Source: Verrucomicrobiota bacterium (GTDB lineage Bacteria > Verrucomicrobiota > Kiritimatiellia > CAIVKH01). From it: 64,000 nt of DNA. Below, piece by piece: positions 1-64,000 of this stretch. The number at the start of each line of letters is the position of its first letter. Positions within the stretch are counted from its first letter, which is position 1. Location: assembly GCA_024233345.1 (NCBI GenBank), contig JACKPT010000006.1:84959-148958 (forward strand), read 5' to 3'. Both the position numbers and the translations under genes were made by a program. The notes beneath the pieces were generated by a model, which saw only the letters and a list, made by a program, of their open reading frames with translations, was not told where the DNA came from and searched no databases.

Positions 1-645
1 ATCAAACCGGGGTTCAAGGAATCGATTGAGCGGTTCACAGCTTCGGGCGGTGTCTTCGTCACCACGTTTTTCAGCGGGGTGGTCAACGAGTTCGACGAGG
101 TGTTCCATGGCGGCTATCCGGGACCGCTGAGCGAGTTGCTTGGGGTCAAGGTGGAAGAGTTTGAGGCAATGAAGCCCTATGTGCAGAATCGGGTAGTCGT
201 TGGTGACGATCTGCCCGGCCTCTCGGGCGATTATGACGCCACCCTGTGGTGCGACATCCTCCAACTGCATGGAGCAACCCCGCTGGCCACGTTCGGCGAG
301 GACTACTTCAAAGGTTCGCCCGCGGTCACCATGAACGAATTCGGCAAGGGCCGGGCCTACTACATCGCCACGCTGCCAACCAAGGACTTCCTGAAGCCGT
401 TTTTGAAACAGCTCTGCGCGGAGCAGGGCGTTCGGCCAGTGCTGGAAACCCCGGAAGGCGTGGAGGCGGTGGTCCGATCACGGGACGGCACCGACTACCT
501 CTTTGTGTTGAATCACAACTACGAACCGGTCGAAGTAACCCTGCCACCTGGATGGCACTTCGACCTGTTGACCCAGATCCGGGTGGAGGGTGTTGTCGCC
601 CTCGGACCCGTTCAAACCCTCATTCTCAAGGAGAACCCCACATGA
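1..645 (+). CDS. GH42 beta-galactosidase, C-terminal part (5' end lies outside the window)
   Basis: Frame 1 is open from nt 1 (IKPGFKESIERFTASGGVFVTTFFSG...). The segment ...GYPGPLSELLGVKVEEFEA...FGKGRAYYIATLP...LFVLNHN... resembles the trimerisation/C-terminal domains of GH42 enzymes. The TGA stop at 643-645 overlaps the next ATG (ATGA). Confidence 0.85.
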   Translation: MKPGFKESIERFTASGGVFVTTFFSGVVNEFDEVFHGGYPGPLSELLGVKVEEFEAMKPYVQNRVVVGDDLPGLSGDYDATLWCDILQLHGATPLATFGEDYFKGSPAVTMNEFGKGRAYYIATLPTKDFLKPFLKQLCAEQGVRPVLETPEGVEAVVRSRDGTDYLFVLNHNYEPVEVTLPPGWHFDLLTQIRVEGVVALGPVQTLILKENPT

Positions 646-2831
646 GCAACGAAATCAAAGTACGGAAATATGGATTTACTCTGCCCGCACAGGCCGGCAT
701 GGATGACGTGGTTCTGGATCTGGCCAGGCGCTGGGGCGCGGATGCGTTCCGGGACTCGGATGGTACCGTGCTGTCCGATTCCATTACCAGTCTCGGCTAC
801 GACATCTATTCGACCCTCTGCCTGATCCGGGCGGATCAGGAATGGAACCGAGCGCATCCCGAGGACAACCAACAGAAGTATCTCTATTCCACGCCCCAGA
901 CCGCGCGCGACGTCGTCATGGAGATTGACATCCTTGCCCGATACTCCCCCGAACAGTACCGGATCGACGAAACCCACGCGTATAAGAAATACTGGGAGGT
1001 CATCAACCGTACCACCGGCGAGGTGGTGCCCGTTTCAGACTGGGACTACGCCGACGGCATTGTCACGGTGCGCAACTGCACCCGGTGGCACGTGTACAGC
1101 GTGAATTTCCTTGTCTACCAGATCTGGGAAACCACCTCGATGTACAACCACCTCACCAACAACTGGGGCGACAAACCCCACCAGTCGGGGGTGGATCCGC
1201 GCAAGCAGGCGACCCGCGAACATCTCGCGATGTTCCTCGACAAGTGGCTGGCCACCCATCCCGACACCGACTTCGTTCGGTTCACGTCGATGGCCTACCA
1301 GTTCCCCATCATCACCAACCCGAAGCACGAGACCCTCTACCAGGACTGGTACGGGTATCTGGACTGCATGTCCACCCAGGCGCTCGACGAATTCGAGGCG
1401 AAGAAGGGCTACCGCCTCCGCCCCAACGATCTCGTGGACGACGGCTACTTCAACTCCACCGACCGGGTGCCGAAAAAGGCCTACCTCGACTGGATCGAGT
1501 TTATCCACGACTTTATGGTGGAGTGGGCAAGCCAATGCGTGAATCAGGTTCATGCTGCGGGCAAGAAGGCGATCCTCTTCTATTGCGATCACTGGATCGG
1601 CACCGAGCCCTACAAGCCGCGGTTCCAGGAAATCGGTTACGACGGAATCATCGGGCCATGTATCAATGGACGCGAAGTCCGCCGGATCGCCGATGTCCCC
1701 GGTGACCTGGTCAAGGAGCTGCGGCTGTACCCGTATTTCTTCCCGGTGGATCTCCTCGACAAGCCCACCTTCCAGGCGGGCGGCGACCCGGTTGCCGATT
1801 GCCGAAAGTACTGGATGTGGATCCGGCGTGCCATGCTCCGCAAGATGGTTCACCGCATTGGCTACGGTGGCTACCTCGACCTCGCGGTGAAGTTCCCCGA
1901 TTTCATCGACTACCTGGAATACCAGACAAAGGAATTCTACGGGATGTGCGAACACACTGACTTCACCCCGGTGGAAAATGCCCCGTTCAAGGTGGCCATC
2001 CTCAACGCGTGGGGCAAGGACCGCTCCTGGGGGTTCGACCAGTCGTGGCCGGAGGGCGGCATCACCGAGTCCTTGTCCGGGCAGCCGTTTGACCTGATGT
2101 GGATCAACTTCGACGACCTGCGCAATGGGTTGCCGGACGATGTCGGGGTGATCATCAACCTCGGCCTTGCCAGGACATCGTGGAGCGGCGGGGAGAATTG
2201 GAAAGACCCGAACGTGGTCGCGGCGATTCGCGACTTCGTAGATGCCGGCGGCGGTTTCCTCGGGATACTCGACCCCTCGGCCTGCGAGCATGGAGGAGCC
2301 TTCTATCAACTCTGGGATATCCTCGGCGTGCAGAAGGAGGTCGGCCTGTCGAACGACTGCAAGAAGGTGATTCCTACCGACGTGACCGAGGGTCATTTCA
2401 TTGCCGAGGACTTCAACGGCCTTGCCCCTGCACTCGGCAAGCATGTGCAGCGTATCTACCCCGGTCTTGAATCCACCACGATCATTGCCAAGGACAGCGA
2501 AGGCAGCGTTACCATCGCCGCCAATCCCTTTGGTAGGGGACGTGGGGTCTATCTCGCCGGGTTCCAGCTTGGGGCGGAACAGAACCGCCTTCTGCAGCGG
2601 GCGATCTGGTACGCAGCGGGGAAGGAAGACCAGATGCCCAGGCGATGGTTCTCCGCCAACCTCCACACCGAGATCGCCGCCTACCCGGAAACCGGAAAGT
2701 ATATCGTGATTAATAACGCCAACGAGCCCCAGACCACGGTGATCACCGACGGGAATGGCATGGAACACACCGTCCGCCTCGAATCCAATGCATCACGCTG
2801 GTTCGATTTCGCGGGGAATGAACTAGCTTGA
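642..2831 (+). CDS. lnpA: GH112 1,3-beta-galactosyl-N-acetylhexosamine (galacto-/lacto-N-biose) phosphorylase
   Basis: MSNEIKVRKYGFTLP...ARRWGADAFRDSDGT..., KYWEVINRTTGEVV, MYNHLTNNWGDK, LDEFEAKKGYRLRP, DHWIGTEPYK, GYGGYLDLAVKFP, KVAILNAWGKDRSW and GRGRGVYLAGF are collinear with Bifidobacterium LNBP as I recall it. The start was chosen at ATG 642; the ORF-track extension from 246 is a high-GC artefact. Confidence 0.93.
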   Translation: MSNEIKVRKYGFTLPAQAGMDDVVLDLARRWGADAFRDSDGTVLSDSITSLGYDIYSTLCLIRADQEWNRAHPEDNQQKYLYSTPQTARDVVMEIDILARYSPEQYRIDETHAYKKYWEVINRTTGEVVPVSDWDYADGIVTVRNCTRWHVYSVNFLVYQIWETTSMYNHLTNNWGDKPHQSGVDPRKQATREHLAMFLDKWLATHPDTDFVRFTSMAYQFPIITNPKHETLYQDWYGYLDCMSTQALDEFEAKKGYRLRPNDLVDDGYFNSTDRVPKKAYLDWIEFIHDFMVEWASQCVNQVHAAGKKAILFYCDHWIGTEPYKPRFQEIGYDGIIGPCINGREVRRIADVPGDLVKELRLYPYFFPVDLLDKPTFQAGGDPVADCRKYWMWIRRAMLRKMVHRIGYGGYLDLAVKFPDFIDYLEYQTKEFYGMCEHTDFTPVENAPFKVAILNAWGKDRSWGFDQSWPEGGITESLSGQPFDLMWINFDDLRNGLPDDVGVIINLGLARTSWSGGENWKDPNVVAAIRDFVDAGGGFLGILDPSACEHGGAFYQLWDILGVQKEVGLSNDCKKVIPTDVTEGHFIAEDFNGLAPALGKHVQRIYPGLESTTIIAKDSEGSVTIAANPFGRGRGVYLAGFQLGAEQNRLLQRAIWYAAGKEDQMPRRWFSANLHTEIAAYPETGKYIVINNANEPQTTVITDGNGMEHTVRLESNASRWFDFAGNELA

Positions 2832-2910
2832 TCTCCAACGCGGGACGAGGCTTCAGTCATTGACCAAGCCCATCCCTTTCACAGGTGTAGACAAGGAAAG
2901 GCTGAACACG

Positions 2911-3411
2911 ATGAAAATCCAACTGTCGTCGCTGCTCGGGCTGGGACTGCTCATCAGCATCCAGAACGCACCGTTTGTCCAGGCTGGAAACGAAACCCTG
3001 GAAGATTCAACACCTCCCGAGCAGCAGGAAGAAATTGCGGTCGGGCCCGCAGCGGGAACCGAGAACAGCGGGGCAACCGTGGAGGCTAATGAACCCTCAC
3101 GGGACCACGAGCTCGCCGCTCTGGATGCACGGATCGCGCGTCTCGAAAGGGACGCTAAGGAACTCGCGGAAAAGAAGGACCAGGCACGGCTCTTCCAGGA
3201 TATGGCACAATCCCGCGATCAAACCGTCAACGCCAGGGAGGCTGGCGAACTCTACGAACGCTTGCACCGAGAGTGGGTGGCACTCCGCTCAGAGATTCAA
3301 CAAATCCGGGTGGAACGCGACAGACTGCTTGCCCAAAGGGAGATGGAGCCGGAGGAGATCGAACCTTCGCCTCCGGCCCCTCAACACGATGACCTCCCGG
3401 CAGGCGAATAG
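2911..3411 (+). CDS. secreted coiled-coil hypothetical protein
   Basis: ATG 2911 is preceded by AAGGAAAGG. There is a signal peptide (MKIQLSSLLGLGLLISIQNAPFVQA), followed by an acidic and heptad-like charged sequence. No family recognised. Confidence 0.5.
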   Translation: MKIQLSSLLGLGLLISIQNAPFVQAGNETLEDSTPPEQQEEIAVGPAAGTENSGATVEANEPSRDHELAALDARIARLERDAKELAEKKDQARLFQDMAQSRDQTVNAREAGELYERLHREWVALRSEIQQIRVERDRLLAQREMEPEEIEPSPPAPQHDDLPAGE

Positions 3412-3436
3412 AGCCGCGCCGAAGAAACACACGGCC

Positions 3437-5362
3437 ATGTCGGGGATGATCCGCAGCGTTTTTGTAATCTCCCTGATCATGCTATCGGCGCCGGCATTCG
3501 CCGAACCGGATGTACCAGCGACCCGGAACATCCCGGTGAAGAACCCCGGCTTCGAGTCCGGGAACCTCCAGGGATGGAATGAACGGAGTTGGCTGACCCG
3601 CCGGGCGCGGGTTGTCCGGAACCCGCACGAGGGCGACTATGCCCTCGCACTCGGGCCCGAAACGGGCCGGGCGGCCCAGCTCGTACCGATTCAACCCGGC
3701 GGGATCTACCGCTTGTCCGCCGTGGTCAAGACCGATGCCGGGTCGGAAGAGGTCCAGCTCATCGCCAGCGAGTACGGCGGAGTCAAGGCGTCGGTCTCCA
3801 GCGCCCTCACTCAGTTCACGAAGGTATCACTCGAGTTCGAGTCGGCCCGTGCGGCGGACCATGTCCTGATCACCGTTGCACACCCCGCGGGTCCAGGCCG
3901 AGGTTATGTCGACGAGATCGTGCTGACAAAGATCGGGGATACCCCCCCTCCCCGCATCGAGGACATGGCCCTGCCGAGGTCCCGCCATATTCTTGAAGAA
4001 GGCGGCGTTGCCCAGCAGCCCGACGAGGTGATGCAGTGGTTCCTTGACGCCAAATTCGGGATGTTCATCCACTGGGGCGTCTATGCGGCCATGGACGAGG
4101 GTGCGGAATGGGTGATGCACGACAAGGCGTATTCTCCCAAGGCCTACCGCGAACGGGCCGAGAATCCGGAAAGCGGATTTACCGCATCCAGTTATGATCC
4201 CGACGAATGGGCCGCGCTCGCCAAGGCCGCCGGCATGAAGTACGTCGTGCTTACCGCGCGCCACCATGACGGCTATGCGTTGTTCGACAGCCACCACGAG
4301 AACAGTTGGACCAGCGTGCAGCACCTTGGACGGGACTTCATTCGTGAATACGTCGAAGCGGTCCGCCGTGCGGGGCTGCAGGTAGGTCTGTACTACTCGC
4401 CCATGAGCTGGCGCTACCCCGGCTACTACAACGTCACCGGCCGTGACATGAAACCCAACGTCTGGAACTACCGGCCTGAGCCGTGGCACAAGGAAAACGC
4501 CCGCGTCATGAAGGAAGAAGCCTACGAGCAGGTTACCCGGCTTCTTTCCGATTATGGCCCGCGCGCGTATATGTTCTGGGACGGCGCCTGGCTTGGTCAG
4601 ACCATCGATCCCGAACTTGAGGACCGGTTCTGGGATACCGGCCGTTATCAGAATCCCGACAAAGAATGGCCGATCGGCGAATCCTGCGTGGTTCGGGAGG
4701 ACGGCACCGGGAAGGCCCTCGGCATCATGGGGCTGGTGCGGAAATTTCAACCGCGCATGATTGTCAATGAACGGTTCAGTTGGATCGGCGATGTTCACGC
4801 CGAAGAGGGCGTTTCCGCATCGTCCGGACCGATCCGCGACCGCCAGGTCATGGAAAAGTGCTTGCCACTGATGAAGGGCGGTTGGGGTTTCCGTCCGGAC
4901 CGGCCGGTATTCAGTTTTGAGGAAGTCGCGGTTTATCTTTCCGACTGCGCCATCCGCAACATCAACCTGCTCCTGAATGTTTCACCGGACCGGCACGGAC
5001 GCATTCCGGACAACCAGCGTGGGGTTCTGCTTGAGATGGGAAACTGGCTCGGTCGTGTCGGTGATGCGTTCTTCGGAACGCGCGGCGGACCCTGGCAGCC
5101 CCTCTTTGGCGAATATGGATTCACCTGGCGGGAGGACAAGATCTACTGCCATATCCTGCCCGGGTACGAAGGCATTGCATCCGCCTCCTTCACGACACAA
5201 TCCCTCGGCGGCCGGGACGTGACCGGGGTGCGCGACTTGTCGAGCAACCAGCCTCTTGACTGGATCGAAAATGAAAACGGAACCCTGACGGTGTCGGGTA
5301 TCGGTTATTCGACCGACCCTCCCGTGACGATTCTCGAACTCACCCTGGCCGAAAGCCTCTAG
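3437..5362 (+). CDS. GH29 alpha-L-fucosidase with an N-terminal CBM-like beta-sandwich
   Basis: Signal peptide MSGMIRSVFVISLIMLSAPAFA. N-terminal segment NPGFESGNLQGW...VDEIVL is CBM4/9-like. The catalytic region FGMFIHWGVYA...KYVVLTARHHDGYALFDS is typical of GH29. Confidence 0.85.
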   Translation: MSGMIRSVFVISLIMLSAPAFAEPDVPATRNIPVKNPGFESGNLQGWNERSWLTRRARVVRNPHEGDYALALGPETGRAAQLVPIQPGGIYRLSAVVKTDAGSEEVQLIASEYGGVKASVSSALTQFTKVSLEFESARAADHVLITVAHPAGPGRGYVDEIVLTKIGDTPPPRIEDMALPRSRHILEEGGVAQQPDEVMQWFLDAKFGMFIHWGVYAAMDEGAEWVMHDKAYSPKAYRERAENPESGFTASSYDPDEWAALAKAAGMKYVVLTARHHDGYALFDSHHENSWTSVQHLGRDFIREYVEAVRRAGLQVGLYYSPMSWRYPGYYNVTGRDMKPNVWNYRPEPWHKENARVMKEEAYEQVTRLLSDYGPRAYMFWDGAWLGQTIDPELEDRFWDTGRYQNPDKEWPIGESCVVREDGTGKALGIMGLVRKFQPRMIVNERFSWIGDVHAEEGVSASSGPIRDRQVMEKCLPLMKGGWGFRPDRPVFSFEEVAVYLSDCAIRNINLLLNVSPDRHGRIPDNQRGVLLEMGNWLGRVGDAFFGTRGGPWQPLFGEYGFTWREDKIYCHILPGYEGIASASFTTQSLGGRDVTGVRDLSSNQPLDWIENENGTLTVSGIGYSTDPPVTILELTLAESL

Positions 5363-5368
5363 CATACA

Positions 5369-7015
5369 ATGAAACGGGTATGGAAATACATGCTGTTCCC
5401 CGTCACCGTGCTCACGATGATCGTGACGGAAGCCGCAGAGCGACCGCATGTCCTTGTCATCGTGCTGGATGATTTTGGAACCGGTCAGTTTGCGCCAATG
5501 GCCCGCCAACTGGAATTGGATCAGATCGATCCCGGCCTGCTGGCGTATACCGATGAACTGGATGAGCCGTATGACCGGCAGGCCGCTTTGGCTGCAGCCC
5601 GGCATGCCATGCCGTTCATGGACACCTTGGCCGGGCATGGTGTGTTGTTCAGCCGGGCCTTCGCCGCCAACAGCCTGTGCGCCCCCAGCCGGCAGGCGAT
5701 TCTGACCGGGTCCAATCCGCTCCGCTGGGGTGCGTATCGCAACATCGACGTCGAGGCCTGCGGCCTGCAGGAACGGAGCCTCGCCGGACGGTTTCGCGAT
5801 GTCGGGTACCGCACCGCCTTCATCGGCAAGTGGCATGTTGGACCGTGGGACACCAATCTCCTCGCGGAAGTCGAGGCCCGGGGCGGTACCTATGCGGACG
5901 CACTCGATGCAGGCTACGAGGGCTCCGTCCGCGAAGCGGACCACCCCCTCAACAACGGTTTCGACTATGCCTTCTTCTACAACCGCTGGGAATGCCCCTA
6001 CTATGGCTCCCGGTTGCTCTGGGAGGACCGGACCTTCACCGGCGTTCAACCGGAGTACAACACCGACCTGTTCACCCGGAAAGCAGCTGCATTTCTTGCG
6101 AAGGCGCTGGATGAGGAACGTCCTTTCTTTCTCCAATTGGCCTTTCATACCGCCCACCTGCCGCTGGATGTCGATGCCCCCGAGGCTTATTCCGGCCGGT
6201 TCGATACCGGGCACCCGGCCATCAATCGTTTCTATACCCATCTCTTCGCAGTCGACAGTGCGGTGAAGCGTTTGGTCGACATGCTCCGGGCCCGTGGCGT
6301 GTGGGAAAACACAATCCTGTTCTTTACCTCCGATAACGGCGCGACCTGCAAGGTCGGCAACGGCGACCTGAGCCTGATTCCGGGCAATGGCATTCACCGT
6401 GGCCACAAGGGGCAATACTTTCTCGGCGGCATCCGGGTTCCGCTTCTGATGACCTGGCCCGCCGGAATCCGGGAACCGGCGCGGATCGATGCCGCGGTTT
6501 CACTGATGGACATCCTGCCCACCGCTCTGGCCGCGGCCGGGGCCGCCATCCCCGAAGGAATCGACGGCAGGAGTCTGCTCCCCCTGATCGCGGGCGAAAC
6601 GCCTTCCGTTCACGAACGTTTGTACTTCGCCGGCATTCATGCCGCGGCCTGGGGTTATTCCGGGGCCTACGTCTATGGCGATGCCCAGGCAAGGCGGGAT
6701 CTCTGGCCCGGAGCCTGGGCCGTGGTCGAAGGCGATTACATCCTGCGGTTCGTGGGCCGGCTCGACCGGGGCCTCGAACAGGCGTGGCCGGAGGGGCGCC
6801 CCTCCCACCTTGCCCTCTATGACCTTGCCGACGATCCGATCGAGCAGCATGACCTGTCGAAGAGGGACCCCGAACGGGTCGAGCGGATGAAGCGGGACTT
6901 CCAATCGTTCGCGAAAGAGCTTCCCCCGCCCCACCGATGGGACCGTCGCCGCTGGGAGGAATTGATTGCGCAAGGAGATGCACAAATGAACACCGACCGG
7001 AGGCCCTTACAATGA
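5369..7015 (+). CDS. Cys-type sulfatase (S1 family)
   Basis: VLVIVLDDFG...SLCAPSRQAILTG (CxPxR), GKWHVG and FFTSDNG motifs are present. The stop overlaps the next start (ATGA at 7012-7015). Confidence 0.9.
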   Translation: MKRVWKYMLFPVTVLTMIVTEAAERPHVLVIVLDDFGTGQFAPMARQLELDQIDPGLLAYTDELDEPYDRQAALAAARHAMPFMDTLAGHGVLFSRAFAANSLCAPSRQAILTGSNPLRWGAYRNIDVEACGLQERSLAGRFRDVGYRTAFIGKWHVGPWDTNLLAEVEARGGTYADALDAGYEGSVREADHPLNNGFDYAFFYNRWECPYYGSRLLWEDRTFTGVQPEYNTDLFTRKAAAFLAKALDEERPFFLQLAFHTAHLPLDVDAPEAYSGRFDTGHPAINRFYTHLFAVDSAVKRLVDMLRARGVWENTILFFTSDNGATCKVGNGDLSLIPGNGIHRGHKGQYFLGGIRVPLLMTWPAGIREPARIDAAVSLMDILPTALAAAGAAIPEGIDGRSLLPLIAGETPSVHERLYFAGIHAAAWGYSGAYVYGDAQARRDLWPGAWAVVEGDYILRFVGRLDRGLEQAWPEGRPSHLALYDLADDPIEQHDLSKRDPERVERMKRDFQSFAKELPPPHRWDRRRWEELIAQGDAQMNTDRRPLQ

Positions 7016-8391
7016 AATTCCTGCTCCCACCTATCGCGGCGACTCTGTTTCTGGCTTGCACCGTGGGTGCATCGACAGTGACAAAACCCAACCTGGTCAT
7101 CATCCTGACCGATGATCAGGGCTATGCAGATGTTGGATTCAATGGGTGCACCGACATCCCCACCCCGCATATCGACTCCATCGCGGATCTCGGCGGGCGT
7201 TTCTCGAATGGCTATGTCACCCACCCAGTGTGCGGACCCAGCCGGGCCGCCCTGTTGACGGGCCGCTATCAAGGGCGGTTCGGATTCAACACCAATCCCA
7301 GCGTGGATCCGGACAACCCGGACGTCGGGATCCCCCATGACCAGAAAAACATCGCCGAGGTGCTGTCCAAGGTGGGCTACACCAGCGCGGTCATCGGCAA
7401 GTGGCACATGGGCAGCCATCCCGACCACCATCCACTGAGTCGCGGGTTTGACTACTTCTTCGGGTTTCTGACCGGTGGACACCGCTATCTCCCCGGCGAA
7501 CTGACCCTGAACGACTTGTCTGAGGTGAAGCAGGACTGGGAATGGTACAAGACCCGGATCATGGAGAACCGCGAACGGGTGGATATCGACGACTACCTGA
7601 CCGACGCACTGACCGATGCGGGGGTGAGGTTTATCCGCAGGGCGGCTCAAAGCGACAAGCCGTTCATGCTCTACCTCGCCTACAACGCGCCCCACACCCC
7701 GCTCCAGGCCACGGAGAAATACCTGTCGCGGTTTCGGGACATCCGGGACGAGAACCGCCGTATCTATGCGGCAATGGTGAGCGCGGTGGACGACGGGGTG
7801 GGCCGCGTTCTGGAGACTCTCCGGGATCTCGGCCTCGAAGACAACACCATCGTCGCCTTCCTCTCGGACAACGGCGGGGCGCGGAACAACGCCTCCCGGA
7901 ATACCCCGCTTCGCGGCTTCAAGAGCGACTTTTTCGACGGCGGGTTGCGGGTGCCCTTCGCCATGATGTGGCCGGGCGTGATCCCCCCCGGCCTCCAGTA
8001 TGACAAGCCGGTGATCTCGCTCGATCTTCTCGGCACCATCGCCGGCGTCACCGGTGCGGGGATCGACCCGGAACGACCGCTCGATGGGGTCAACCTTATC
8101 CCCTACCTCACCGGGGAACAAGACGGCGCGCCGCACCAGGCACTCTACTGGCGGGCCCCCGGTCCCAACCAGATGGCCACACGCAAGGGTGAACTGAAAC
8201 TGGTGGCCAATCGCGACCGCCTTAAGGACACCTACCAGCTTTTCGATCTCGGGGAGGACATCGCCGAGCAAAACGACCTGCAGCCTGAACGCCAGGACGC
8301 GAAAACCGAGCTTCTGGAGGCATGGGAGGCCTGGAATTCGGAACTCAAGCCGCAACCCTTCCCCGCCCTCGGCGATGTGTGGTGGCGATGA
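7012..8391 (+). CDS. Cys-type sulfatase (arylsulfatase A/GALNS-like)
   Basis: Signal peptide, then NLVIILTDDQGYADVG...HPVCGPSRAALLTGRY, GKWHMG, AYNAPHTPLQ, FLSDNGG and GGLRVPF. Confidence 0.9.
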   Translation: MKFLLPPIAATLFLACTVGASTVTKPNLVIILTDDQGYADVGFNGCTDIPTPHIDSIADLGGRFSNGYVTHPVCGPSRAALLTGRYQGRFGFNTNPSVDPDNPDVGIPHDQKNIAEVLSKVGYTSAVIGKWHMGSHPDHHPLSRGFDYFFGFLTGGHRYLPGELTLNDLSEVKQDWEWYKTRIMENRERVDIDDYLTDALTDAGVRFIRRAAQSDKPFMLYLAYNAPHTPLQATEKYLSRFRDIRDENRRIYAAMVSAVDDGVGRVLETLRDLGLEDNTIVAFLSDNGGARNNASRNTPLRGFKSDFFDGGLRVPFAMMWPGVIPPGLQYDKPVISLDLLGTIAGVTGAGIDPERPLDGVNLIPYLTGEQDGAPHQALYWRAPGPNQMATRKGELKLVANRDRLKDTYQLFDLGEDIAEQNDLQPERQDAKTELLEAWEAWNSELKPQPFPALGDVWWR

Positions 8392-9179
8392 TGGTACGTT
8401 GCCTGTCCATGGCTGGTAAGGCCGTCGGAGCAATCCTGCTCATGGTTGGCGGAATGGCGGCGGCCGAAACCAACCCGCTCCAAGTCGTGGTCTGCGCGGG
8501 CCAGAGCAACATGCAGGGCGACGGCCAGGTGAGCGAACTGCCAGCGTACCTTGCCGCACCTCAACCCGACGTCCTCTTCTTCGATGGCCGGGAATGGAGT
8601 CCCCTCGCCCCCGGCAAGACGGCTCCCAGTCCCGCGAATTTCGGCCCGGAACTTTCGTTCGGGAAACGGTTCCAGGCCCTGGTCGGTGAAAACATCGGCC
8701 TGATCAAGCACAGCAAGGGCACGACCAACCTCGCGGTTGATCGGAATCCCGATCTCCCGGCTTCCCTGTATCAGCAGCTTCTGGCCAAGGTGCGGACGGC
8801 ACGGCAAACAAGGCCATTGGAGATCGTCGGGATGATCTGGATGCAGGGCGAGCGGGATACGACACGCGAAGACTGGGCCGAGGCCTACCGCGACAACCTG
8901 GAGGCGTTGATCGCGCGGGCCCGCAAGGACTTCCAAAGCCCCGGCATGTTCTTTGTCGCGGGCCGCGTCAACCCGCCCAACCGCGAATGGGCTCCGCTCG
9001 TCCGCGCTGCTCAGGAACATTGTTCTGCCCCCAGATACGCCTGGATCGACTGCGACGATCTGGCTGGAGCCGAGAACATGCATTACGGGTCATGGGGCTA
9101 CATCACCATGGGAAACAAGTTCGCCGACGCGTTGTGGAAGGGCATGGGTGAGGGGGCCGATCCGCCCTCCGGGGATTAA
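8388..9179 (+). CDS. SASA/DUF303-type carbohydrate esterase (sialate O-acetylesterase-like, short form)
   Basis: Signal peptide, then VVVCAGQSNMQGDG and WMQGERD motifs. ATG 8388 overlaps the preceding stop (ATGA). Confidence 0.7.
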   Translation: MMVRCLSMAGKAVGAILLMVGGMAAAETNPLQVVVCAGQSNMQGDGQVSELPAYLAAPQPDVLFFDGREWSPLAPGKTAPSPANFGPELSFGKRFQALVGENIGLIKHSKGTTNLAVDRNPDLPASLYQQLLAKVRTARQTRPLEIVGMIWMQGERDTTREDWAEAYRDNLEALIARARKDFQSPGMFFVAGRVNPPNREWAPLVRAAQEHCSAPRYAWIDCDDLAGAENMHYGSWGYITMGNKFADALWKGMGEGADPPSGD

Positions 9180-10588
9180 CGTACTCCGTCTGTCCCGGCC
9201 GGACCATCCGTCCGGAACCCTGCCACCGGAAGGCCGTTGGCGTCTGCGAGGGTGGCTATCGGATAGGCAGACCAAGCATAGCGAACCGCCATCGGCTCGA
9301 TCACGGTGTCATTCCATACCGCCACCCGGTTTCCGTCGATTACCCGGGCCTGCGCGGTGAGGAACTTCCCGTCGCATCCGGCAATGACAAACCCTTCGAC
9401 GGGTTGCGCGTCGGCAAGACCCTGCTCCGCATCGCGGAAGGAAATCACCGCCCGCCCGTTTGCGAACTCGGCTTTTTCAAATCGCGGGCTTCGGGCGTGG
9501 TGGTCCAGGCGGTACAGATCCTCCAGCGCGATACGGGCAAGGCGATGCCCCACGGATTGTTTGTCGGGGTAGTGGACGTCGCCGGGAATGCCAAGATCGT
9601 GGGTAACCGCCATGCCGGTGTCGGGCTCGGTCAGCGCCAGCATCTGGGCTTCCCGCAGCAGGGGCCAACCTCCCTTGGATTGAAACCATACAGGGGCATC
9701 GCCTTGCGTTGCGATCTGCGCGAAGTAGAAGGGACGTTCACCGAAGCCGGACCGCCACTCCCGGATCAAGGCAAGAAAAAGCGCCCGGTACTGCTCCGGT
9801 CGACCGGCATTTCCCTCGCCCTGGTACCAGAGAATCCCTCGCAAGGTGAACGGGAAGAGCGGCGCCAGCATCGAACGGTAGCAGGAGGACGGCAACCAGT
9901 GCGCCTGCTTCCATTCCCGGTCGAGACTGGCGGCGAATACCGGATCCGACTCGAGAACCTGACGGCTCATCCATGCCTCGATCGGGGTGCCGCTCCAGTT
10001 TACGTTCAGAAACGATTGGGGACGGCCGGTTTTCCGGAACAGTTCCCGAACAAAGAAGTAGGCCACGCCGCTGGCTTCGCCCACCGTATCCGGGGAGCAC
10101 ACCACCCAGCGACCCGCAGTCATCTTCGGTGGTGTGTCGTGAAGGATGCGCCGGGCCATGAAGATGCGGATCTCCGGATGATTCGCCGCCCCGATTTCCC
10201 GGGCTGCATGAAGACAGCTCTTCACCGGATACGCCATATTGGACTGACCGCCCGCCAGCCAGACATCGCCCACCAACACATTCTTGATACGGGTGACCTG
10301 GTTGCTGTCCGAGCCATGGATGACCAATGTCCTTGGGGATGAGGATGCCGGCATCGGATCGAGAACCACATGCCAGGCGCCGTCGGCACCCGCCCGGGAC
10401 TCCCGGATTTGGCCTCGATGGAAAACGGTGACAGGTTCGCCCGGAGCCGCCCAGCCCCAGATGCGAACGCTTCGGTCGGCCTGAAGCATCATGCCGTCGG
10501 AAATCACGTCCGGCAAGGTGACATCCGCACATACCGGCAGGAGAAGGCCGGCAACAAGATGGATGAGGGCAAATCTCTTCGGGTTCAT
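9176..10588 (-). CDS. sialate 9-O-acetylesterase-like protein (long form)
   Basis: MNPKRFALIHLVAGLLLPVCA, then LPDVISDGMMLQ...IWGWAAPGEPVTV...VLVGDVWLAGGQSNMAYPV...LWYQGEGNAG. The start was chosen at ATG 10588 rather than the ORF-track start at 10654. Confidence 0.8.
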   Translation of the reverse strand: MNPKRFALIHLVAGLLLPVCADVTLPDVISDGMMLQADRSVRIWGWAAPGEPVTVFHRGQIRESRAGADGAWHVVLDPMPASSSPRTLVIHGSDSNQVTRIKNVLVGDVWLAGGQSNMAYPVKSCLHAAREIGAANHPEIRIFMARRILHDTPPKMTAGRWVVCSPDTVGEASGVAYFFVRELFRKTGRPQSFLNVNWSGTPIEAWMSRQVLESDPVFAASLDREWKQAHWLPSSCYRSMLAPLFPFTLRGILWYQGEGNAGRPEQYRALFLALIREWRSGFGERPFYFAQIATQGDAPVWFQSKGGWPLLREAQMLALTEPDTGMAVTHDLGIPGDVHYPDKQSVGHRLARIALEDLYRLDHHARSPRFEKAEFANGRAVISFRDAEQGLADAQPVEGFVIAGCDGKFLTAQARVIDGNRVAVWNDTVIEPMAVRYAWSAYPIATLADANGLPVAGFRTDGPAGTDGVR

Positions 10589-10629
10589 GGCTGTTCTCCC
10601 CGTTTCGGTAGACAAACTGGTTGCATTTG

Positions 10630-10658
10630 TGTATACATTATATTGATTAATCACGCAA
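10630..10658 (-). promoter_or_regulatory. candidate sigma70-like promoter for the esterase gene
   Basis: On the minus strand: TTGCGT (10658-10653), a 17-nt spacer, then TATACA (10635-10630). It lies about 40 nt upstream of ATG 10588 in an AT-rich divergent intergenic region. Confidence 0.35.
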
Positions 10659-10716
10659 TGACAAGCGAGGCAAACAAGGACGTAGAGTACAGGATGAACC
10701 GACAGGATTCACAGAC

Positions 10717-13700
10717 ATGATAAAGCATACCATGATCGTTTCCGTGATAGCTGGCGTGTTGCTGACCGCCCAAGCAGGCGCCTACGAGATCTACTCGGCC
10801 AAAAAAGGCGTGGGGCAAACAAGCGGCGGAAACGGGATGTCCCCGCGGATTCAAAAGAACCGGATCGAAACCTTGCGGTGCAGTTGGTATTACACATGGG
10901 GCATCAACACGCGAAACGCCATCGTGGACCCCATGGTCGAGTTTGTTCCCATGAAATGGGGGGGCAACTCACTCCCGGGCAGCAACACGATGACCGAAGA
11001 TTTGGCTGCGCTTTTTACCCCGGAATGGGCTGGCTTTACCCCGGTCACTCACTTCTTGGGATTCAATGAGCCCGAGCATGTCGAACAGTCCAACGTATCG
11101 GTTGCCCATGCCTTGAGCGTCTGGCCGCTTCTGGAGGCGGCGGCGGCCTCGAACGGAATTTCTTCGATCGGAAGTCCAGGCTGCACGGGCGCGGACGGAC
11201 AAGATGGTCAATGGGTGACGAATTTCATGACCCAGGCCGGCACGCAGGGGCTGCAGGTTGACTTCATGTCTTTCCACTCGTATCCGGAGCCGACCAGCTC
11301 GACCATGCTATCCGAAGCCGCGACGTACTATAGCCGTTACGGCCGGGATGTATGGCTCACGGAGTTCAATGCGGCGGATTGGACGGCGCCCAATAATTAC
11401 ACCCACGAGCAATCGTATACGTGGATGGCGGAAATGCTTCACCGCCTGGAGAGCACACCCTATATCAAGCGCTATGCGATCTTCCCATGGGATGCCACCT
11501 ATGGCACACAAGCATCAGCATCGCACATCTTTGAGATTGATGTACCCAGCCCCGGGGTGACGAATCGCACCGCAATTCCCACCCCGCTCGGAAAACTGTA
11601 TGCCGTTTATCGGTCGTCCGACATCGACGGACCCTATCCCGGGGTCACCTACTACCTCCACAACAAGGGCAACCACCGACGCCTCTGGCATGACGGAGTG
11701 ACCCCGTCAACCGCTGATGTTTATACGGAAGGCGCCTCCGTGGATTTCAGGCTCGTCGATGCCGGCAGCGGCCGTTTCTACATCGTGAACACCGACGGCG
11801 CGAACCAGCGACTGGGCTACGACGGGACCAACCTCTTTTGGAGCAGCAACAACACCGGCGGCTCCGACCTGTGGAGTCTTATCGACAACGCCAACGGATG
11901 GAAGTATATCCGCCATGCCGGCACCGGGAGGCGGCTTGGCACGGCGGGCGGATCCGCCCTGACGACGGGCTCCCCCACCGCCACAGCGGACACCTACAAC
12001 TGGGCATTCATACGCTCGAATACCGGGGAATTCCCGTGGACCCCGCTGGTCAGCGACGACTTCGAGTCCGGGGGCTGGGGCAACTGGGTGGATGGCGGAA
12101 TCGACGCGTCCCTGGGCGGCATTTACTCCGCCAACGGCTCGCCCTGCATCAAGCTGCAGGACAACAGCGGCGTGGATTCGTCCACATGGCTGGCGAGCTC
12201 TCTGGATCTGACCGGGTACTCCGTGGTCACGATAGACTTCTCCTACATCGCGGTCGGCATGGAAAGCGGGGAGAATTTCCTGCTGCAATTCAGTGCCGAT
12301 GGCGGCTCGACATGGACCACCATCACCAACTACGTCAGCGGCACGGATTTCGACAACGCAATCCACATGCACCCCACTGTGACTATCGGCACCAACGACG
12401 TCCCCTTCACGACCAACGCGAACATCCGCTTTCAATGCGATGCCAGCGCCGACGACGACGCCGTCTTCATCGACGACATCGGTATCTACGGTTACGCCGA
12501 TGTGGTGACCACCTATGAACCATTTTTCTGGGCGAGCCCGATGGCCGCCGAAGATGCCTTGATCGATTCGACCTACAATCGTTCTATCGTCGGCGCCGCC
12601 GCCGATCTCGACAACGATACGTTGTCTTATGAGAAAACAGCAGGTCCGGCCTGGCTGACGATCGCGACCAATGGTGTGCTTTCGGGCACCCCGACCGCCG
12701 GAGATATCGGTCTCAACACCTTCACCGTCGAAGTCTCCGACGTAGACGGCGGCCGAGCCTCGGCGACTCTGGACATCCTGGTCAAGTCCGGCGCCATGCT
12801 GGTCGGCGACGCAACATGCAACGGCAACTTCAACGCCAACCCCGGCGTCGCAGTGGACTTTGCCAGCACCCCGTCATGGTACAATCTCGGCGGCGCGCAG
12901 ACCGTGGAATGCACACGCAGCAACCTGCCCTATGACGCATCCCAGAATGCAGTGTTGACCAGCGATAAGATCTTCGCGGTGGATACGGAACATACACTCA
13001 CTATGGGCGAGCGCTTCGACCTACGCTATGTATGGCGGGATGCATCGGGCTGGCTCGACGGCGTTGACCAACTGAGCGTCTCCCTCTTCGTCACCGATGA
13101 CGACACCCTGTTTGGCGTGCGGTCGAATCTGGTGCAGGATTGGTCCGGCCTCTCCACCGTGGACAGCGCCTACGAATCCGTCGAACGCACCGGGGTGTAC
13201 ACCGCGACGGCATCCGTCGCAGGCAAGCGGTTGTTTGCCGCCATCGAGGCCCCGTCTGCCTCCGGCTTCGCCCGGTTGGACAATTTCGAACTGATTCTCG
13301 TGGGGGAGAATCCCCCGTATTTCTGGTCGGACCCGATGACGGTTGCGGATGCGGTGGTCGATACGTCCTTCAACCATTCGATCGCCGGCAGCGCCGCCGA
13401 TATCAACGAGGATCCGCTGACCTACGCGAAGGTGGGCGGTCCGGACTGGCTGAATCTTGCCGGAAATGGCGTCCTGTCCGGCACGCCGACCTGGCGGGAT
13501 GTCGGAACGAATGCCTTTACCGTGCAGGTTGGCGACGGCAAGGGCGGTTTCAGCACAGCGACCCTGATGATCCGGGTCAAGTTCACCGAGGTTCTGGTGG
13601 GCGGACCCACCAGGAACGGGGACTTCAATGCCAACCCAGGCGTCGCCGTGGATTTTGCCGGTACCGCGGCATGGTACAACCTCGGCAGTTCACAGACCGT

Positions 13701-14517
13701 GGAGTGCACCAAGAGCAACCTGCCCTATGATGATAACTCCCAGAATGCCGTCTTGACCGGGGGCAGAAATTTCGGGGTGGACACAGAGCATGCTATCGCC
13801 GCAGGAGACTCCTTTGACCTCCGCTATGTGTGGCGGGATGCCTTCAACTGGGTGGATGAAGCCGACCAGATCACGGTTTCGCTCTTCATCACGGACGACG
13901 ACACCCTCACAGGCATGCGTTCGAACCTGGTGCAGACTCTTTCCGGCCTTTCATCGATGGACAACACGTACGAGTCGGTGGAACGCGGCGGGATCTACAC
14001 CGCAACCGCCGCGATTGCCGGCAAGCGTCTTTTCGCTGCCATCGAGACAGACGCTTCCGGATTCGCCCGTCTGGATAATTTTGAACTGATCGTTTCGCCA
14101 GAAATCGCGCCGGGATACGATGCCTGGGGAATGAGCCACGGCATGACCGGGATTCTGGCGCTGGCGACCAATGACTACGATGCCGACACCTGGAATAATC
14201 TGCTGGAGTACAGCCTGGCCGGCAACCCCACCAATCCACTGGTCACCGGTATGGAGCCCATCTTGGCGGGTCTTGGCCAGAGCGGAGGAACGAGTGGGGT
14301 TGTCTATGTCCACCTGCAGCGAACCAACCCGATCCCTGGACTCACCTACACGCTCCTGCAGACGAAAAACCTCCTGAACCAGCCATGGAGCAACTGCGTG
14401 GACACGGTGGTCACGGGTACGGGTCCGGCGCCGGACAGCGACTTCATCACGGTCACCAACTGGATCCCCACCAACGGAAAGACCGTGGAATTCATCGGAT
14501 TGCAGATCGGACCGTGA
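10717..14517 (+). CDS. 1266-aa secreted multidomain glycoside hydrolase (Glyco_hydro_cc/PF11790-like core, ricin-like repeats, beta-sandwich, 2x [putative-Ig + unassigned module], C-terminal module)
   Basis: Signal peptide; KKGVG...CSWYYTWG...VEFVPMKWGG...FLGFNEPEH...VWLTEFN in the catalytic core. Beta-trefoil-like repeats (YYLHNKG..RLW, FYIVNT...QRLGYDG, WKYIRHAGTGRRLG). He_PIG-like segments DTLSYEKTAGPAWLTIATNGVLSGTP and DPLTYAKVGGPDWLNLAGNGVLSGTP. NLLEYSLAGNPTNP precedes the terminal beta-rich domain. Confidence 0.75.
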   Translation: MIKHTMIVSVIAGVLLTAQAGAYEIYSAKKGVGQTSGGNGMSPRIQKNRIETLRCSWYYTWGINTRNAIVDPMVEFVPMKWGGNSLPGSNTMTEDLAALFTPEWAGFTPVTHFLGFNEPEHVEQSNVSVAHALSVWPLLEAAAASNGISSIGSPGCTGADGQDGQWVTNFMTQAGTQGLQVDFMSFHSYPEPTSSTMLSEAATYYSRYGRDVWLTEFNAADWTAPNNYTHEQSYTWMAEMLHRLESTPYIKRYAIFPWDATYGTQASASHIFEIDVPSPGVTNRTAIPTPLGKLYAVYRSSDIDGPYPGVTYYLHNKGNHRRLWHDGVTPSTADVYTEGASVDFRLVDAGSGRFYIVNTDGANQRLGYDGTNLFWSSNNTGGSDLWSLIDNANGWKYIRHAGTGRRLGTAGGSALTTGSPTATADTYNWAFIRSNTGEFPWTPLVSDDFESGGWGNWVDGGIDASLGGIYSANGSPCIKLQDNSGVDSSTWLASSLDLTGYSVVTIDFSYIAVGMESGENFLLQFSADGGSTWTTITNYVSGTDFDNAIHMHPTVTIGTNDVPFTTNANIRFQCDASADDDAVFIDDIGIYGYADVVTTYEPFFWASPMAAEDALIDSTYNRSIVGAAADLDNDTLSYEKTAGPAWLTIATNGVLSGTPTAGDIGLNTFTVEVSDVDGGRASATLDILVKSGAMLVGDATCNGNFNANPGVAVDFASTPSWYNLGGAQTVECTRSNLPYDASQNAVLTSDKIFAVDTEHTLTMGERFDLRYVWRDASGWLDGVDQLSVSLFVTDDDTLFGVRSNLVQDWSGLSTVDSAYESVERTGVYTATASVAGKRLFAAIEAPSASGFARLDNFELILVGENPPYFWSDPMTVADAVVDTSFNHSIAGSAADINEDPLTYAKVGGPDWLNLAGNGVLSGTPTWRDVGTNAFTVQVGDGKGGFSTATLMIRVKFTEVLVGGPTRNGDFNANPGVAVDFAGTAAWYNLGSSQTVECTKSNLPYDDNSQNAVLTGGRNFGVDTEHAIAAGDSFDLRYVWRDAFNWVDEADQITVSLFITDDDTLTGMRSNLVQTLSGLSSMDNTYESVERGGIYTATAAIAGKRLFAAIETDASGFARLDNFELIVSPEIAPGYDAWGMSHGMTGILALATNDYDADTWNNLLEYSLAGNPTNPLVTGMEPILAGLGQSGGTSGVVYVHLQRTNPIPGLTYTLLQTKNLLNQPWSNCVDTVVTGTGPAPDSDFITVTNWIPTNGKTVEFIGLQIGP

Positions 14518-15044
14518 CCGCCCTCTTGGTGCGGACCGTTATCACTGGCGAACATCACCACCGTATTGCTCTCGATGCCCAGCTCATCCAGGAGCACAAG
14601 GACCTCGCCCACCCCGTTGTCGAGACGCTCCATCATCGCGGGAAACGCTGCAATGGGATTCCGCACCCTGGAGCCGGAATAGGTCGAAACCACATCATCG
14701 AACTGGCGATAAAGCCTGCGGTACTTGTCATAAAGTTCCCGGGGAGCCTGCATGGCGGCGTGCGGGATGGTGACCGGAAGGTAACAAAATAATGTCCGGG
14801 CGCGATTCGCACGGATGAAGTCCAAAGCAGCCTTGATGATCAGGTCATGGGCGTAGGTGTACCCGTCGAGCCCAACCTTCACCCGGTTATGCCAGAGGTG
14901 ATCCGGGTAGTCGTTGTGGGTGAACCGCATGCCCTTGGCGGCCAATCGGTCAATGGATCCCGGTTGTCGAAGTTCATCGCCTGCCCGATTTGTGCTGCGT
15001 GCGCACGGAAATGCCCCGGGCAGATACTCAGAGAACTGGTGCAC
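14518..15044 (-). pseudogene. sulfatase relic (lacks the CxPxR region and the C-terminal third)
   Basis: The ORF 14346..15044 encodes IDRLAAKGMRFT...LFCYLPVTIPHAAMQAP...AMMERLDNGVGEVLVLLDELGIESNTVVMFASDNGPHQEGGHGP. There is no CxPxR or GKWH segment. The reading frame runs into the 3' end of the convergent hydrolase gene. Confidence 0.55.
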
Positions 15045-15120
15045 ACACCCGCATGAAAAAGAGGAAGCGACGGGGGCGTCGTGCGCCCTCCGCCGCTCTC
15101 TCCCATGCGTAGGTCAATAA

Positions 15121-15795
15121 TTATCCGCGCTTGCGAATGACCGCGAGAACGACGAGGCCCAGGCTGAACAGCGCCAGGGTACCCGGTTCCGGTACCACGG
15201 CGACCACGATGTTATCCACCCGGGCAAAATCGCCGCTGCCCAAGCCGCCATTGATCCCATAGGTTTGGATAAACAGCGTGCGGCCCGCCGCCGACGCCGA
15301 GACCGCCGCAGTCTGCCCAGAAACAGACTCCCAGGTCGCTGCGGTCGTCACCTTATCCAGAACCCACTCCCGCCAGATTTCCGTGCCGGTCACCGCGTTG
15401 TCGTTGTCATAAGCAGCCACCGCGACACGAACCTGGTCGTTGGCCTCCCAACCCGCAGCGTCACGCCAGTCGTAGCTGATGTTGAAATAGTCACCAAGCT
15501 GAAGCGTGTAACCGGTATTGACGGAATGAACGACTGCGCCGCCCAGTCCGTTGTCCGAAATCACCGCGTTCCAGCCGGACGCGGGGGCAGCCGACAATGT
15601 GTCGTTCACGGCGGTCGCGGTTTGGTTGCCGGTTCCGATGTTGTACCAATTTGGCGTCTGGTCGAAGGTTCGGGCCCCCGACCCCGTCGCACTGGTGTCG
15701 AAGGCTCCGTTCAAGTTTGTGGCATCCATGATGATGTCGGCGCGAATGGCGGCCGCCGACATACATACCAGTGCCGTTACAATTGCTCTCTTCAT
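15121..15795 (-). CDS. PEP-CTERM protein carrying one (divergent) copy of the unassigned module
   Basis: Signal peptide MKRAIVTALVCMSAAAIRA. Module motifs FDQTPNWYNIGTG, GDYFNISYDWRDAAGW and GDFARVDNIVV. C-terminus VPEPGTLALFSLGLVVLAVIRKRG is a PEP motif + TM + basic tail. Confidence 0.85.
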   Translation of the reverse strand: MKRAIVTALVCMSAAAIRADIIMDATNLNGAFDTSATGSGARTFDQTPNWYNIGTGNQTATAVNDTLSAAPASGWNAVISDNGLGGAVVHSVNTGYTLQLGDYFNISYDWRDAAGWEANDQVRVAVAAYDNDNAVTGTEIWREWVLDKVTTAATWESVSGQTAAVSASAAGRTLFIQTYGINGGLGSGDFARVDNIVVAVVPEPGTLALFSLGLVVLAVIRKRG

Positions 15796-15874
15796 GCCTC
15801 GTCCTTTCTGTTTCTCTTGTGCTCAATCATATACCTGTGTGGGCGCCGGTCCCGTCCTCTGCGCAGCCAGCCGG

Positions 15875-17863
15875 TCATTTCGGCGAATCCACCACCCGGA
15901 GAGCGTACGAAGGTCCGGCACCTGGTGCTCCGAAGACCATGACATTGGTGCCATCGGCGAAGCTGTTTGTGATCAAAGTCACCGGAATCCACACTTGTGG
16001 TTCGGCCAAGAGATCCGTGGTGTATTCAACTGCAGGCTCATGCGTAGAGACGCCGGTGGCGTGCAGGGTGAACGACGGACCCAAGGTGAACGTGGTCACG
16101 GAAACCATGTGCGCAAGGGCTGTGCCCGGATTGGCCAGTAATTGCACGTCATCGACCGGCGCGAAATCGTCGCCGTCGCCGTTTCCGTCCTGCACATCGA
16201 TGAGCATAAACAACCGCTTGCCAATAAATGCCCCGGTGGCAGCGGGTGAATCCGCCTCCATCATCTCAAAGGTGTTGCTCAGCGTGGAGGCCCCCGACAG
16301 CAGGGACGCAAGCACGGTCTGGGTTCCCCCGATCTTGTCGTTGTCGGTCACGAACATTCGGACCTCGACCTGATCGGCAGGATCCCAGCCATTGCCGTCC
16401 TTCCACACCAGACTGACCCGGAAAACGTCGCCTGAACCGATGGTGTACACCGGATTGATGGACAGGATACGATTGGAACTCGAAGCGGCTACCCCGAAGC
16501 GGGTGCCGTCGAATGGATCATTGGTGCGGGTGCACTCTGCGGTCTGGCCCTGTGCACCCAGATTCCACCAACTGGGAGTCTGCTCAAACGTGCGGCTGAT
16601 TGCGTCGGACGTGTCTTCATTGAAGTCACCGTTGTTCACCCCGGGACCGACAAGTACTTCATCGGCCGGAGGATTGACGACCAGTTCGAGGTTGTCGAAC
16701 CGGACGAAATCGTTGGCATCACCGTTGGCATCGTCGATGTACAAGCCGGCAAAGAGTTTCTTGCCCGCCCAGGCGGGGTCCGCAGGGGTGGATACGCCGG
16801 ATTCCTCCTGATATTGATTGTCGTTATTCGACAGCAGGGAGACCATGCTGGCGACTACGGTCTGGTTGCCAAGGATTCCGTCGTTATCGGTGACAAACAG
16901 CCTGATTTCCACCCGATCCTGAGCATCATCAAACCCGCTCGCATCCCGCCAATCGTAGCGAACCCGGAACACATCACCCGGACGCACGACATAATCCGTG
17001 CTCTGAGCGGGCACCCGGGATCCGGACGAATTCAGCACCGCATTCCGGGTATTGTCCACCGGAAGGTTGGTGCGCGTACACTCGAGCGACTGGTCGATGC
17101 CGGTTCCAATATTGTACCAACCTGGGGTGACGTCAAAATTCCGTGAATCGGTCGTCGACACATCGTCATTGAAGTCGCCGTTCCGCACCCCTGGTCCAAT
17201 CAGGGTCTCACTGACCGGATCAGGATTCACCGTCAGTTCAAAGTTGTCCAACTGCGCAAAATCATTGGTGTCTCCGTTCCCATCCATGATGTACAGGCCC
17301 ACAAACAGCGTTTTTCCGACTGCGGCAGGTGCGACCACGGGGGTGATTGCGGTTTCGGCCTGGTAGGCGTTCGAGCTGGCGGATGCTTCCGATAACAGGC
17401 TCGCCACCATAGTCTGGGTGCCGCCGATCAAGTCGGTATCCGTCACAAAGAGTCGGACCTCTACCCGGTCAGCGGGGTTCCACTGGAACCCATCGCGCCA
17501 CTCGTATCGCACCTGGAAAAAGTCACCGATCTGGTTGGTGTATCCGGTGTTTTGTGCGTGCACCCGGTTCCCGTCGGACGACAAGACAGCGTGGCGCGAC
17601 CCATCAACCGGTAGATTGGTCCGGGTGCATTCTACACTCTGGTCCGAGCCGCTCCCGATATTGAACCAGTTGGGGGTCACATCGAAGTTCCGCGAATCGG
17701 TTGAAGATACATCCGCATTAAAGTCCCCATTGCGTACCCCCGCGCCAATTAGGACCGTTTCCGCAGCAACATGACACGAAAACCCGATCGTCGCGACCAG
17801 TACGACTGCCCACCTTTTGATTACTCCCGTCTGCCTGTTCACCCATGCTCCTGTCATCATCAT
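15875..17863 (-). CDS. secreted protein with three tandem copies of the unassigned module plus a C-terminal beta-rich module
   Basis: ATG 17863 is preceded by GGGAGGG. There is a signal-like segment IKRWAVVLVATIGFSCHVAA. The block NGDFN..SR.F..TP.W.N.G...ECTRTN...W[RK]D...LFVTD...GK.LF...DNxEL occurs three times. The tail is ...VEYTTDLLAEPQVWIPV...YALRVVDSPK. Confidence 0.8.
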   Translation of the reverse strand: MMMTGAWVNRQTGVIKRWAVVLVATIGFSCHVAAETVLIGAGVRNGDFNADVSSTDSRNFDVTPNWFNIGSGSDQSVECTRTNLPVDGSRHAVLSSDGNRVHAQNTGYTNQIGDFFQVRYEWRDGFQWNPADRVEVRLFVTDTDLIGGTQTMVASLLSEASASSNAYQAETAITPVVAPAAVGKTLFVGLYIMDGNGDTNDFAQLDNFELTVNPDPVSETLIGPGVRNGDFNDDVSTTDSRNFDVTPGWYNIGTGIDQSLECTRTNLPVDNTRNAVLNSSGSRVPAQSTDYVVRPGDVFRVRYDWRDASGFDDAQDRVEIRLFVTDNDGILGNQTVVASMVSLLSNNDNQYQEESGVSTPADPAWAGKKLFAGLYIDDANGDANDFVRFDNLELVVNPPADEVLVGPGVNNGDFNEDTSDAISRTFEQTPSWWNLGAQGQTAECTRTNDPFDGTRFGVAASSSNRILSINPVYTIGSGDVFRVSLVWKDGNGWDPADQVEVRMFVTDNDKIGGTQTVLASLLSGASTLSNTFEMMEADSPAATGAFIGKRLFMLIDVQDGNGDGDDFAPVDDVQLLANPGTALAHMVSVTTFTLGPSFTLHATGVSTHEPAVEYTTDLLAEPQVWIPVTLITNSFADGTNVMVFGAPGAGPSYALRVVDSPK

Positions 17864-17983
17864 ACCCTCCCGGTACCAACCGCGATCGGGCCGGCACCGC
17901 CACCCCGACACATCGATACCATTTTATTTATTCGATCACACACATCCGTCATGTTCCGACTTACCCTGCCTCCAACCTAGCCC

Positions 17984-19540
17984 TCACAGGTCCGCCAGCG
18001 GTACGCTGCGGTCGCTGCGAATGGTTCGATTGTACGCCTTAAGCATCGCGGCAATACGGTCGGCTTGGTCAGGCTCCTTGACGAGGTCCTTCCTTTCGCC
18101 CGGATCCTCGGCCAAGTTGAATAGATTCCGGGGAGCATGATCCTTGGTGACCACCAGTTTCCAGGAACCCACCCGAAATGCCCGCGTCGAGCTCTGCCCC
18201 CATTCCGGTTCGTTGTTCGACTGAATGAGCAATTCGTCTCGCTGGTGGCCGGCCTCCCGGTTCTGTAAGACACCGAGAAACGAGAAACTATCCAGTGCCT
18301 CGTTGCGGGCCAGCGCGTGTCCGGTCAGTTCGGCCAGAGTGGCGTAGAGGTCTTGCAGGCCAATCAGTGCATCCGATCGGACGCCCGGCGGGACAGGCGA
18401 GGCGTCGGTGCCGTCACCCCACCTGACGATCAGCGGAACCCGGTGGCCGCCCTCCCAGACCTGGCCCTTGCCGCCTTTCAAGTTGCCGCTGGAGTTGTGG
18501 CTGGTATCGCCTTCCTGACGCTGGGACCAGCAGAGTCCGCCGTTGTCGCTGGTAAAGATGATCAGGGTGTTGTCCAGCTCGCCGGCCGCCCGGATCCGGT
18601 CCATGAGCAAGCCAAGGGTCACATTGCCTTCAAAAATAATGTCCAGGTGTGGGGAATGACCGCTGGCGCCATCGATCTTGACCCCGCCCAGTTCTTCCGG
18701 CGGCGTATGCGGCGTGTGGCAACTCTGACTGCTGTAATACAAGAGGAAGGGCTTGCGGGAACCGCCCGCCGATTGGGCGGCATAGTGTCGGTCGAGAAAT
18801 TCGAGGGCGTGGTGAGTCAGGTTGGGTCCCACGGCGGAACTATCCCAGTCCGGCATGCCCCAGCCAGTCGCCTTGACGGCCGAGCGGCCATAGGTTCCCT
18901 TTTCCCAGGTAATTATTTCGGCGGGATTTCCGAGCAGACGCCCATTTTCAAAGTAGGCATAAGGGGGGCCCTGGATTCCCTGCGGCAGTGAATATACGTA
19001 ATCGAATCCCTTGGTCTGTAACCCTTCCGGCATCGGTTGCGAGAAGTCCACCTCGTCCGGAGTGTATTTCCACTTTTGAAACACCTTCCCGGTCGCAGCT
19101 TCGATCAGACCGCCTCCGAGATGCTCCTTGCCGAAAAACGCCGTGTCATAGCCTTGTCGGCCAAGCATGTCCGCCAAGGTTTTCTGGCCGGGTCGGATCT
19201 GGGAGGGGCGCTGCACTGTCCAAGTACCGTTGGGCTCGCGTCCCCGCCAGGGAAAATTCCCGGTGAGAATGCTATACCGGGTCGGGGCACAAACCGCAGC
19301 GGGCGAATGCGCATCCGTAAACACCATGCCCTCCCTGGCCAGTTGCTCGACATGGGGCAACTCGACTTTGCAGTGTTCGTCATAGACCCGCGTATCGCCG
19401 ATGCCCATGTCATCCATCAGGAATATCAGCACGTTGGGCGGAGACACAATCGTCTCCGCTTCTGCCCGACACACAGGCCACCCAACCGCACACCCCGACA
19501 GGATTCCCAGTAGCATCGCACTGCGTATCGATTCTCTCAT
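17984..19540 (-). CDS. Cys-type sulfatase
   Basis: NVLIFLMDDMGIGD...AAVCAPTRYSILTG (CxPxR), FGKEHLGG, FTSDNGG and GGHRVPLIV. Confidence 0.9.
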   Translation of the reverse strand: MRESIRSAMLLGILSGCAVGWPVCRAEAETIVSPPNVLIFLMDDMGIGDTRVYDEHCKVELPHVEQLAREGMVFTDAHSPAAVCAPTRYSILTGNFPWRGREPNGTWTVQRPSQIRPGQKTLADMLGRQGYDTAFFGKEHLGGGLIEAATGKVFQKWKYTPDEVDFSQPMPEGLQTKGFDYVYSLPQGIQGPPYAYFENGRLLGNPAEIITWEKGTYGRSAVKATGWGMPDWDSSAVGPNLTHHALEFLDRHYAAQSAGGSRKPFLLYYSSQSCHTPHTPPEELGGVKIDGASGHSPHLDIIFEGNVTLGLLMDRIRAAGELDNTLIIFTSDNGGLCWSQRQEGDTSHNSSGNLKGGKGQVWEGGHRVPLIVRWGDGTDASPVPPGVRSDALIGLQDLYATLAELTGHALARNEALDSFSFLGVLQNREAGHQRDELLIQSNNEPEWGQSSTRAFRVGSWKLVVTKDHAPRNLFNLAEDPGERKDLVKEPDQADRIAAMLKAYNRTIRSDRSVPLADL

Positions 19541-19619
19541 GGCTGCTTGTCCTTATTCACCGTGTGTACCCTTCCGTCACCGCTCCAACAAGATTGCGTA
19601 TTTGTATTGGAATAATTGC

Positions 19620-19648
19620 ACTATAGTGCGGAGCTAACTGTTTGTAAA
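19620..19648 (-). promoter_or_regulatory. candidate sigma70-like promoter of the sulfatase/module-protein operon, with a dyad over the -10
   Basis: On the minus strand: TTTACA (19648-19643), a 17-nt spacer, then TATAGT (19625-19620). The 12-bp perfect palindrome GCACTATAGTGC (19618-19629) overlaps the -10. It lies about 75 nt upstream of ATG 19540. Confidence 0.45.
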
Positions 19649-19896
19649 CCTTCTTTTCATTTTTTCTCACCCCCCCGCGTGGCGGCACCAAGTCATATCA
19701 ATCCGACCGCCAAAGCGAGGCGGGAAGGGCAACTTCACCCGGATGGCATCCGGGATTTTACACCAGGCAACACTTGCATTATGTTCTCCTTTACAGTGCA
19801 CCAATACGCGATGACCTGCGGGCAGGCCCAGCGGGATCAAGGACCGAACAAGAAGTGGACCCGGAAATCTGTATCGTGTGAACGGAAGTGAGACCC

Positions 19897-22800
19897 ATGA
19901 AGCAACTCCGCCTGCTTGTTATTGTGCTGCTGCCTCGGATTCTCCATGCCGCCCCCATCACCCAAGGGGATGTGACTCTTGCGCTCGGTCCCGACTTTCT
20001 TCTGGATGATGCGGCAACCGGGGGCGGAGATACCAACCTCGTCACCGCAGAATTTGACCGGGACCTCACCGGTCTGTGGATCGGCACGGCAGGCTGCGAT
20101 GCATCGATTTCCGGTATCGGGTGGGCCTCCCCCGCAGGCGGTACCACCGCCACCCTCGCAACAGTCACCATCACCTACCTCGGGGCGGACGGGGCCGAGG
20201 GCGGCGGGGACGATGTCGGTTTCGGCTCGGTTACCGACACCCTGAACTTCACGGGAGTGGGCGAATATTTCTGGCAGTTCGACACCCCCCTCACCAATCG
20301 GATTGACGGCTCCAACACCACCTTTCGCATTCGCATCGAGGCCAACGACCACATCCGCTACAAGGTTGACGCCGGCGGAGCCAAGATCAGCGTGGCGGGA
20401 ACCTCCGCCGCCCTCGGCGACCCGATAGAGCTGCTGGCCGATGGCGGGTTCGAAAACCTGACCGTGACCGAACCGGACGCCGCCACCTCCCCGTGGGTCT
20501 CGGACAACCAATGGGACAACTTTGACGTGGTGCGCGAAACCAACGTGGTGCGGAGCGGCGCTCAATCTCTCCGACTCGGCTACGACGGGCACAACGATGC
20601 GCGGGTGCTCCAGATATCCGGAACCGCCAACGCCTCCCTGAACTACGCCCTGACCTTCTGGGCACATTCGTCGAACTCCAACGACCCTGCAGTGCGGGCT
20701 GAATTCCGGACCGACAATGGCGGAGGGTATGACTTCATCGCAACCGGAACCACCTTCAAAACCGAATCCCAATGGACCCCGCACGTCCTCTACGTGCCAG
20801 CCTCCGCGCTGGCCGGCCGGAGCGGTGAGCTGATCCAGGTACGTCTCCGACGCAACGACACCAAGGGCACGGTGTTCCTGGATGACCTCAGCCTCCAGAT
20901 CGTGCCCTCCATCGGCATCCCCCTCACCGGCATCCAGGGTCTCCCGCCGCACTTCCAGCATCCGAATGGCGGCTACCTGCCGCCCATGTTCCCGTTTGTC
21001 GACCGGTTCGGGCAATACAAGCATGCCACGTGGCGGGAAAAGGTTGCCGACGAGAGTGGTCTCGCGGCCTCCGCCGCAGCGGAGGCGGCGGACCTCGCGG
21101 CCAACCCCGGCTCCCCGGAATGGAACCTGTACGGCGGGTGGGACAACGGCCCCACGCGTACTGCCACCGGCTATTTCCGGGTCGAAAAGGTCAACGGGCG
21201 GTGGTGGTTCATCGATCCCCTCGGCAAGCTGTTCTTTTCCCACGGGATCACCGCCGTGAATACGGATTCAGCGGGAACCTCGGTCACCGGACGGGAGGAC
21301 TATTTCGAGGGCCTGCCGGAACCGGGCGATCCCGACGAGGCCTTTCTCACCATCGGCCTGATGTATCATGAGGAGGCCAATGCATTCCGAAAATACGGGA
21401 CCAATTGGGTGGAAACCCTTGCCGACCTCGCCCATCGCCGACTCCGGAGCTGGGGCATGAATACCATCGGCTCTTGGTCGGATTCCGCCATCTACCTGGA
21501 GCGGCGGACCCCCTATAGCCAGGTCCTCTATGCAGCACCCGGAAGCAGCCTTGCCCCCGGCATCCCCGACTACTTCAACAGCGCCTTCGGCCCGAATGTG
21601 GCGGCCGCCCTGAACAACGCCCTCGCCCAGGGTATCGGGGAGGATCCCTGGTGCCTTGGTTTGTACTTCCACAACGAGCTGGAGTGGGCGCGACCCAACA
21701 TGGTCGCAGTCAACGACATCGCCAAAGCCGCCATCCGCAAGGGCGCCTCGCAGCCGGGAAAGATCGCGTTCCGGGACATGCTCCAGAACACCTACAACGA
21801 CAACATCGCCGCCCTGAACACGGCGTGGGGAACCAGCTACGCCAACTGGAATAGCTTCCTGACCTCGACCAACCTCCCCAACGAAATCCTCGCCTCCCCG
21901 GATTACCGGGATTTCTATTTTCTGTATGCCAGCACCTATTACGCCACCATCAAGGCCCAGTTCACCGCCCACGCCCCCAACACACTCTATCTCGGCAGCC
22001 GTTTCACCAGCAATCCGCATGCACTGGCCGCCGAGGCCAGCGCGCTGTACGCGGACGTCAGCACGTATCATCCCTACCAGGTCACCCCAAATGTACCCCC
22101 GGCCTTCCTCGATGCCGATGTCCCGGTCCTGATCAGCGAGTGGCATTTCACCGCGCGGGATACCGGTCTGTATGGCGACGGTCTGCAAACGGCGATCGAT
22201 CAGGCCGACCGGGCGCAGAAGTACCTCGGCTATGCAGGATTCGCGGTCGATCACCCCAATCTCGTGGGCATCCACTGGTTTATGTATTACGACCGCCATA
22301 CCACCGGGGACTCCACCGGCCAGAACCTCGGGGCGAACTACCAGACCGGGTTCCTCACCATATGCGACGTTCCCTACATCCAGACCATCCAGGCCTCACG
22401 TCAGATCGGCACCGAGATGTATGGGCGCCGGTATCAAAGTTTCCCGCCCGAAATTGGATTTTCCCTGACCAGTTACCCCGACATTGAGGACTCGATACCC
22501 TATCAGGCTCCATTCAGCCTCAGCGACGACAGCTCCCCGCCCGAGAACCTCTCGGTATCAGCCTGGTCCGCCAATACCAACTTCATTCCGGATTCCGCCA
22601 TTGTAATCACCGGGACCGGGTCCAACCGCACCTTGTCCGTCACCCCGACAACTGCCGACCATTCCGGTGGGTTCATTACCGTGCGCGCGATCGATGCGTC
22701 GGGTGTACGAGCGGAAACCCCGGTGTTCTTCCTGCAGGGTCGGCCGGAGATGGCCCTGGACGTTCCCAGCTCCGGTCAACCCACGCTTTCCTGGATATCG

Positions 22801-22956
22801 ATCTCGAACATTAGCTATCAGGCCGAAGCGACCCTTACCTTCGAGGAATGGACCAGCACCGGCGTTCCATTACCCGGAACCGACGGCACACTGGAGACGG
22901 GCATACACCCGGGAAATCCGGGGGGCGCCTATCGCCTGAAGCTGATCCTGCCCTAG
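19897..22956 (+). CDS. ~1020-aa secreted clan GH-A-like glycoside hydrolase (family not assigned)
   Basis: Signal peptide MKQLRLLVIVLLPRILHA. DRFGQYKHATW...YFRVEKVNGRWWFIDPLGKLFFSHGI, FHNELEW (candidate acid/base NE) and VLISEWHF (candidate nucleophile). Ig-like segment. Terminal module ...LSWISISNISYQAEATLTFEEW...GAYRLKLILP. A GTG at 19888 is an alternative start. Confidence 0.7.
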   Translation: MKQLRLLVIVLLPRILHAAPITQGDVTLALGPDFLLDDAATGGGDTNLVTAEFDRDLTGLWIGTAGCDASISGIGWASPAGGTTATLATVTITYLGADGAEGGGDDVGFGSVTDTLNFTGVGEYFWQFDTPLTNRIDGSNTTFRIRIEANDHIRYKVDAGGAKISVAGTSAALGDPIELLADGGFENLTVTEPDAATSPWVSDNQWDNFDVVRETNVVRSGAQSLRLGYDGHNDARVLQISGTANASLNYALTFWAHSSNSNDPAVRAEFRTDNGGGYDFIATGTTFKTESQWTPHVLYVPASALAGRSGELIQVRLRRNDTKGTVFLDDLSLQIVPSIGIPLTGIQGLPPHFQHPNGGYLPPMFPFVDRFGQYKHATWREKVADESGLAASAAAEAADLAANPGSPEWNLYGGWDNGPTRTATGYFRVEKVNGRWWFIDPLGKLFFSHGITAVNTDSAGTSVTGREDYFEGLPEPGDPDEAFLTIGLMYHEEANAFRKYGTNWVETLADLAHRRLRSWGMNTIGSWSDSAIYLERRTPYSQVLYAAPGSSLAPGIPDYFNSAFGPNVAAALNNALAQGIGEDPWCLGLYFHNELEWARPNMVAVNDIAKAAIRKGASQPGKIAFRDMLQNTYNDNIAALNTAWGTSYANWNSFLTSTNLPNEILASPDYRDFYFLYASTYYATIKAQFTAHAPNTLYLGSRFTSNPHALAAEASALYADVSTYHPYQVTPNVPPAFLDADVPVLISEWHFTARDTGLYGDGLQTAIDQADRAQKYLGYAGFAVDHPNLVGIHWFMYYDRHTTGDSTGQNLGANYQTGFLTICDVPYIQTIQASRQIGTEMYGRRYQSFPPEIGFSLTSYPDIEDSIPYQAPFSLSDDSSPPENLSVSAWSANTNFIPDSAIVITGTGSNRTLSVTPTTADHSGGFITVRAIDASGVRAETPVFFLQGRPEMALDVPSSGQPTLSWISISNISYQAEATLTFEEWTSTGVPLPGTDGTLETGIHPGNPGGAYRLKLILP

Positions 22957-23088
22957 CCCACCGGGAGCCAACGAGCGACAACCAACACCGCATGACACAT
23001 TGCACAATAGTATAACTATCATGTAGCCCACCCCCCCAGCCTTGTGCTACATATCCCTTTTCGTCAGGTAAACTTGTAAGGAAATTTC

Positions 23089-24246
23089 ATGTATAAACGG
23101 GTTTTGTTTTCCACCAAATGGTACGAGATGCGGGTCCATCAGGGGGTCTTGGACTACGCGCAACGACACGGATGGGACGTTATCTCCTCCCATCACATGC
23201 CCGAATCTGCATTCAACATCCCCGCGCTCGACGGACAGATCGTGGAAATCGGCCCGAATGACCGTCGGCGCCGCCAGCTCACCGAGGCCTTCCCGGGTCC
23301 GGTGGTCGGGCTGGAAGATTTTGGCGCGGGGCTTGAGGTCCCCCGGGTGCATACCGACAACTATGCGGTGGGATGCCTCGCCGCGGAACATTTTCTCGAG
23401 CGTGGCTTCCGCCGGTTTGCCACCCTTTGCCGCGCCGACTATGCCTATGTGCGGGACCGCCTTCGCGGGTTTCACGACACAATCGGCGGCATGAACGGGG
23501 GCCTGCCCTGCCTGGATATCAAGCTCAAGACCTTCTGGAGCGATACCAATCACGTTGGCAAGGAGTACCGGGCCTCGAGCCTGCAGAAACTTCTGGCCAT
23601 TGATCGGCCGGCTGGCGTGTTCTGCGTGGATGACGATGACGCGGCAGGCCTGATTCGAAGTCTGATCAAACGGAACGTTTCGATCCCCGAGGAAATTGCC
23701 GTTGTCGGAGTCAACAACGACCCCTTGACCTGCCCCTATGGCCTCGTGCCCATCACCAGCATCGACCCCGGTTTCGAGAATATTGGCTACCGGGCAGCAG
23801 AACTTCTCGACCGGATGATGCAAGGAAAGCACATCCCCCCGAAAACCCACCTTGTTCCGCCACGGGGTCTCGTGGTGCGGCGAAGCTCTGATATCCGAGC
23901 GGTGGAGGACTTACAAGTCGCCCGCGCCCTGCGCTTCATCTGGGATCACCCCGAAAACCGGAAAGCCGTCGCAGACATCGCGGCCCACGTAAAATTACCG
24001 ATCCGCACCCTGCAGTGGCGGTTCAACAAGGCCATGGGCTACTCCCTTCAGGACGAGGTCACCAAACTGCGGATCGAACGTATTAAGGAACGGCTGATCC
24101 AATCCGACAAATCCATCCGCCAGATCGCGGATGAAATGGATTTTTCCTCCGTTCAGTACCTGATCCGTCTCTTCCGAAAAGAGACCGGCGTGTCTCCGCT
24201 AAAATTCCGACGGCAGCATAAACCGAACCCGCCCGCCGTAGCATAA
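23089..24246 (+). CDS. XylR-like hybrid regulator (periplasmic-binding/LacI-like sensor + AraC HTH)
   Basis: AAGGAAA lies upstream of the ATG. The N-terminal sugar-binding-like fold includes GVFCVDDDDAAGLIRSL...IPEEIAVVGVNND. The C-terminal AraC HTH is ...IADIAAHVKLPIRTLQWRFNKAMGYSLQDEVTKLRIERIKERL...IRQIADEMDFSSVQYLIRLFRKETGVSPLKFR. Confidence 0.85.
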   Translation: MYKRVLFSTKWYEMRVHQGVLDYAQRHGWDVISSHHMPESAFNIPALDGQIVEIGPNDRRRRQLTEAFPGPVVGLEDFGAGLEVPRVHTDNYAVGCLAAEHFLERGFRRFATLCRADYAYVRDRLRGFHDTIGGMNGGLPCLDIKLKTFWSDTNHVGKEYRASSLQKLLAIDRPAGVFCVDDDDAAGLIRSLIKRNVSIPEEIAVVGVNNDPLTCPYGLVPITSIDPGFENIGYRAAELLDRMMQGKHIPPKTHLVPPRGLVVRRSSDIRAVEDLQVARALRFIWDHPENRKAVADIAAHVKLPIRTLQWRFNKAMGYSLQDEVTKLRIERIKERLIQSDKSIRQIADEMDFSSVQYLIRLFRKETGVSPLKFRRQHKPNPPAVA

Positions 24247-24258
24247 ACGGCCCTCGCC

Positions 24259-25551
24259 TCAGACAACCGGCGAACGGTGGCGGAGCCGCCAAACCCCACA
24301 CCCGACCAGCCCGCTGACCAACACCACCAGGGCCACCACACCGAATGCCGGGATCATGACCAGGTTCGGGTTCACCACCAGGGTGAAATTGTCTAAGCGG
24401 GCGAAGTCGTTGGCGTCACCATTGGGATCGTAAATATGGATGCGGACAAACAGGTTTTCACCGTCAAAGGCTGCGCTGGCCGGGTCGGTGGTCCCGGACG
24501 CAAGTTGCCAGGCAGCGTTCTGGGTCGATAACCCCGACCGGAAACTGGCCAATTCGGTTGGCGTACCCCCGATCAAGCCATTGTCGGTGATATACAAAGT
24601 CACCTCGACCTCGTCCTGAGCGTCGTCGAAATCCTGACCATCCCGCCAGGCATAGTTGATCATGAACGTGTCGTATTGCTGGATCTCATACCCTGGATTG
24701 AGGGCATGAATGCGATCTGGACTGCTGAACAAAACCGCGTTGCGGGTACCATCATATGTGCTGTCGTTGCGGGTTGCTTCAGCATCCTGATCATATCCGG
24801 TTCCAATATTCTGCCAGGAAGGTGTCAAACCGAATGACCGGCTGTTATCCCCCGAGGTATCCTCGTTGAAATCTCCATTGTACACCCCCGGGCCGATCAG
24901 GGTGCCCGCGATCGTCTGGTTTGCCAAAACAATCAGATTATCGAACCGGGCAAAGTCATTGCCATCGCCGTTGCCGTCATCGATCTCTACCGCCACGAAC
25001 AGTCGCTTTCCAACAAACTCGCCCGCCACCGGTTTGGAATAAAACCCGGAGAACACCTCGTACGTACTGTCGGCAGTTGAATAACCGGAATAAAAGTTTT
25101 CCATTGTTGTCTGTGTCCCCCCGATGAGGTTGTTATCCGTGACAAACAACCGAACATTGATCCGGTCCTGATCGTCATCGAAGTTAAACGCATCCCGCCA
25201 AACATAGCTTACGCTGAAGATGTCGCCCTGAGCGATATCGTGCCCGGTGTTGAGCGCGTGGCGACGACTCGGGTTGCTGTAGATCACCGCATTACGGGTT
25301 CCGTCATAATCTTGATTGCTGCGGGTGGCCTCTTCGGTCTGTGCGCCTGTCCCCAGGTTCCACCAGGACGGCGTCACCGAGAAATTCCGACTGTCGGTGG
25401 CGGAGACATCGTCGTTGAAATCCCCGTTGTTGATTCCCGGCCCCACGACGATGGAGGCTGCTCCGGCGGGCAGCCCAACCACCCCCCAGACACCTGCGAA
25501 TATCGCGGCAATCCACCGGGTGGCGACTTGATGCATGATTCGATTCGACAT
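24259..25551 (-). CDS. secreted/anchored protein with two tandem copies of the unassigned module and a TM + basic C-terminus
   Basis: ATG 25551 is preceded by GGAGAAGG. N-terminal signal RWIAAIFAGVWGVVGLPAGAAS. Two module copies. C-terminus NLVMIPAFGVVALVVLVSGLVGCGVWRLRHRSPVV is PEP-CTERM-like in architecture but has no PEP motif. Confidence 0.8.
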   Translation of the reverse strand: MSNRIMHQVATRWIAAIFAGVWGVVGLPAGAASIVVGPGINNGDFNDDVSATDSRNFSVTPSWWNLGTGAQTEEATRSNQDYDGTRNAVIYSNPSRRHALNTGHDIAQGDIFSVSYVWRDAFNFDDDQDRINVRLFVTDNNLIGGTQTTMENFYSGYSTADSTYEVFSGFYSKPVAGEFVGKRLFVAVEIDDGNGDGNDFARFDNLIVLANQTIAGTLIGPGVYNGDFNEDTSGDNSRSFGLTPSWQNIGTGYDQDAEATRNDSTYDGTRNAVLFSSPDRIHALNPGYEIQQYDTFMINYAWRDGQDFDDAQDEVEVTLYITDNGLIGGTPTELASFRSGLSTQNAAWQLASGTTDPASAAFDGENLFVRIHIYDPNGDANDFARLDNFTLVVNPNLVMIPAFGVVALVVLVSGLVGCGVWRLRHRSPVV

Positions 25552-25873
25552 GACCTTCTCCTTCCGCGCGCAACGCCCATGAACCGGCGCCACTTACTGC
25601 GTAATAATTACCTAAATATTGCTATATTACGCATGCGTAGTAAAGCTTTTTTCAATGTTTCCCTCTATGTCGCGATCGCCCTCCCCCGGGCGATGGACCG
25701 TGGACAACAACGGGGTAAAAGGAGAGGGATGCTGCATTATTTTGTTATTTTTATTGCATTTTCATGCATATTATGCCAACCTTACACCCTAGCACTGAGG
25801 TCGTGCGGCGACCCGGACGCCCGGCGTCGGGACAAGGGAACGCCCCCGAACCACACTCAAGAAGGAGAAAAAA

Positions 25874-26260
25874 ATGAAAGCCGTACTGTTCGCGCTGGCC
25901 GCTCTGGTATTCAGCACCACCCTCGTAAGGGCTCAGGAAGAGGAAGAGGGCTGGACCAAGGAAAAATACATAAAGACCATGCTTGAGTGGTCCAAGAAGG
26001 ATCCAAAGTGGAACCCGACACGGGAATCCCTGGAAGCCAACTTCAACGAGCGGGATGTCGACGGCGATGGCCGCCTGACCACGACGGAACGCAAGGCCAA
26101 GGTGAAAAGCCAGTACATCAGACAGCAAATGCAATGGGCGGCGAAGGATCCAAGTTGGAATCCTACCGAAGAGAGCTTGTCCGCCAAGTTCGATGAACTC
26201 GACACCAACCACGACGGTTTGCTGTCCGAGGAAGAACAGGCCTCGGGTAAGAAGAAATAA
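25874..26260 (+). CDS. small secreted protein with two EF-hand-like repeats
   Basis: Strong SD (AAGGAGA) and a signal peptide. An internal ~50-aa duplication is present, each copy with a DxDxDG-type loop (DVDGDGRLT, DTNHDGLLS) and the motif KDP[KS]WNPT.ESL.A.F. Confidence 0.7.
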   Translation: MKAVLFALAALVFSTTLVRAQEEEEGWTKEKYIKTMLEWSKKDPKWNPTRESLEANFNERDVDGDGRLTTTERKAKVKSQYIRQQMQWAAKDPSWNPTEESLSAKFDELDTNHDGLLSEEEQASGKKK

Positions 26261-26276
26261 GGCCGGGTCTAGCACA

Positions 26277-26305
26277 GGCTGCCGCAGGCGCATGCTGCGG
26301 CAGCC
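26277..26305 (+). terminator. GC-rich hairpin downstream of the EF-hand gene (no U-tract)
   Basis: GGCTGCCGCAG-GCGCATG-CTGCGGCAGCC gives an 11-bp perfect stem, 17 nt after the stop. It is followed by a C-run rather than a T-run, so intrinsic-terminator status is uncertain. Confidence 0.35.
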
Positions 26306-26358
26306 CCCCCCAATCAGTTTCCGGAGTTTCGGGGGAGGCTCCGATCGGCAGCAACCCG

Positions 26359-27591
26359 ATGTCGGAACAAAAACAACATGGGAAAGACGGGCATCCGCCG
26401 ATAGCGGACAACTTTCTTCTCCAACTCCTGCGCCGTACCCCCGACAACATCTATTTCAAGGACGCTGCGGGACGATTTCTACTCATCAGCGACGCGATGG
26501 CCCGGTATTGCCATTACGCAGATCCCGCAGACGCTCGCGGTAAGACGGACTTCGATATTTTTTCCGAGGAACATGCACAACAGGCCTACGAAGATGAACA
26601 GTCAATCCTGAAAACGGGAACCCCCATCATCGGCAAGGAGGAAAAAGAAACCTGGCCGGATGGTCATGAAACCTGGGTGAGTACATCCAAGGAGCCGTTG
26701 TTCGATGACGAAGGCAGCATCATCGGCACCTTTGGCATCTCCCGTGACATCACTGCACGCAAGGAGGCCGAGGCCCGGGCCACCCGCTATGCGGAACGAT
26801 TGAAAGCGGCCAACGACGGGATGCTCGCGGACCTCGCGCTGGCGGGCGACCTCCAAACCGCCTTGCTACCGGGAGAATATCCGGTGTTCCCACCCGGAAC
26901 GAATCCAGAACACAGCACCCTGCGTTTTGCCCATGTCTATGAGCCGTCCCAGACGGTCAGCGGAGACTTGTTTTCAGTGCACCCTCAATCGGACACCGAA
27001 GCCTTTATTTTTATCAGTGACGGCATCGGCCACGGAGTTCGGGCCGCCTTGTTGGCGTCCATGTTGTCTGCCTTGCTTCGCGATCGGATCCGGGCTGACC
27101 ACAGTCCGGCCGAATGCCTTGCCCGGCTCGATCGCAGCCTGCGGGCGATTCTCAAAGCCCAGGAGGACGTCCTCTTCGCCACTGCGTTTTGCCTCACGGT
27201 GAACGCCGGGAACGGGGAGGTGACCTACGCGAACGCGGGACACCTTTCCCCGTTGATCCTCCGAGGCGGATCCGGCACGGTCGAACCACTGGAGACAGGC
27301 GACAAATCCAGCGGACCCGCACTCGGGCTCATGGAGAACGCCACCTTCCGGTCCGGAACCGCCCGGCTATATCCCGGCGACCGGATGATTCTGTTCACCG
27401 ATGGCCTCATCGAAGCGGTGGATGCCCGGTCGGAACCGTTCGGCGAACAACGCCTCGCATCATGCCTGAAGCAATACGCCGACCACTCGCCTGCGGAGAT
27501 GCTGGCGCATGCGCTGGAGACCGCCAGAGCGTTTGGCGGCGGACGATACTTTGAGGATGATGTCTGCGCGGTATGTGTAGAGCGGAACTGA
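26359..27591 (+). CDS. PAS-domain PP2C/SpoIIE-family serine phosphatase (RsbU-like)
   Basis: The N-terminal PAS segment is ...FKDAAGRFLLISDAMA...GKTDFDIF...ILKTGTPIIGKEEKETWPDGHETWVSTSKEPLFDDEGSIIGTFGISRDITARKEAE. The C-terminal PP2C-like region has SGDLFSV...ISDGIGHG...ANAGHLSPLI...LFTDGLIEA. Confidence 0.85.
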   Translation: MSEQKQHGKDGHPPIADNFLLQLLRRTPDNIYFKDAAGRFLLISDAMARYCHYADPADARGKTDFDIFSEEHAQQAYEDEQSILKTGTPIIGKEEKETWPDGHETWVSTSKEPLFDDEGSIIGTFGISRDITARKEAEARATRYAERLKAANDGMLADLALAGDLQTALLPGEYPVFPPGTNPEHSTLRFAHVYEPSQTVSGDLFSVHPQSDTEAFIFISDGIGHGVRAALLASMLSALLRDRIRADHSPAECLARLDRSLRAILKAQEDVLFATAFCLTVNAGNGEVTYANAGHLSPLILRGGSGTVEPLETGDKSSGPALGLMENATFRSGTARLYPGDRMILFTDGLIEAVDARSEPFGEQRLASCLKQYADHSPAEMLAHALETARAFGGGRYFEDDVCAVCVERN

Positions 27592-27597
27592 TGGACC

Positions 27598-28536
27598 TTA
27601 CCCGGCGGGCAGGACCGCCTGTGCCTGTACCAGCCGGTTGAGCAGCTCCCTCACCCGCCGCTTTGCATAATCCGCTTGCCGGGAGTCCGGGTGTTCGGTG
27701 AGAAAAGTCCGGAAAGCGGTCAGCCGGGTATTCACAGAGAACCGATCTCGGTCATAGAATTGCGCACATTGAAAGGCGAGGGCGTGAATCCGGCGGATGG
27801 TTTCCTCGAGCATGCGTTCTGCGGTACCCCGGTAACACCCGCTGGAGCCATGAGCCAGATAAGCCTCCAACACCCTTCGCGCCGACCGCGCCCGGTCCAG
27901 ACCCTCGCGATTGGACCGGGCGTCCCAGTACAGGATCCGCGCTTCCCCAAAAAATGCACGGTCATGCCATTCCCCCTCCGATTCCGCTGCCGCAGCATAG
28001 CGGTAATAAACGGTGGCGACTTCGGGTTGGCCGGCCTGCTCGTAATACAGGCCGAGATGGTACTGCACCCGGGCGGCACGGGGAGCCTGGGGATCGTTGA
28101 GATACACCTTCTCCAGCATGTCCTTCACGAGGGCGTGCGATCGGCGCCCGGGCTCCTGCCCGTCGGGGCTTTCCGGGGACATTAACCGGATACAAAGGTC
28201 GAGTTGCCGGTCATTGGCTCGACTGCGGAATCCCGGGTACTCATCGGCCACCCGCTGGTACAGACGGAATGCCTGCCGATCCCGGCCCTCCCGCTCGAGC
28301 AGCTCGGCAAGCTGGAGCCGCGCTTCCGCACATTCGCTCCGGCCGCGGTACCGGGAAGCAATGCGCACGAGGATTTGGCGCGCTTGAGCGTACTCGTCCT
28401 GCCGGATTCGTTTTGCAGCTTCCTCAAACAGGACAGACGCATCCGGATCATCCGCCCTGGCACACGACAGCACTGGTGCGAACAGGGGAAGCAAGGCCAC
28501 TGCCCACCCCGCCAGCCACAGGGCGGTCGGCCTCAT
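27598..28536 (-). CDS. TPR lipoprotein, BamD/YfiO-like
   Basis: Lipobox LFAPVLSC, then TPR-like helices (...EYAQARQILVRIASRY..., ...AFRLYQRVADEYPG..., ...VQYHLGLYYEQAGQPEVATVYYRYAA...). ATG 28536 overlaps the stop of the upstream 1512-aa gene (ATGA on the minus strand). Confidence 0.6.
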   Translation of the reverse strand: MRPTALWLAGWAVALLPLFAPVLSCARADDPDASVLFEEAAKRIRQDEYAQARQILVRIASRYRGRSECAEARLQLAELLEREGRDRQAFRLYQRVADEYPGFRSRANDRQLDLCIRLMSPESPDGQEPGRRSHALVKDMLEKVYLNDPQAPRAARVQYHLGLYYEQAGQPEVATVYYRYAAAAESEGEWHDRAFFGEARILYWDARSNREGLDRARSARRVLEAYLAHGSSGCYRGTAERMLEETIRRIHALAFQCAQFYDRDRFSVNTRLTAFRTFLTEHPDSRQADYAKRRVRELLNRLVQAQAVLPAG

Positions 28537-31500
28537 GGCGCCTCCATGTACCGGTAGGCCCGGACCTTGCCGGGAGGAAGCTCCAACGGAGAGGGGCGCC
28601 CGCTTGCCGGATCGCCGGCATCGTACCAGAGAACATTTGCACTCGCGGCGGTGACCGCGCCTGCCGACCGCCAGCCCGGATCCTGCGGCGTGTCCTGCCA
28701 ATCGATGGTATAGATCTTCCCTGGCTCCGTATCAAGGCATAGCTCGATCGCGGGTGGCTCTCCGGGCTCGATCGACAAGCGCATCCGGGTGATCAACAAC
28801 GGCGCGGCCCCGAAACCGGTCACCCCGCCAGGAGTGGTGGCAGTCAGCTCGAAGTTGTCCAGGCGCGCAAAGCCGTTCGGGTTTCCGTTCCCGTCCCACC
28901 CGTTGATCTCCACAAACAACTTTTTTCCGGCCGCTCCGGCACCTGCGGTATAGAACCCGGAATGCTCGAAGGACTCGTAGGCGGAATTGACGGTGGAGGC
29001 CCGCGAAGTCGAGGTCGCGAGCACGGTCCGGGTTCCAGAGATCGTGTCGGAGTCAGTCACAAACAGGGTTACCACGATCCGGTCCGCCCCGTCGTTCCAG
29101 TTGAATGCGTCGCGCCAGACATAGCTCACATCGAACAGATCGCCGAGGGAGATCTGGTATCCAGTATCCATGCCGGCGATCACGGTGTCGGTGTCGGTAA
29201 CCACCAGGTTGCGGGTGCCGTCAAAGTCGAGATTGAGCCGGGTGGCCTCCAGGGTCTGATCAGGTGCCGTCAGGCCGGTGTTTTGCCAGAACGGGGTAAC
29301 CGCGTAGTTACGGCTGTCCACCGCGCTGGTATCCGCGTTAAAGTTGCCATTCCGAATGTCGCCCCCGATGATTGCGGTAACGGATGGTCCACCCACCGCA
29401 GCAGCGGTGAACAGGTTGGATATCGACACTTCCGGCAGTTCGTCGGTCCAAAGCGCGACCTCATCGAGGCCGCCGGGGTGGTTGGCCCCGTCATCGCGAC
29501 GCCATGGGGAGAATCCGCCAGCGCTGCCGTTGCCGAGAATCCATCGGGAGCCGTCGCCGATTACTGCGGTATCATCAAGGTCGAGAACCCCCTCGGACAA
29601 GGTTCCGCCGACCGGGCTCAGCCACCAGTGCACTTCGCCCGCGTCCCGCGTGTCATCCCACGACAGGACGAGCAGGTACCATCGCGAGACTGGAAGTACC
29701 CCGGGATGAATCAGTGCATCGGCATCCCCAACCTTGAGGCGTAATCCGGTGAAGTCCACATGTACCACATTCAGTGCGTTGCCGGATCCCGTGTCGGTCC
29801 CCTGAGCAAGTAGATGCGCAAACAGCAGGGGCGCATCCGGGGTACGGAACAGAATTGACAGGGTTCCCCGGGCGCCGATGAGGTCATCCTGGTCGAGCGA
29901 GGCGTTGAAGGTGTTCATCCGGACCGACGACCCGGCCATGCCATAGGCATCATCACCAAACGTTGTTCCGGCGGCGACAAAATCCGCAACCGGCAGCGCA
30001 CCCGCGTTGGTGTAGTTGCCATCGAATCGGAACCAGTAGTCGGGATCGAGTGCGGTGAGGGTTTCCTCCAGATTCGGAGGCGGCGGGATCACCGACAGGA
30101 TCGCGGCCGCCGACGTAACCGATCCAAAATCGTCGAAGACCACTGCCCGGTATTGGTCGTTGCTCATCCCGGTGGTGACGGCCGGAATAGTCAGGGTGGC
30201 ATTGGTCGCGCCCGCATAAACCACTCCGTTGGATAACCATTGATAGGTGAGCGGCCCGATCCCGTCAGCGGCGACGGTAAACGAAGCCGGATCGCCGGAT
30301 GCCACCGTAAGATCTGCGGGCGGTGCGGTGACCGTGGGTCCTGCATAGAAAGTCGTATGGGACTGGAACTGGAGCTTGACCTCATCCTCGGTCAATTCCC
30401 GGAGCCAGAACGCGATTTCATCCACCGTTCCCGATTCGGTCCCCACCCGCAGCGCGTTATCCCACTCAACGCCGTTGCGGTGCCCCACATAGACCGGACC
30501 ATCGTCCCCGAACACATCTGTATTACCGACATCGACCACCCCGGAGTCGAGCGGACCGTCCAGTGGCCCGAGGTACCAGATCGCCTCCCCGGGGTCGCGA
30601 TCGAGATCCCAGGTCAGGGCGAAGTAATACCAGGTGTCCTGGAGAGGTTGACCGCTGATGAGGGTTGTGGTCACAGATCCGAGCAGCAGGGTCAGGCTGG
30701 CTGGGGAGAACCGCATGCTGAACGCATTACCGGAGGCCGGTGAACCGCCCTGGGCGAATACATGGCGGTTTGCACCGTCGAACGGCAGAGCCGGGGTGCG
30801 GAACAGAAGGGAAAATGCACCACGGTCGGAAACCATGTCGGCGGCTTGCGCGACATGATCGAACCCGCCGACAAGGTCAAAGGCATTGGAGGCATTGCCG
30901 AGGTTATCCGTGCCCCGGGGAAGGCGGTTTTTCACGTAGTTCCCCTCTGAGGTCAGATCGGCAGCGGGCTGGGCTCCGAAGTTCGCGAGCGTGTCATCGA
31001 GCGGAAACCAGTAGTCGGGTTGCTGACTCAGCACCGCTTTCTGGTAGACCCGGACCGGGGTTACCGTAACCGTGGCAGGCTGGGAGGTAACGGTGCCGAT
31101 GGCATTGGAGACAAACACGGTGAGTTGGGCTCCGTCATCCGCCAGGGTGACCCCGAGGCTGAGGTCGGTATTGGTGGCCCCAGGGATCGGCGCGCCATCG
31201 ATCCGCCATTGATAGTGGATCGGCCCCTCGCCAATGGCCTGCACCGTAAATCGGCCAGTTGCCCCGTCTGGGATCGTCTGGGAAACCGGATGGGTAACGA
31301 TGGCCACCGCTCCCGATGGCGCGGTCAGGGCCCCGAATTGGGTGGCCAGATCGAGCGGGGTCAGTTCCCGGTGCCAGATCGCAACCTCGTCCAATGCCCC
31401 CGGCCGCCCATCCTCATACCAGCTTTCCCACTGCCGGAAATCCCGGTTGGCGAGAATGAATGGCCGGTCATCATTGCCCGCATTCGAGGTATCGCTTACG

Positions 31501-33047
31501 CTTCGGGTGCCGGTGCTGAGCGAGCCGCCGAGTGGACCGTATGCCCAGTGGACCGTTCCTGAAGAAATATTCCAGCTCGCGCCGAAGTAATACCAAGTGT
31601 CGATTGCTGGCGGGGCGTTGTCGAGGGTGATCGTCGCGTTGCCAATCCGGAACGTAGCGGACGGCGAGGTAAAATAGAGGTAAAAGGCGTTCGGTGACCC
31701 GGTGCCTTGGGAAAAAATGACCCGGTTTTTGTCAATCGCCAGGGGTCTGGCCGGCGTCTTGAGCAGCAGGGAAATTGCCCCGACATTCTCGATGATGTCG
31801 TTGGTCTGGTACACCATGTCCTGCCCGCTGTCGGTGTAGTACGCGAGCTTTTCAAAGGTCTCGAAATCCGCATCAAATCGGCCCCCATGACCGAAGTCAC
31901 CGCCATCGAACAGCAGAGGGGAACCACCGAGCGTGCCAGAGTCGGTTGTGTTTCCGTCCATGCGATACCAGACCGGGGGAACCTGGCTGGCGAGAATGCC
32001 CTGGTAGTTGCCGTTGCCAGTACGGAGTACCGCGACCTCACTGGTCACCGCGCCGACCGCGTTGAATGCCACCACCCGGTATTCATCCCCATTTTCAACG
32101 ACTGTGCTGACGGTGTGGGTGTAGCTGGTGCCGATGGCGCCGGGGATGTTGACTCCGTTTCGTTGCCACTGAAACGACGGGGATGGCGCTCCCACCGCAG
32201 CGGTCCGGAACGTGACGGTTTGCCCGGGCAATGCCTGCTGGCTGAATGGCTGCTCGAAAATGTTGGGAAGCGACGGAGTGTTGACCATGAACCCAGAGCT
32301 GTAATGGGTCCCGTTGAGCAGCATGGCGGTATTGCCCGCCTTGTCCCGCAACAACATGTTGTACACAACCCACTGGCCAGCGGGGGCGGTGGGCGAGAGG
32401 ATCGTCGTTCCCCGGTACGTGTCCGGCGCGATCTCTGTCCACGTGTTGACCTGGCTTTGTCCGATCCCTGATTCGTGGGTCAGGTTCACGTACATGTTCG
32501 TGGGCTCCAGCCCGCTCACATCATCGGTCACCACCACGGTCACGGTGGCAGGCGCATTGAGCGTTGCGGGGTTCGGAGTCACCGTCACGCTGTGCATGAC
32601 CGGCGGCGCCCCGTCGGGGGTTGGACTGACGACTTGAAAGTTGACCCAGAAGTGGGTTCCGTAAAGGTAAAATGCGCCATTACGGTTCCGGTCGTAGACC
32701 AGCAGGGAATGAACCTTCCAGGTACCGGCCACGGCGTTTGGTCCGATCTGTCCACGCCCCTCGTACCAATCCCCGCCCAGCGACCGCCAGTCGTCCACCG
32801 TGATCTGCCCACCACCCTGAGGATTCAGCAAAATACCATAGATCCAGTTGGTATTCACCCCAACCCCCGTATCGGATATTCGTGCGGTTAGGGTCACATA
32901 CTGGCCCGCCTCCACCGGCGAGGATGCCGACAGGCTGATCAGCGAGGGTGGCGTTGTGTCCGACCAAGCGACCCCGGCCATGCAAGCCGCCATCAGCACC
33001 AGCGGCAGCACCAGCCTCCCCCCCAAGCGACCTGACCTTGGCTTCAT
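28533..33047 (-). CDS. ~1500-aa secreted surface protein: 2 N-terminal beta-sandwich repeats, alternating Ig(I-set-like) and LamG_3-like domains (x3), one unassigned module, C-terminal beta-rich module
   Basis: Signal MKPRSGRLGGRLVLPLVLMAACMAGVAWS. Ig-like segments (F.W.RNG..IPGA..., YQWRIDGAPIPGATN, YQWLSNGVVYAGATN). LamG-like segments (WY.MDGN..D..., DE[VI]A[IF]W.REL[TS]). Module ...IRNGNFNADTSAVDSRNYAVTPFWQNTG...VSYVWRDAFNW...LFVTDSD...FARLDNFEL. An ATG at 33071 is an alternative start. Confidence 0.8.
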   Translation of the reverse strand: MKPRSGRLGGRLVLPLVLMAACMAGVAWSDTTPPSLISLSASSPVEAGQYVTLTARISDTGVGVNTNWIYGILLNPQGGGQITVDDWRSLGGDWYEGRGQIGPNAVAGTWKVHSLLVYDRNRNGAFYLYGTHFWVNFQVVSPTPDGAPPVMHSVTVTPNPATLNAPATVTVVVTDDVSGLEPTNMYVNLTHESGIGQSQVNTWTEIAPDTYRGTTILSPTAPAGQWVVYNMLLRDKAGNTAMLLNGTHYSSGFMVNTPSLPNIFEQPFSQQALPGQTVTFRTAAVGAPSPSFQWQRNGVNIPGAIGTSYTHTVSTVVENGDEYRVVAFNAVGAVTSEVAVLRTGNGNYQGILASQVPPVWYRMDGNTTDSGTLGGSPLLFDGGDFGHGGRFDADFETFEKLAYYTDSGQDMVYQTNDIIENVGAISLLLKTPARPLAIDKNRVIFSQGTGSPNAFYLYFTSPSATFRIGNATITLDNAPPAIDTWYYFGASWNISSGTVHWAYGPLGGSLSTGTRSVSDTSNAGNDDRPFILANRDFRQWESWYEDGRPGALDEVAIWHRELTPLDLATQFGALTAPSGAVAIVTHPVSQTIPDGATGRFTVQAIGEGPIHYQWRIDGAPIPGATNTDLSLGVTLADDGAQLTVFVSNAIGTVTSQPATVTVTPVRVYQKAVLSQQPDYWFPLDDTLANFGAQPAADLTSEGNYVKNRLPRGTDNLGNASNAFDLVGGFDHVAQAADMVSDRGAFSLLFRTPALPFDGANRHVFAQGGSPASGNAFSMRFSPASLTLLLGSVTTTLISGQPLQDTWYYFALTWDLDRDPGEAIWYLGPLDGPLDSGVVDVGNTDVFGDDGPVYVGHRNGVEWDNALRVGTESGTVDEIAFWLRELTEDEVKLQFQSHTTFYAGPTVTAPPADLTVASGDPASFTVAADGIGPLTYQWLSNGVVYAGATNATLTIPAVTTGMSNDQYRAVVFDDFGSVTSAAAILSVIPPPPNLEETLTALDPDYWFRFDGNYTNAGALPVADFVAAGTTFGDDAYGMAGSSVRMNTFNASLDQDDLIGARGTLSILFRTPDAPLLFAHLLAQGTDTGSGNALNVVHVDFTGLRLKVGDADALIHPGVLPVSRWYLLVLSWDDTRDAGEVHWWLSPVGGTLSEGVLDLDDTAVIGDGSRWILGNGSAGGFSPWRRDDGANHPGGLDEVALWTDELPEVSISNLFTAAAVGGPSVTAIIGGDIRNGNFNADTSAVDSRNYAVTPFWQNTGLTAPDQTLEATRLNLDFDGTRNLVVTDTDTVIAGMDTGYQISLGDLFDVSYVWRDAFNWNDGADRIVVTLFVTDSDTISGTRTVLATSTSRASTVNSAYESFEHSGFYTAGAGAAGKKLFVEINGWDGNGNPNGFARLDNFELTATTPGGVTGFGAAPLLITRMRLSIEPGEPPAIELCLDTEPGKIYTIDWQDTPQDPGWRSAGAVTAASANVLWYDAGDPASGRPSPLELPPGKVRAYRYMEAP

Positions 33048-33089
33048 CTCTGTGCACCCCGCATGAGCCATCCTGCCTTCATTCCCGGA

Positions 33090-34196
33090 TCAATACCCCG
33101 GATCCATGAGATCTACCGAACCCTCCTCCGGCGGACGGTCCTCCATGAGAACGTCGGACTGGTTCGCTGATTGTTGCATATCCGAGGCCAGAGGCGCGAG
33201 ATCCTCCAGTGACGCTTGTTCAGCCTCTGCCTGGGCTTCCTCTTCGGCCTCCATGTCCTGGCGACGGATATCCGCGAGGGTTCCAGGCACCGTGGTAACC
33301 ACGGGAATCAGGCCCTGGGCAACCTCTTCCTGCACTGCAGGAGGCAGCGCGTCTGCGGTCACCGGCTGGGCGACGGGCTCGGACGCGGACTCAGGGCTGA
33401 ACTTTTTTTTTACCGGCTGCACATAGTCGGAGGTGTCACCAGCACCGCCGTTCAGTTCAGCGTATTTGAACTTGGAAAACTCACTGATGTAGTTGTCGGT
33501 CAATTCGTCGAGGATCGCAAGCTGGCCCGCGAGGTTTTCGTACGCATACACGCTCTTCGGGTCCCGCACATAATCCGACACATACTCACGGAACGTTTTG
33601 TACATGTTGACCATCTTGTTCATGAACTCGATCCGGTATGCGGCAATGAATCGATTGACCTGGGCAGCCTCGATCTCGTCGTTGTGGTAAATCAACTCAT
33701 TGAGGCGCCACGTGGCCTGCACAAAGTAGTTTTCCCGCCATCCCGTGCCGTCGTCCAGAGGCATGCTCACCGGAGACCTGTACTCGTAAAAGCGCTGTCG
33801 GTTGTAGGCGTCATTGTCACCCGTCTGGACATAACTGTCCAACGGATCGCCGGAAATGCGGATCGACGAATTGTCCGAGCTGTTCCATGTCCGGATGTCA
33901 CGTGTGGTTTCCTGAGAGAGCCGCTCAAACCGATCTTCCGTAACCTCGTTATAGCCGAAACGCACCTGCAGGTTGGGCAACAGGGTGGCCAGGCGCATCC
34001 GGCGGTCCCAGTCCTGCAACTCACCGAGCGACTTGGGAAGCGCACCCAGGGCATTTTCCAGCACCAACCTTACCGGCGGCAAGGTATCCGGGGTCAGGTA
34101 GCTCAGGTCTTCGGCCGGCGATTCTGCCAGAGCGGGCACAGACACCAGATTGGCCGACAATAATAAACAAACAACCCGTGCAATCGATTTCTTCAT
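33090..34196 (-). CDS. secreted hypothetical protein with an acidic C-terminus
   Basis: MKKSIARVVCLLLSANLVSVPALA is a signal peptide. The central region has a helix-rich pattern (...ATWRLNELIYHNDEIEAAQVNRFIAAYRIEFMNKMVNMYKTF...). The tail is acidic and low-complexity. No family recognised. Confidence 0.6.
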   Translation of the reverse strand: MKKSIARVVCLLLSANLVSVPALAESPAEDLSYLTPDTLPPVRLVLENALGALPKSLGELQDWDRRMRLATLLPNLQVRFGYNEVTEDRFERLSQETTRDIRTWNSSDNSSIRISGDPLDSYVQTGDNDAYNRQRFYEYRSPVSMPLDDGTGWRENYFVQATWRLNELIYHNDEIEAAQVNRFIAAYRIEFMNKMVNMYKTFREYVSDYVRDPKSVYAYENLAGQLAILDELTDNYISEFSKFKYAELNGGAGDTSDYVQPVKKKFSPESASEPVAQPVTADALPPAVQEEVAQGLIPVVTTVPGTLADIRRQDMEAEEEAQAEAEQASLEDLAPLASDMQQSANQSDVLMEDRPPEEGSVDLMDPGY

Positions 34197-34275
34197 GTTT
34201 GATGCCCTCATGGTCTGATTTCCACGGGTCCACGCAACGAATCCCGCGACTGATGTTTATCCTACATTGCTTATT

Positions 34276-34304
34276 ATGATAAGTTCAATGATATTTTCAC
34301 GCAA
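34276..34304 (-). promoter_or_regulatory. candidate sigma70-like promoter of the 34196->27598 operon
   Basis: On the minus strand: TTGCGT (34304-34299), a 17-nt spacer, then TATCAT (34281-34276), in an AT-rich gap. It shares the extended box ATTGCGTGA with the 10.65-kb promoter candidate. Confidence 0.4.
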
Positions 34305-34333
34305 TTCTTTCCCTTTTCTCATCGTCGGGTCCA

Positions 34334-35083
34334 TCATGCCGCATCCGACGCGGAAAGGAAAGCGCGGGCCTTACGCCTGCGAAGCCACACCGCCAAGGCA
34401 CCGACAATGAACAGCCCGGCTGTTCCCGGTTCGGGTACATTGTCTCCCGGTTCCCAATTCCGAATTCCAAACACGACATCATCGACAAAAATACGATGGC
34501 TGGTGTTGGTGTTCGATTTGACCAAGCGGATCTGGATGTATTCCCCCTCCGCTGCCGGAATGTCGGCACCATCAATATTGGCATTGATTTGCGTCCAATC
34601 CTCGCCAGGGTTCGGCCAATAGATTCCGTACCGCCACGTGTAGGTTCCTCCCAGCGTCGGACTTGTCAGCAGGATCAGGCTTAGGTCCGGACTGTTCTCA
34701 TGAGCCACATTCCCACTCGGATCATCGTACATGGTCCACGCGGATAATGCATAATCGCGGGACGTCGACCATCGGGCGTTGAGGTTTTGCAGGACGATCG
34801 CGTCATCGTAGTAATATGAAAATACGAGGGCATCGTTACCGCTGCGAATGTTTTGCGTCACCGGCGCACTGGTCACACTGCGCACCGAGAAATCATTATC
34901 CTCTCCGTTGGTCAGCCATGGGCTGGAATCCGAATCGGGCTCGGTACCCGAAAGGTTCTCAAATCCCGGATCCTCCACCAGATTGAGGATGGCCGCGTTC
35001 ACCGGTGCCTCCTCAAAGACGAACCCCGCGCCTGCCAGAACCAATATTCCAACAGCCCTTACGGTGCTCCGATACCACGCCAT
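34334..35083 (-). CDS. PEP-CTERM protein with a CBM4/9-like beta-sandwich
   Basis: MAWYRSTVRAVGILVLAGAGFVF..., LVEDPGFENLSG...SPW (CBM-like N-terminal motif) and ...IFVDDVVFG. C-terminus VPEPGTAGLFIVGALAVWLRRRKARAF. An ATG at 35125 is an alternative start. Confidence 0.8.
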   Translation of the reverse strand: MAWYRSTVRAVGILVLAGAGFVFEEAPVNAAILNLVEDPGFENLSGTEPDSDSSPWLTNGEDNDFSVRSVTSAPVTQNIRSGNDALVFSYYYDDAIVLQNLNARWSTSRDYALSAWTMYDDPSGNVAHENSPDLSLILLTSPTLGGTYTWRYGIYWPNPGEDWTQINANIDGADIPAAEGEYIQIRLVKSNTNTSHRIFVDDVVFGIRNWEPGDNVPEPGTAGLFIVGALAVWLRRRKARAFLSASDAA

Positions 35084-35133
35084 TTCACCCCGGCAACCAC
35101 CGCCCTTTATTGCGTTATAGTGCACAATTTATT

Positions 35134-35162
35134 GTCATATTAAACATCAACCTTCTTGTCAA
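35134..35162 (-). promoter_or_regulatory. candidate sigma70-like promoter of the PEP-CTERM gene
   Basis: On the minus strand: TTGACA (35162-35157), a 17-nt spacer, then TATGAC (35139-35134). The near-dyad TGCACTATAACGCA (minus strand, 35124-35111) lies between the -10 and the start codon. Confidence 0.4.
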
Positions 35163-35682
35163 CGTAGAAATGAATCACCAGCCTCCAGGCGAAACCATGA
35201 CATCCATGGAATGGATCGTGGCCACCTGTTCTAGGACCTGACACACACAGTCACCGAGATGCCTGGATTCCAGCTGCTGGTCCAAGTAAACCCACATCCC
35301 CTGCGCGGAAGCACACAAGGCTCTGGGCTTGTGCCCGATCCTCGCGCTGATGGTAGACCGGGCTAACCCCAGAGTGGACACTCCCACCCGGAAAGTAGCC
35401 TCAGCTTCGGTAAGCGGGCTTAACCCGTGTCAATATTGGCAGGACCCTGTTCAGTTCGGTTGGTGCGCAGCAAGGTACGTCAGGCATGACCTTGGACACC
35501 TGGAGTGAAACGATCGCCGCAAGGTGGAGGTTCACCCAAAACACCGGAATCACCGAGGAATTCCGACCCTGCGAACAGCTCGTTACCTTCAACACGACTC
35601 GTTCTCTGTCCCTTTGGATCTCTATGCGCAAATTCCTCAAGACGTTGAAGAAGCCTCTCCTCATTCAGGTGTGGAGGAGTGG

Positions 35683-35931
35683 TTAAGCCAGAAGTCGCTT
35701 TTTCGCAAATGCTTTCCCGGAGTGCGATTTCAGGTAGGCTTCAAAGTCTAGGGCTGTTTTCTTGTTCAGAAAGGCCGAGTAAAAGAGGAGCTTCCATGGC
35801 GTGTGCTTGGCGGTGTGAGGTGACTTGCCGCTGTTGTGGCAAGTGAGTCTCGTCTTTAGATCGGCTGAATAGCCGACGTAGCGGTGAGAGGGATATGACT
35901 CGCTTTGTATGATGTCGACGTAATGCAGCAT
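35683..35931 (-). CDS. GIY-YIG nuclease-family small protein
   Basis: MLHYVDIIQSESYPSHRYVGYSADLKTRLTCHNSGKSPHTAKHTPWKLLFYSAFLNKKTALDFEAYLKSHSGKAFAKKRL has GIY/YIG-type spacing, and ...HN.G....T....PW.L.Y.E.F....A...E..LK is typical of stand-alone GIY-YIG proteins. Confidence 0.85.
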   Translation of the reverse strand: MLHYVDIIQSESYPSHRYVGYSADLKTRLTCHNSGKSPHTAKHTPWKLLFYSAFLNKKTALDFEAYLKSHSGKAFAKKRLLA

Positions 35932-35954
35932 GGGTACTTTCTGTGATTGTGCCG

Positions 35955-36147
35955 TGCCAGCCCCGCTTCCTGCTTCACCCTGCGGGCTTCGCAGGACACT
36001 GTCGCTCTTTGTAAATCAGAATAAGTGGCTGCGCCAGCCCCGCTTCGCTCTTCGAGCTACGCAGGGCATGCTTCACCTTTCGCGATGATCGGCTCTTGGG
36101 ATGGCTGCGCCATGCGTAGCCTTGAGCGTAGCGAAAGGTGAAGCATG
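35955..36147. repeat. degenerate ~77-bp direct repeats plus a 17-bp perfect inverted repeat between the GIY-YIG gene and tRNA-Phe
   Basis: GCCAGCCCCGCTTC occurs at 35956-35969 and 36033-46. CATGCTTCACCTTTCGC (36067-36083) is the exact inverted complement of GCGAAAGGTGAAGCATG (36131-36147). The right arm abuts and overlaps the CCA end of the tRNA. Confidence 0.75.
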
Positions 36148-36221
36148 GTGGCCAGACTCGGAATCGAACCGAGGACACAAGGATTTTCAGTCCTTTGCTC
36201 TACCAACTGAGCTATCTGGCC
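36146..36221 (-). tRNA. tRNA-Phe (anticodon GAA), CCA encoded
   Basis: The minus strand reads GGCCAGATAGCTCAGTTGGTAGAGCAAAGGACTGAAAATCCTTGTGTCCTCGGTTCGATTCCGAGTCTGGCCACCA. This folds as a canonical cloverleaf: 7-bp acceptor, GCTC/GAGC D stem, AAGGA/TCCTT anticodon stem, CTGAAAA loop and a TTCGATT T-loop. Confidence 0.95.
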
Positions 36222-36263
36222 CCATAGAGGAGAATGGGGATAGTACGGAGATCGGCCGGGTTG

Positions 36264-36827
36264 TCAATCGCTTTGCGGATGGGTGTCCGGGGTCTTCTCC
36301 GGGGGCACTTCGGGGGTGTCGGGTTGGGCGGCATCGGCGAGGCCGAGCAATTCGCGAACTTCCTGTTGAACGGTGGAGAGGTCATCGAGCCGGAGATCGG
36401 GATCGACGAGGGCAAACATTTCTCCGGTCCTGCGGTGCTCATAGATCCGCAGCCGAGTTCCGTCCTCCCGTTCCTGGACATCGCGTTCGATCAGTTCGCG
36501 TTTGCGCTCCAGCATGACCGCGAGAATAAACATCACCGCGACTTTGGCATCATCCTCGCGGGAGATAAACTGACGCAGCAGGGTTTCCGCAGTTTCCTTT
36601 TTCAAGGGTTCGGCGGTCGGGGGCGGCGGCGCGTGATACACGGATTTCCAGGTGCTGAGGGCCTGGTTGTGCAGCTCCTCATTCCATGCGGATTCCGCAA
36701 CATCGGTGCGCTCGTACCCTTCCGGTCCCAGCTTCAGGGAGGTATAGATCACCTGACCATCTTCAAAGGGCTGACCCGTGACGGTACAGACCCGGCTTCG
36801 CGATTTGATATCCCAATCCTGAGCCAT
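36264..36827 (-). CDS. conserved-looking hypothetical protein (no family recognised)
   Basis: A 187-aa ORF starts 2 nt after the TPR gene stop. Coding-like composition; acidic, Pro-rich C-terminus. Confidence 0.55.
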   Translation of the reverse strand: MAQDWDIKSRSRVCTVTGQPFEDGQVIYTSLKLGPEGYERTDVAESAWNEELHNQALSTWKSVYHAPPPPTAEPLKKETAETLLRQFISREDDAKVAVMFILAVMLERKRELIERDVQEREDGTRLRIYEHRRTGEMFALVDPDLRLDDLSTVQQEVRELLGLADAAQPDTPEVPPEKTPDTHPQSD

Positions 36828-36829
36828 GA

Positions 36830-39346
36830 TTATCCTTCTGAACCGGTCGATTCCGGGGTGGTTTGTTCGGCTGGAGGGGCGGCATCCCCGGGCGGTTGCT
36901 CCTGCGCACGGGGGTGATCAGGATAGCGCTCCTGAAGCTCCTGGAGGGCATGGCGCCGATCCTGCTCGCGGCCCAGTTTGGCAAAGGCCTCTGAGGCCTG
37001 ATACAGTGCTTCGGGGGATTGCTCGGGGTCATCGAACAGCACCGCCACGCTCATGAAGAATCGTGCCGCCTCTTCCGGGTTGTCGCGATCGCGATAGAGG
37101 GCGCCGAGATCAAAATAGGCGCTGGCCTTGATATCGAGATTCGCGTCGTCTCCGGCCCACTCGGCGGCTTGGCGGTAGGCCTGCTCGGCTTGATCGAGAT
37201 CTCCCTCGGCCTGGTGAGCCTGACCCAACAGGAGGGCAGCCTCTGCCCGCTCCCGCCCTGCGACATCGGCGGCGACCGCTTTTTCAAGCGCAACAATGGC
37301 ATCGCCGGTCAGCCCATCCCGAAACCGGGCCACCCCGGCCATAAACCAACCGAGCTGTTGCCAGCGCAGATCCTTGGAGGTGTCGGACAAATACACGGCA
37401 GCCTGGGCCGCATCGGCATAGCGCTCCTGCTCCAGATTCCAACGGGCGAGCCATTCCACCAGAGGCTCGGGGATGTCGGGGGTTTGCTCGGCGGTCAGAA
37501 TGGCCTTGAGCATCTCGGCCGCATCCGCCCCCCGGCCCAGCCGCTGCAGCACAGCAATGCGGCGGAACCGGAGCCGGGACAACAGCGGTTCTCCGGGATT
37601 GAGGCGCAGGGCGCTCTGGTATTGGTAGTCGGCAGCTTCGTATTGTTCTTCCTGTTCCATCAGTTGTCCGCGCTGATAGAGGGCATCTGCGGCATACTCG
37701 CCATCGGGAAAGTCGCGGATCAGATCGTCCAGCACGGTTCGGGCGGCATCGTATTCCTCCATCTCGATCAAGGTGCTGGCCAGGCGGTAGCTCACCGACT
37801 CCCGATTCTCGTAGTCGGGATAGGTTTTGAGCAAGGTTTCCCAGAGTATTCTGGCCCGGCCATTCTGGCCGAGGCGGCGGGTGGCGGTGCCTGCATAGTC
37901 AAAAGCGGCGGCCGCGAGCGGGTTGGTTTTGTAGTCGCGGGCAAATTGTTCATAGCGAACCGCCATATCCTCCCAGCGTTCATCACGCTGGGCAACCCGG
38001 GCCAATTCAAACAGGACGGAGGCGCGGCGCGACGCCTCATCCTTGTCGTCAAGCAACGCATGGAGCAACCGTTCCGCTTCCTTGAGCCGCCCGGTTTCGC
38101 TGTAGGCGAGCGCAAGCATCCACCTGCGGTCCCCGGCCCGGGCTCCCTGTTCGTCGAGCGGACTCAACAGGGTAAGAACCGCAGCATATTCTCCCCGCTC
38201 GATCTGGAGGGCGGCCAATTCGATCGCCGCAGAACGCCGGGTGTCGCCCTCGGCCTGACGCAAGACATCGCGATAGACCTCCATCGCCTGGTCCGCCTGC
38301 CCGGTCAATCGCAGGGCATTGGCCTGGATATAGAGCCAGTTACTCTGCTCGTCCCCCGAGGCCTGGGCCAGCCCCTGCCCTGCGAGTTCGAGGGCCAGCT
38401 CGGGGCGGCCAGCATAGAGCGACGCGAGGGCCGCCCGCGAAGCGGCGGAGCGCGCGCGGGAGTCACCGGGATAGGTGTTCACCAGTTGATCGTACAGGGC
38501 AAGCACTTTGCTGTAGTCAGCCTCGCCCCACTCCAGATCCATCCACCGGGCCAGCGCTTCAGCGCCCTGGGCAGCGGTTTCCGGCCGGTCGGCAACCTGT
38601 CGATAGAGCGAGCGGATCTTGTTTGCCGGGGCCTGTTGCTTTACGAGCAATTCCGCCAGCGACATGGCTGCGTAGGAAGCAAACGGGGATCGTTTGAAGT
38701 TCTTGATCACCATGCGGAAGCTGCTTTCCGCGTCCTGGTCGAGTCCGCGCCGGAGATAGGCCAGCCCCTTGTAGTAATGTGCGGAGGCGGCGATATCCGC
38801 AGGGGGATTTGCCGCCAACAGATCATCAAACCACCCCCCGGCGGTTTCGTAGTCTTCCTGCTGAAACGCAAGCTCGGCCCGGCGGAAGGCGGCCCGATGG
38901 GCAAACAGGCTGTCTGGATACTCCGCCAACAGGCGGGCATAAGCGGCCAGGGCTTTCGTTGACTGCCCGAGGAACCGGTAACTTTCCCCCATTCGAAACA
39001 AGGCAACATCGGCAATTTCCGCCTTCACCGCGGCATCAAGCAGCCCCTCATATTCGCGGACGGCCAGGTCATACATGCCCCGTTTATAGAGGCCGTCGGC
39101 AAACTGAAGCCGTTCTGCGGCGCCGGCAATGACCGCGTGGCTCTGGAGAGCAGGCAGCAAGATGAAGGCGGCGAGGAGGAGCAGCAGGGCGAGTCCGGTA
39201 AATGGTTTCCGGCGCCGATAACGTGGCCCGTTCGGGCTCGCATAGCTCGCCCCTCCAATGGACTCGATCAGCCCTTCAGGTTGAGGACCCGTTCCACCAG
39301 CCAACATAGACCGACCGACAATTGCCCATGGTGTCCAATGCTTCAT
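36830..39346 (-). CDS. large TPR-repeat protein with an N-terminal membrane anchor
   Basis: TM segment TGLALLLLLAAFILLPAL, followed by more than 15 TPR-like helical pairs (...YYKGLAYLRRG..., ...ALLLGQAHQAEGDLDQAEQAYRQA...). The start is uncertain (ATG 39346, 39376 or 39307). It lies directly downstream of exbBD. Confidence 0.75.
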   Translation of the reverse strand: MKHWTPWAIVGRSMLAGGTGPQPEGLIESIGGASYASPNGPRYRRRKPFTGLALLLLLAAFILLPALQSHAVIAGAAERLQFADGLYKRGMYDLAVREYEGLLDAAVKAEIADVALFRMGESYRFLGQSTKALAAYARLLAEYPDSLFAHRAAFRRAELAFQQEDYETAGGWFDDLLAANPPADIAASAHYYKGLAYLRRGLDQDAESSFRMVIKNFKRSPFASYAAMSLAELLVKQQAPANKIRSLYRQVADRPETAAQGAEALARWMDLEWGEADYSKVLALYDQLVNTYPGDSRARSAASRAALASLYAGRPELALELAGQGLAQASGDEQSNWLYIQANALRLTGQADQAMEVYRDVLRQAEGDTRRSAAIELAALQIERGEYAAVLTLLSPLDEQGARAGDRRWMLALAYSETGRLKEAERLLHALLDDKDEASRRASVLFELARVAQRDERWEDMAVRYEQFARDYKTNPLAAAAFDYAGTATRRLGQNGRARILWETLLKTYPDYENRESVSYRLASTLIEMEEYDAARTVLDDLIRDFPDGEYAADALYQRGQLMEQEEQYEAADYQYQSALRLNPGEPLLSRLRFRRIAVLQRLGRGADAAEMLKAILTAEQTPDIPEPLVEWLARWNLEQERYADAAQAAVYLSDTSKDLRWQQLGWFMAGVARFRDGLTGDAIVALEKAVAADVAGRERAEAALLLGQAHQAEGDLDQAEQAYRQAAEWAGDDANLDIKASAYFDLGALYRDRDNPEEAARFFMSVAVLFDDPEQSPEALYQASEAFAKLGREQDRRHALQELQERYPDHPRAQEQPPGDAAPPAEQTTPESTGSEG

Positions 39347-39350
39347 CCTG

Positions 39351-39767
39351 TCAATTCTCCGGCAGGGTGGTGGCAAAGGAGATATTCCAGATATCGGCTT
39401 TGCGGCAGAGATCGAGCACCTCGATGATTCGCTCGTAGGGAGTCAGGCGGTCGGCGCGAATGATCACCGGCTGACCGGGAAACATCCGGGCAAGCTGGGC
39501 CAGCATCTCTCCAAGGTCAGATCGGGCAAGATCGCGGCCATTGATGATGGTCTGCCCGGTATCGGTGATATTGATGATCAATTCGCCGGGAAGCCGCTGG
39601 GGGATTTCGCCGGTCTGAGCGGTGGGAAGGGCAATATTGATCTCCGCTTCCCATTGGGCAAACAACTGGCTGGTGACAAAAAAGCACAGCAGCAGGAAAA
39701 CCACATCGATCATCGGAGTCATTTGAAACCCCGGACTTTCGGCCTTGGCGGTTTGCCGGAAGTTCAT
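39351..39767 (-). CDS. exbD: ExbD/TolR-family biopolymer transport protein
   Basis: MTPMIDVVFLLLCFFV, a single TM segment and a periplasmic domain. The start overlaps the exbB stop. Confidence 0.85.
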   Translation of the reverse strand: MNFRQTAKAESPGFQMTPMIDVVFLLLCFFVTSQLFAQWEAEINIALPTAQTGEIPQRLPGELIINITDTGQTIINGRDLARSDLGEMLAQLARMFPGQPVIIRADRLTPYERIIEVLDLCRKADIWNISFATTLPEN

Positions 39768-40522
39768 TCGCCCTTTTCCTGAATCATCCGCGAAGCGAGG
39801 TTGGCGGCGGTGGTTTCCAGGTCGGCAATCAACTTGGAGGTATGCCCCCGGAAGTAGGCGTAGGCGATCATCGCCGGGATGGCCACAATCAGGCCGGCGA
39901 CCGTGGTGACGAGAGCCTGGGAAACGCCGCCCGCCAACTCGATGGGGCGGGCCTTGGCGATGTCGAGGGCGACCGAATTAAACGCCTTGAGCATCCCCAT
40001 CACGGTGCCGAGCAGCCCGACCATGGGGGCAATGACCGCAATATCGAGCAGGTACTGGGTGCGGGTCAGAATCTGGTTGGCCTGGCGCCCCCCCTCGCCC
40101 TCGATGATCTCCCGGAGCAGGGCAGGATTCGGGGCGTCGGTGCGGCGGATGTATCCGATCGCGGCATCGACGATGGCGGCAAGCGGATTGGGGTTGGCGC
40201 GACAGGCGGTTTGCACGCCTTCATGGTCATGCCGATTCAGCAGTCCCTCCACATCCCGCACCCATGCGGTGGGCAAAATCTGTTCCCGGCGGAGACTGAG
40301 AAAGAAATAGACCACCAGCGCCAGCCCGATCATGGACATGGCAAAGAGGACATAGATCAGAAAACCGCCCGCCTCGATAATTTGGCTGAGGGAAAGCCCG
40401 GAGGCGGCTTCGGCGGGTGTGGCTTCCGGTTGGGCGAAGACCGCACACGGCAGCCACCAGATGCCCCCAAGGGCGATGGCAAGGGCGTGGCGAGCGAATA
40501 CAGAGCGTGTTGTTCTATTCAT
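39764..40522 (-). CDS. exbB: MotA/TolQ/ExbB-family proton channel
   Basis: Three TM segments and a C-terminal conserved region ...IAPMVGLLGTVMGMLKAFNSV...ELAGGVSQALVTTVAGLIVAIPA. Confidence 0.85.
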   Translation of the reverse strand: MNRTTRSVFARHALAIALGGIWWLPCAVFAQPEATPAEAASGLSLSQIIEAGGFLIYVLFAMSMIGLALVVYFFLSLRREQILPTAWVRDVEGLLNRHDHEGVQTACRANPNPLAAIVDAAIGYIRRTDAPNPALLREIIEGEGGRQANQILTRTQYLLDIAVIAPMVGLLGTVMGMLKAFNSVALDIAKARPIELAGGVSQALVTTVAGLIVAIPAMIAYAYFRGHTSKLIADLETTAANLASRMIQEKGE

Positions 40523-41124
40523 GAAGTCAGATCCCGGTGTTGTTGAAAATACAGGAAGCCGGAGGCCACGGTGATCAGGGCCACGCCGATCGCCACCCCC
40601 CGGGCGATGATCACCAGCCCAAAATCAAAGTCGGCAATGGTTTTGGCATCGGCATGCCGGAGGAAATCATACCGATAGGAGAGCGCAAGCAGGATGACGA
40701 CGATGGAGACAATCTGCCAGACCGTCTTGTGTTTCCCCCACTTGCCGGCGGCGATCACCACCCCCCGGTTGGTGGCCAGCAACCGTAAGCCGGTGACCAG
40801 AAACTCCCGGGAGATGATCACCACGACAATCCAGGCAGGAATCAGGGGCACCCATCGTCCCTGGTACATAAACTGCATTTCCACAAACGACACATAGAGC
40901 GCGCACACCATGACCTTGTCGGTCAGGGGATCCATCAGCTTCCCAAAGGAGGAGACAATATTCATCTTCCGGGCAAAATAGCCATCGAGATAATCGGTGA
41001 TGCCGGCAATCACAAACAGCACGAGGGAGATGGTCTTGGCAAAGGGAATGCTGGAGGTCAGCAGAACCATGATCACAAAGGCAAATCCGAGGCGGCTGAG
41101 GGTCAGGATATTGGGCAGGTTCAT
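40519..41124 (-). CDS. pgsA: CDP-diacylglycerol--glycerol-3-phosphate 3-phosphatidyltransferase
   Basis: MNLPNILTLSRL... and the CDP-alcohol phosphatidyltransferase motif DGYFARKMNIVSSFGKLMDPLTDK. ATGA overlaps are present at both ends. Confidence 0.85.
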   Translation of the reverse strand: MNLPNILTLSRLGFAFVIMVLLTSSIPFAKTISLVLFVIAGITDYLDGYFARKMNIVSSFGKLMDPLTDKVMVCALYVSFVEMQFMYQGRWVPLIPAWIVVVIISREFLVTGLRLLATNRGVVIAAGKWGKHKTVWQIVSIVVILLALSYRYDFLRHADAKTIADFDFGLVIIARGVAIGVALITVASGFLYFQQHRDLTS

Positions 41125-41702
41125 GGTGATTTGGATTCCGGGTTTCCCGAGGGAAGGTAGGGTGGCGGGGGCTCCGCCAGCAGGGAGGACGATTGTAACA
41201 GACGGCGGGGATCCTCGGGGCTGTTGCGCTTTTCCGCGGAAGAACCGAGACAACGATTGAGCCCGGTCACGAGGAACAGCAGGATCAGGATGGCACCGCC
41301 GGCGCGTACAAGATGGGGGGTCCAGGCCTTGAGCGTCTTGGGGTGCAGCCACCCTCCCCCGGCGGTCAGGGGGGCGGCCGGCGTGTCGACCGGTTCATCC
41401 CCGGTCACCGGTTCCGGTTGCGGTTGCGAGGGGGGGACCACGGCCGCAGATGCCTGCCGGGGCTTGCCCTCAAGATGAACCTCCTGATACTCCGCCAGCA
41501 GCGGAGCCGGATCCAAATCCAGCAGCTCGGCATACAGTTTGATGAATCCCTTCGCATAGGCCGGGGCGGGCATCTTGCTGAAGTCGTCGACCTCCATGCC
41601 CTCGATCAATTGGATCTTGATGCGGGATATCGCCGCCGCACGGGAAAGCGTGAGCTTCTTCCGTTCGCGGGCCTCCCGAAATCGTTGTCCCATGGTTTTC
41701 AT
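41121..41702 (-). CDS. RodZ-like HTH membrane protein
   Basis: GQRFREARERKKLTLSRAAAISRIKIQLIEGMEVDDFSKMPAPAYAKGFIKLYAELLDLD is an HTH_25/RodZ-like N-terminus. A Pro-rich linker and a TM segment GGAILILLFLVTGL follow. Confidence 0.7.
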   Translation of the reverse strand: MKTMGQRFREARERKKLTLSRAAAISRIKIQLIEGMEVDDFSKMPAPAYAKGFIKLYAELLDLDPAPLLAEYQEVHLEGKPRQASAAVVPPSQPQPEPVTGDEPVDTPAAPLTAGGGWLHPKTLKAWTPHLVRAGGAILILLFLVTGLNRCLGSSAEKRNSPEDPRRLLQSSSLLAEPPPPYLPSGNPESKSP

Positions 41703-41720
41703 CAGTGGTTCCGGTTTTTT

Positions 41721-44072
41721 CTACACATCCGAGGAGTTGGTCGGCACATCCCCATCCAGGTCGATCAGGATTTCCCGGGGCTCTGCGCCCTGAGCCGGAC
41801 CGACAATTCCCTTTTGCTCGAGGATGTCCATCACCCGGGCGGCCCTTGTATACCCGATCCGAAGCCGTCTTTGCAACGAAGAGGTCGAAGCCCGTTTGGT
41901 TTGACGGATGATTTCCACCGCCTGTTCAAGCAGGTCATCATTCTCCTCCATGTCGGGAATATCCGCCGCCTGATTTTCGATCTTTTCCTTCACCTCATTT
42001 TCATAATCCGGGGTGCCCTGGTCCTTGATGAATTGGACAACGTTGTTGATGTCGTTATCGGTGGTGTAGGTTCCCTGGGCGCGAATGAGCTTGGGGCTTC
42101 CCGGGGGCAGGAAGAGGAGGTCGCCCTTGCCGAGGAGTTTTTCCGCGCCCGGGGCATCGAGAATGGTCCGGCTGTCCACCTTCTGGGCGACCTGAAAGGA
42201 GATGCGGGCAGGGAAATTGGCCTTGATGGTTCCGGTGATCACATTGACGGACGGGCGCTGGGTGGCAAGGATCATATGGATCCCCACGGCCCGGGAGAGC
42301 TGGGCCAGCCGGGCAATCGAATTTTCAATTTCCGCCTGGGCCACCAGCATGAGGTCGGCCAGTTCATCCACCACGATGACAATATAGGGTACCCGCTCGG
42401 GCAGACCATCGCCGGGCGGGGTTTCCTCACCCTCTCCGGTTTCAAACAAGGATTCCTGTTGAACAATGGGCCGGCTGTTATACCCCTTGATATTGCGGAC
42501 CCCGGCCTTGGCAAAAAGCTTGTAGCGCTTTTCCATTTCATTGATCGCCCACCGCAGGCCATGCATGACCTTCTTGGCCTCGGTGATCACCGGGACCACA
42601 AGATGGGGCAGGTGGTTGTAGGACGCGAACTCGACAATTTTGGGGTCGACCAGCATCAGCTTCATTTCATCCGGAGTCCGGGAGGCAAGCAGGCCGGTGA
42701 GGATGGAATTCATGCAGACCGTCTTGCCCGAACCGGTCGCCCCGGCGATCAGCATGTGGGGCATGTCCGCGAGGTCGGCGACCAGCACATGTCCCCCGAC
42801 GTCTTTTCCGAGGGCGAGAGGCAGGGCGGCCTTGCCACTGGTCCAGGGGGCACTTTCCAGAACTTCGCGGAGATAGACCGTGGTGGTGGACGAGTTGGGA
42901 ATTTCGATACCGACCACGCCCTTGCCGGGGATCGGGGCCTGGACCCGAATGCTCTCGGCTTTCATGGAGAGGGCGATGTTGTTGCTAAGGCCGGAAATGC
43001 GTTCGACCTTCACCCCGGGGGCGGGCAACAATTCAAACCGGGTGACCACCGGGCCCTGCTCAACCGCGGTGACCTCCACCTCCACCCCGAAATCGGCGAG
43101 GGTTTCCTTCAGGAGCGCGCCCATGCTGTTGAGGTCGGCGGAGGGAATCGGGGAGGTATCGTAATGGATTGGTTCGAGCAATTCCAGCGGCGGCAACTTG
43201 AACCGGCTCTGGCTATGGGCGGTCAGGACCGGTTCGGGTTGGGGCGGCGGCGGGGTGGGTTTGGCTGCGGTCTTTCGGGGGGTGGGTTCCGGGACCACCA
43301 CTACCGAAGGCGGCGGGGGCTCAACCTCCGGCTCCGGGATGGCCTTGGGTTCCGGCGCCGGGCGCTTCTTGGGCTCCACCGGCTCCTTCTTCATCGCTCG
43401 CTCAAGCCGCTGACGGCGCTTGGCCAATTCCTGCTCCTCGTCTTCAATCTGACCGATTCGATCCCTTCGAGCCACCCGCCAGGCATCCCATTTTTCCAGC
43501 AACCCGCGGGTCCACGTCCCCGCGCTTCGGGCCAGAATCGCGGGGTGCACGTCAATCATCATGATCAATCCGGCCAGCAGCAGGGCCGAGCCGAGAATAC
43601 CCGCGCCGATGGGGCCGATCACCGGTTCGAGCAGGCGGTGGGCGAGAATTTCTCCGAGAGCCCCCCCCGAGCTGGTCAGATTCAGCTTGGCGCGGAGCGC
43701 GACAAATCCATCCGGCTGCAAATCGAACAACAGGGTCAGCGCCATCAAGACCGCGAGGGTCCAGGCCACCCGGGGCCACAGTTTGCCCTCGCGCTGGAAA
43801 AGGCAAAGCAGCCCAATGAACGCCATCGCCACCGGCACCAGGTAGGCCGCCACCCCGAAGGCCATGAACAGGATGAAACTATACCAGGCCCCGGCGGGAC
43901 CAATAAAATTCCCGGGCGGCTGGACCGGGGGCGAGACAAAAACAGGAATGTCTCTCCACGAATAGGAAATCAGGCTCAGGAAGCTCAACAGGCAGCCGGC
44001 CAGCAGCAATACGCCGGCGACCTCCTGCCACCCGGTTTTGATTGTTTCTTTCTTTACCACCATTCCGCTCAT
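41721..44072 (-). CDS. ftsK: DNA translocase FtsK
   Basis: N-terminal TM helices and a Pro-rich linker. The motor domain has the Walker A motif IAGATGSGKTVCMN and VVDELADLM. The gamma domain is ...LLEQAVEIIRQTKRASTSSLQRRLRIGYTRAARVMDILEQKGIVGP. Confidence 0.95.
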   Translation of the reverse strand: MSGMVVKKETIKTGWQEVAGVLLLAGCLLSFLSLISYSWRDIPVFVSPPVQPPGNFIGPAGAWYSFILFMAFGVAAYLVPVAMAFIGLLCLFQREGKLWPRVAWTLAVLMALTLLFDLQPDGFVALRAKLNLTSSGGALGEILAHRLLEPVIGPIGAGILGSALLLAGLIMMIDVHPAILARSAGTWTRGLLEKWDAWRVARRDRIGQIEDEEQELAKRRQRLERAMKKEPVEPKKRPAPEPKAIPEPEVEPPPPSVVVVPEPTPRKTAAKPTPPPPQPEPVLTAHSQSRFKLPPLELLEPIHYDTSPIPSADLNSMGALLKETLADFGVEVEVTAVEQGPVVTRFELLPAPGVKVERISGLSNNIALSMKAESIRVQAPIPGKGVVGIEIPNSSTTTVYLREVLESAPWTSGKAALPLALGKDVGGHVLVADLADMPHMLIAGATGSGKTVCMNSILTGLLASRTPDEMKLMLVDPKIVEFASYNHLPHLVVPVITEAKKVMHGLRWAINEMEKRYKLFAKAGVRNIKGYNSRPIVQQESLFETGEGEETPPGDGLPERVPYIVIVVDELADLMLVAQAEIENSIARLAQLSRAVGIHMILATQRPSVNVITGTIKANFPARISFQVAQKVDSRTILDAPGAEKLLGKGDLLFLPPGSPKLIRAQGTYTTDNDINNVVQFIKDQGTPDYENEVKEKIENQAADIPDMEENDDLLEQAVEIIRQTKRASTSSLQRRLRIGYTRAARVMDILEQKGIVGPAQGAEPREILIDLDGDVPTNSSDV

Positions 44073-44186
44073 GTAATCACGGGACTACCCCGTGCGCAAG
44101 ACAAGGATGGAGCGGCTTTTCATGGACAACCTGGCGTCACCTCCCTACACTCGGTTGTGCAATGAACCTGTGCTTTGGATTCAGCC

Positions 44187-45026
44187 ATGATTAAATCCAT
44201 ACTGACCTGTACGGATGGATCCGCCTACAGCGAGACGGCGGCGCACTACGCGGTTGACCTGGCGTCCAGCCTGCGGGCACGACTGGCGGGGTTGCATGTT
44301 CTGGACTCCCGGCTGCTCGAGGGGCCCTTCCTTGCCAATGTATCAGGGTGGATCGGGGCCCAGCCCTGTGCGGACAGCCTCGGACAGTTCAGGGCCTTGA
44401 TGCAGGAAAACGGCAAGGCCATGCTGGCGGCCTGGCGGATCAAGCCAGCCGGAAGGACATTGACCTGGAGCCCTCGAGGACTGGGGACACCGGCACGCAT
44501 CATTCTGCAACAGGAAATCCACACCGAACTGGTCGTGCTGGGGTTGCGCGGTGAGCATGCCGACCTGAACCCGGAATTGGTGGGTCGACGACCGACCGGG
44601 TGGTGCGCCACAGCACCCAGCCCTGTCTGCTCACCCCGGCGAGCCATCGCCCGATTCGACGATTGATGGCGGCCTATGACGACAGCGCCTACTCTGCGAG
44701 GGCGCTTCAGGTCGCGATCGACCTCGCCCTCTCCCTGCAGGCCCCTGTTGGTGATTCTCTCCGTGGTGGAAAATGGAGACCATGAACTGGCCATGGATCA
44801 CGCAGACGCGGCAATGAAACTGGCCCGGGCGCACGAATGTGCGGCAGCCTATATGGTGGCGGAGGGCAATGTTCACGAAGTGATTCTCGAGCAGGCCGAG
44901 GCGCTGAACTGTGACCTGATCATCGCGGGCGCTCACGGACACGCGCGCATACGCGAACTGATTCTCGGCAGCACCGCGACCTATCTGATGAACCATACCG
45001 AGCGGCCCCTGCTGCTGGCCCGGTGA
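44187..45026 (+). pseudogene. tandem universal-stress-protein (UspA) gene broken by frameshifts
   Basis: Usp-like sequence continues across three frames. Segment 1: MIKSILTCTDGS...ELVVLGLRGEHA (44187 to ~44580). Segment 2: GGSTTDRVVRHSTQPCLLTP...RRLMAAYDDSAYSARALQVAIDLA (~44580-44750). Segment 3: LLVILSVVENGD...DLIIAGAHGHARIRELILGSTATYLMNHTERPLLLAR (to 45026). The frame switches lie at GGTGGG and CCCC runs. Confidence 0.6.
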
Positions 45027-46112
45027 GCCAGCAGGAAGTCATTCTCGTGGTTGGCCTGGCCCTGCTGGGGGTGGTGGTCCTGTCTTTTACCCTTCGGGCC
45101 GGACTCAACAGTATTCGCCGCAGCACGCTGGAACAGCTTCTTCTGCTCCAGAACCAGCTTCTGGCCGGGAACCAGCAAGCGACACAACAGATCGAGTCCT
45201 TCCGGCAAACCCTGCAGACGGTGACCGGGCAAATCAACCAGACCGTCGAGGTCGGGCGACGGGCCATCGACAACCGGCTTGGGAATGCCCAGGAAGCCAT
45301 TCTCCGGGTCAGTTCCCAGCTTGGGAAACTCGATGCCTCCACCCAGCGCATGGTGGAAATCGGGGAGGATGTGCAGAGTTTGCAAAACATACTGCGCTCT
45401 CCCAAACTGCAGGGCAACCTCGGGGAACTGTTCTGGCCGACCTACTCGCCCAGATCCTGCCGCCCCGGCATTTCCAATTGCAGTACACGTTCAAGGGAAA
45501 CCGTGGACGCGGTAGTCCTGCTCAAGGCCGGATGGTTCCGGTGGATGCCAAATTCCCGCTCGAAAACTTTCAACGCCTGAGCCAAGCTCCTGACGCCGCC
45601 CGCCGAGCCCTGAGACGGGAATTTCTGCGCGATGTGAAAAGCATGTCGATGCGATCGCCGACAAATACATCCGGCCCGATGAAAACACTTTCCCGTTTGC
45701 CCTGATGTATATCCCCGCAGAAAATGTCTACTACGAGGCCATTTTGCGGGAAGAGGAGGACGAAAGCGGCCCGTCCCTGTTTGCCTATACCCTGAGCCGC
45801 CGGGTCATCCCGGTCTCCCCCAACAGTTTTTTTGCCTACCTGCAGACCATCCTCCTTGGGCTCAAGGGCCTGAAAATCGAGGAGAGCGCGCGGGAGATTT
45901 TGAACCATCTCGATCGGCTCAAGCAGGAAACCGAGAAATTTTCCGAACATTTCCGTCTGGTGGGCGCACATCTGGACAATGCCCGGAAGAAATACGACGA
46001 TGCCGACAAACAACTGGGCCGGGTGGACGAAAAACTGGATGTACTGCTTGGCCTGGTGAAGTACGAAGACAGAACCGGGCAACCGGAGCAGAACTCAACC
46101 GAGCAGGATTGA
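45023..46112 (+). pseudogene. rmuC: DNA recombination protein RmuC gene broken by multiple frameshifts
   Basis: RmuC-like sequence must be pieced together from alternating frames: ...LQNILRSPKLQGNLGEL | LADLLAQILPPRHFQLQYTFKGN | VDAVVLLKAG | MVPVDAKFPLENFQRL...REFLRDVK | KHVDAIADKYIRPDENTFPFALMYIPAENVYYE...VIPVSPNSFFAYLQTILLGLKG. That is at least four frame changes between ~45425 and ~45645. The GTG start overlaps the usp stop. Confidence 0.7.
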
Positions 46113-46119
46113 TCGATCT

Positions 46120-46932
46120 ATGAAGACACATGTGATTGCGGTGGCGAATCAAAAGGGCGGGGTCGGCAAGACCACCACCACGGTCAACCTGTCCGCCTGC
46201 CTGGCCGAGCGGGGACGGCGGGTCTTGCTCATCGACATGGATGCCCAGGCTAACGCCACCAGCGGGCTGGGAATCGACAAGCAGGAGGGCCGCAGCCTGT
46301 ATCCGGTGCTGCTGGGGGAGGCTGATCCCCGCGAGTTTGTCTTGTCCACAGCCCATAAGCGGCTCGACCTGATTCCCGCCGAGGTCAATCTCGCCGGGGC
46401 AGAAATCGAGGTGGCCCGGCTCGACCGTTATCTGCACCGGCTTTCCGAGGCCCTCCAACCTCTGCTCGCCGAGGCTGGGTATGACTACATCCTGATCGAC
46501 TGCCCGCCCTCGCTCGGTATCCTCACCATGAACGCCCTCACTGCCGCTGACGCCCTGCTCATGCCGATCCAGTGCGAGTACTATGCGCTGGAGGGATTAT
46601 CGGTCATGTCGAAGCTGATCCAACAATTGCGGGACAGCGGGGCAAACCCCGGACTCGGCATTGAAGGCATTGTCATGACCATGTACGACATGCGCACCAA
46701 TCTGTCGCAACAGGTGGTCCAACAGGTTCTCCAGCACTTCGGTGAAAGCGTCTACGAAACCCTGATCCCCCGCGGGGTCCGGATCAGCGAGGCCCCCAGC
46801 CATGGCCAACCGATCATCACCTATGACCCCCACTGCACTGGAGCCACCGCCTACCGCGAACTCGCCAGGGAATTTCTGGCCCGGCGAAACGGGGGCAAAC
46901 AGGAACAACCGCCGGACACCGCAGAATCCTGA
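46120..46932 (+). CDS. parA: ParA/Soj-family partition ATPase
   Basis: VIAVANQKGGVGKTTTTVNLSACLA (deviant Walker A), ...LLIDMDAQANAT..., ...ILIDCPPSLG... Confidence 0.9.
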   Translation: MKTHVIAVANQKGGVGKTTTTVNLSACLAERGRRVLLIDMDAQANATSGLGIDKQEGRSLYPVLLGEADPREFVLSTAHKRLDLIPAEVNLAGAEIEVARLDRYLHRLSEALQPLLAEAGYDYILIDCPPSLGILTMNALTAADALLMPIQCEYYALEGLSVMSKLIQQLRDSGANPGLGIEGIVMTMYDMRTNLSQQVVQQVLQHFGESVYETLIPRGVRISEAPSHGQPIITYDPHCTGATAYRELAREFLARRNGGKQEQPPDTAES

Positions 46933-47065
46933 GCCCCAGAGTTCCGTTGCCACCCGTGCCCTGTGTTTCCTCTGGTTTGCCAATAGCTCAGTGGGTTGCG
47001 TTGGTCTGAATGCCCACGGATCTTGCGGATCGCACGGATGAGGATTAGATTGGATAAAATAGGGG

Positions 47066-47177
47066 TCGGGCAATGAGTCATCGATGTCGCGCGTAGCGCC
47101 CATCTCCGAATGGGCGTTGGCTGTTTCGGCGAGCGGGGCAAGTCGCCGATATGGAAATCGGCGCTACACTCCGGGGG
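47066..47177 (+). repeat. left copy of the 112-bp direct repeat bracketing the lower-GC island
   Basis: 109/112 identical to 55057-55168. It contains two hairpins: AGCGCCCAT-CTCCGA-ATGGGCGTT and CGCCGAT-ATGGAA-ATCGGCG. Confidence 0.9.
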
Positions 47178-47205
47178 GGAGCGGAAAAGGGGGACAAGTA
47201 GATTT

Positions 47206-47679
47206 TTAATCACGCGAACAATTTGGAGCCATGGTCTCCTTCCGCCAGGAACAGAGCTGGAGAGCTGCCAACAATAATGGCAGAACAAATATCACGGCCA
47301 GATGAATGTGGGTCACCAGGCGGTCGGCATTCGCGCCGCCGAACTGTGCCGCTAACACCAAGCCAGTGTTGATGCCAGCCATAATTGATCCAGAGATGAT
47401 GCCGGTCACGATGCTATGCTTCCCGCGAACTTTTATGATAATGCATCCGGCAATAAACAATACGCTGTTCTGAATTCCCATCCAAAGGCCATGAGCAAAT
47501 ACATTGCGCCAGAAGATCACCATCTTACTCGTCGAAGGGTAGCTCGTGTCGTCCCATAACCTGGCCCAATTTCCACTAAGAGCAAGAGTCACGAGCGCAA
47601 GAAGGCATGCTGTCACCACAGCGGAGAGGACTGCCCTCACGTACGGATTGGTTAGTCGTTTCTTTTGCATATCATGCAT
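47206..47679 (-). CDS. hypothetical 4-TM membrane protein (island)
   Basis: Hydrophobic segments AVLSAVVTACLLALVTLAL, GIQNSVLFIAGCIII, IISGSIMAGINTGLVLAA and LAVIFVLPLLLAAL. The start is uncertain (47679, 47670 or 47736). Confidence 0.5.
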   Translation of the reverse strand: MHDMQKKRLTNPYVRAVLSAVVTACLLALVTLALSGNWARLWDDTSYPSTSKMVIFWRNVFAHGLWMGIQNSVLFIAGCIIIKVRGKHSIVTGIISGSIMAGINTGLVLAAQFGGANADRLVTHIHLAVIFVLPLLLAALQLCSWRKETMAPNCSRD

Positions 47680-47692
47680 TGAACGCTGCCGT

Positions 47693-48007
47693 TCACCAGT
47701 CGTTGGCAGATGCGTCCGTATGGCTGTCAACGGCATGGTGGGAGGGCTTGTTCGGACTGTCTTCTCGATTGTGTTTTGACCTGGACCACAGAAACAGGAA
47801 TGGAACTGTGATGATCAGCATCCAGAAGGAGACGTGGGCGGCAAAGCGCAGCCGCTCGGGAACGGTGTCGAATGCGAGGGAAAGCGAAACAGGAGAGACC
47901 GCGGGGAGAGTTGCCGCACAGCATCCGAGGGCGTAGAGCAACAGGAACGCGACAGCGTAGATCACGACTGCTGCGATGCCGAATCGTTTCCATTCTGCTC
48001 TCATCAT
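47693..48007 (-). CDS. hypothetical small membrane protein (island)
   Basis: 104 aa with 2-3 TM segments (FGIAAVVIYAVAFLLLYALGCC, VSFWMLIITVPFLFLW). It is preceded by a CTGACGTTCGGA box 7 nt upstream of the ATG. Confidence 0.5.
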   Translation of the reverse strand: MMRAEWKRFGIAAVVIYAVAFLLLYALGCCAATLPAVSPVSLSLAFDTVPERLRFAAHVSFWMLIITVPFLFLWSRSKHNREDSPNKPSHHAVDSHTDASANDW

Positions 48008-48103
48008 CTCATCGTCCGAACGTCAGTGATTACCGGGTTCCGAGCCCGCAGCGGGTGAGGAATTCGATGGATCGCGTTAGCACATCCGATTATAGATACT
48101 GTT

Positions 48104-49357
48104 TCATGGAAGGACCATTCGGTAGCGAAGTGCCTTGGCATTAAGAATGCTGCCCGACGAGACAACCCAGCGGTTGCTGACAAGGTCGGGAATTAGGTGG
48201 GTGTTCTCCCAAGAACTATCCGTAAGGTTGATCGTCTGCTGGAGAATTCCGCGTGGACCACTACCGTCCCATCCGACAGAAATCGCATCAGCAGTCACGG
48301 TAAACGCTGATATCGGAACAATGGGCATGACCCTGAATCCCTTGAACATATACGTCGTGCCGCTTGCGTAACTCAGACTTGAAACATCAATCACACCCCG
48401 CACACAAGCCGCGATGGCATTGGTCGGAGATATCAAGGAGTACAACCGTGAAAACATGTGTGCATCGACCGGTGATACATGTTCACCTTCATCATGCGCA
48501 ATAACGATGCCGTTTGTGTCCAGCCAATGAATTTCAACCCATGCCTCCGAGGTCCACGGGTTATCTGAATAGATAACGCCATAGGCCACGTACATCGAGC
48601 CGGGAGATACAGGAAAGCATTGATAAATTGCGGGGTATACATTCGTCTCTTCCGCCATATGAGTATATCGTGCAACATGGTTGTACTCTTCCCAGAGGTA
48701 GGATCTACTCCACTGAGTGCCGATAGTGCTCCACCCCTCGAGGTCATCAACTGCAAAATCCGGATTCGCCAGCAAGCCTTGCGGGTTCTGTTCAAACGAG
48801 AATTGGTCAAACCCGTAGGTGTCTGTATCGGATGGCGACGAAAACGAGCGATCGACGACGGCCGCTACCCGTACAGTCACCGCTTCATTCGGTGCCACCA
48901 GCGACAAGGCTTGTTGCGACGGCTGATAATCTTGGTTCGAGTTTATTGAGGTCGTCCTCTGTGAATAGATGGTACTTCCATCGTTCCTTTTCCATTCGAT
49001 CTCCAGCCAGCATTCAGAGGATGAAATATTGTCTGCCAGGACAAACATATGTGCAGAATAGTATGCCCCCTGTGTGACCGGCACGTCCTGATATAGTAGG
49101 ATCTCGCTGCCCCAATTGGATATATCCGACTGAAATATCGCGCCATTCGCGTCGTCGCTATTACTCACTCCCTGCCCGATGCTCCATCCTGTGCCGACGG
49201 TGGTCCAACCAGAAAAATCCCCTGATTCAAACTGTCGATTGGTTAGCAAATCGGCATGAGAATATGGAACGAAGCAGACTAGTGCGGACAGTACGCTTCG
49301 TTGACATAGCCATCGCGGCGCGAAACGATTGAGTGGCAGCCTGTGTGTTGTCTTCAT
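48104..49357 (-). CDS. secreted protein with two CBM4/9-like beta-sandwich domains and a C-terminal beta-rich module (island)
   Basis: Signal-like N-terminus. LLTNRQFESGDFSGWTTVGTGWS and LLANPDFAVDDLEGWSTIGTQWS start the two domains. The tail is ...ISVGWDGSG...LTDSSWEN...ALRYRMVLP. Confidence 0.65.
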   Translation of the reverse strand: MKTTHRLPLNRFAPRWLCQRSVLSALVCFVPYSHADLLTNRQFESGDFSGWTTVGTGWSIGQGVSNSDDANGAIFQSDISNWGSEILLYQDVPVTQGAYYSAHMFVLADNISSSECWLEIEWKRNDGSTIYSQRTTSINSNQDYQPSQQALSLVAPNEAVTVRVAAVVDRSFSSPSDTDTYGFDQFSFEQNPQGLLANPDFAVDDLEGWSTIGTQWSRSYLWEEYNHVARYTHMAEETNVYPAIYQCFPVSPGSMYVAYGVIYSDNPWTSEAWVEIHWLDTNGIVIAHDEGEHVSPVDAHMFSRLYSLISPTNAIAACVRGVIDVSSLSYASGTTYMFKGFRVMPIVPISAFTVTADAISVGWDGSGPRGILQQTINLTDSSWENTHLIPDLVSNRWVVSSGSILNAKALRYRMVLP

Positions 49358-49369
49358 TATATTGTGCGA

Positions 49370-49759
49370 TTAGGATGACGGTTCGTCTGGAGACGCGCTC
49401 GGCGCGGCTCCAGGCGATACCTGTCGACTCTTTGGTTCGGATTCCCTTTCCTTAATGTATCCCAAGAGCAACAGTATCCCTGCCACATTGAGAATCAATG
49501 CGATGGGGTACAGCCCCGTCGCCACAAGGTATGCGACGGCATAGAGCTTGCCCGGGTACACAGCTTGGACGGCCTGCTCGCCGATTCCCGCGAGCAAGTT
49601 GTTAAGGCACATCAGGATGACGATTGGGGAGGAACAGGCGAAGCAGACAAGGAACCTGCGGCGGCCGAAACGTCTCACGCCCCAGAGAAGTGCACCGAAG
49701 ATAACGAGGTTGCCGAGCAGAGCCGCTGCGTTTGCTGTGTGATGAAAGGCGTCAATCAT
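49370..49759 (-). CDS. hypothetical 3-4-TM membrane protein (island)
   Basis: 129 aa, hydrophobic throughout. It is preceded by CGTTCGGAT 9 nt upstream of the ATG. Confidence 0.5.
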   Translation of the reverse strand: MIDAFHHTANAAALLGNLVIFGALLWGVRRFGRRRFLVCFACSSPIVILMCLNNLLAGIGEQAVQAVYPGKLYAVAYLVATGLYPIALILNVAGILLLLGYIKERESEPKSRQVSPGAAPSASPDEPSS

Positions 49760-49783
49760 ATCTCTTAATCCGAACGACTCGAA

Positions 49784-50668
49784 TCACGGTTTTTCAGAAG
49801 AGGCGCCGCTAAGCGCGGCTTCTGAAAATACCTGTGAATTCGTTAGTTGAGCCTCTTCTGTTTCGACCCAAAGTCCTTTCTGTTTGAGAAGCGCTTCGGC
49901 TTCCTTGTGACGTACAGGTGTCTCCAGAGCCAGTATCACCTTCCTGTCGGGCAAGTACCTTGTGACCTTGCTGAGACGAAATTCACCGGATGCACTGTTC
50001 GGGCCGGATGGCACCATTATGCTCCAGGATCTCATTCCTGCCATTTTGACGAACACAAAACAGACAGGATCCCAATCGTGCTCCGCATGTGTTCGCCCTT
50101 CGGCGATCCATTCTTCTGTCGTACGAATCAGCTCATCCCCAACTCCGTAAGCACGACACTCCATCGCGCGTGGTGAACGAGAGACGTGCAACGCATCTGC
50201 CCTCGGTTCCCAATGCAAACCAGCCATGTTCGGGCCAACGAGTGAGCACCATAGTGAGTGATGTCCGCCAAGCCAGCCGGTGAATGGTGCACTCTCAAAT
50301 CCCTCTGCCCCGCGTCGCTTCATCTCCTCCTCGTGAAGTCGGAAATCGGCGATGAGACGGTCCATGTGAACGTCGAGTTGGGGGATGGAGTTCACTTTGA
50401 TGATCTGCGTTGGTGTTGAATCAACTGTGATGGCCTCGGGCAGAGCCCCGTCACTTGCTTCACGAATGGCAGCATTTACCATGGCAACGACGTTGGTCAT
50501 CGGTTCCATTTCAAACTGGAGATCCGGTCGCACGTACGAATCCCACTTGTAGGGGAGTTGATGTGCTATCGGGTGCAACCAGCGGTATACCACAGGGGTG
50601 AGCAGTAGGCCACCGAGCAGAAGCACCGAAACCAACGCAGCAATCAGGCATCCTCGTTTTATCTTCAT
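49784..50668 (-). CDS. hypothetical N-terminally anchored protein (island)
   Basis: MKIKRGCLIAALVSVLLLGGLLLTPVV is an anchor or signal, followed by a soluble domain with no recognised family. The ORF-track N-terminal extension (to 50995) runs into the intron and was rejected. Confidence 0.55.
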   Translation of the reverse strand: MKIKRGCLIAALVSVLLLGGLLLTPVVYRWLHPIAHQLPYKWDSYVRPDLQFEMEPMTNVVAMVNAAIREASDGALPEAITVDSTPTQIIKVNSIPQLDVHMDRLIADFRLHEEEMKRRGAEGFESAPFTGWLGGHHSLWCSLVGPNMAGLHWEPRADALHVSRSPRAMECRAYGVGDELIRTTEEWIAEGRTHAEHDWDPVCFVFVKMAGMRSWSIMVPSGPNSASGEFRLSKVTRYLPDRKVILALETPVRHKEAEALLKQKGLWVETEEAQLTNSQVFSEAALSGASSEKP

Positions 50669-50735
50669 GGGCACAACACCTAGCTGAGGGGCGATGTGCC
50701 GCGCAGCGGTACATCGTCCCTCTCCAGGTCTTTGT

Positions 50736-52610
50736 GTGCGCCCAGCATGGGCGCGTTGTAAATGGGGTGCAAGTCCCCTGTAGAAAGGACCAGCACATGT
50801 ATATGTGTAACAACTACCACGCGAATCCAACGCCGGAAGGGTAACCGACCGGTGGGAGGAAGGATAGCGGAAACCGGTGGGCCGATGGACAAGAATCGCA
50901 TAGCAAGGCCGTTCGTGGCGCGATGAGTTGGCACAACACAACGAAGTCGCGGGTCCAACCACGGAGGTAAATGCGGCGGTCGTGCCGGGAAGCAACGCGC
51001 TCTTACCTGGGGAGATCCCTTCCGGGTATAACCGGGAGGAAGTCAGCAGAGGCCATAGTACCGAGCAGCGAGCCGGGGGATGAAAGAAGCCCGCTTAAAC
51101 TACGTAACCGGAAGACTCGATGTCGGGAAGGGCTGAACCGACAAGGAAGGTTCCGACCACGGATTGGACGTGAGGCCCGAACACGCCGGGATGGCGAGGG
51201 AACCACGAGAGCCGAACCGATGGGAAGCATGGGAGCCTTCGAGAATAGAACCATGATCGAACAGATACTCGACAGTGAGAACATGCAACGGGCCTGGCAA
51301 CGCGTCAGGTCCAACGCTGGGGCACCGGGTATCGACAGGATGACCGTCGATGCCTTCCCGGCGTTCTGCCGATCTCACTGGCCCCGGATTCGTTCGATGC
51401 TGATCGAGGGAACCTACCGCCCGGCGCCGGTGCGCCGGGTGTTCATTCCCAAGCCTGACGGGTCGCAACGCCCGTTGGGGGTGCCGACGGTGTTGGATCG
51501 CGTCATCCAGCAAGCAACAGCACAGGTCCTGACCCCGCTCTTCGAGAGCGGTTTCAGTGAGCACAGCTACGGCTTCCGCGAAGGCCGCAACGCCCATCAG
51601 GCGGTGCAGTCGGTGGAAGCCGGTTGGAAGGAAGGTCGCCGCCACGCAGTGGATTGTGACCTGAAAGCCTTCTTCGACACCGTGGACCATCAACGGCTGA
51701 TGGGGCAACTGCGGGAGAAGATCAGGGACCGCAAGGTCCTGAAGCTGATCCACCGGTACCTCGTGGCCGGAGTGGTATTGCCGGACGGAACCCGAGAGGC
51801 AACCCCTCAAGGCGTCCCTCAGGGTGGGCCACTCTCGCCCCTGTTGGCGAACATCGTGCTTGATCCACTCGACAAGGAACTCGAACGCCGAGGGCATCAT
51901 TTTGCCCGCTATGCGGATGATTTTCTTGTATTAGTGAAAAGCCCGAAGGCTGCCGAACGGGTGATGAGCAGTCTTACACGATTCGTTGAGGGTCGCCTCA
52001 AGCTGACAGTCAACCGGGCCAAAAGCAAAGCCGCGCCGCTCAAACAATGTGCCTTTCTGGGATTCCAGATCGGGCGCGGAGGTAAAGTGGTGTGGTCAAC
52101 CAAGGCCCTCGCACGCTTCAAGAGCCGGGTGAAAGAAATCACCCGGCGAAACCGGGGCCACCGGGTGCAGGACGTCATTGACGAATTGCGCCGGTATGTC
52201 ACGGGCTGGATCAACTACTTCCATATCAGCCACACCTACACGGCGGTGGAGGAACTGGCAGAATGGATTCGGCGAAGAGTGCGGCTGTACTTCTGGAAGC
52301 AATGGAAGCAACCACGGACCCGCCGCCGCCATCTGCTCGCTCTGGGCATCCCGCCCGGAGAGGTGCATATGGCTACACGGAGCCGGAAAGGATACTGGCG
52401 GATGAGTTCCAACAGCATCCTCCAACGGGCACTGACCAACCAACGGCTGCATGAGCAAGGCGTCCCAGATCTGCGCACGCTATGGATCAAACTCCACTAT
52501 GGGCCAAACGCCCGAGTCTAGTCGGAACCGCCCGGTGCGGACCCGCATGCCGGGTGGTGTGGGACTCGTGACTGGCTGAGGTTCCCCTCAGTCAGTCACG
52601 GGGACCCGAT
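50736..52610 (+). mobile_element. complete bacterial group II intron (about 1.87 kb; boundaries +/- a few nt)
   Basis: The 5' end is GTGCGCCCAGC... at 50736, and the RT/maturase ORF sits in domain IV. A DV-like hairpin at 52527-52558 has a 9-bp lower helix CCGCCCGG.../...CCGGGUGG, a 2-nt bulge, a 4-bp upper helix and a 4-nt loop. A long DVI-like stem at 52561-52607 has an unpaired A at 52604, 6 nt before the proposed ...GAT 3' end. Confidence 0.8.
51220..52521 (+). CDS. group II intron reverse transcriptase/maturase (no endonuclease domain evident)
   Basis: ...MQRAWQRVRSNAGAPGIDRMTVDAF..., RRVFIPKPDGSQRPLGVPTVLDRVIQQA, GFREGRNAHQAV, PQGGPLSPLLANI, and YADDFLVLV (the YADD box). The maturase X region is ...RYVTGWINYF.... 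The start is ATG 51220 or 51253. Confidence 0.92.
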   Translation: MGSMGAFENRTMIEQILDSENMQRAWQRVRSNAGAPGIDRMTVDAFPAFCRSHWPRIRSMLIEGTYRPAPVRRVFIPKPDGSQRPLGVPTVLDRVIQQATAQVLTPLFESGFSEHSYGFREGRNAHQAVQSVEAGWKEGRRHAVDCDLKAFFDTVDHQRLMGQLREKIRDRKVLKLIHRYLVAGVVLPDGTREATPQGVPQGGPLSPLLANIVLDPLDKELERRGHHFARYADDFLVLVKSPKAAERVMSSLTRFVEGRLKLTVNRAKSKAAPLKQCAFLGFQIGRGGKVVWSTKALARFKSRVKEITRRNRGHRVQDVIDELRRYVTGWINYFHISHTYTAVEELAEWIRRRVRLYFWKQWKQPRTRRRHLLALGIPPGEVHMATRSRKGYWRMSSNSILQRALTNQRLHEQGVPDLRTLWIKLHYGPNARV

Positions 52611-53121
52611 TGGCATTATCATTCTCTTGTCTGTACTCGTTCACCGCTTGAGCGAATCGCTTCTCGAAGTTCTCCAGTTCTGAACAGTTTGATTTCGAGT
52701 GTAATATGAATAGTGCCCGGTCGCCATTCTTCTTGCGGATGATTGTCCAGTCGAATTGTCTGAGTCGCCATGCTCCAGCGATCAGCGCCCAGACTCCTGG
52801 CACGGCAAGAAATGGAGCAAGTAGCGGAATCTGCTTGTTGAACTCTGAGAAGTAAACACATGCAGAACCGGCGAGGAATATCATGGCTTTTCGCAGAAGG
52901 GTACGGCTCCCGTGTCCGAATTCCGTTTGGTGATCGAGTTGCGGCGACAGGTCTGCGAGAGGATAACGCTGACTGCCTCTGCTCGTGTTCGCAGGTGTTG
53001 TCCACTCTCTTGTTAGAGCTTCAGTCGTCAACGTGAAAGTGTAGTGCCATGGCCACGAGGCTGAGTGAACGGTGCAAAGCGTTGTCTCTGTCTTCTTCAT
53101 TTCGTATTCTGCCAACGTCAC
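52588..53121 (-). CDS. hypothetical membrane protein whose 3' end is replaced by intron sequence (island)
   Basis: 177 aa with two central TM segments (AMIFLAGSACVYF, LLAPFLAVPGVWALIAGAW). The last 6 codons and the stop (RVPVTD*) lie inside the intron 3' end. The GTG 53121 start overlaps the upstream stop (GTGA); ATG 53100 is an alternative. Confidence 0.55.
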   Translation of the reverse strand: MTLAEYEMKKTETTLCTVHSASWPWHYTFTLTTEALTREWTTPANTSRGSQRYPLADLSPQLDHQTEFGHGSRTLLRKAMIFLAGSACVYFSEFNKQIPLLAPFLAVPGVWALIAGAWRLRQFDWTIIRKKNGDRALFILHSKSNCSELENFEKRFAQAVNEYRQENDNANRVPVTD

Positions 53122-53984
53122 GCCTCAGCAGACCCGGAGGGCGCGTCCGCGCGCCCTTCGGGGTATGCTGGAGGCGATGGTTCGGTGTTCTCCTGTTCTT
53201 GATTCGATTGAAGCTTCCGCCTCTTGATCAGGAACAGGATGGCTCCAAGGGGAAATGAGACCGTGAGAATCCATGGCGCATAGAGCCCCATCTTTGCCAT
53301 TCCCGCTCCGGGAATCTGCAATGCGATGGGCTGGAAGCCCATCTGTCCTGTTGTCCAGTTCAGGTTGAGCTTTGCGATCCCGACAAGAATGAAGATGATC
53401 CACAACCACTTCTTCCGGATCTTGGTGCGGACGCAAAGAACAAACGTCCAGATAATGAAGATGGGGACAGCGACGGCAAGGGCAAGTAGCACATAGTGCT
53501 GGATGCCTTTACCCGACAGGGTGAAGGCATTCAGCTCTCCAAGAGATTTCGGGATTGGGTTCACGTTCAAACCGAACACCTTTTTGTTCCCGTCTACGGT
53601 GTCGATCGTGATTGCGGCAAGAACCCAGGCATTGGTGAACTGGTATTGGTAGGTAAGGTGTGAGCGTTTCTTGTCCGGTGTTGTGAAGACATTACAGCCG
53701 ACGAGTTCCAAGGACAATGGGTCGCCGTGGTCGAGCATGGCGGCAACCTGGGTCAGATTGGACTCGATCCCGGGCTTGACGAACTGAGGATCAAGCTGCT
53801 CCGTCACAATCTTGAAATCCCCTGCAAGCAGGGCAGAAAGGCATTGTTTCGCAAGGGCCTCGTCATCATCTGGGGCCATTCGGTTCATCATGTTGCTCAA
53901 GTAATCATTGGGATTGCATCCGCATAGCGCTGTCATGAGAATGGCCACGATGACGAGCCTGAATTTCATCTGGATTCCTTTCAT
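53118..53984 (-). CDS. hypothetical lipoprotein-like membrane protein (island)
   Basis: MKFRLVIVAILMTALCGC is a lipobox. A soluble domain follows, then 3-4 C-terminal TM segments. It is preceded by AACGTTCGGT close upstream of ATG 53984; ATG 53969 is an alternative start. Confidence 0.55.
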   Translation of the reverse strand: MKGIQMKFRLVIVAILMTALCGCNPNDYLSNMMNRMAPDDDEALAKQCLSALLAGDFKIVTEQLDPQFVKPGIESNLTQVAAMLDHGDPLSLELVGCNVFTTPDKKRSHLTYQYQFTNAWVLAAITIDTVDGNKKVFGLNVNPIPKSLGELNAFTLSGKGIQHYVLLALAVAVPIFIIWTFVLCVRTKIRKKWLWIIFILVGIAKLNLNWTTGQMGFQPIALQIPGAGMAKMGLYAPWILTVSFPLGAILFLIKRRKLQSNQEQENTEPSPPAYPEGRADAPSGSAEA

Positions 53985-54048
53985 CTCTCACCGAACGTTG
54001 AATTCAGCGGCGCGGTATTCCGCGTACGCTGGAATTTGGTGTTCGGAT

Positions 54049-54495
54049 TTAGAATACTGCATGACTCACATACAGGATTATCCGGTTGTCTTCCTTGGTC
54101 AATACGGCCCTGAAGTAGTCATTGTCTGGTTGGTGGCACTGCCTGTCGATTAGGATCGACTCCTTCGGGGGAGGCCACCAATCCACCTTTTCCCCGGGAC
54201 CTCCTGAAATGTTGATGTCTTCGTTCTGAATGGCCTCGATTTGCTTAAGCACGCTATCACTGGCTGCCTCTGGGATTTCCACCCTTGCGACGAATGAGGG
54301 GTCAATCGGAGGGCTGTATCGGAAGTTGAGACCGCGAGTTCCTTGCGGCAGCTTCAGACCACTGTCGTCATTAATCATTTGCATTGCCTCAGGGTCAAAG
54401 GTATCTGGGCCTAGCTCAAACTCCCGGAACCAGCGAGAGTCGCTGCATCCAGCAAGAAGTACGGCGGCAAGGACGCAAAGTATTGCATTTTTCAT
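54049..54495 (-). CDS. hypothetical lipoprotein (island)
   Basis: MKNAILCVLAAVLLAGCSD is a lipobox; 148 aa. It is preceded by CTGACGTTCGGA 7 nt upstream of the ATG. Confidence 0.55.
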   Translation of the reverse strand: MKNAILCVLAAVLLAGCSDSRWFREFELGPDTFDPEAMQMINDDSGLKLPQGTRGLNFRYSPPIDPSFVARVEIPEAASDSVLKQIEAIQNEDINISGGPGEKVDWWPPPKESILIDRQCHQPDNDYFRAVLTKEDNRIILYVSHAVF

Positions 54496-54857
54496 TTTAT
54501 TATCCGAACGTCAGCATTGATGATCATGGACTTGTCCATGTGTCATCGGATGCGCTGTTCTGCCCTTTTGGTCCTGTGATTTCAAACTATCCAAAACCTC
54601 TTGCCACCTCTTCGTCATGCCGGCCTCAGGACCTTTAAAGCGCATCCCGCCTTCGTCGGCAGCAACCCCGTTCTGCTGCGAAGGTGGGAGCAAGATCGCA
54701 GTCGGAAGCGCGGACAGCCTTGTGGGCTGTCAAATCCCGCAAAGCGGGACTTGCCGCCCCCGGCGGCTTACGCTTCCGGGGCGATTCTAGTCCTTGTCCT
54801 GAGGCTGGCAAGACGTTTCCGATCCCAAAAAATCATAACCACCCTAGCAGAACAGGT

Positions 54858-54959
54858 TTATTCCCGGACACCATGTCGCTTATAGCGGTAGGTGGATAAA
54901 CCGAGCCGCTGGGCGCAAATCTTGCGGGGGTGTCCGGAGGGTTTGATTGCTTTGGACAT
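54858..54959 (-). pseudogene. possible transposase N-terminal HTH scrap
   Basis: A 33-codon ORF, MSKAIKPSGHPRKICAQRLGLSTYRYKRHGVRE*. The segment ICAQRLGLSTYRYKR resembles the ...AC..LG.SRS.YY.... HTH found at the N-terminus of IS3/integrase-core transposases. No catalytic part follows. This is weak evidence. Confidence 0.25.
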
Positions 54960-55056
54960 GGGTGCGCGCCACCTCATGGCCTTATGCTGGCGATTTGGCG
55001 GGGGATAATCCAGCCCGAAATCGCAAAATGTCGATTCTGAGTAGTCTCGGGCAAAA

Positions 55057-55168
55057 TCGGGCAATGAGTCATCGATGTCGCGCGTAGCGCCGATCTCCGA
55101 ATGGGCGTTGGCTGTTTCGGCGAGCGGGGTAAGTCCCCGATATGGAAATCGGCGCTACACTCCGGGGG
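55057..55168 (+). repeat. right copy of the 112-bp direct repeat bracketing the island
   Basis: It differs from 47066-47177 at three positions (C/G, C/T, G/C). Confidence 0.9.
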
Positions 55169-55290
55169 AACGACGCTTGGTCCCTCTGGTTTGTCGACTG
55201 CCTCCGGGTCAATGGGTCGATCAAGGGCGGGGGTTCGCGAGCGAGGCGTATTGCCAGGCAGTTGAGCATACCGAGGGCATTGTGCCAGTT

Positions 55291-55367
55291 TTCCAACGCT
55301 TGGAAAAAGAGGCGAAAAAAGTTCCAAAGGCTGGAACTTTTCGGCTGGTCTATTCCAAGGGTTGGAA
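55291..55367. promoter_or_regulatory. three TTCCAA-N3-TTGGAA-type palindromes phased at exactly 31 bp (protein-binding array or hairpin terminators)
   Basis: TTCCAACGCTTGGAA (55291-55305), TTCCAAAGGCTGGAA (55322-55336) and TTCCAAGGGTTGGAA (55353-55367). The spacer sequences are not conserved. The middle site is flanked by A4 and T4-6 runs, so it could be a bidirectional intrinsic terminator for def. Confidence 0.4.
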
Positions 55368-55429
55368 GATTGCGGGGCGAACCTGGTGCGCGGTGGCCTG
55401 TGCCTTTTGCTGCGGAAGCAACGTTGGTG

Positions 55430-55990
55430 TCAACCCGCCGCCAGTTCCGCCTCAGTTTCCGCCTTCAGGCGCTTGAGGCGGTTGCGGATGGAGATTTTCT
55501 TGGCCGGGCTCATGCGATCGATGAACAGCACGCCATTGAGATGATCGACTTCATGTTGGACCACCCGGGCGATGAAGTCATGGACCTCGGTGACATGCTC
55601 CGTGCCTTCGAGATCCTGGTAGGTCAGGCGGATGGATACCGGGCGCACGATATTCCCGCGTAAATCCGGAAAGCTCAGGCAGCCTTCCTCGTGGGAGTCG
55701 GTGCGGCGCGAGGGCTCGGAGATGACCGGGTTGATCAGCACCCACGGCATCGGAATCTCCGGATTGAACCGGGTGCCATCTTCGTCCTGATCATACTCCT
55801 CCGGAACCTCGATCACACAGATGGCCCGGGTCTCCCCAATCTGCTGGGCGGCCAGCCCCACCCCCCGGCTCGCCCGCATGGTTTCGATCATGTCCCCGGC
55901 CAATGACTTGAGCTCATCATCAAACGCGGTTATTTTTTTGAACGATTCCCGCAAAACGGGATCTCCATAGAAGTGTATGGTCCGTATCAC
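55430..55990 (-). CDS. def: peptide deformylase
   Basis: Motifs GVGLAAQQIG, EGCLSFP and QHEVDHLNG are present in order. Confidence 0.93.
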   Translation of the reverse strand: MIRTIHFYGDPVLRESFKKITAFDDELKSLAGDMIETMRASRGVGLAAQQIGETRAICVIEVPEEYDQDEDGTRFNPEIPMPWVLINPVISEPSRRTDSHEEGCLSFPDLRGNIVRPVSIRLTYQDLEGTEHVTEVHDFIARVVQHEVDHLNGVLFIDRMSPAKKISIRNRLKRLKAETEAELAAG

Positions 55991-56106
55991 AAGCGGCCTT
56001 TCATTTCTGCATCCATGGCGACAAGATAAAGGGAAAAACTTCAGGAATCAATCATCCACGGCTTGCGAACCACATCCAAACCCTTCATGATCCAGGCGAT
56101 CCAACT

Positions 56107-56874
56107 ATGAACGACACCCTGATTGTCATCCCGACCTATAATGAAATCGACAACATCCGTCTGATTGCCCAGGCGGTGCATCGTTCGGCGCCCTGGGCGG
56201 ATATCCTGTTTGTCGACGACAGCTCGCCGGATGGCACGGGGGACGTGGCAGACGAGATGGGGCAGCAGGATTCGAGAATCCATGTGCTGCACCGGGAAGC
56301 CAAGCAGGGGCTTGGCCGGGCCTATCTCGCGGGTTTCTCGTGGGCGCTGGAACGGGGATACGAGTTCATCTTTGAGATGGACGCGGACTTTTCCCACGAT
56401 CCGGGAGCCATCCCCAGCTTCCGGGAAGCCGCCAAGCAGGCCGACCTGTGCCTGGGCACCCGCTACAAGGGGGGGATCCGGGTCATTAACTGGCCCCTGT
56501 CCCGCCTGGCCCTGAGCAAAGGCGCGGCCGCGTATGTACAACTGGTCACCGGGATGCCCTTCACCGACCCGACCGGCGGTTACAAATGCTTTCGACGCTC
56601 CGTGCTGGAGGCTCTCAACCTCGATGCCGTCAGCTCCAACGGCTATTCATTCCAGATCGAATTGACCCACAAAGCCTGGATGATGGGGTTTGAGATCGTG
56701 GAGGTTCCCATCACATTCGAAGAGCGGCGCTCGGGAGCCTCCAAGATGAGCGCAGCCATCGTCCGGGAGGCCCTCCGGGTGGTGTGGAAGCTCTATATCG
56801 GGTGCGGATGCCGACGCAGGCCGGTGGCGGGTCGCCACCCGGACAGCATTGTAAACCAGCCAGAGCAGGCATGA
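56107..56874 (+). CDS. GT2 polyprenyl-phosphate hexose synthase (dolichyl/polyprenol-phosphate mannosyltransferase-like)
   Basis: LIVIPTYNEIDNI...ILFVDDSSPDGTG...HREAKQGLGRAYLAGF...FEMDADFSHDP...GGYKCFRR is typical of Dpm1/Ppm1-type GT2 enzymes. Confidence 0.85.
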   Translation: MNDTLIVIPTYNEIDNIRLIAQAVHRSAPWADILFVDDSSPDGTGDVADEMGQQDSRIHVLHREAKQGLGRAYLAGFSWALERGYEFIFEMDADFSHDPGAIPSFREAAKQADLCLGTRYKGGIRVINWPLSRLALSKGAAAYVQLVTGMPFTDPTGGYKCFRRSVLEALNLDAVSSNGYSFQIELTHKAWMMGFEIVEVPITFEERRSGASKMSAAIVREALRVVWKLYIGCGCRRRPVAGRHPDSIVNQPEQA

Positions 56875-57761
56875 AAATCCTTCCCCTGATCCAGGCCCTT
56901 CGGCCCAAGCAGTGGACCAAAAATGCCGTGGTTCTGGCGGCCTTTGTGTTTGCCCTTGGCGATCCCGGCCAGAGCATGGAGCCGGTTCAGGCCCTACGGA
57001 CCGCGCTGGAAGCGATGTTCCTGTTTTGTCTGGTATCGAGTGCGGTCTATTTGCTCAACGATTTGCGCGACAGGGCCTTGGACCGCCAGCATCCGGTCAA
57101 GAAAAACCGACCCATCGCCTCGGGGCAGGTCCGGCCCATCACTGCCCTGGTCACCGCAGGCATCCTGTTGACCGTTGGCCTGACCGGGGCCTATTGGATC
57201 GAACCCAACTTCTTCCTGATTCTCAGCGCCTACCTGGTGCTGCAAATCGCCTACACCCTGAAACTCAAGCAGATCGCCCTGCTGGATATTTTCATCATTG
57301 CTTCGGGCTTTGTGCTGCGGGCCATGGGCGGGGGCTTTGCCATTGGGGTCGCGGTCTCCCCCTGGCTGCTGCTCTGCACCCTGCTGCTGGCCCTGTTTCT
57401 CGCCCTTTGCAAACGCAGACAGGAGCGCATTCATCACGAAACCGGCGACTCCCGCTCCAGACCCTCCCTTCAAGACTACGATGAACAGCTCCTGGATCAA
57501 CTCGTCTCCATGACCGGAGCCGCAACCATGGTCAGCTATGCCCTCTACACCCTGGCCCCGGAAACCGTAGCCAAATTCGGTTCCTACAAGCTTGGATTTA
57601 CCATTCCCTTCGTCATTTTTGGGATTTTCCGCTACCTCGATCTGGTCTACCGCCACAAGAAGGGCGAGCGCCCCGAGCAGGTCCTCCTCACCGATGGGCC
57701 TCTGCTCGTGACGGTGGGCCTGTATGGCCTGACCGCCCTCGGCCTGCTGCTCTGGCTATAG
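56871..57761 (+). CDS. UbiA-superfamily polyprenyl-phosphate phosphoribosyltransferase-like protein (DPPR-synthase-like)
   Basis: LRPKQWTKNAVVLAAFVFA and LNDLRDRALDRQHPVKKNRPIASG (NDxxDxxxD followed by HPxKxxRPxAxG) resemble mycobacterial UbiA/Rv3806c-type enzymes. There are 8-9 TM segments. The ATG overlaps the GT2 stop (ATGA). Confidence 0.75.
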   Translation: MKILPLIQALRPKQWTKNAVVLAAFVFALGDPGQSMEPVQALRTALEAMFLFCLVSSAVYLLNDLRDRALDRQHPVKKNRPIASGQVRPITALVTAGILLTVGLTGAYWIEPNFFLILSAYLVLQIAYTLKLKQIALLDIFIIASGFVLRAMGGGFAIGVAVSPWLLLCTLLLALFLALCKRRQERIHHETGDSRSRPSLQDYDEQLLDQLVSMTGAATMVSYALYTLAPETVAKFGSYKLGFTIPFVIFGIFRYLDLVYRHKKGERPEQVLLTDGPLLVTVGLYGLTALGLLLWL

Positions 57762-57973
57762 TCATCCCGCAAGCCCGCCCCCCCCCGTTGCCTCGACCCT
57801 TGGACGCCAGGTGGCCTCTCTATGCGAGCGGCACGAACTTTTCCCTACGTGTAAATTGAGCATACTTCCGGCCAGAAGGTCTGACCAATGCGGTTCTTGA
57901 CGGGATAAACCCCGGCACCCTACCCTATGCGCTTTCATGTCAGGGGCCTGAAGGCAAAACCGGAGACAAAAAA

Positions 57974-60900
57974 ATGGCTGTCCAAGACGATCAAAATCGA
58001 GCGGGGGATGTTCAGGAGCAGGTGACGCTCGAAGCAACCAACGAATTTTTCAACCGGCAACAGGGTCCCTTTTTCCGCCGCATCGACTGGATGGCCTTTT
58101 TCATCTGTTTCATCATTTCCTTCGGGGTCTATTTCTACACCATGGCCCCCACCGTGACCCTGGAGGATTCCGGAGAGCTGGCGGTCGCCTCCGACTATCT
58201 GGGCGTGCCTCACCCTCCGGGTTACCCGATCTGGACGCTGCTGACCTGGTTTTCCCAGTGGATCTTCCACTGGGTGAAATACTTCGGGGTTCCGGATGGA
58301 AACCTGACCCTGTTGTTCAAATCCTTCGGCGCCCTGTTCACGCCCGGGGTACAAGGCTACCCGAATCCAGCCTGGGGGGTTACCCTGGGGGGATCGGTTT
58401 TCGCCGGGGCTCTCGCCTGTGGTTTTCTCGCTCTGCTGACCAGCCGCTCCGGTGCGGACATCATGCGGGGTTACCGCCGGGCCATGGACGTGATTGGCAT
58501 CCAGTCCGAAAACTGGTTCTGCCTGACCTGTGGGGTGACCGCGGGGCTGCTGTTCGCCTTCAGCCCGGTTCTTTGGTCCCAATCCACCATTGTCGAAGTG
58601 TACAGCCTGAACGCCCTGTTCATGGTGCTGACCATGCTGTTGACCTACCGGTGGATGTGCCGGCCGGAAGAGGATGCAACCCTCTATATCACCGCCTTCA
58701 TCTTTGGTCTCGGCCTGACCAACCACCAAAGCCTGGTCTTTCTCGCCCCCGCCCTGATCATCGGCATCGCCCTGCGCCGGATTGAATTGTTCCGCGATTG
58801 CATGGCCATTCTGATGTGGATGGCCTCGGGCCTGATGTTCTACAAAGCCAGCCAGATCACCGGGACCCCCAGCCCGGAGATGCTTCAGACCAAGCAAACC
58901 CAGATCACCCTCGGCATTCTTCTGCTCATTGCCCCGGGGGCGCTTTTCCTGATCAAGCGACGCCTTCTCACCACCTGGAAACAATATGTTCCCATGGTCC
59001 TGCTGGCTGTGCTGGGCATCTCCTTTTACGCCTACCTCCCGGTTTCCTCGGAACAGAATCCCCCCATGAACTGGGGTTATCCGCGCACACCCGAGGGGTT
59101 CTGGCATGCCCTCAGCCGCGGGCAGTACGAGAAAATTGATCCCGTGGATAACTTTAAGGATGCCGTCGCCAACCCTGCCTATTTCTTCAACCTGGTCGAC
59201 AAGGTGATCTTTGACTTTCGCGATGCCACCTCGGTGGTTGCTCAATACAAGTGGTACCTTGCCCTGTTCATTCTGGTTCCACTGTTTTTCCTCCATCGCA
59301 TCAAGAAGCCCATGCTGGGATGGTTGCTCACCACCTTTGTCGCCTTCTTTTTTCTGACCTTTGTCTTTCTGATCTTCCAGTACCCCAAACCGGATGTGCA
59401 GACCCTGTTCATCGGGCGGGTTCAATACATTCAAGCCCACGCCATCTTTGCGCTGTGGATCGGCTATGGCATGATCTTTACCCTGACCCTGCTCGAGCTG
59501 CTCCTCAAGGGCAACCGCCTGGTCGCGTTGATCGGGATTCCCCTGGTTCTCAGCACCGTGATGATTCCCATCAACCGTAATCAAAATGACGAGGAGTTCA
59601 TTCGGGAAGTCGGCGGTTGCGAACAAAATGGCCACGATTTCGGGTGGCAATTCGGTCACTGGCAACTGGAAGGGGTCAGGGCCTTGGAAAAAGAATTGTC
59701 CGAGGAGGAGTGGGCGAGCTTCCCCACCCCGGATTATCCGCCTCCGATGACCACCAATGCCATCTTTTATGGCGGCACCGACCCCGGCCGGTTTGTCCCC
59801 ACCTACATGATCTATTCCGCCCATGTCCGGGAGGATGTGTACCTGATCACCCAGAACGCCCTCGCCGACAATACCTACATGAACGTCATGCGCGACTTGT
59901 ATGGCGACCGGATCTGGATCCCCTCCCAGCAGGACAGCAACCTCGCCTTCCAGGAGTATGTGCAGGATGTGCAGTCCGGAAAAATCCAGGCCGGGGCCGA
60001 TGTGAACATCGAGAACGGCCGGGTCAGCGTCCAGGGGGTTCAGGGAGTCATGACCATCAATGGCATCCTCGCCCGCAAGATTTTCGATGCCAACAAACAC
60101 ATCCACGACTTTTATGTTGAGGAAAGCTATGTCATCCCCTGGATGTATCCCTTCCTGGAGCCGCACGGGTTGATCATGAAGCTGAACCGGGAGGAACTCC
60201 CGCGCCTCTCCGAGGAGGTGGTCGACAATGACCGCAAGTTCTGGGACTGGTACGTAGACCGTCTGGTTGGCAATGAAAAATTCCACCGGGATGTTGTCGC
60301 GCGCAAAACCTTCTCCAAGCTGCGCAGCGCGATTGCCGGCCTGTACGCGGCCCGCCGCATGTTCCCGGAAAGTGAATATGCCTTCCAACAGGCGATTGAC
60401 CTGTATCCCTTGAGCCCCGAAGCGAATTTCCGTCTCGCCGACATCTATATCCAGCAACTCCGGTTCAAGGAGGCGCGGGACGTCATCGAGACCTTTCTGG
60501 TCGAAGATCCAGGCAATGACCGGGTCGGAGAATTTTTGGAACAGATCAAGCAGTTGGAAACCCGGGATACCCGGCGCCGGGAGCTGGAGGAATCTCTGCG
60601 CGAGGGCGGGGATGTCAATCTTGCTCTCGAGCTGGCGGAGATTTATCGCAGCATGAACATGGGGCCGATGTTCGAGAACCTGACCCAACGGATTTTACAG
60701 CAGGCGAACATGCCCCCCGAGGTCATCCTGCGCATCGCCCAGATGTATGCCGGATCCGGACGGGCCGACCTGTTTGCCAATGCCCTCCAACAGTACTTGC
60801 AGAGAGATCCCAACAATGCCCGGGTGTGGGTGGATCTTGCTGCGGCACAGTTCTCGATGCAGCGCACCGGCGATGGCTTGCAGTCGCTCCGGCGGGCGGT

Positions 60901-61048
60901 TTCCATCGGGGGGCGTGCGATTCAGGATCAGGTCCGGCAGGATCCGCGGTTTGAACCCATCCGCAATGCCCCGGAGTTCCAGGCGATCATCCCCACGGTT
61001 CAGGCCCAGCCCCAGATTCCGTCTAATTTCCGGCTACCGGGATTCTGA
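57974..61048 (+). CDS. DUF2723 (TMEM260-like) GT-C-fold glycosyltransferase with C-terminal TPR repeats
   Basis: MAPTVTLEDSGELAVASDYLGVPHPPGYPIW is the hallmark DUF2723 N-terminal motif. More than 10 TM segments are present. The C-terminal TPR-like part is ...EYAFQQAIDLYPLSPEANFRLADIYIQQ..., ...ALQQYLQRDPNNARVWVDLAAAQ... Confidence 0.8.
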   Translation: MAVQDDQNRAGDVQEQVTLEATNEFFNRQQGPFFRRIDWMAFFICFIISFGVYFYTMAPTVTLEDSGELAVASDYLGVPHPPGYPIWTLLTWFSQWIFHWVKYFGVPDGNLTLLFKSFGALFTPGVQGYPNPAWGVTLGGSVFAGALACGFLALLTSRSGADIMRGYRRAMDVIGIQSENWFCLTCGVTAGLLFAFSPVLWSQSTIVEVYSLNALFMVLTMLLTYRWMCRPEEDATLYITAFIFGLGLTNHQSLVFLAPALIIGIALRRIELFRDCMAILMWMASGLMFYKASQITGTPSPEMLQTKQTQITLGILLLIAPGALFLIKRRLLTTWKQYVPMVLLAVLGISFYAYLPVSSEQNPPMNWGYPRTPEGFWHALSRGQYEKIDPVDNFKDAVANPAYFFNLVDKVIFDFRDATSVVAQYKWYLALFILVPLFFLHRIKKPMLGWLLTTFVAFFFLTFVFLIFQYPKPDVQTLFIGRVQYIQAHAIFALWIGYGMIFTLTLLELLLKGNRLVALIGIPLVLSTVMIPINRNQNDEEFIREVGGCEQNGHDFGWQFGHWQLEGVRALEKELSEEEWASFPTPDYPPPMTTNAIFYGGTDPGRFVPTYMIYSAHVREDVYLITQNALADNTYMNVMRDLYGDRIWIPSQQDSNLAFQEYVQDVQSGKIQAGADVNIENGRVSVQGVQGVMTINGILARKIFDANKHIHDFYVEESYVIPWMYPFLEPHGLIMKLNREELPRLSEEVVDNDRKFWDWYVDRLVGNEKFHRDVVARKTFSKLRSAIAGLYAARRMFPESEYAFQQAIDLYPLSPEANFRLADIYIQQLRFKEARDVIETFLVEDPGNDRVGEFLEQIKQLETRDTRRRELEESLREGGDVNLALELAEIYRSMNMGPMFENLTQRILQQANMPPEVILRIAQMYAGSGRADLFANALQQYLQRDPNNARVWVDLAAAQFSMQRTGDGLQSLRRAVSIGGRAIQDQVRQDPRFEPIRNAPEFQAIIPTVQAQPQIPSNFRLPGF

Positions 61049-61221
61049 GGCACAGCAGGGATGGTGAGTGGTAAGTTGGGATCGGAACAAGCTCCAGAGC
61101 GATAAACCTGAAGCCATGCTCTAGAGCCGCTTAAGGTAAACTGTAGCCGTTCGGTTTGTCACGGGCAGGCCCGGTGAACCCTGTATGGCTGCGGCATTAC
61201 TTAAACGGCTCTAAAGACAAA

Positions 61222-61443
61222 GGGCTCGCATAGCTCGCCCCTCCATCCATGATTTGGAGGGCTGAGCTATGCGAAGCCGATGCCCCAACCTCAAATGGAG
61301 GGCTGAGCTATGCGAAGCCGATCCCCCAGCCCCAAATGGATGGCTGAGCTATGCGAAGCCGATGCCCCAACCCAAATTGGAGGGCTGAGCTATGCGAAGC
61401 CGATGTCCCAGCCCAAATGGAGGGCTGAGCTATGCGAAGCCGG
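61222..61443. repeat. one inverted plus five direct copies of a ~41-bp repeat (TGGAGGGCTGAGCTATGCGAAGCCGATGCCCCAACC-CAAA)
   Basis: The direct copies start at 61255, 61296, 61337, 61378 and 61418. An inverted partial copy at 61222-61245 can pair with copy 1 to form a ~23-bp stem. The array lies between the convergent DUF2723 and rseP genes. Confidence 0.85.
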
Positions 61444-61481
61444 AATGCAGGATGCCGACAAATCACGCCACTTGAACAGCG

Positions 61482-62876
61482 CTATGGGGTGGAATTCACC
61501 GAAGGCGCTGCCTCAGGAAGAATCTCCTCCACCTTGTTGGAGGGCGCATCCTGCCCGGTCCGGTTGTTGACGATAAACCGGATATCCTTGAAGGTCAGGG
61601 TCAGGAACAGGGCGAGCAGCATCACCGTGCCGACATTCCACACTGCGGTCACCACCTTGGGGCTGACCGGCTTGCGGGTAATGCCCTCGATCACCGACAA
61701 TACAATATGCCCGCCATCCAGAACCGGCAGGGGCAGGAGATTCAGCACCGCAAGGTTCACATTCAACAGGCAGGCAAAACTCAGAATCGCCATCAACCCC
61801 ACCGCGGAGACCCGCAGCAGCATATCGATAATCAACACCGGACCCCCAATCCCTTCGGCGGCAGCCTTGGCCTCGCTCGGGGTCACCAGGGCTTTCAGAA
61901 TCCGAAAGATCAGGGTCGCATGCGAGACCACCTGATCCATCGGTTTCTTCACCTCGTTCACATAAAACTCAATCCCGATCAACGCCCGTCCCAGTTCTTC
62001 ATCAAATTCCGGAGCGATCGAAAGTTCGAAGGTCGTCCCATCCCGTTCCACGGTCATCGGCACTTCCTCCCCCTGGACCTTGTTGACCTCCTCGATCATC
62101 TGGGCCCGGCTGTAGAGGGAAACCCCATTGAAGGTGAGAATGCGGTCACCCGAGGCAAGCCCGGCCCGCTTGGCCGGGGAGTCCGGCCTCACCCCCAAGA
62201 CAAAACAAGCACTCATGGGATAGATCCCATCCAGCATCCTCACCCCGGAAAACTTTTTCGTCGGCAGGGTGACCTCGCGGGATTCTCCTGCTGCGGACTG
62301 TACCGAGAGCACCACCTCGTCATTCAGGGCCGCCACCACCATCAGTTCTTCCCAATTCGAGACCGCTTCCCCGTTCACGGCGGAAACCACATCGCCCACC
62401 GCCAGACCTGAGGCCGCGGCAGCGCTGCCGTCTTCGAGATAGCCGATGGTGGCGTTGGAAAATCCCGGATCGAAGGCCCGACCCTCCAGATACACCGCCC
62501 ACGCGAGCAGGTAGGCGAGGATCATGTTGCAGGTGACCCCGGCGACGGAAACGAGAATTTTCTTGCCGGGACTGATCCGGGGGAGCTTCCGGGCCTGTTC
62601 TTCATTGCTGTCCCCCACGCCCACCCCGCCGCTGCCGGTAGGATCCAGTTGGGGCAGCGCGACATAGCCGCCCAGGGGCAGGATGCCGATTTTATACAGC
62701 ACCCCATGGATCCTCTTTTTCCAGATCGCAGGGCCGAATCCAACCGAAAAGGCATCCACCTGAAGCCCGCACCACCGGGCGACCAGAAAATGTCCCAATT
62801 CATGCACAAAGATCGTGATCCCAAACACAAGGAGGGCCACCACAATTGACCAGGCTAAGGATAGAATGGATTCCAT
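61482..62876 (-). CDS. rseP: RIP site-2 zinc metalloprotease RseP
   Basis: VHELGHFLVARWCG (HExxH), PDZ-like region(s), and NLAVLNLLPLPVLDGGH (NxxPxxxLDG). Confidence 0.9.
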   Translation of the reverse strand: MESILSLAWSIVVALLVFGITIFVHELGHFLVARWCGLQVDAFSVGFGPAIWKKRIHGVLYKIGILPLGGYVALPQLDPTGSGGVGVGDSNEEQARKLPRISPGKKILVSVAGVTCNMILAYLLAWAVYLEGRAFDPGFSNATIGYLEDGSAAAASGLAVGDVVSAVNGEAVSNWEELMVVAALNDEVVLSVQSAAGESREVTLPTKKFSGVRMLDGIYPMSACFVLGVRPDSPAKRAGLASGDRILTFNGVSLYSRAQMIEEVNKVQGEEVPMTVERDGTTFELSIAPEFDEELGRALIGIEFYVNEVKKPMDQVVSHATLIFRILKALVTPSEAKAAAEGIGGPVLIIDMLLRVSAVGLMAILSFACLLNVNLAVLNLLPLPVLDGGHIVLSVIEGITRKPVSPKVVTAVWNVGTVMLLALFLTLTFKDIRFIVNNRTGQDAPSNKVEEILPEAAPSVNSTP

Positions 62877-62894
62877 GATGCCTACTATACCGCC

Positions 62895-63752
62895 TCAGGG
62901 AATGATGTCCATGAACAGACGTGTATAGATGTAGAGAATGGGTGCGGTGAACAGCAGGCTGTCCAGCACATCGAGGAATCCGCCCATACCCTGGATCCAG
63001 GAGCCAGAATCCTTGACCCCGGCCGAGCGCTTGAGCAGGGATTCGGCGAGATCGCCGATAATCCCGAAAACCGAAAGCAGAGGCGCAAGCAGTATGATGT
63101 CATACAGCCCGATATCGAGGCTGCCCCACTTCTGATAGAAGAACATGTAGACAAGGACCGCCCCGATCAACCCGGACGCCACCCCGCCCGCGCAGCCTTC
63201 CCAGGTTTTGGCCGGGGAGACCTTGGGGATCAGCTTGGTGCGGCCAAATCCGCATCCCACCACGTAGGCCCCGATGTCGGTCATCTTCACCACCACAATC
63301 AGCAAAAAGACCAGGAATCGTCCTTCGGAATCGCCAAAGGTGAACAAAAGTTTGGTGAAGTAATTGAGCAGGAAGCCGATATACATCACCCCGAGAAAGG
63401 TGCTGGCCATGGCATCCCAGGGCCGCTGGTTCTTCCTGGTGAACATCTGACGGAGCAGAATTGCCGCCACCACCAGGAACAGCAGCACGCCGCTGACATC
63501 ATACCGGACTGCATTTTCCGGGGGTAGTTGAAGCCCCAGCCAGGTTCCAAACATCAGGAACAGGCCCAGACTGACCCCGAGCTTCTTGAAGTGGGGAATG
63601 CCCACCGAATCCAACAGGGCATAAAACTCCAGCATCGCCAGGGCTCCCGCCGCCATCAGAACCACCATGGCGATCGGTCCGGGCAGTAGAAACAAACTGC
63701 CCAGGAAAAAAACCGCCAGCAAAACACCGCTCCGCACCCGATCCATATTCAT
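62895..63752 (-). CDS. cdsA: phosphatidate cytidylyltransferase (CDP-diglyceride synthase), with an atypical signature
   Basis: Polytopic membrane protein. The C-terminal signature region SLLKRSAGVKDSGSWIQGMGGFLDVLDS aligns to the CdsA pattern S-x-x-KR-x4-KD-...-HGG-x-x-D-[RK]-x-D, but with H->M and R->V. Confidence 0.8.
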   Translation of the reverse strand: MNMDRVRSGVLLAVFFLGSLFLLPGPIAMVVLMAAGALAMLEFYALLDSVGIPHFKKLGVSLGLFLMFGTWLGLQLPPENAVRYDVSGVLLFLVVAAILLRQMFTRKNQRPWDAMASTFLGVMYIGFLLNYFTKLLFTFGDSEGRFLVFLLIVVVKMTDIGAYVVGCGFGRTKLIPKVSPAKTWEGCAGGVASGLIGAVLVYMFFYQKWGSLDIGLYDIILLAPLLSVFGIIGDLAESLLKRSAGVKDSGSWIQGMGGFLDVLDSLLFTAPILYIYTRLFMDIIP

Positions 63753-64000
63753 TTACTGAATCCCCCCAAACCTCCGGTGACGCCCCTGATAATTGACGAG
63801 GGCGGCCTCGAATTCCGCCTCCCGGAAATCCGGCCACAGGACCGGTGTTACATACAGTTCCGAATAAGAGCATTGCCAGAGCAAAAAGTTGCTGATCCGG
63901 TACTCGCCACTGGTTCGGATCAGCAGGTCCGGATCGGGCACATCCGGGGCATAGAGGTGGCCCGCCACCGTTTGTTCGGTGATGGTATCGGGGGCGAGCT
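63753..64000 (-). CDS. uppS: undecaprenyl-diphosphate synthase, C-terminal part (5' end lies outside the window)
   Basis: ...[38 protein letters not shown]...RRFGG is the conserved cis-prenyltransferase C-terminus. The frame is open to the window edge. Confidence 0.9.

Follow-up and report, generated by a model that had tools for sequence, protein, structure and literature searches.

Results

A three-gene locus encodes two putative lipid-donor synthases and a GT-C

We analyzed a window of 64,000 nt from a wastewater Kiritimatiellia bacterium that contains three co-oriented genes on the forward strand. The first encodes a GT2 protein of 255 aa that consists of a Dpm1/Ppm1-like catalytic domain only (56107-56874). 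Read from the sequence, its stop codon overlaps the start codon of the second gene in an ATGA (56871-56874, forward strand). This second gene encodes a stand-alone UbiA-fold polyprenyl-phosphate 5-phosphoribosyltransferase (PPPRS) of 296 aa without a phosphatase domain (56871-57761). A forward-strand spacer of 212 nt (57762-57973), in which a scan for sigma-70-like promoters and intrinsic terminators gave no match, leads to the third gene, which encodes a TMEM260-like GT-C of the PF11028/DUF2723 family (57974-61048, 1024 aa). The divergent neighbor upstream of the GT2 gene is def, encoding peptide deformylase (55430-55990, reverse strand; PF01327, E 1e-51), which serves here as a synteny marker and not as a functional part. 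The coordinates and features reported for the three genes in an earlier note on this DNA all held on re-reading, and profile and structure-database matches showed its three family assignments (GT2, UbiA, and DUF2723 GT-C) to be correct.

The GT2 protein carries PF00535 (E 2.5e-26), and its closest solved structure is the dolichol-P-mannose synthase of P. furiosus (5mlz; E 5.5e-29, residues 6-230). The second-best structure match, ArnC, was at 5e-07. Its DAD motif lies at EMDADFSHD, aligned to MDADLQHP of 5mlz. Unlike archaeal DPMS, the protein lacks the GtrA/DPMS TM domain, and no TM helix was found in it (maximum 19-residue Kyte-Doolittle hydropathy 1.0). In missing its own membrane anchor it is similar to human DPM1 and the D2 domain of Ppm1, both of which depend on a partner. 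GT2 scored below every NCBIfam equivalog cut-off; the best models were AglJ, PpgS, a hexose transferase, and ArnC, all far under. Its predicted product is a polyprenyl-phosphate-hexose, with mannose the most likely sugar and glucose or another sugar possible.

The UbiA-fold protein contains NDLRDRALD...HPVKKNRPIASG and passed both of NCBI's curated equivalog cut-offs for decaprenyl-phosphate phosphoribosyltransferase (NF008977, 266.4 bits, cut-off 234; NF008978, 226.6 bits, cut-off 207). It matched the structure of Rv3806c (8j8j) at E 1.1e-42 over residues 6-279. K17, Y60, N63, D67, Q125, Y128, and K133 correspond to K28, Y70, N73, D77, Q135, Y138, and K143 of Rv3806c, and the Mg/PRPP-binding N-D-xx-D-xxx-D motif is kept, including D64 and D71. 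Two Rv3806c contacts are altered (Y157 to F147 and K208 to P198), and the adjacent R197 is retained. A quinone or heme prenyltransferase identity is ruled out by the model scores, with E > 1e-10 for each of the heme o synthase, UbiA, and MenA-type models. The earlier assignment to the phosphoribosyltransferase type is thus borne out by the equivalog models and by the retained PRPP and Mg residues. By homology, PPPRS would make polyprenyl-P-ribose-5-P from PRPP.

PF11028 scored 97.1 bits on the GT-C (cut-off 24.2), the motif LEDSGELAVASDYLGVPHPPGYP is found in it, and TPR families match at its C-terminus. A profile of GT-C orthologs matched human TMEM260 (9rql) at E 9.1e-23, with residues 42-509 aligned to 32-407. 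D65 of the GT-C (TLEDSGEL) aligns with D52 of TMEM260 (GGDSGEL), the catalytic aspartate in the first non-cytoplasmic loop of that enzyme (PMC10214176), and D65 is invariant across 26 orthologs. Eleven hydrophobic segments, at about 37-534, form the TM helices, and the topology is N-in with the C-terminal 490 aa outside. This outer part holds a periplasmic alpha/beta domain, conserved but without a Pfam match (about 555-745), and, in the AF2 model (pLDDT 79.7, pTM 0.75), TPR helices at about 747-1005. When the full-length model was searched with Foldseek, TPR proteins dominated and the non-TPR matches were ArnT (5f15) and PglB (3rce); the library is older than the TMEM260 entry, and support for the GT-C fold there comes from ArnT and PglB only. 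At least four further GT-C/TPR proteins are encoded in the same genome, and either donor could serve them.

As the earlier note had it, Ig-like proteins are present in the window, one at 10717-14517 with He_PIG and Big_9 domains and another at 28533-33071 with Ig_3 and I-set domains. A domain scan of the ten large proteins of the window found no IPT/TIG domain. That the Ig-like proteins are substrates of the GT-C is pure conjecture.

GT2 and PPPRS form a conserved unit

How widely is this locus kept? Kiritimatiellia are polysaccharide-degrading bacteria, and we counted GT2, GT-C, and PPPRS in a sample of 83 genomes of the class. A GT2 ortholog was found in 81 and a GT-C ortholog in 82. Stand-alone PPPRS is encoded by 65 of the 83, and 16 of the 18 genomes without it encode UbiA fused to HAD, as in the characterized undP-Ribf synthase of Citrobacter (PMC11127046). 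None of the 65 genomes carries both forms, and, counting both types, PPPRS is present in 81/83. GT2, PPPRS function, and GT-C are all core to the class.

Related loci were collected with a search built on a close UbiA alignment, which left out distant UbiA paralogs. Of 35 relatives whose flank could be read, 34 have the GT2 and UbiA genes side by side, as do 48 of the 65 sampled genomes, and a 4-nt NTGA overlap joins them in 38 of 53 related loci. A concatenated-query search turned up two proteins, at 55% and 45% identity, in which GT2 and UbiA are naturally fused; one of them lies on a contig present in two samples. Frames 440-640 aa long that stay open around the UbiA gene of relatives were rejected as fusions; they hold GT2 and UbiA in different frames and are high-GC read-through artefacts. 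The two genes are separated in families f22 and f8. GT2-UbiA is a tightly coupled conserved unit. We searched the literature and found no description of a hexose-lipid synthase tightly paired with a ribose-lipid synthase.

Synteny of all three genes is only partial: the GT-C lies directly downstream of GT2-UbiA in only about 12-33% of genomes (8/65 sampled class genomes and 12/36 relatives), and the others encode it at a different place. At least 13 Kiritimatiellia families have it in the downstream position, and a genome of another class (G043) keeps the full trio with all other flanks different. Outside the class, one genome (G046) has a YfhO-like GT-C, GT2, and DUF2723 in a row and no UbiA match at E <= 1e-40, and GT2 and GT-C co-occur in genomes that have lost the coupled UbiA. 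No neighbor of a UbiA ortholog in other phyla matched an HMM built on the membrane domain of the GT-C (0/80 loci), and there were no hits outside the PVC group. The unrelated def gene adjoins GT2 almost as often as UbiA does, in 26/34 related loci. Shared ancestry of gene order is thus enough to hold unrelated genes together in this class, and it may explain part of the synteny.

The pentose donor is predicted to carry ribofuranose

The ALO domain (PF04030), a marker of DprE1, is absent from the bacterium's own genome. With DprE1 defined as a FAD_binding_4 plus ALO epimerase, ALO scored above cut-off in just 2 of 101 class genomes, and the C. glutamicum control was detected. The earlier note was right that no DprE1 is encoded at the locus, but the absence is class-wide and not a local gap. 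Arabinose is ruled out as the pentose by this absence, which leads us to expect ribofuranose, and the pentose of the donor is most likely ribofuranose from the gene content. The near-universal PPPRS of either type in the sampled genomes, together with the lack of DprE1, predicts that the Kiritimatiellia envelope has a conserved structure containing ribofuranose.

No flippase or phosphatase gene lies in the locus. A class-wide phosphatase candidate is a DUF212/PAP2 protein (C14:17052-17486); DUF212 is present in 76/83 class genomes vs 1/168 outside. In that sole genome outside the class (G209) it adjoins UbiA, and it also lies within UbiA operons of Paenibacillus, Brevibacillus, and Pelosinus. 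A distribution complementary to the HAD-UbiA fusion would have marked DUF212 as the missing phosphatase, but it is present in both groups; occurring in HAD-fusion lineages too, it lacks specificity as a partner. The genome also has GtrA-like genes at other sites, and the DUF212 and GtrA-like candidates are on other contigs or 45 kb off the locus. Firmicute PPPRS orthologs are encoded together with the full set of PPPRS, phosphatase, flippase, and GT-C.

Discussion

Taken together, the three genes look like a class-wide variant of known periplasmic glycosylation schemes. The idea of lipid-linked donors feeding a periplasmic GT-C, raised in the earlier note, is a reasonable one. We propose, with a probability of roughly 55%, that the locus is the Kiritimatiellia version of extracytoplasmic glycosylation by a lipid-linked donor synthase and a GT-C. 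GT2, at the cytoplasmic face, would use a nucleotide sugar to make its polyprenyl-phosphate-hexose, and PPPRS would use PRPP to make polyprenyl-P-ribose-5-P. The two would be translated in coupled fashion and are probably co-located, PPPRS serving as the membrane dock for the soluble GT2. An unlinked phosphatase, for which DUF212/PAP2 is a candidate, may strip the 5-phosphate, and since there is no DprE1 the donor would remain ribofuranose or be altered by another epimerase. Unlinked flippases, possibly GtrA-like, would carry the donors to the periplasmic face. There, Asp65 in the first periplasmic loop, conserved within the GT-C fold, would direct transfer of a sugar to a putative periplasmic acceptor. 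Gene profiles suggest that the GT-C more likely takes the hexose from GT2 than the product of PPPRS. The acceptor, probably an envelope protein, would be held by the alpha/beta and TPR domains, and the ribofuranose donor would serve the GT-C or another GT-C/TPR enzyme of the genome. Against this proposal, about two thirds of relatives encode the GT-C away from GT2-UbiA.

Could the GT-C take the pentose donor instead? In a pentofuranose system of the TfpW/GT136 kind, it would use polyprenyl-P-ribofuranose, and GT2 would feed other GT-Cs. Wherever the trio is intact the GT-C directly follows UbiA and not GT2, PPPRS function is as universal as the GT-C (81 vs 82 of 83), and TfpW sets a precedent, being a GT-C that depends on a PPPRS and has 11 TM helices plus TPRs in the periplasm. 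We regard this possibility as less likely nonetheless, as TMEM260, the nearest characterized relative, uses Dol-P-Man, G046 has GT2 next to the GT-C with no UbiA match at E <= 1e-40, and orthologous UbiA genes of other phyla are not beside DUF2723-like proteins (0/80 loci by HMM). The adjacency of the GT-C, and in part that of GT2 and UbiA, might also reflect inherited order without a shared pathway, from an ancestral block parA-def-GT2-UbiA-GT-C of independent housekeeping envelope genes. Such an origin would fit the adjacency of the functionally unrelated def, the about two thirds of relatives that have the GT-C elsewhere and seem to have lost no gene, and the separation of GT2 and UbiA in f22 and f8. 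We consider it unlikely, however, given the 4-nt overlap in 38/53 loci, two independent gene fusions, and the trio kept in a different class (G043) with all other flanks changed; moreover, GT-C biochemistry needs a lipid-linked donor of the type that GT2 or PPPRS would make.

The tight coupling and natural fusions could also mean that GT2 and PPPRS act sequentially on one lipid, with a hexose added onto the 5-phosphate of polyprenyl-P-ribose-5-P to give a composite donor for which no phosphatase is needed. GT2 has no membrane anchor, the locus has no phosphatase, and Dpm1-type enzymes chemically glycosylate a phosphate monoester. However, unlinked GT2 orthologs (61-68% identity) persist where PPPRS is fused to a HAD phosphatase, G046 has GT2 and GT-C without any UbiA, and a hexose-phospho-ribosyl lipid is not known, which makes such a donor highly improbable. 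A bolder version of our proposal, which we think a long shot, is a dual-donor housekeeping machine: a GT2-PPPRS complex, sometimes fused, would supply mannose and ribofuranose donors, and the TMEM260 homolog would build a class-specific O-glycan on envelope proteins, as the prokaryotic counterpart and possible evolutionary source of metazoan TMEM260 O-mannosylation. Its extreme form would be a single composite hexose-phospho-ribosyl lipid donor.

Comparison with known systems

How does the locus, read as donor synthases plus a GT-C, compare with known systems? The earlier view that such a combination is uncharacterised outside Actinobacteria is outdated, as systems from Citrobacter (PMC11127046) and Pseudomonas (TfpW; bioRxiv 10.1101/2020.04.19.049825) have been characterized. 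With actinobacterial Ppm1 and Pmt the locus shares a soluble Ppm1-type catalytic domain reliant on a membrane partner and, in Pmt, a GT-C, which there uses polyprenyl-P-Man. Mycobacterial Rv3806c is 40-45% identical to the window PPPRS in aligned regions, with the PRPP-binding residues conserved. In contrast to Ppm1, there is no Lnt-like/Ppm2 anchor here, and PPPRS itself is the likely anchor; the window GT-C is TMEM260-like and not a PMT (GT39); and DprE1/E2 of the mycobacterial decaprenyl-P-arabinose route, as well as Emb/Aft arabinosyltransferases, are missing.

In Citrobacter, systems of a polyprenyl-P-ribofuranose synthase, a flippase, and a GT-C have been characterized (PMC11127046). ORF15-ORF14-ORF12 of Citrobacter youngae O1/O2 resembles our locus in its UbiA-fold PPPRS, which acts on PRPP and shares the N-D-D-D motif (Kelly et al. 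2024, PMC11127046) and in a GT-C as presumed consumer of the donor, and the HAD-UbiA fusion of 16 sampled Kiritimatiellia has the architecture of ORF15. The window PPPRS, however, lacks the phosphatase domain and is translationally coupled to a Dpm1-like GT2, the locus has no MATE flippase, the GT-C belongs to PF11028 and not GT136, and the genes are a class-wide core, not a variable O-antigen modification module. By the three-component criterion, which looks for PPPRS, phosphatase, flippase, and GT-C together, the window locus has PPPRS and GT-C only.

In group IV pilin glycosylation of Pseudomonas aeruginosa (PsPA7_6246-6249), TfpW is a GT-C that depends on an Rv3806c-like PPPRS and modifies a protein, the pilin (bioRxiv 10.1101/2020.04.19.049825). 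Like the window GT-C, it has its N-terminus in the cytoplasm, 11 TM helices, and C-terminal TPRs in the periplasm. The TfpW system needs DprE1/DprE2, for D-arabinofuranose, and a GtrA-like protein beside PPPRS, whereas both are missing at the window locus and no pilin gene adjoins it.

Mutations in human TMEM260 cause a congenital glycosylation disorder. Human and metazoan TMEM260 (CAZy GT117, PF11028, 9rql) is an ER protein O-mannosyltransferase for IPT domains and belongs to the same Pfam family as the GT-C. To our knowledge, no bacterial member of the DUF2723/TMEM260 family has an experimentally known function. The bacterial GT-C is longer (1024 vs 707 aa) and carries an extra domain, the strongly conserved alpha/beta domain at about 555-745; its gene is linked in the genome to that of a phosphoribosyltransferase, which has no eukaryotic counterpart. 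However, the profile match extends over the full TM domain (E 9e-23), loop 1 keeps the DSGEL...HPPGYP motif and the catalytic aspartate (D65 vs D52), and both proteins have 11 TM helices, C-terminal TPRs outside the cytoplasm, and a Dpm1-type donor synthase as partner. The TMEM260 family is represented here in the core genome of an entire bacterial class, beside enzymes that make its probable lipid-linked donors, and the locus offers a tractable route to the donor and acceptor rules of this family.

Results

Three genes on the (+) strand of the window encode a GT2 glycosyltransferase (56107-56874, 255 aa), a UbiA-family protein (ATG at 56871, end at 57761; 296 aa) and, after a 212-nt intergenic spacer, a DUF2723/TMEM260-like GT-C (57974-61048, 1024 aa). 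The earlier note proposed this trio as a candidate lipid-linked periplasmic glycosylation system, and on re-reading the sequence we recovered its three open reading frames with exactly the coordinates and layout described. At the ATGA of 56871-56874, the TGA stop of GT2 and the ATG of UbiA have three bases in common. A divergent peptide deformylase gene (def, 55430-55990) lies upstream of GT2, and genes for an RseP-type M50 protease and CdsA lie 3' of the trio in convergent orientation. The genome, a MAG of 3.1 Mb and 81% completeness, is placed in class Kiritimatiellia (Verrucomicrobiota) by the names of orthologous proteins. Between the parA-side genes and def, positions 47066-55168 hold small open reading frames without a Pfam match and a group II intron reverse transcriptase/maturase (50971-52521); because ParA directly adjoins def in relatives, this stretch is an insertion. 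Genes at 246-7015 and 17984-19540 encode a lacto-N-biose phosphorylase, an alpha-L-fucosidase and two sulfatases, which fits the sulfated-glycan-degrading lifestyle of Kiritimatiellia.

By family, the UbiA protein is a predicted stand-alone polyprenyl-phosphate 5-phosphoribosyltransferase (PPPRS). It exceeds the cut-offs of two curated decaprenyl-phosphate phosphoribosyltransferase equivalog models (NF008977, 266 versus 234 bits; NF008978, 227 versus 207 bits) and matches Rv3806c (8j8j) at 1e-42. The residues of Rv3806c that contact Mg, ribose, 5-phosphate and pyrophosphate (K28, Y70, N73, D77, Q135, Y138 and K143; PMC10994848) align with K17, Y60, N63, D67, Q125, Y128 and K133, and only two contacts have changed: Y157 to F147, and K208 to P198, with R197 retained. 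Since the cut-offs are passed, Rv3806c is matched and most ligand contacts are kept, a clustering with quinone or heme prenyltransferases, named in the earlier note among the outcomes that would refute its reading, is ruled out. A second UbiA-family paralog in this genome (C5:189812-193729), 27% identical to the window protein, scores 85 bits against NF008977, below the cut-off. This paralog, which recurs in many relatives, adjoins genes for a GT4 glycosyltransferase, a methyltransferase and a TPR protein.

The GT2 protein matches PF00535. Its nearest solved structure by far is the dolichol-P-mannose synthase of Pyrococcus (5mlz), which aligns over residues 6-230 at E 5.5e-29 with the DAD motif in register; ArnC is the runner-up (5e-07). 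Its sugar is not fixed, because it reached no NCBIfam equivalog cut-off. No hydrophobic segment was found in it.

The GT-C matches PF11028 at 97 bits and TPR families at its C-terminus. A profile of 26 orthologs aligned with human TMEM260 (9rql) at 9e-23 over the entire membrane domain. D65, invariant in the 26 orthologs, pairs in this alignment with D52, whose mutation inactivates TMEM260 (PMC10214176). The AlphaFold2 model (pLDDT 79.7, pTM 0.75) has three regions: 11 TM helices to residue ~534, a periplasmic alpha/beta domain (~555-745) and TPR helices (747-1005). TPR proteins aside, Foldseek with this model returned ArnT and PglB. The alpha/beta domain has no Pfam family, ranks with the best-conserved parts of these proteins and contains long invariant stretches (GGTDPGRFVPT, LITQNALADNTYMNVMRDLYG and YVEESYVIPWMYP); human TMEM260 is shorter and lacks it.

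How well is the trio conserved? A close ortholog of UbiA is found in 37 of 40 relatives drawn from 21 class families. GT2 is directly upstream of UbiA in 34 of 35 loci with a readable flank, and of 53 loci compared at the junction, 38 retain the 4-nt NTGA overlap. The TMEM260-like ortholog is present in 40 of 41 genomes (56-71% identity), but it directly follows UbiA in just 12 of 36; in the remaining relatives UbiA is followed by unrelated genes (ABC transporters, kinases, spurious ORFs). Synteny is strong for the GT2-UbiA pair and partial for the GT-C. Inherited order is a partial source of this synteny, since def keeps its place beside GT2 in 26 of 34 loci.

We also sampled 251 genomes evenly across the phylum, 83 of them in the class. 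In these 83, orthologs of GT2 (81) and the GT-C (82) are nearly universal, and stand-alone UbiA occurs in 65, adjacent to GT2 in 48. In three families (f22, f8 and f32) GT2 and UbiA are apart and UbiA is merely 39-48% identical; in f22 it follows coaE-rho. Outside the class the three genes are nearly missing from the sample, with two exceptions in other Verrucomicrobiota classes. In G043 a YfhO-like GT-C gene (L150:7422-9896) directly precedes GT2, UbiA and DUF2723; in G046 another (L151:4286-6115) precedes GT2 and DUF2723, with no UbiA match at E <= 1e-40. In both, two GT-C enzymes flank the donor synthase. In Acidobacteriota and other phyla, orthologous UbiA genes are followed by a gene for a DUF362 protein and others for GT4 glycosyltransferases, and a STAS-domain gene often lies before them (L070, L085, L094, L098, L105, L106, L110, L113 and L125).

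A HAD-UbiA fusion of ~480 aa (for example L045:985-2427 in G036 and L046:7794-9230 in G035) occurs in 16 of the 18 class genomes without stand-alone UbiA and in none of the 65 with it, so that exactly one of the two forms is found in 81 of 83. The fusion replaces the GT2-coupled enzyme in families f17, f29 and f23. It has the domain architecture of Citrobacter ORF15, a biochemically proven undecaprenyl-P-ribofuranose synthase (PMC11127046). Counting both forms, 81 of 83 class genomes thus encode a lipid-linked phosphoribose synthase. Fusion-bearing lineages retain GT2 at 61-68% identity, at a locus apart from that of the fusion; this argues that GT2 would make a product of its own, independent of the ribosyl lipid 5-phosphate. 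The G035 fusion gene lies in convergent orientation to a gene for a Kdo transferase (WaaA).

Which further parts of a pentose pathway are present? The earlier note saw no DprE1, and our search agrees: the ALO domain had no match in this genome and exceeded the cut-off in just 2 of 101 class genomes, with a positive C. glutamicum control. This absence excludes a decaprenyl-P-arabinose-like route, so the expected pentose is ribofuranose or another epimer. In Firmicutes, UbiA orthologs (43-47% identity) lie in complete gene sets that also encode a small membrane protein (EamA/SMR-like), a phosphatase of the DUF212 (PAP2-like) or HAD kind and a second, large membrane protein, and DUF212 adjoins UbiA in Paenibacillus, Brevibacillus and Pelosinus operons. 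A DUF212 (divergent PAP2) homolog is encoded at C14:17052-17486 of this genome. Within the phylum DUF212 is nearly class-specific: 76 of 83 class genomes have it, against just 1 of the 168 others (G209), where it adjoins UbiA. Because HAD-fusion lineages also carry it, DUF212 is only a candidate phosphatase for the ribosyl lipid. In G069, DUF212 is apparently directly upstream of the DUF2723 ortholog.

This genome has two GtrA-like genes and at least four further GT-C/TPR or PMT_2-type proteins. One of the GtrA-like genes is on the same contig, beyond the window and ~45 kb downstream of the trio, in a second, classical set (C6:186479-192459). This set encodes an FrhB-like protein, a 535-aa protein without a Pfam match, and a 323-aa GT2 whose gene overlaps that of the GtrA-like protein (128 aa). 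A 541-aa protein encoded there in convergent orientation also has no Pfam match.

Discussion

The trio is real and its family-level annotation is correct. Two natural fusions bear on how its first two products relate. With the concatenated GT2 and UbiA sequences as query against billions of sequences, we found two single-polypeptide GT2-UbiA proteins on short metagenome contigs: P0123 (L160:1921-3609; 562 aa, 55% identical) and P0124 (L161:207-1805; 532 aa, 45% identical). In P0124, encoded just ahead of a FolC-like gene, the catalytic domain continues directly into UbiA helix 1. Because the GT2 tail is absent and the contig was recovered in two samples, a simple frameshift at the overlap is ruled out. 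Given a GT2 without an anchor, a conserved overlap and natural fusions, the most economical reading of these sequences is that GT2 and PPPRS would form a physical complex. Human DPM1, which works with DPM2/3, and Ppm1, which works with a membrane partner, offer analogues.

Which donor does the GT-C use? We consider a hexose roughly twice as probable as a pentose, because the nearest characterised relative of the GT-C uses Dol-P-Man, genomes with GT2 also have the GT-C and vice versa, and G046 has this pair without UbiA. A PPPRS-derived pentose, at about half those odds, would suit the placement of the GT-C gene directly after UbiA and the universality of PPPRS function in the class. It also has a precedent in TfpW, a pilin-glycosylating GT-C that draws on a PPPRS-derived donor and has 11 TM helices and periplasmic TPRs (bioRxiv 10.1101/2020.04.19.049825). 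The proposed glycosylation mechanism of the trio is plausible.

The earlier note considered such a combination uncharacterised outside Actinobacteria, but the concept of PPPRS, flippase and GT-C is already established in Gram-negative bacteria. In the literature we searched, no Dpm1-like GT2 coupled to PPPRS, TMEM260-family GT-C partner or class-wide core status was described; full-text search for DUF2723 returned the TMEM260 discovery paper alone, with a passing remark on 'distant homologs in bacteria' (PMC10214176). The trio would be a variant of known periplasmic glycosylation systems.
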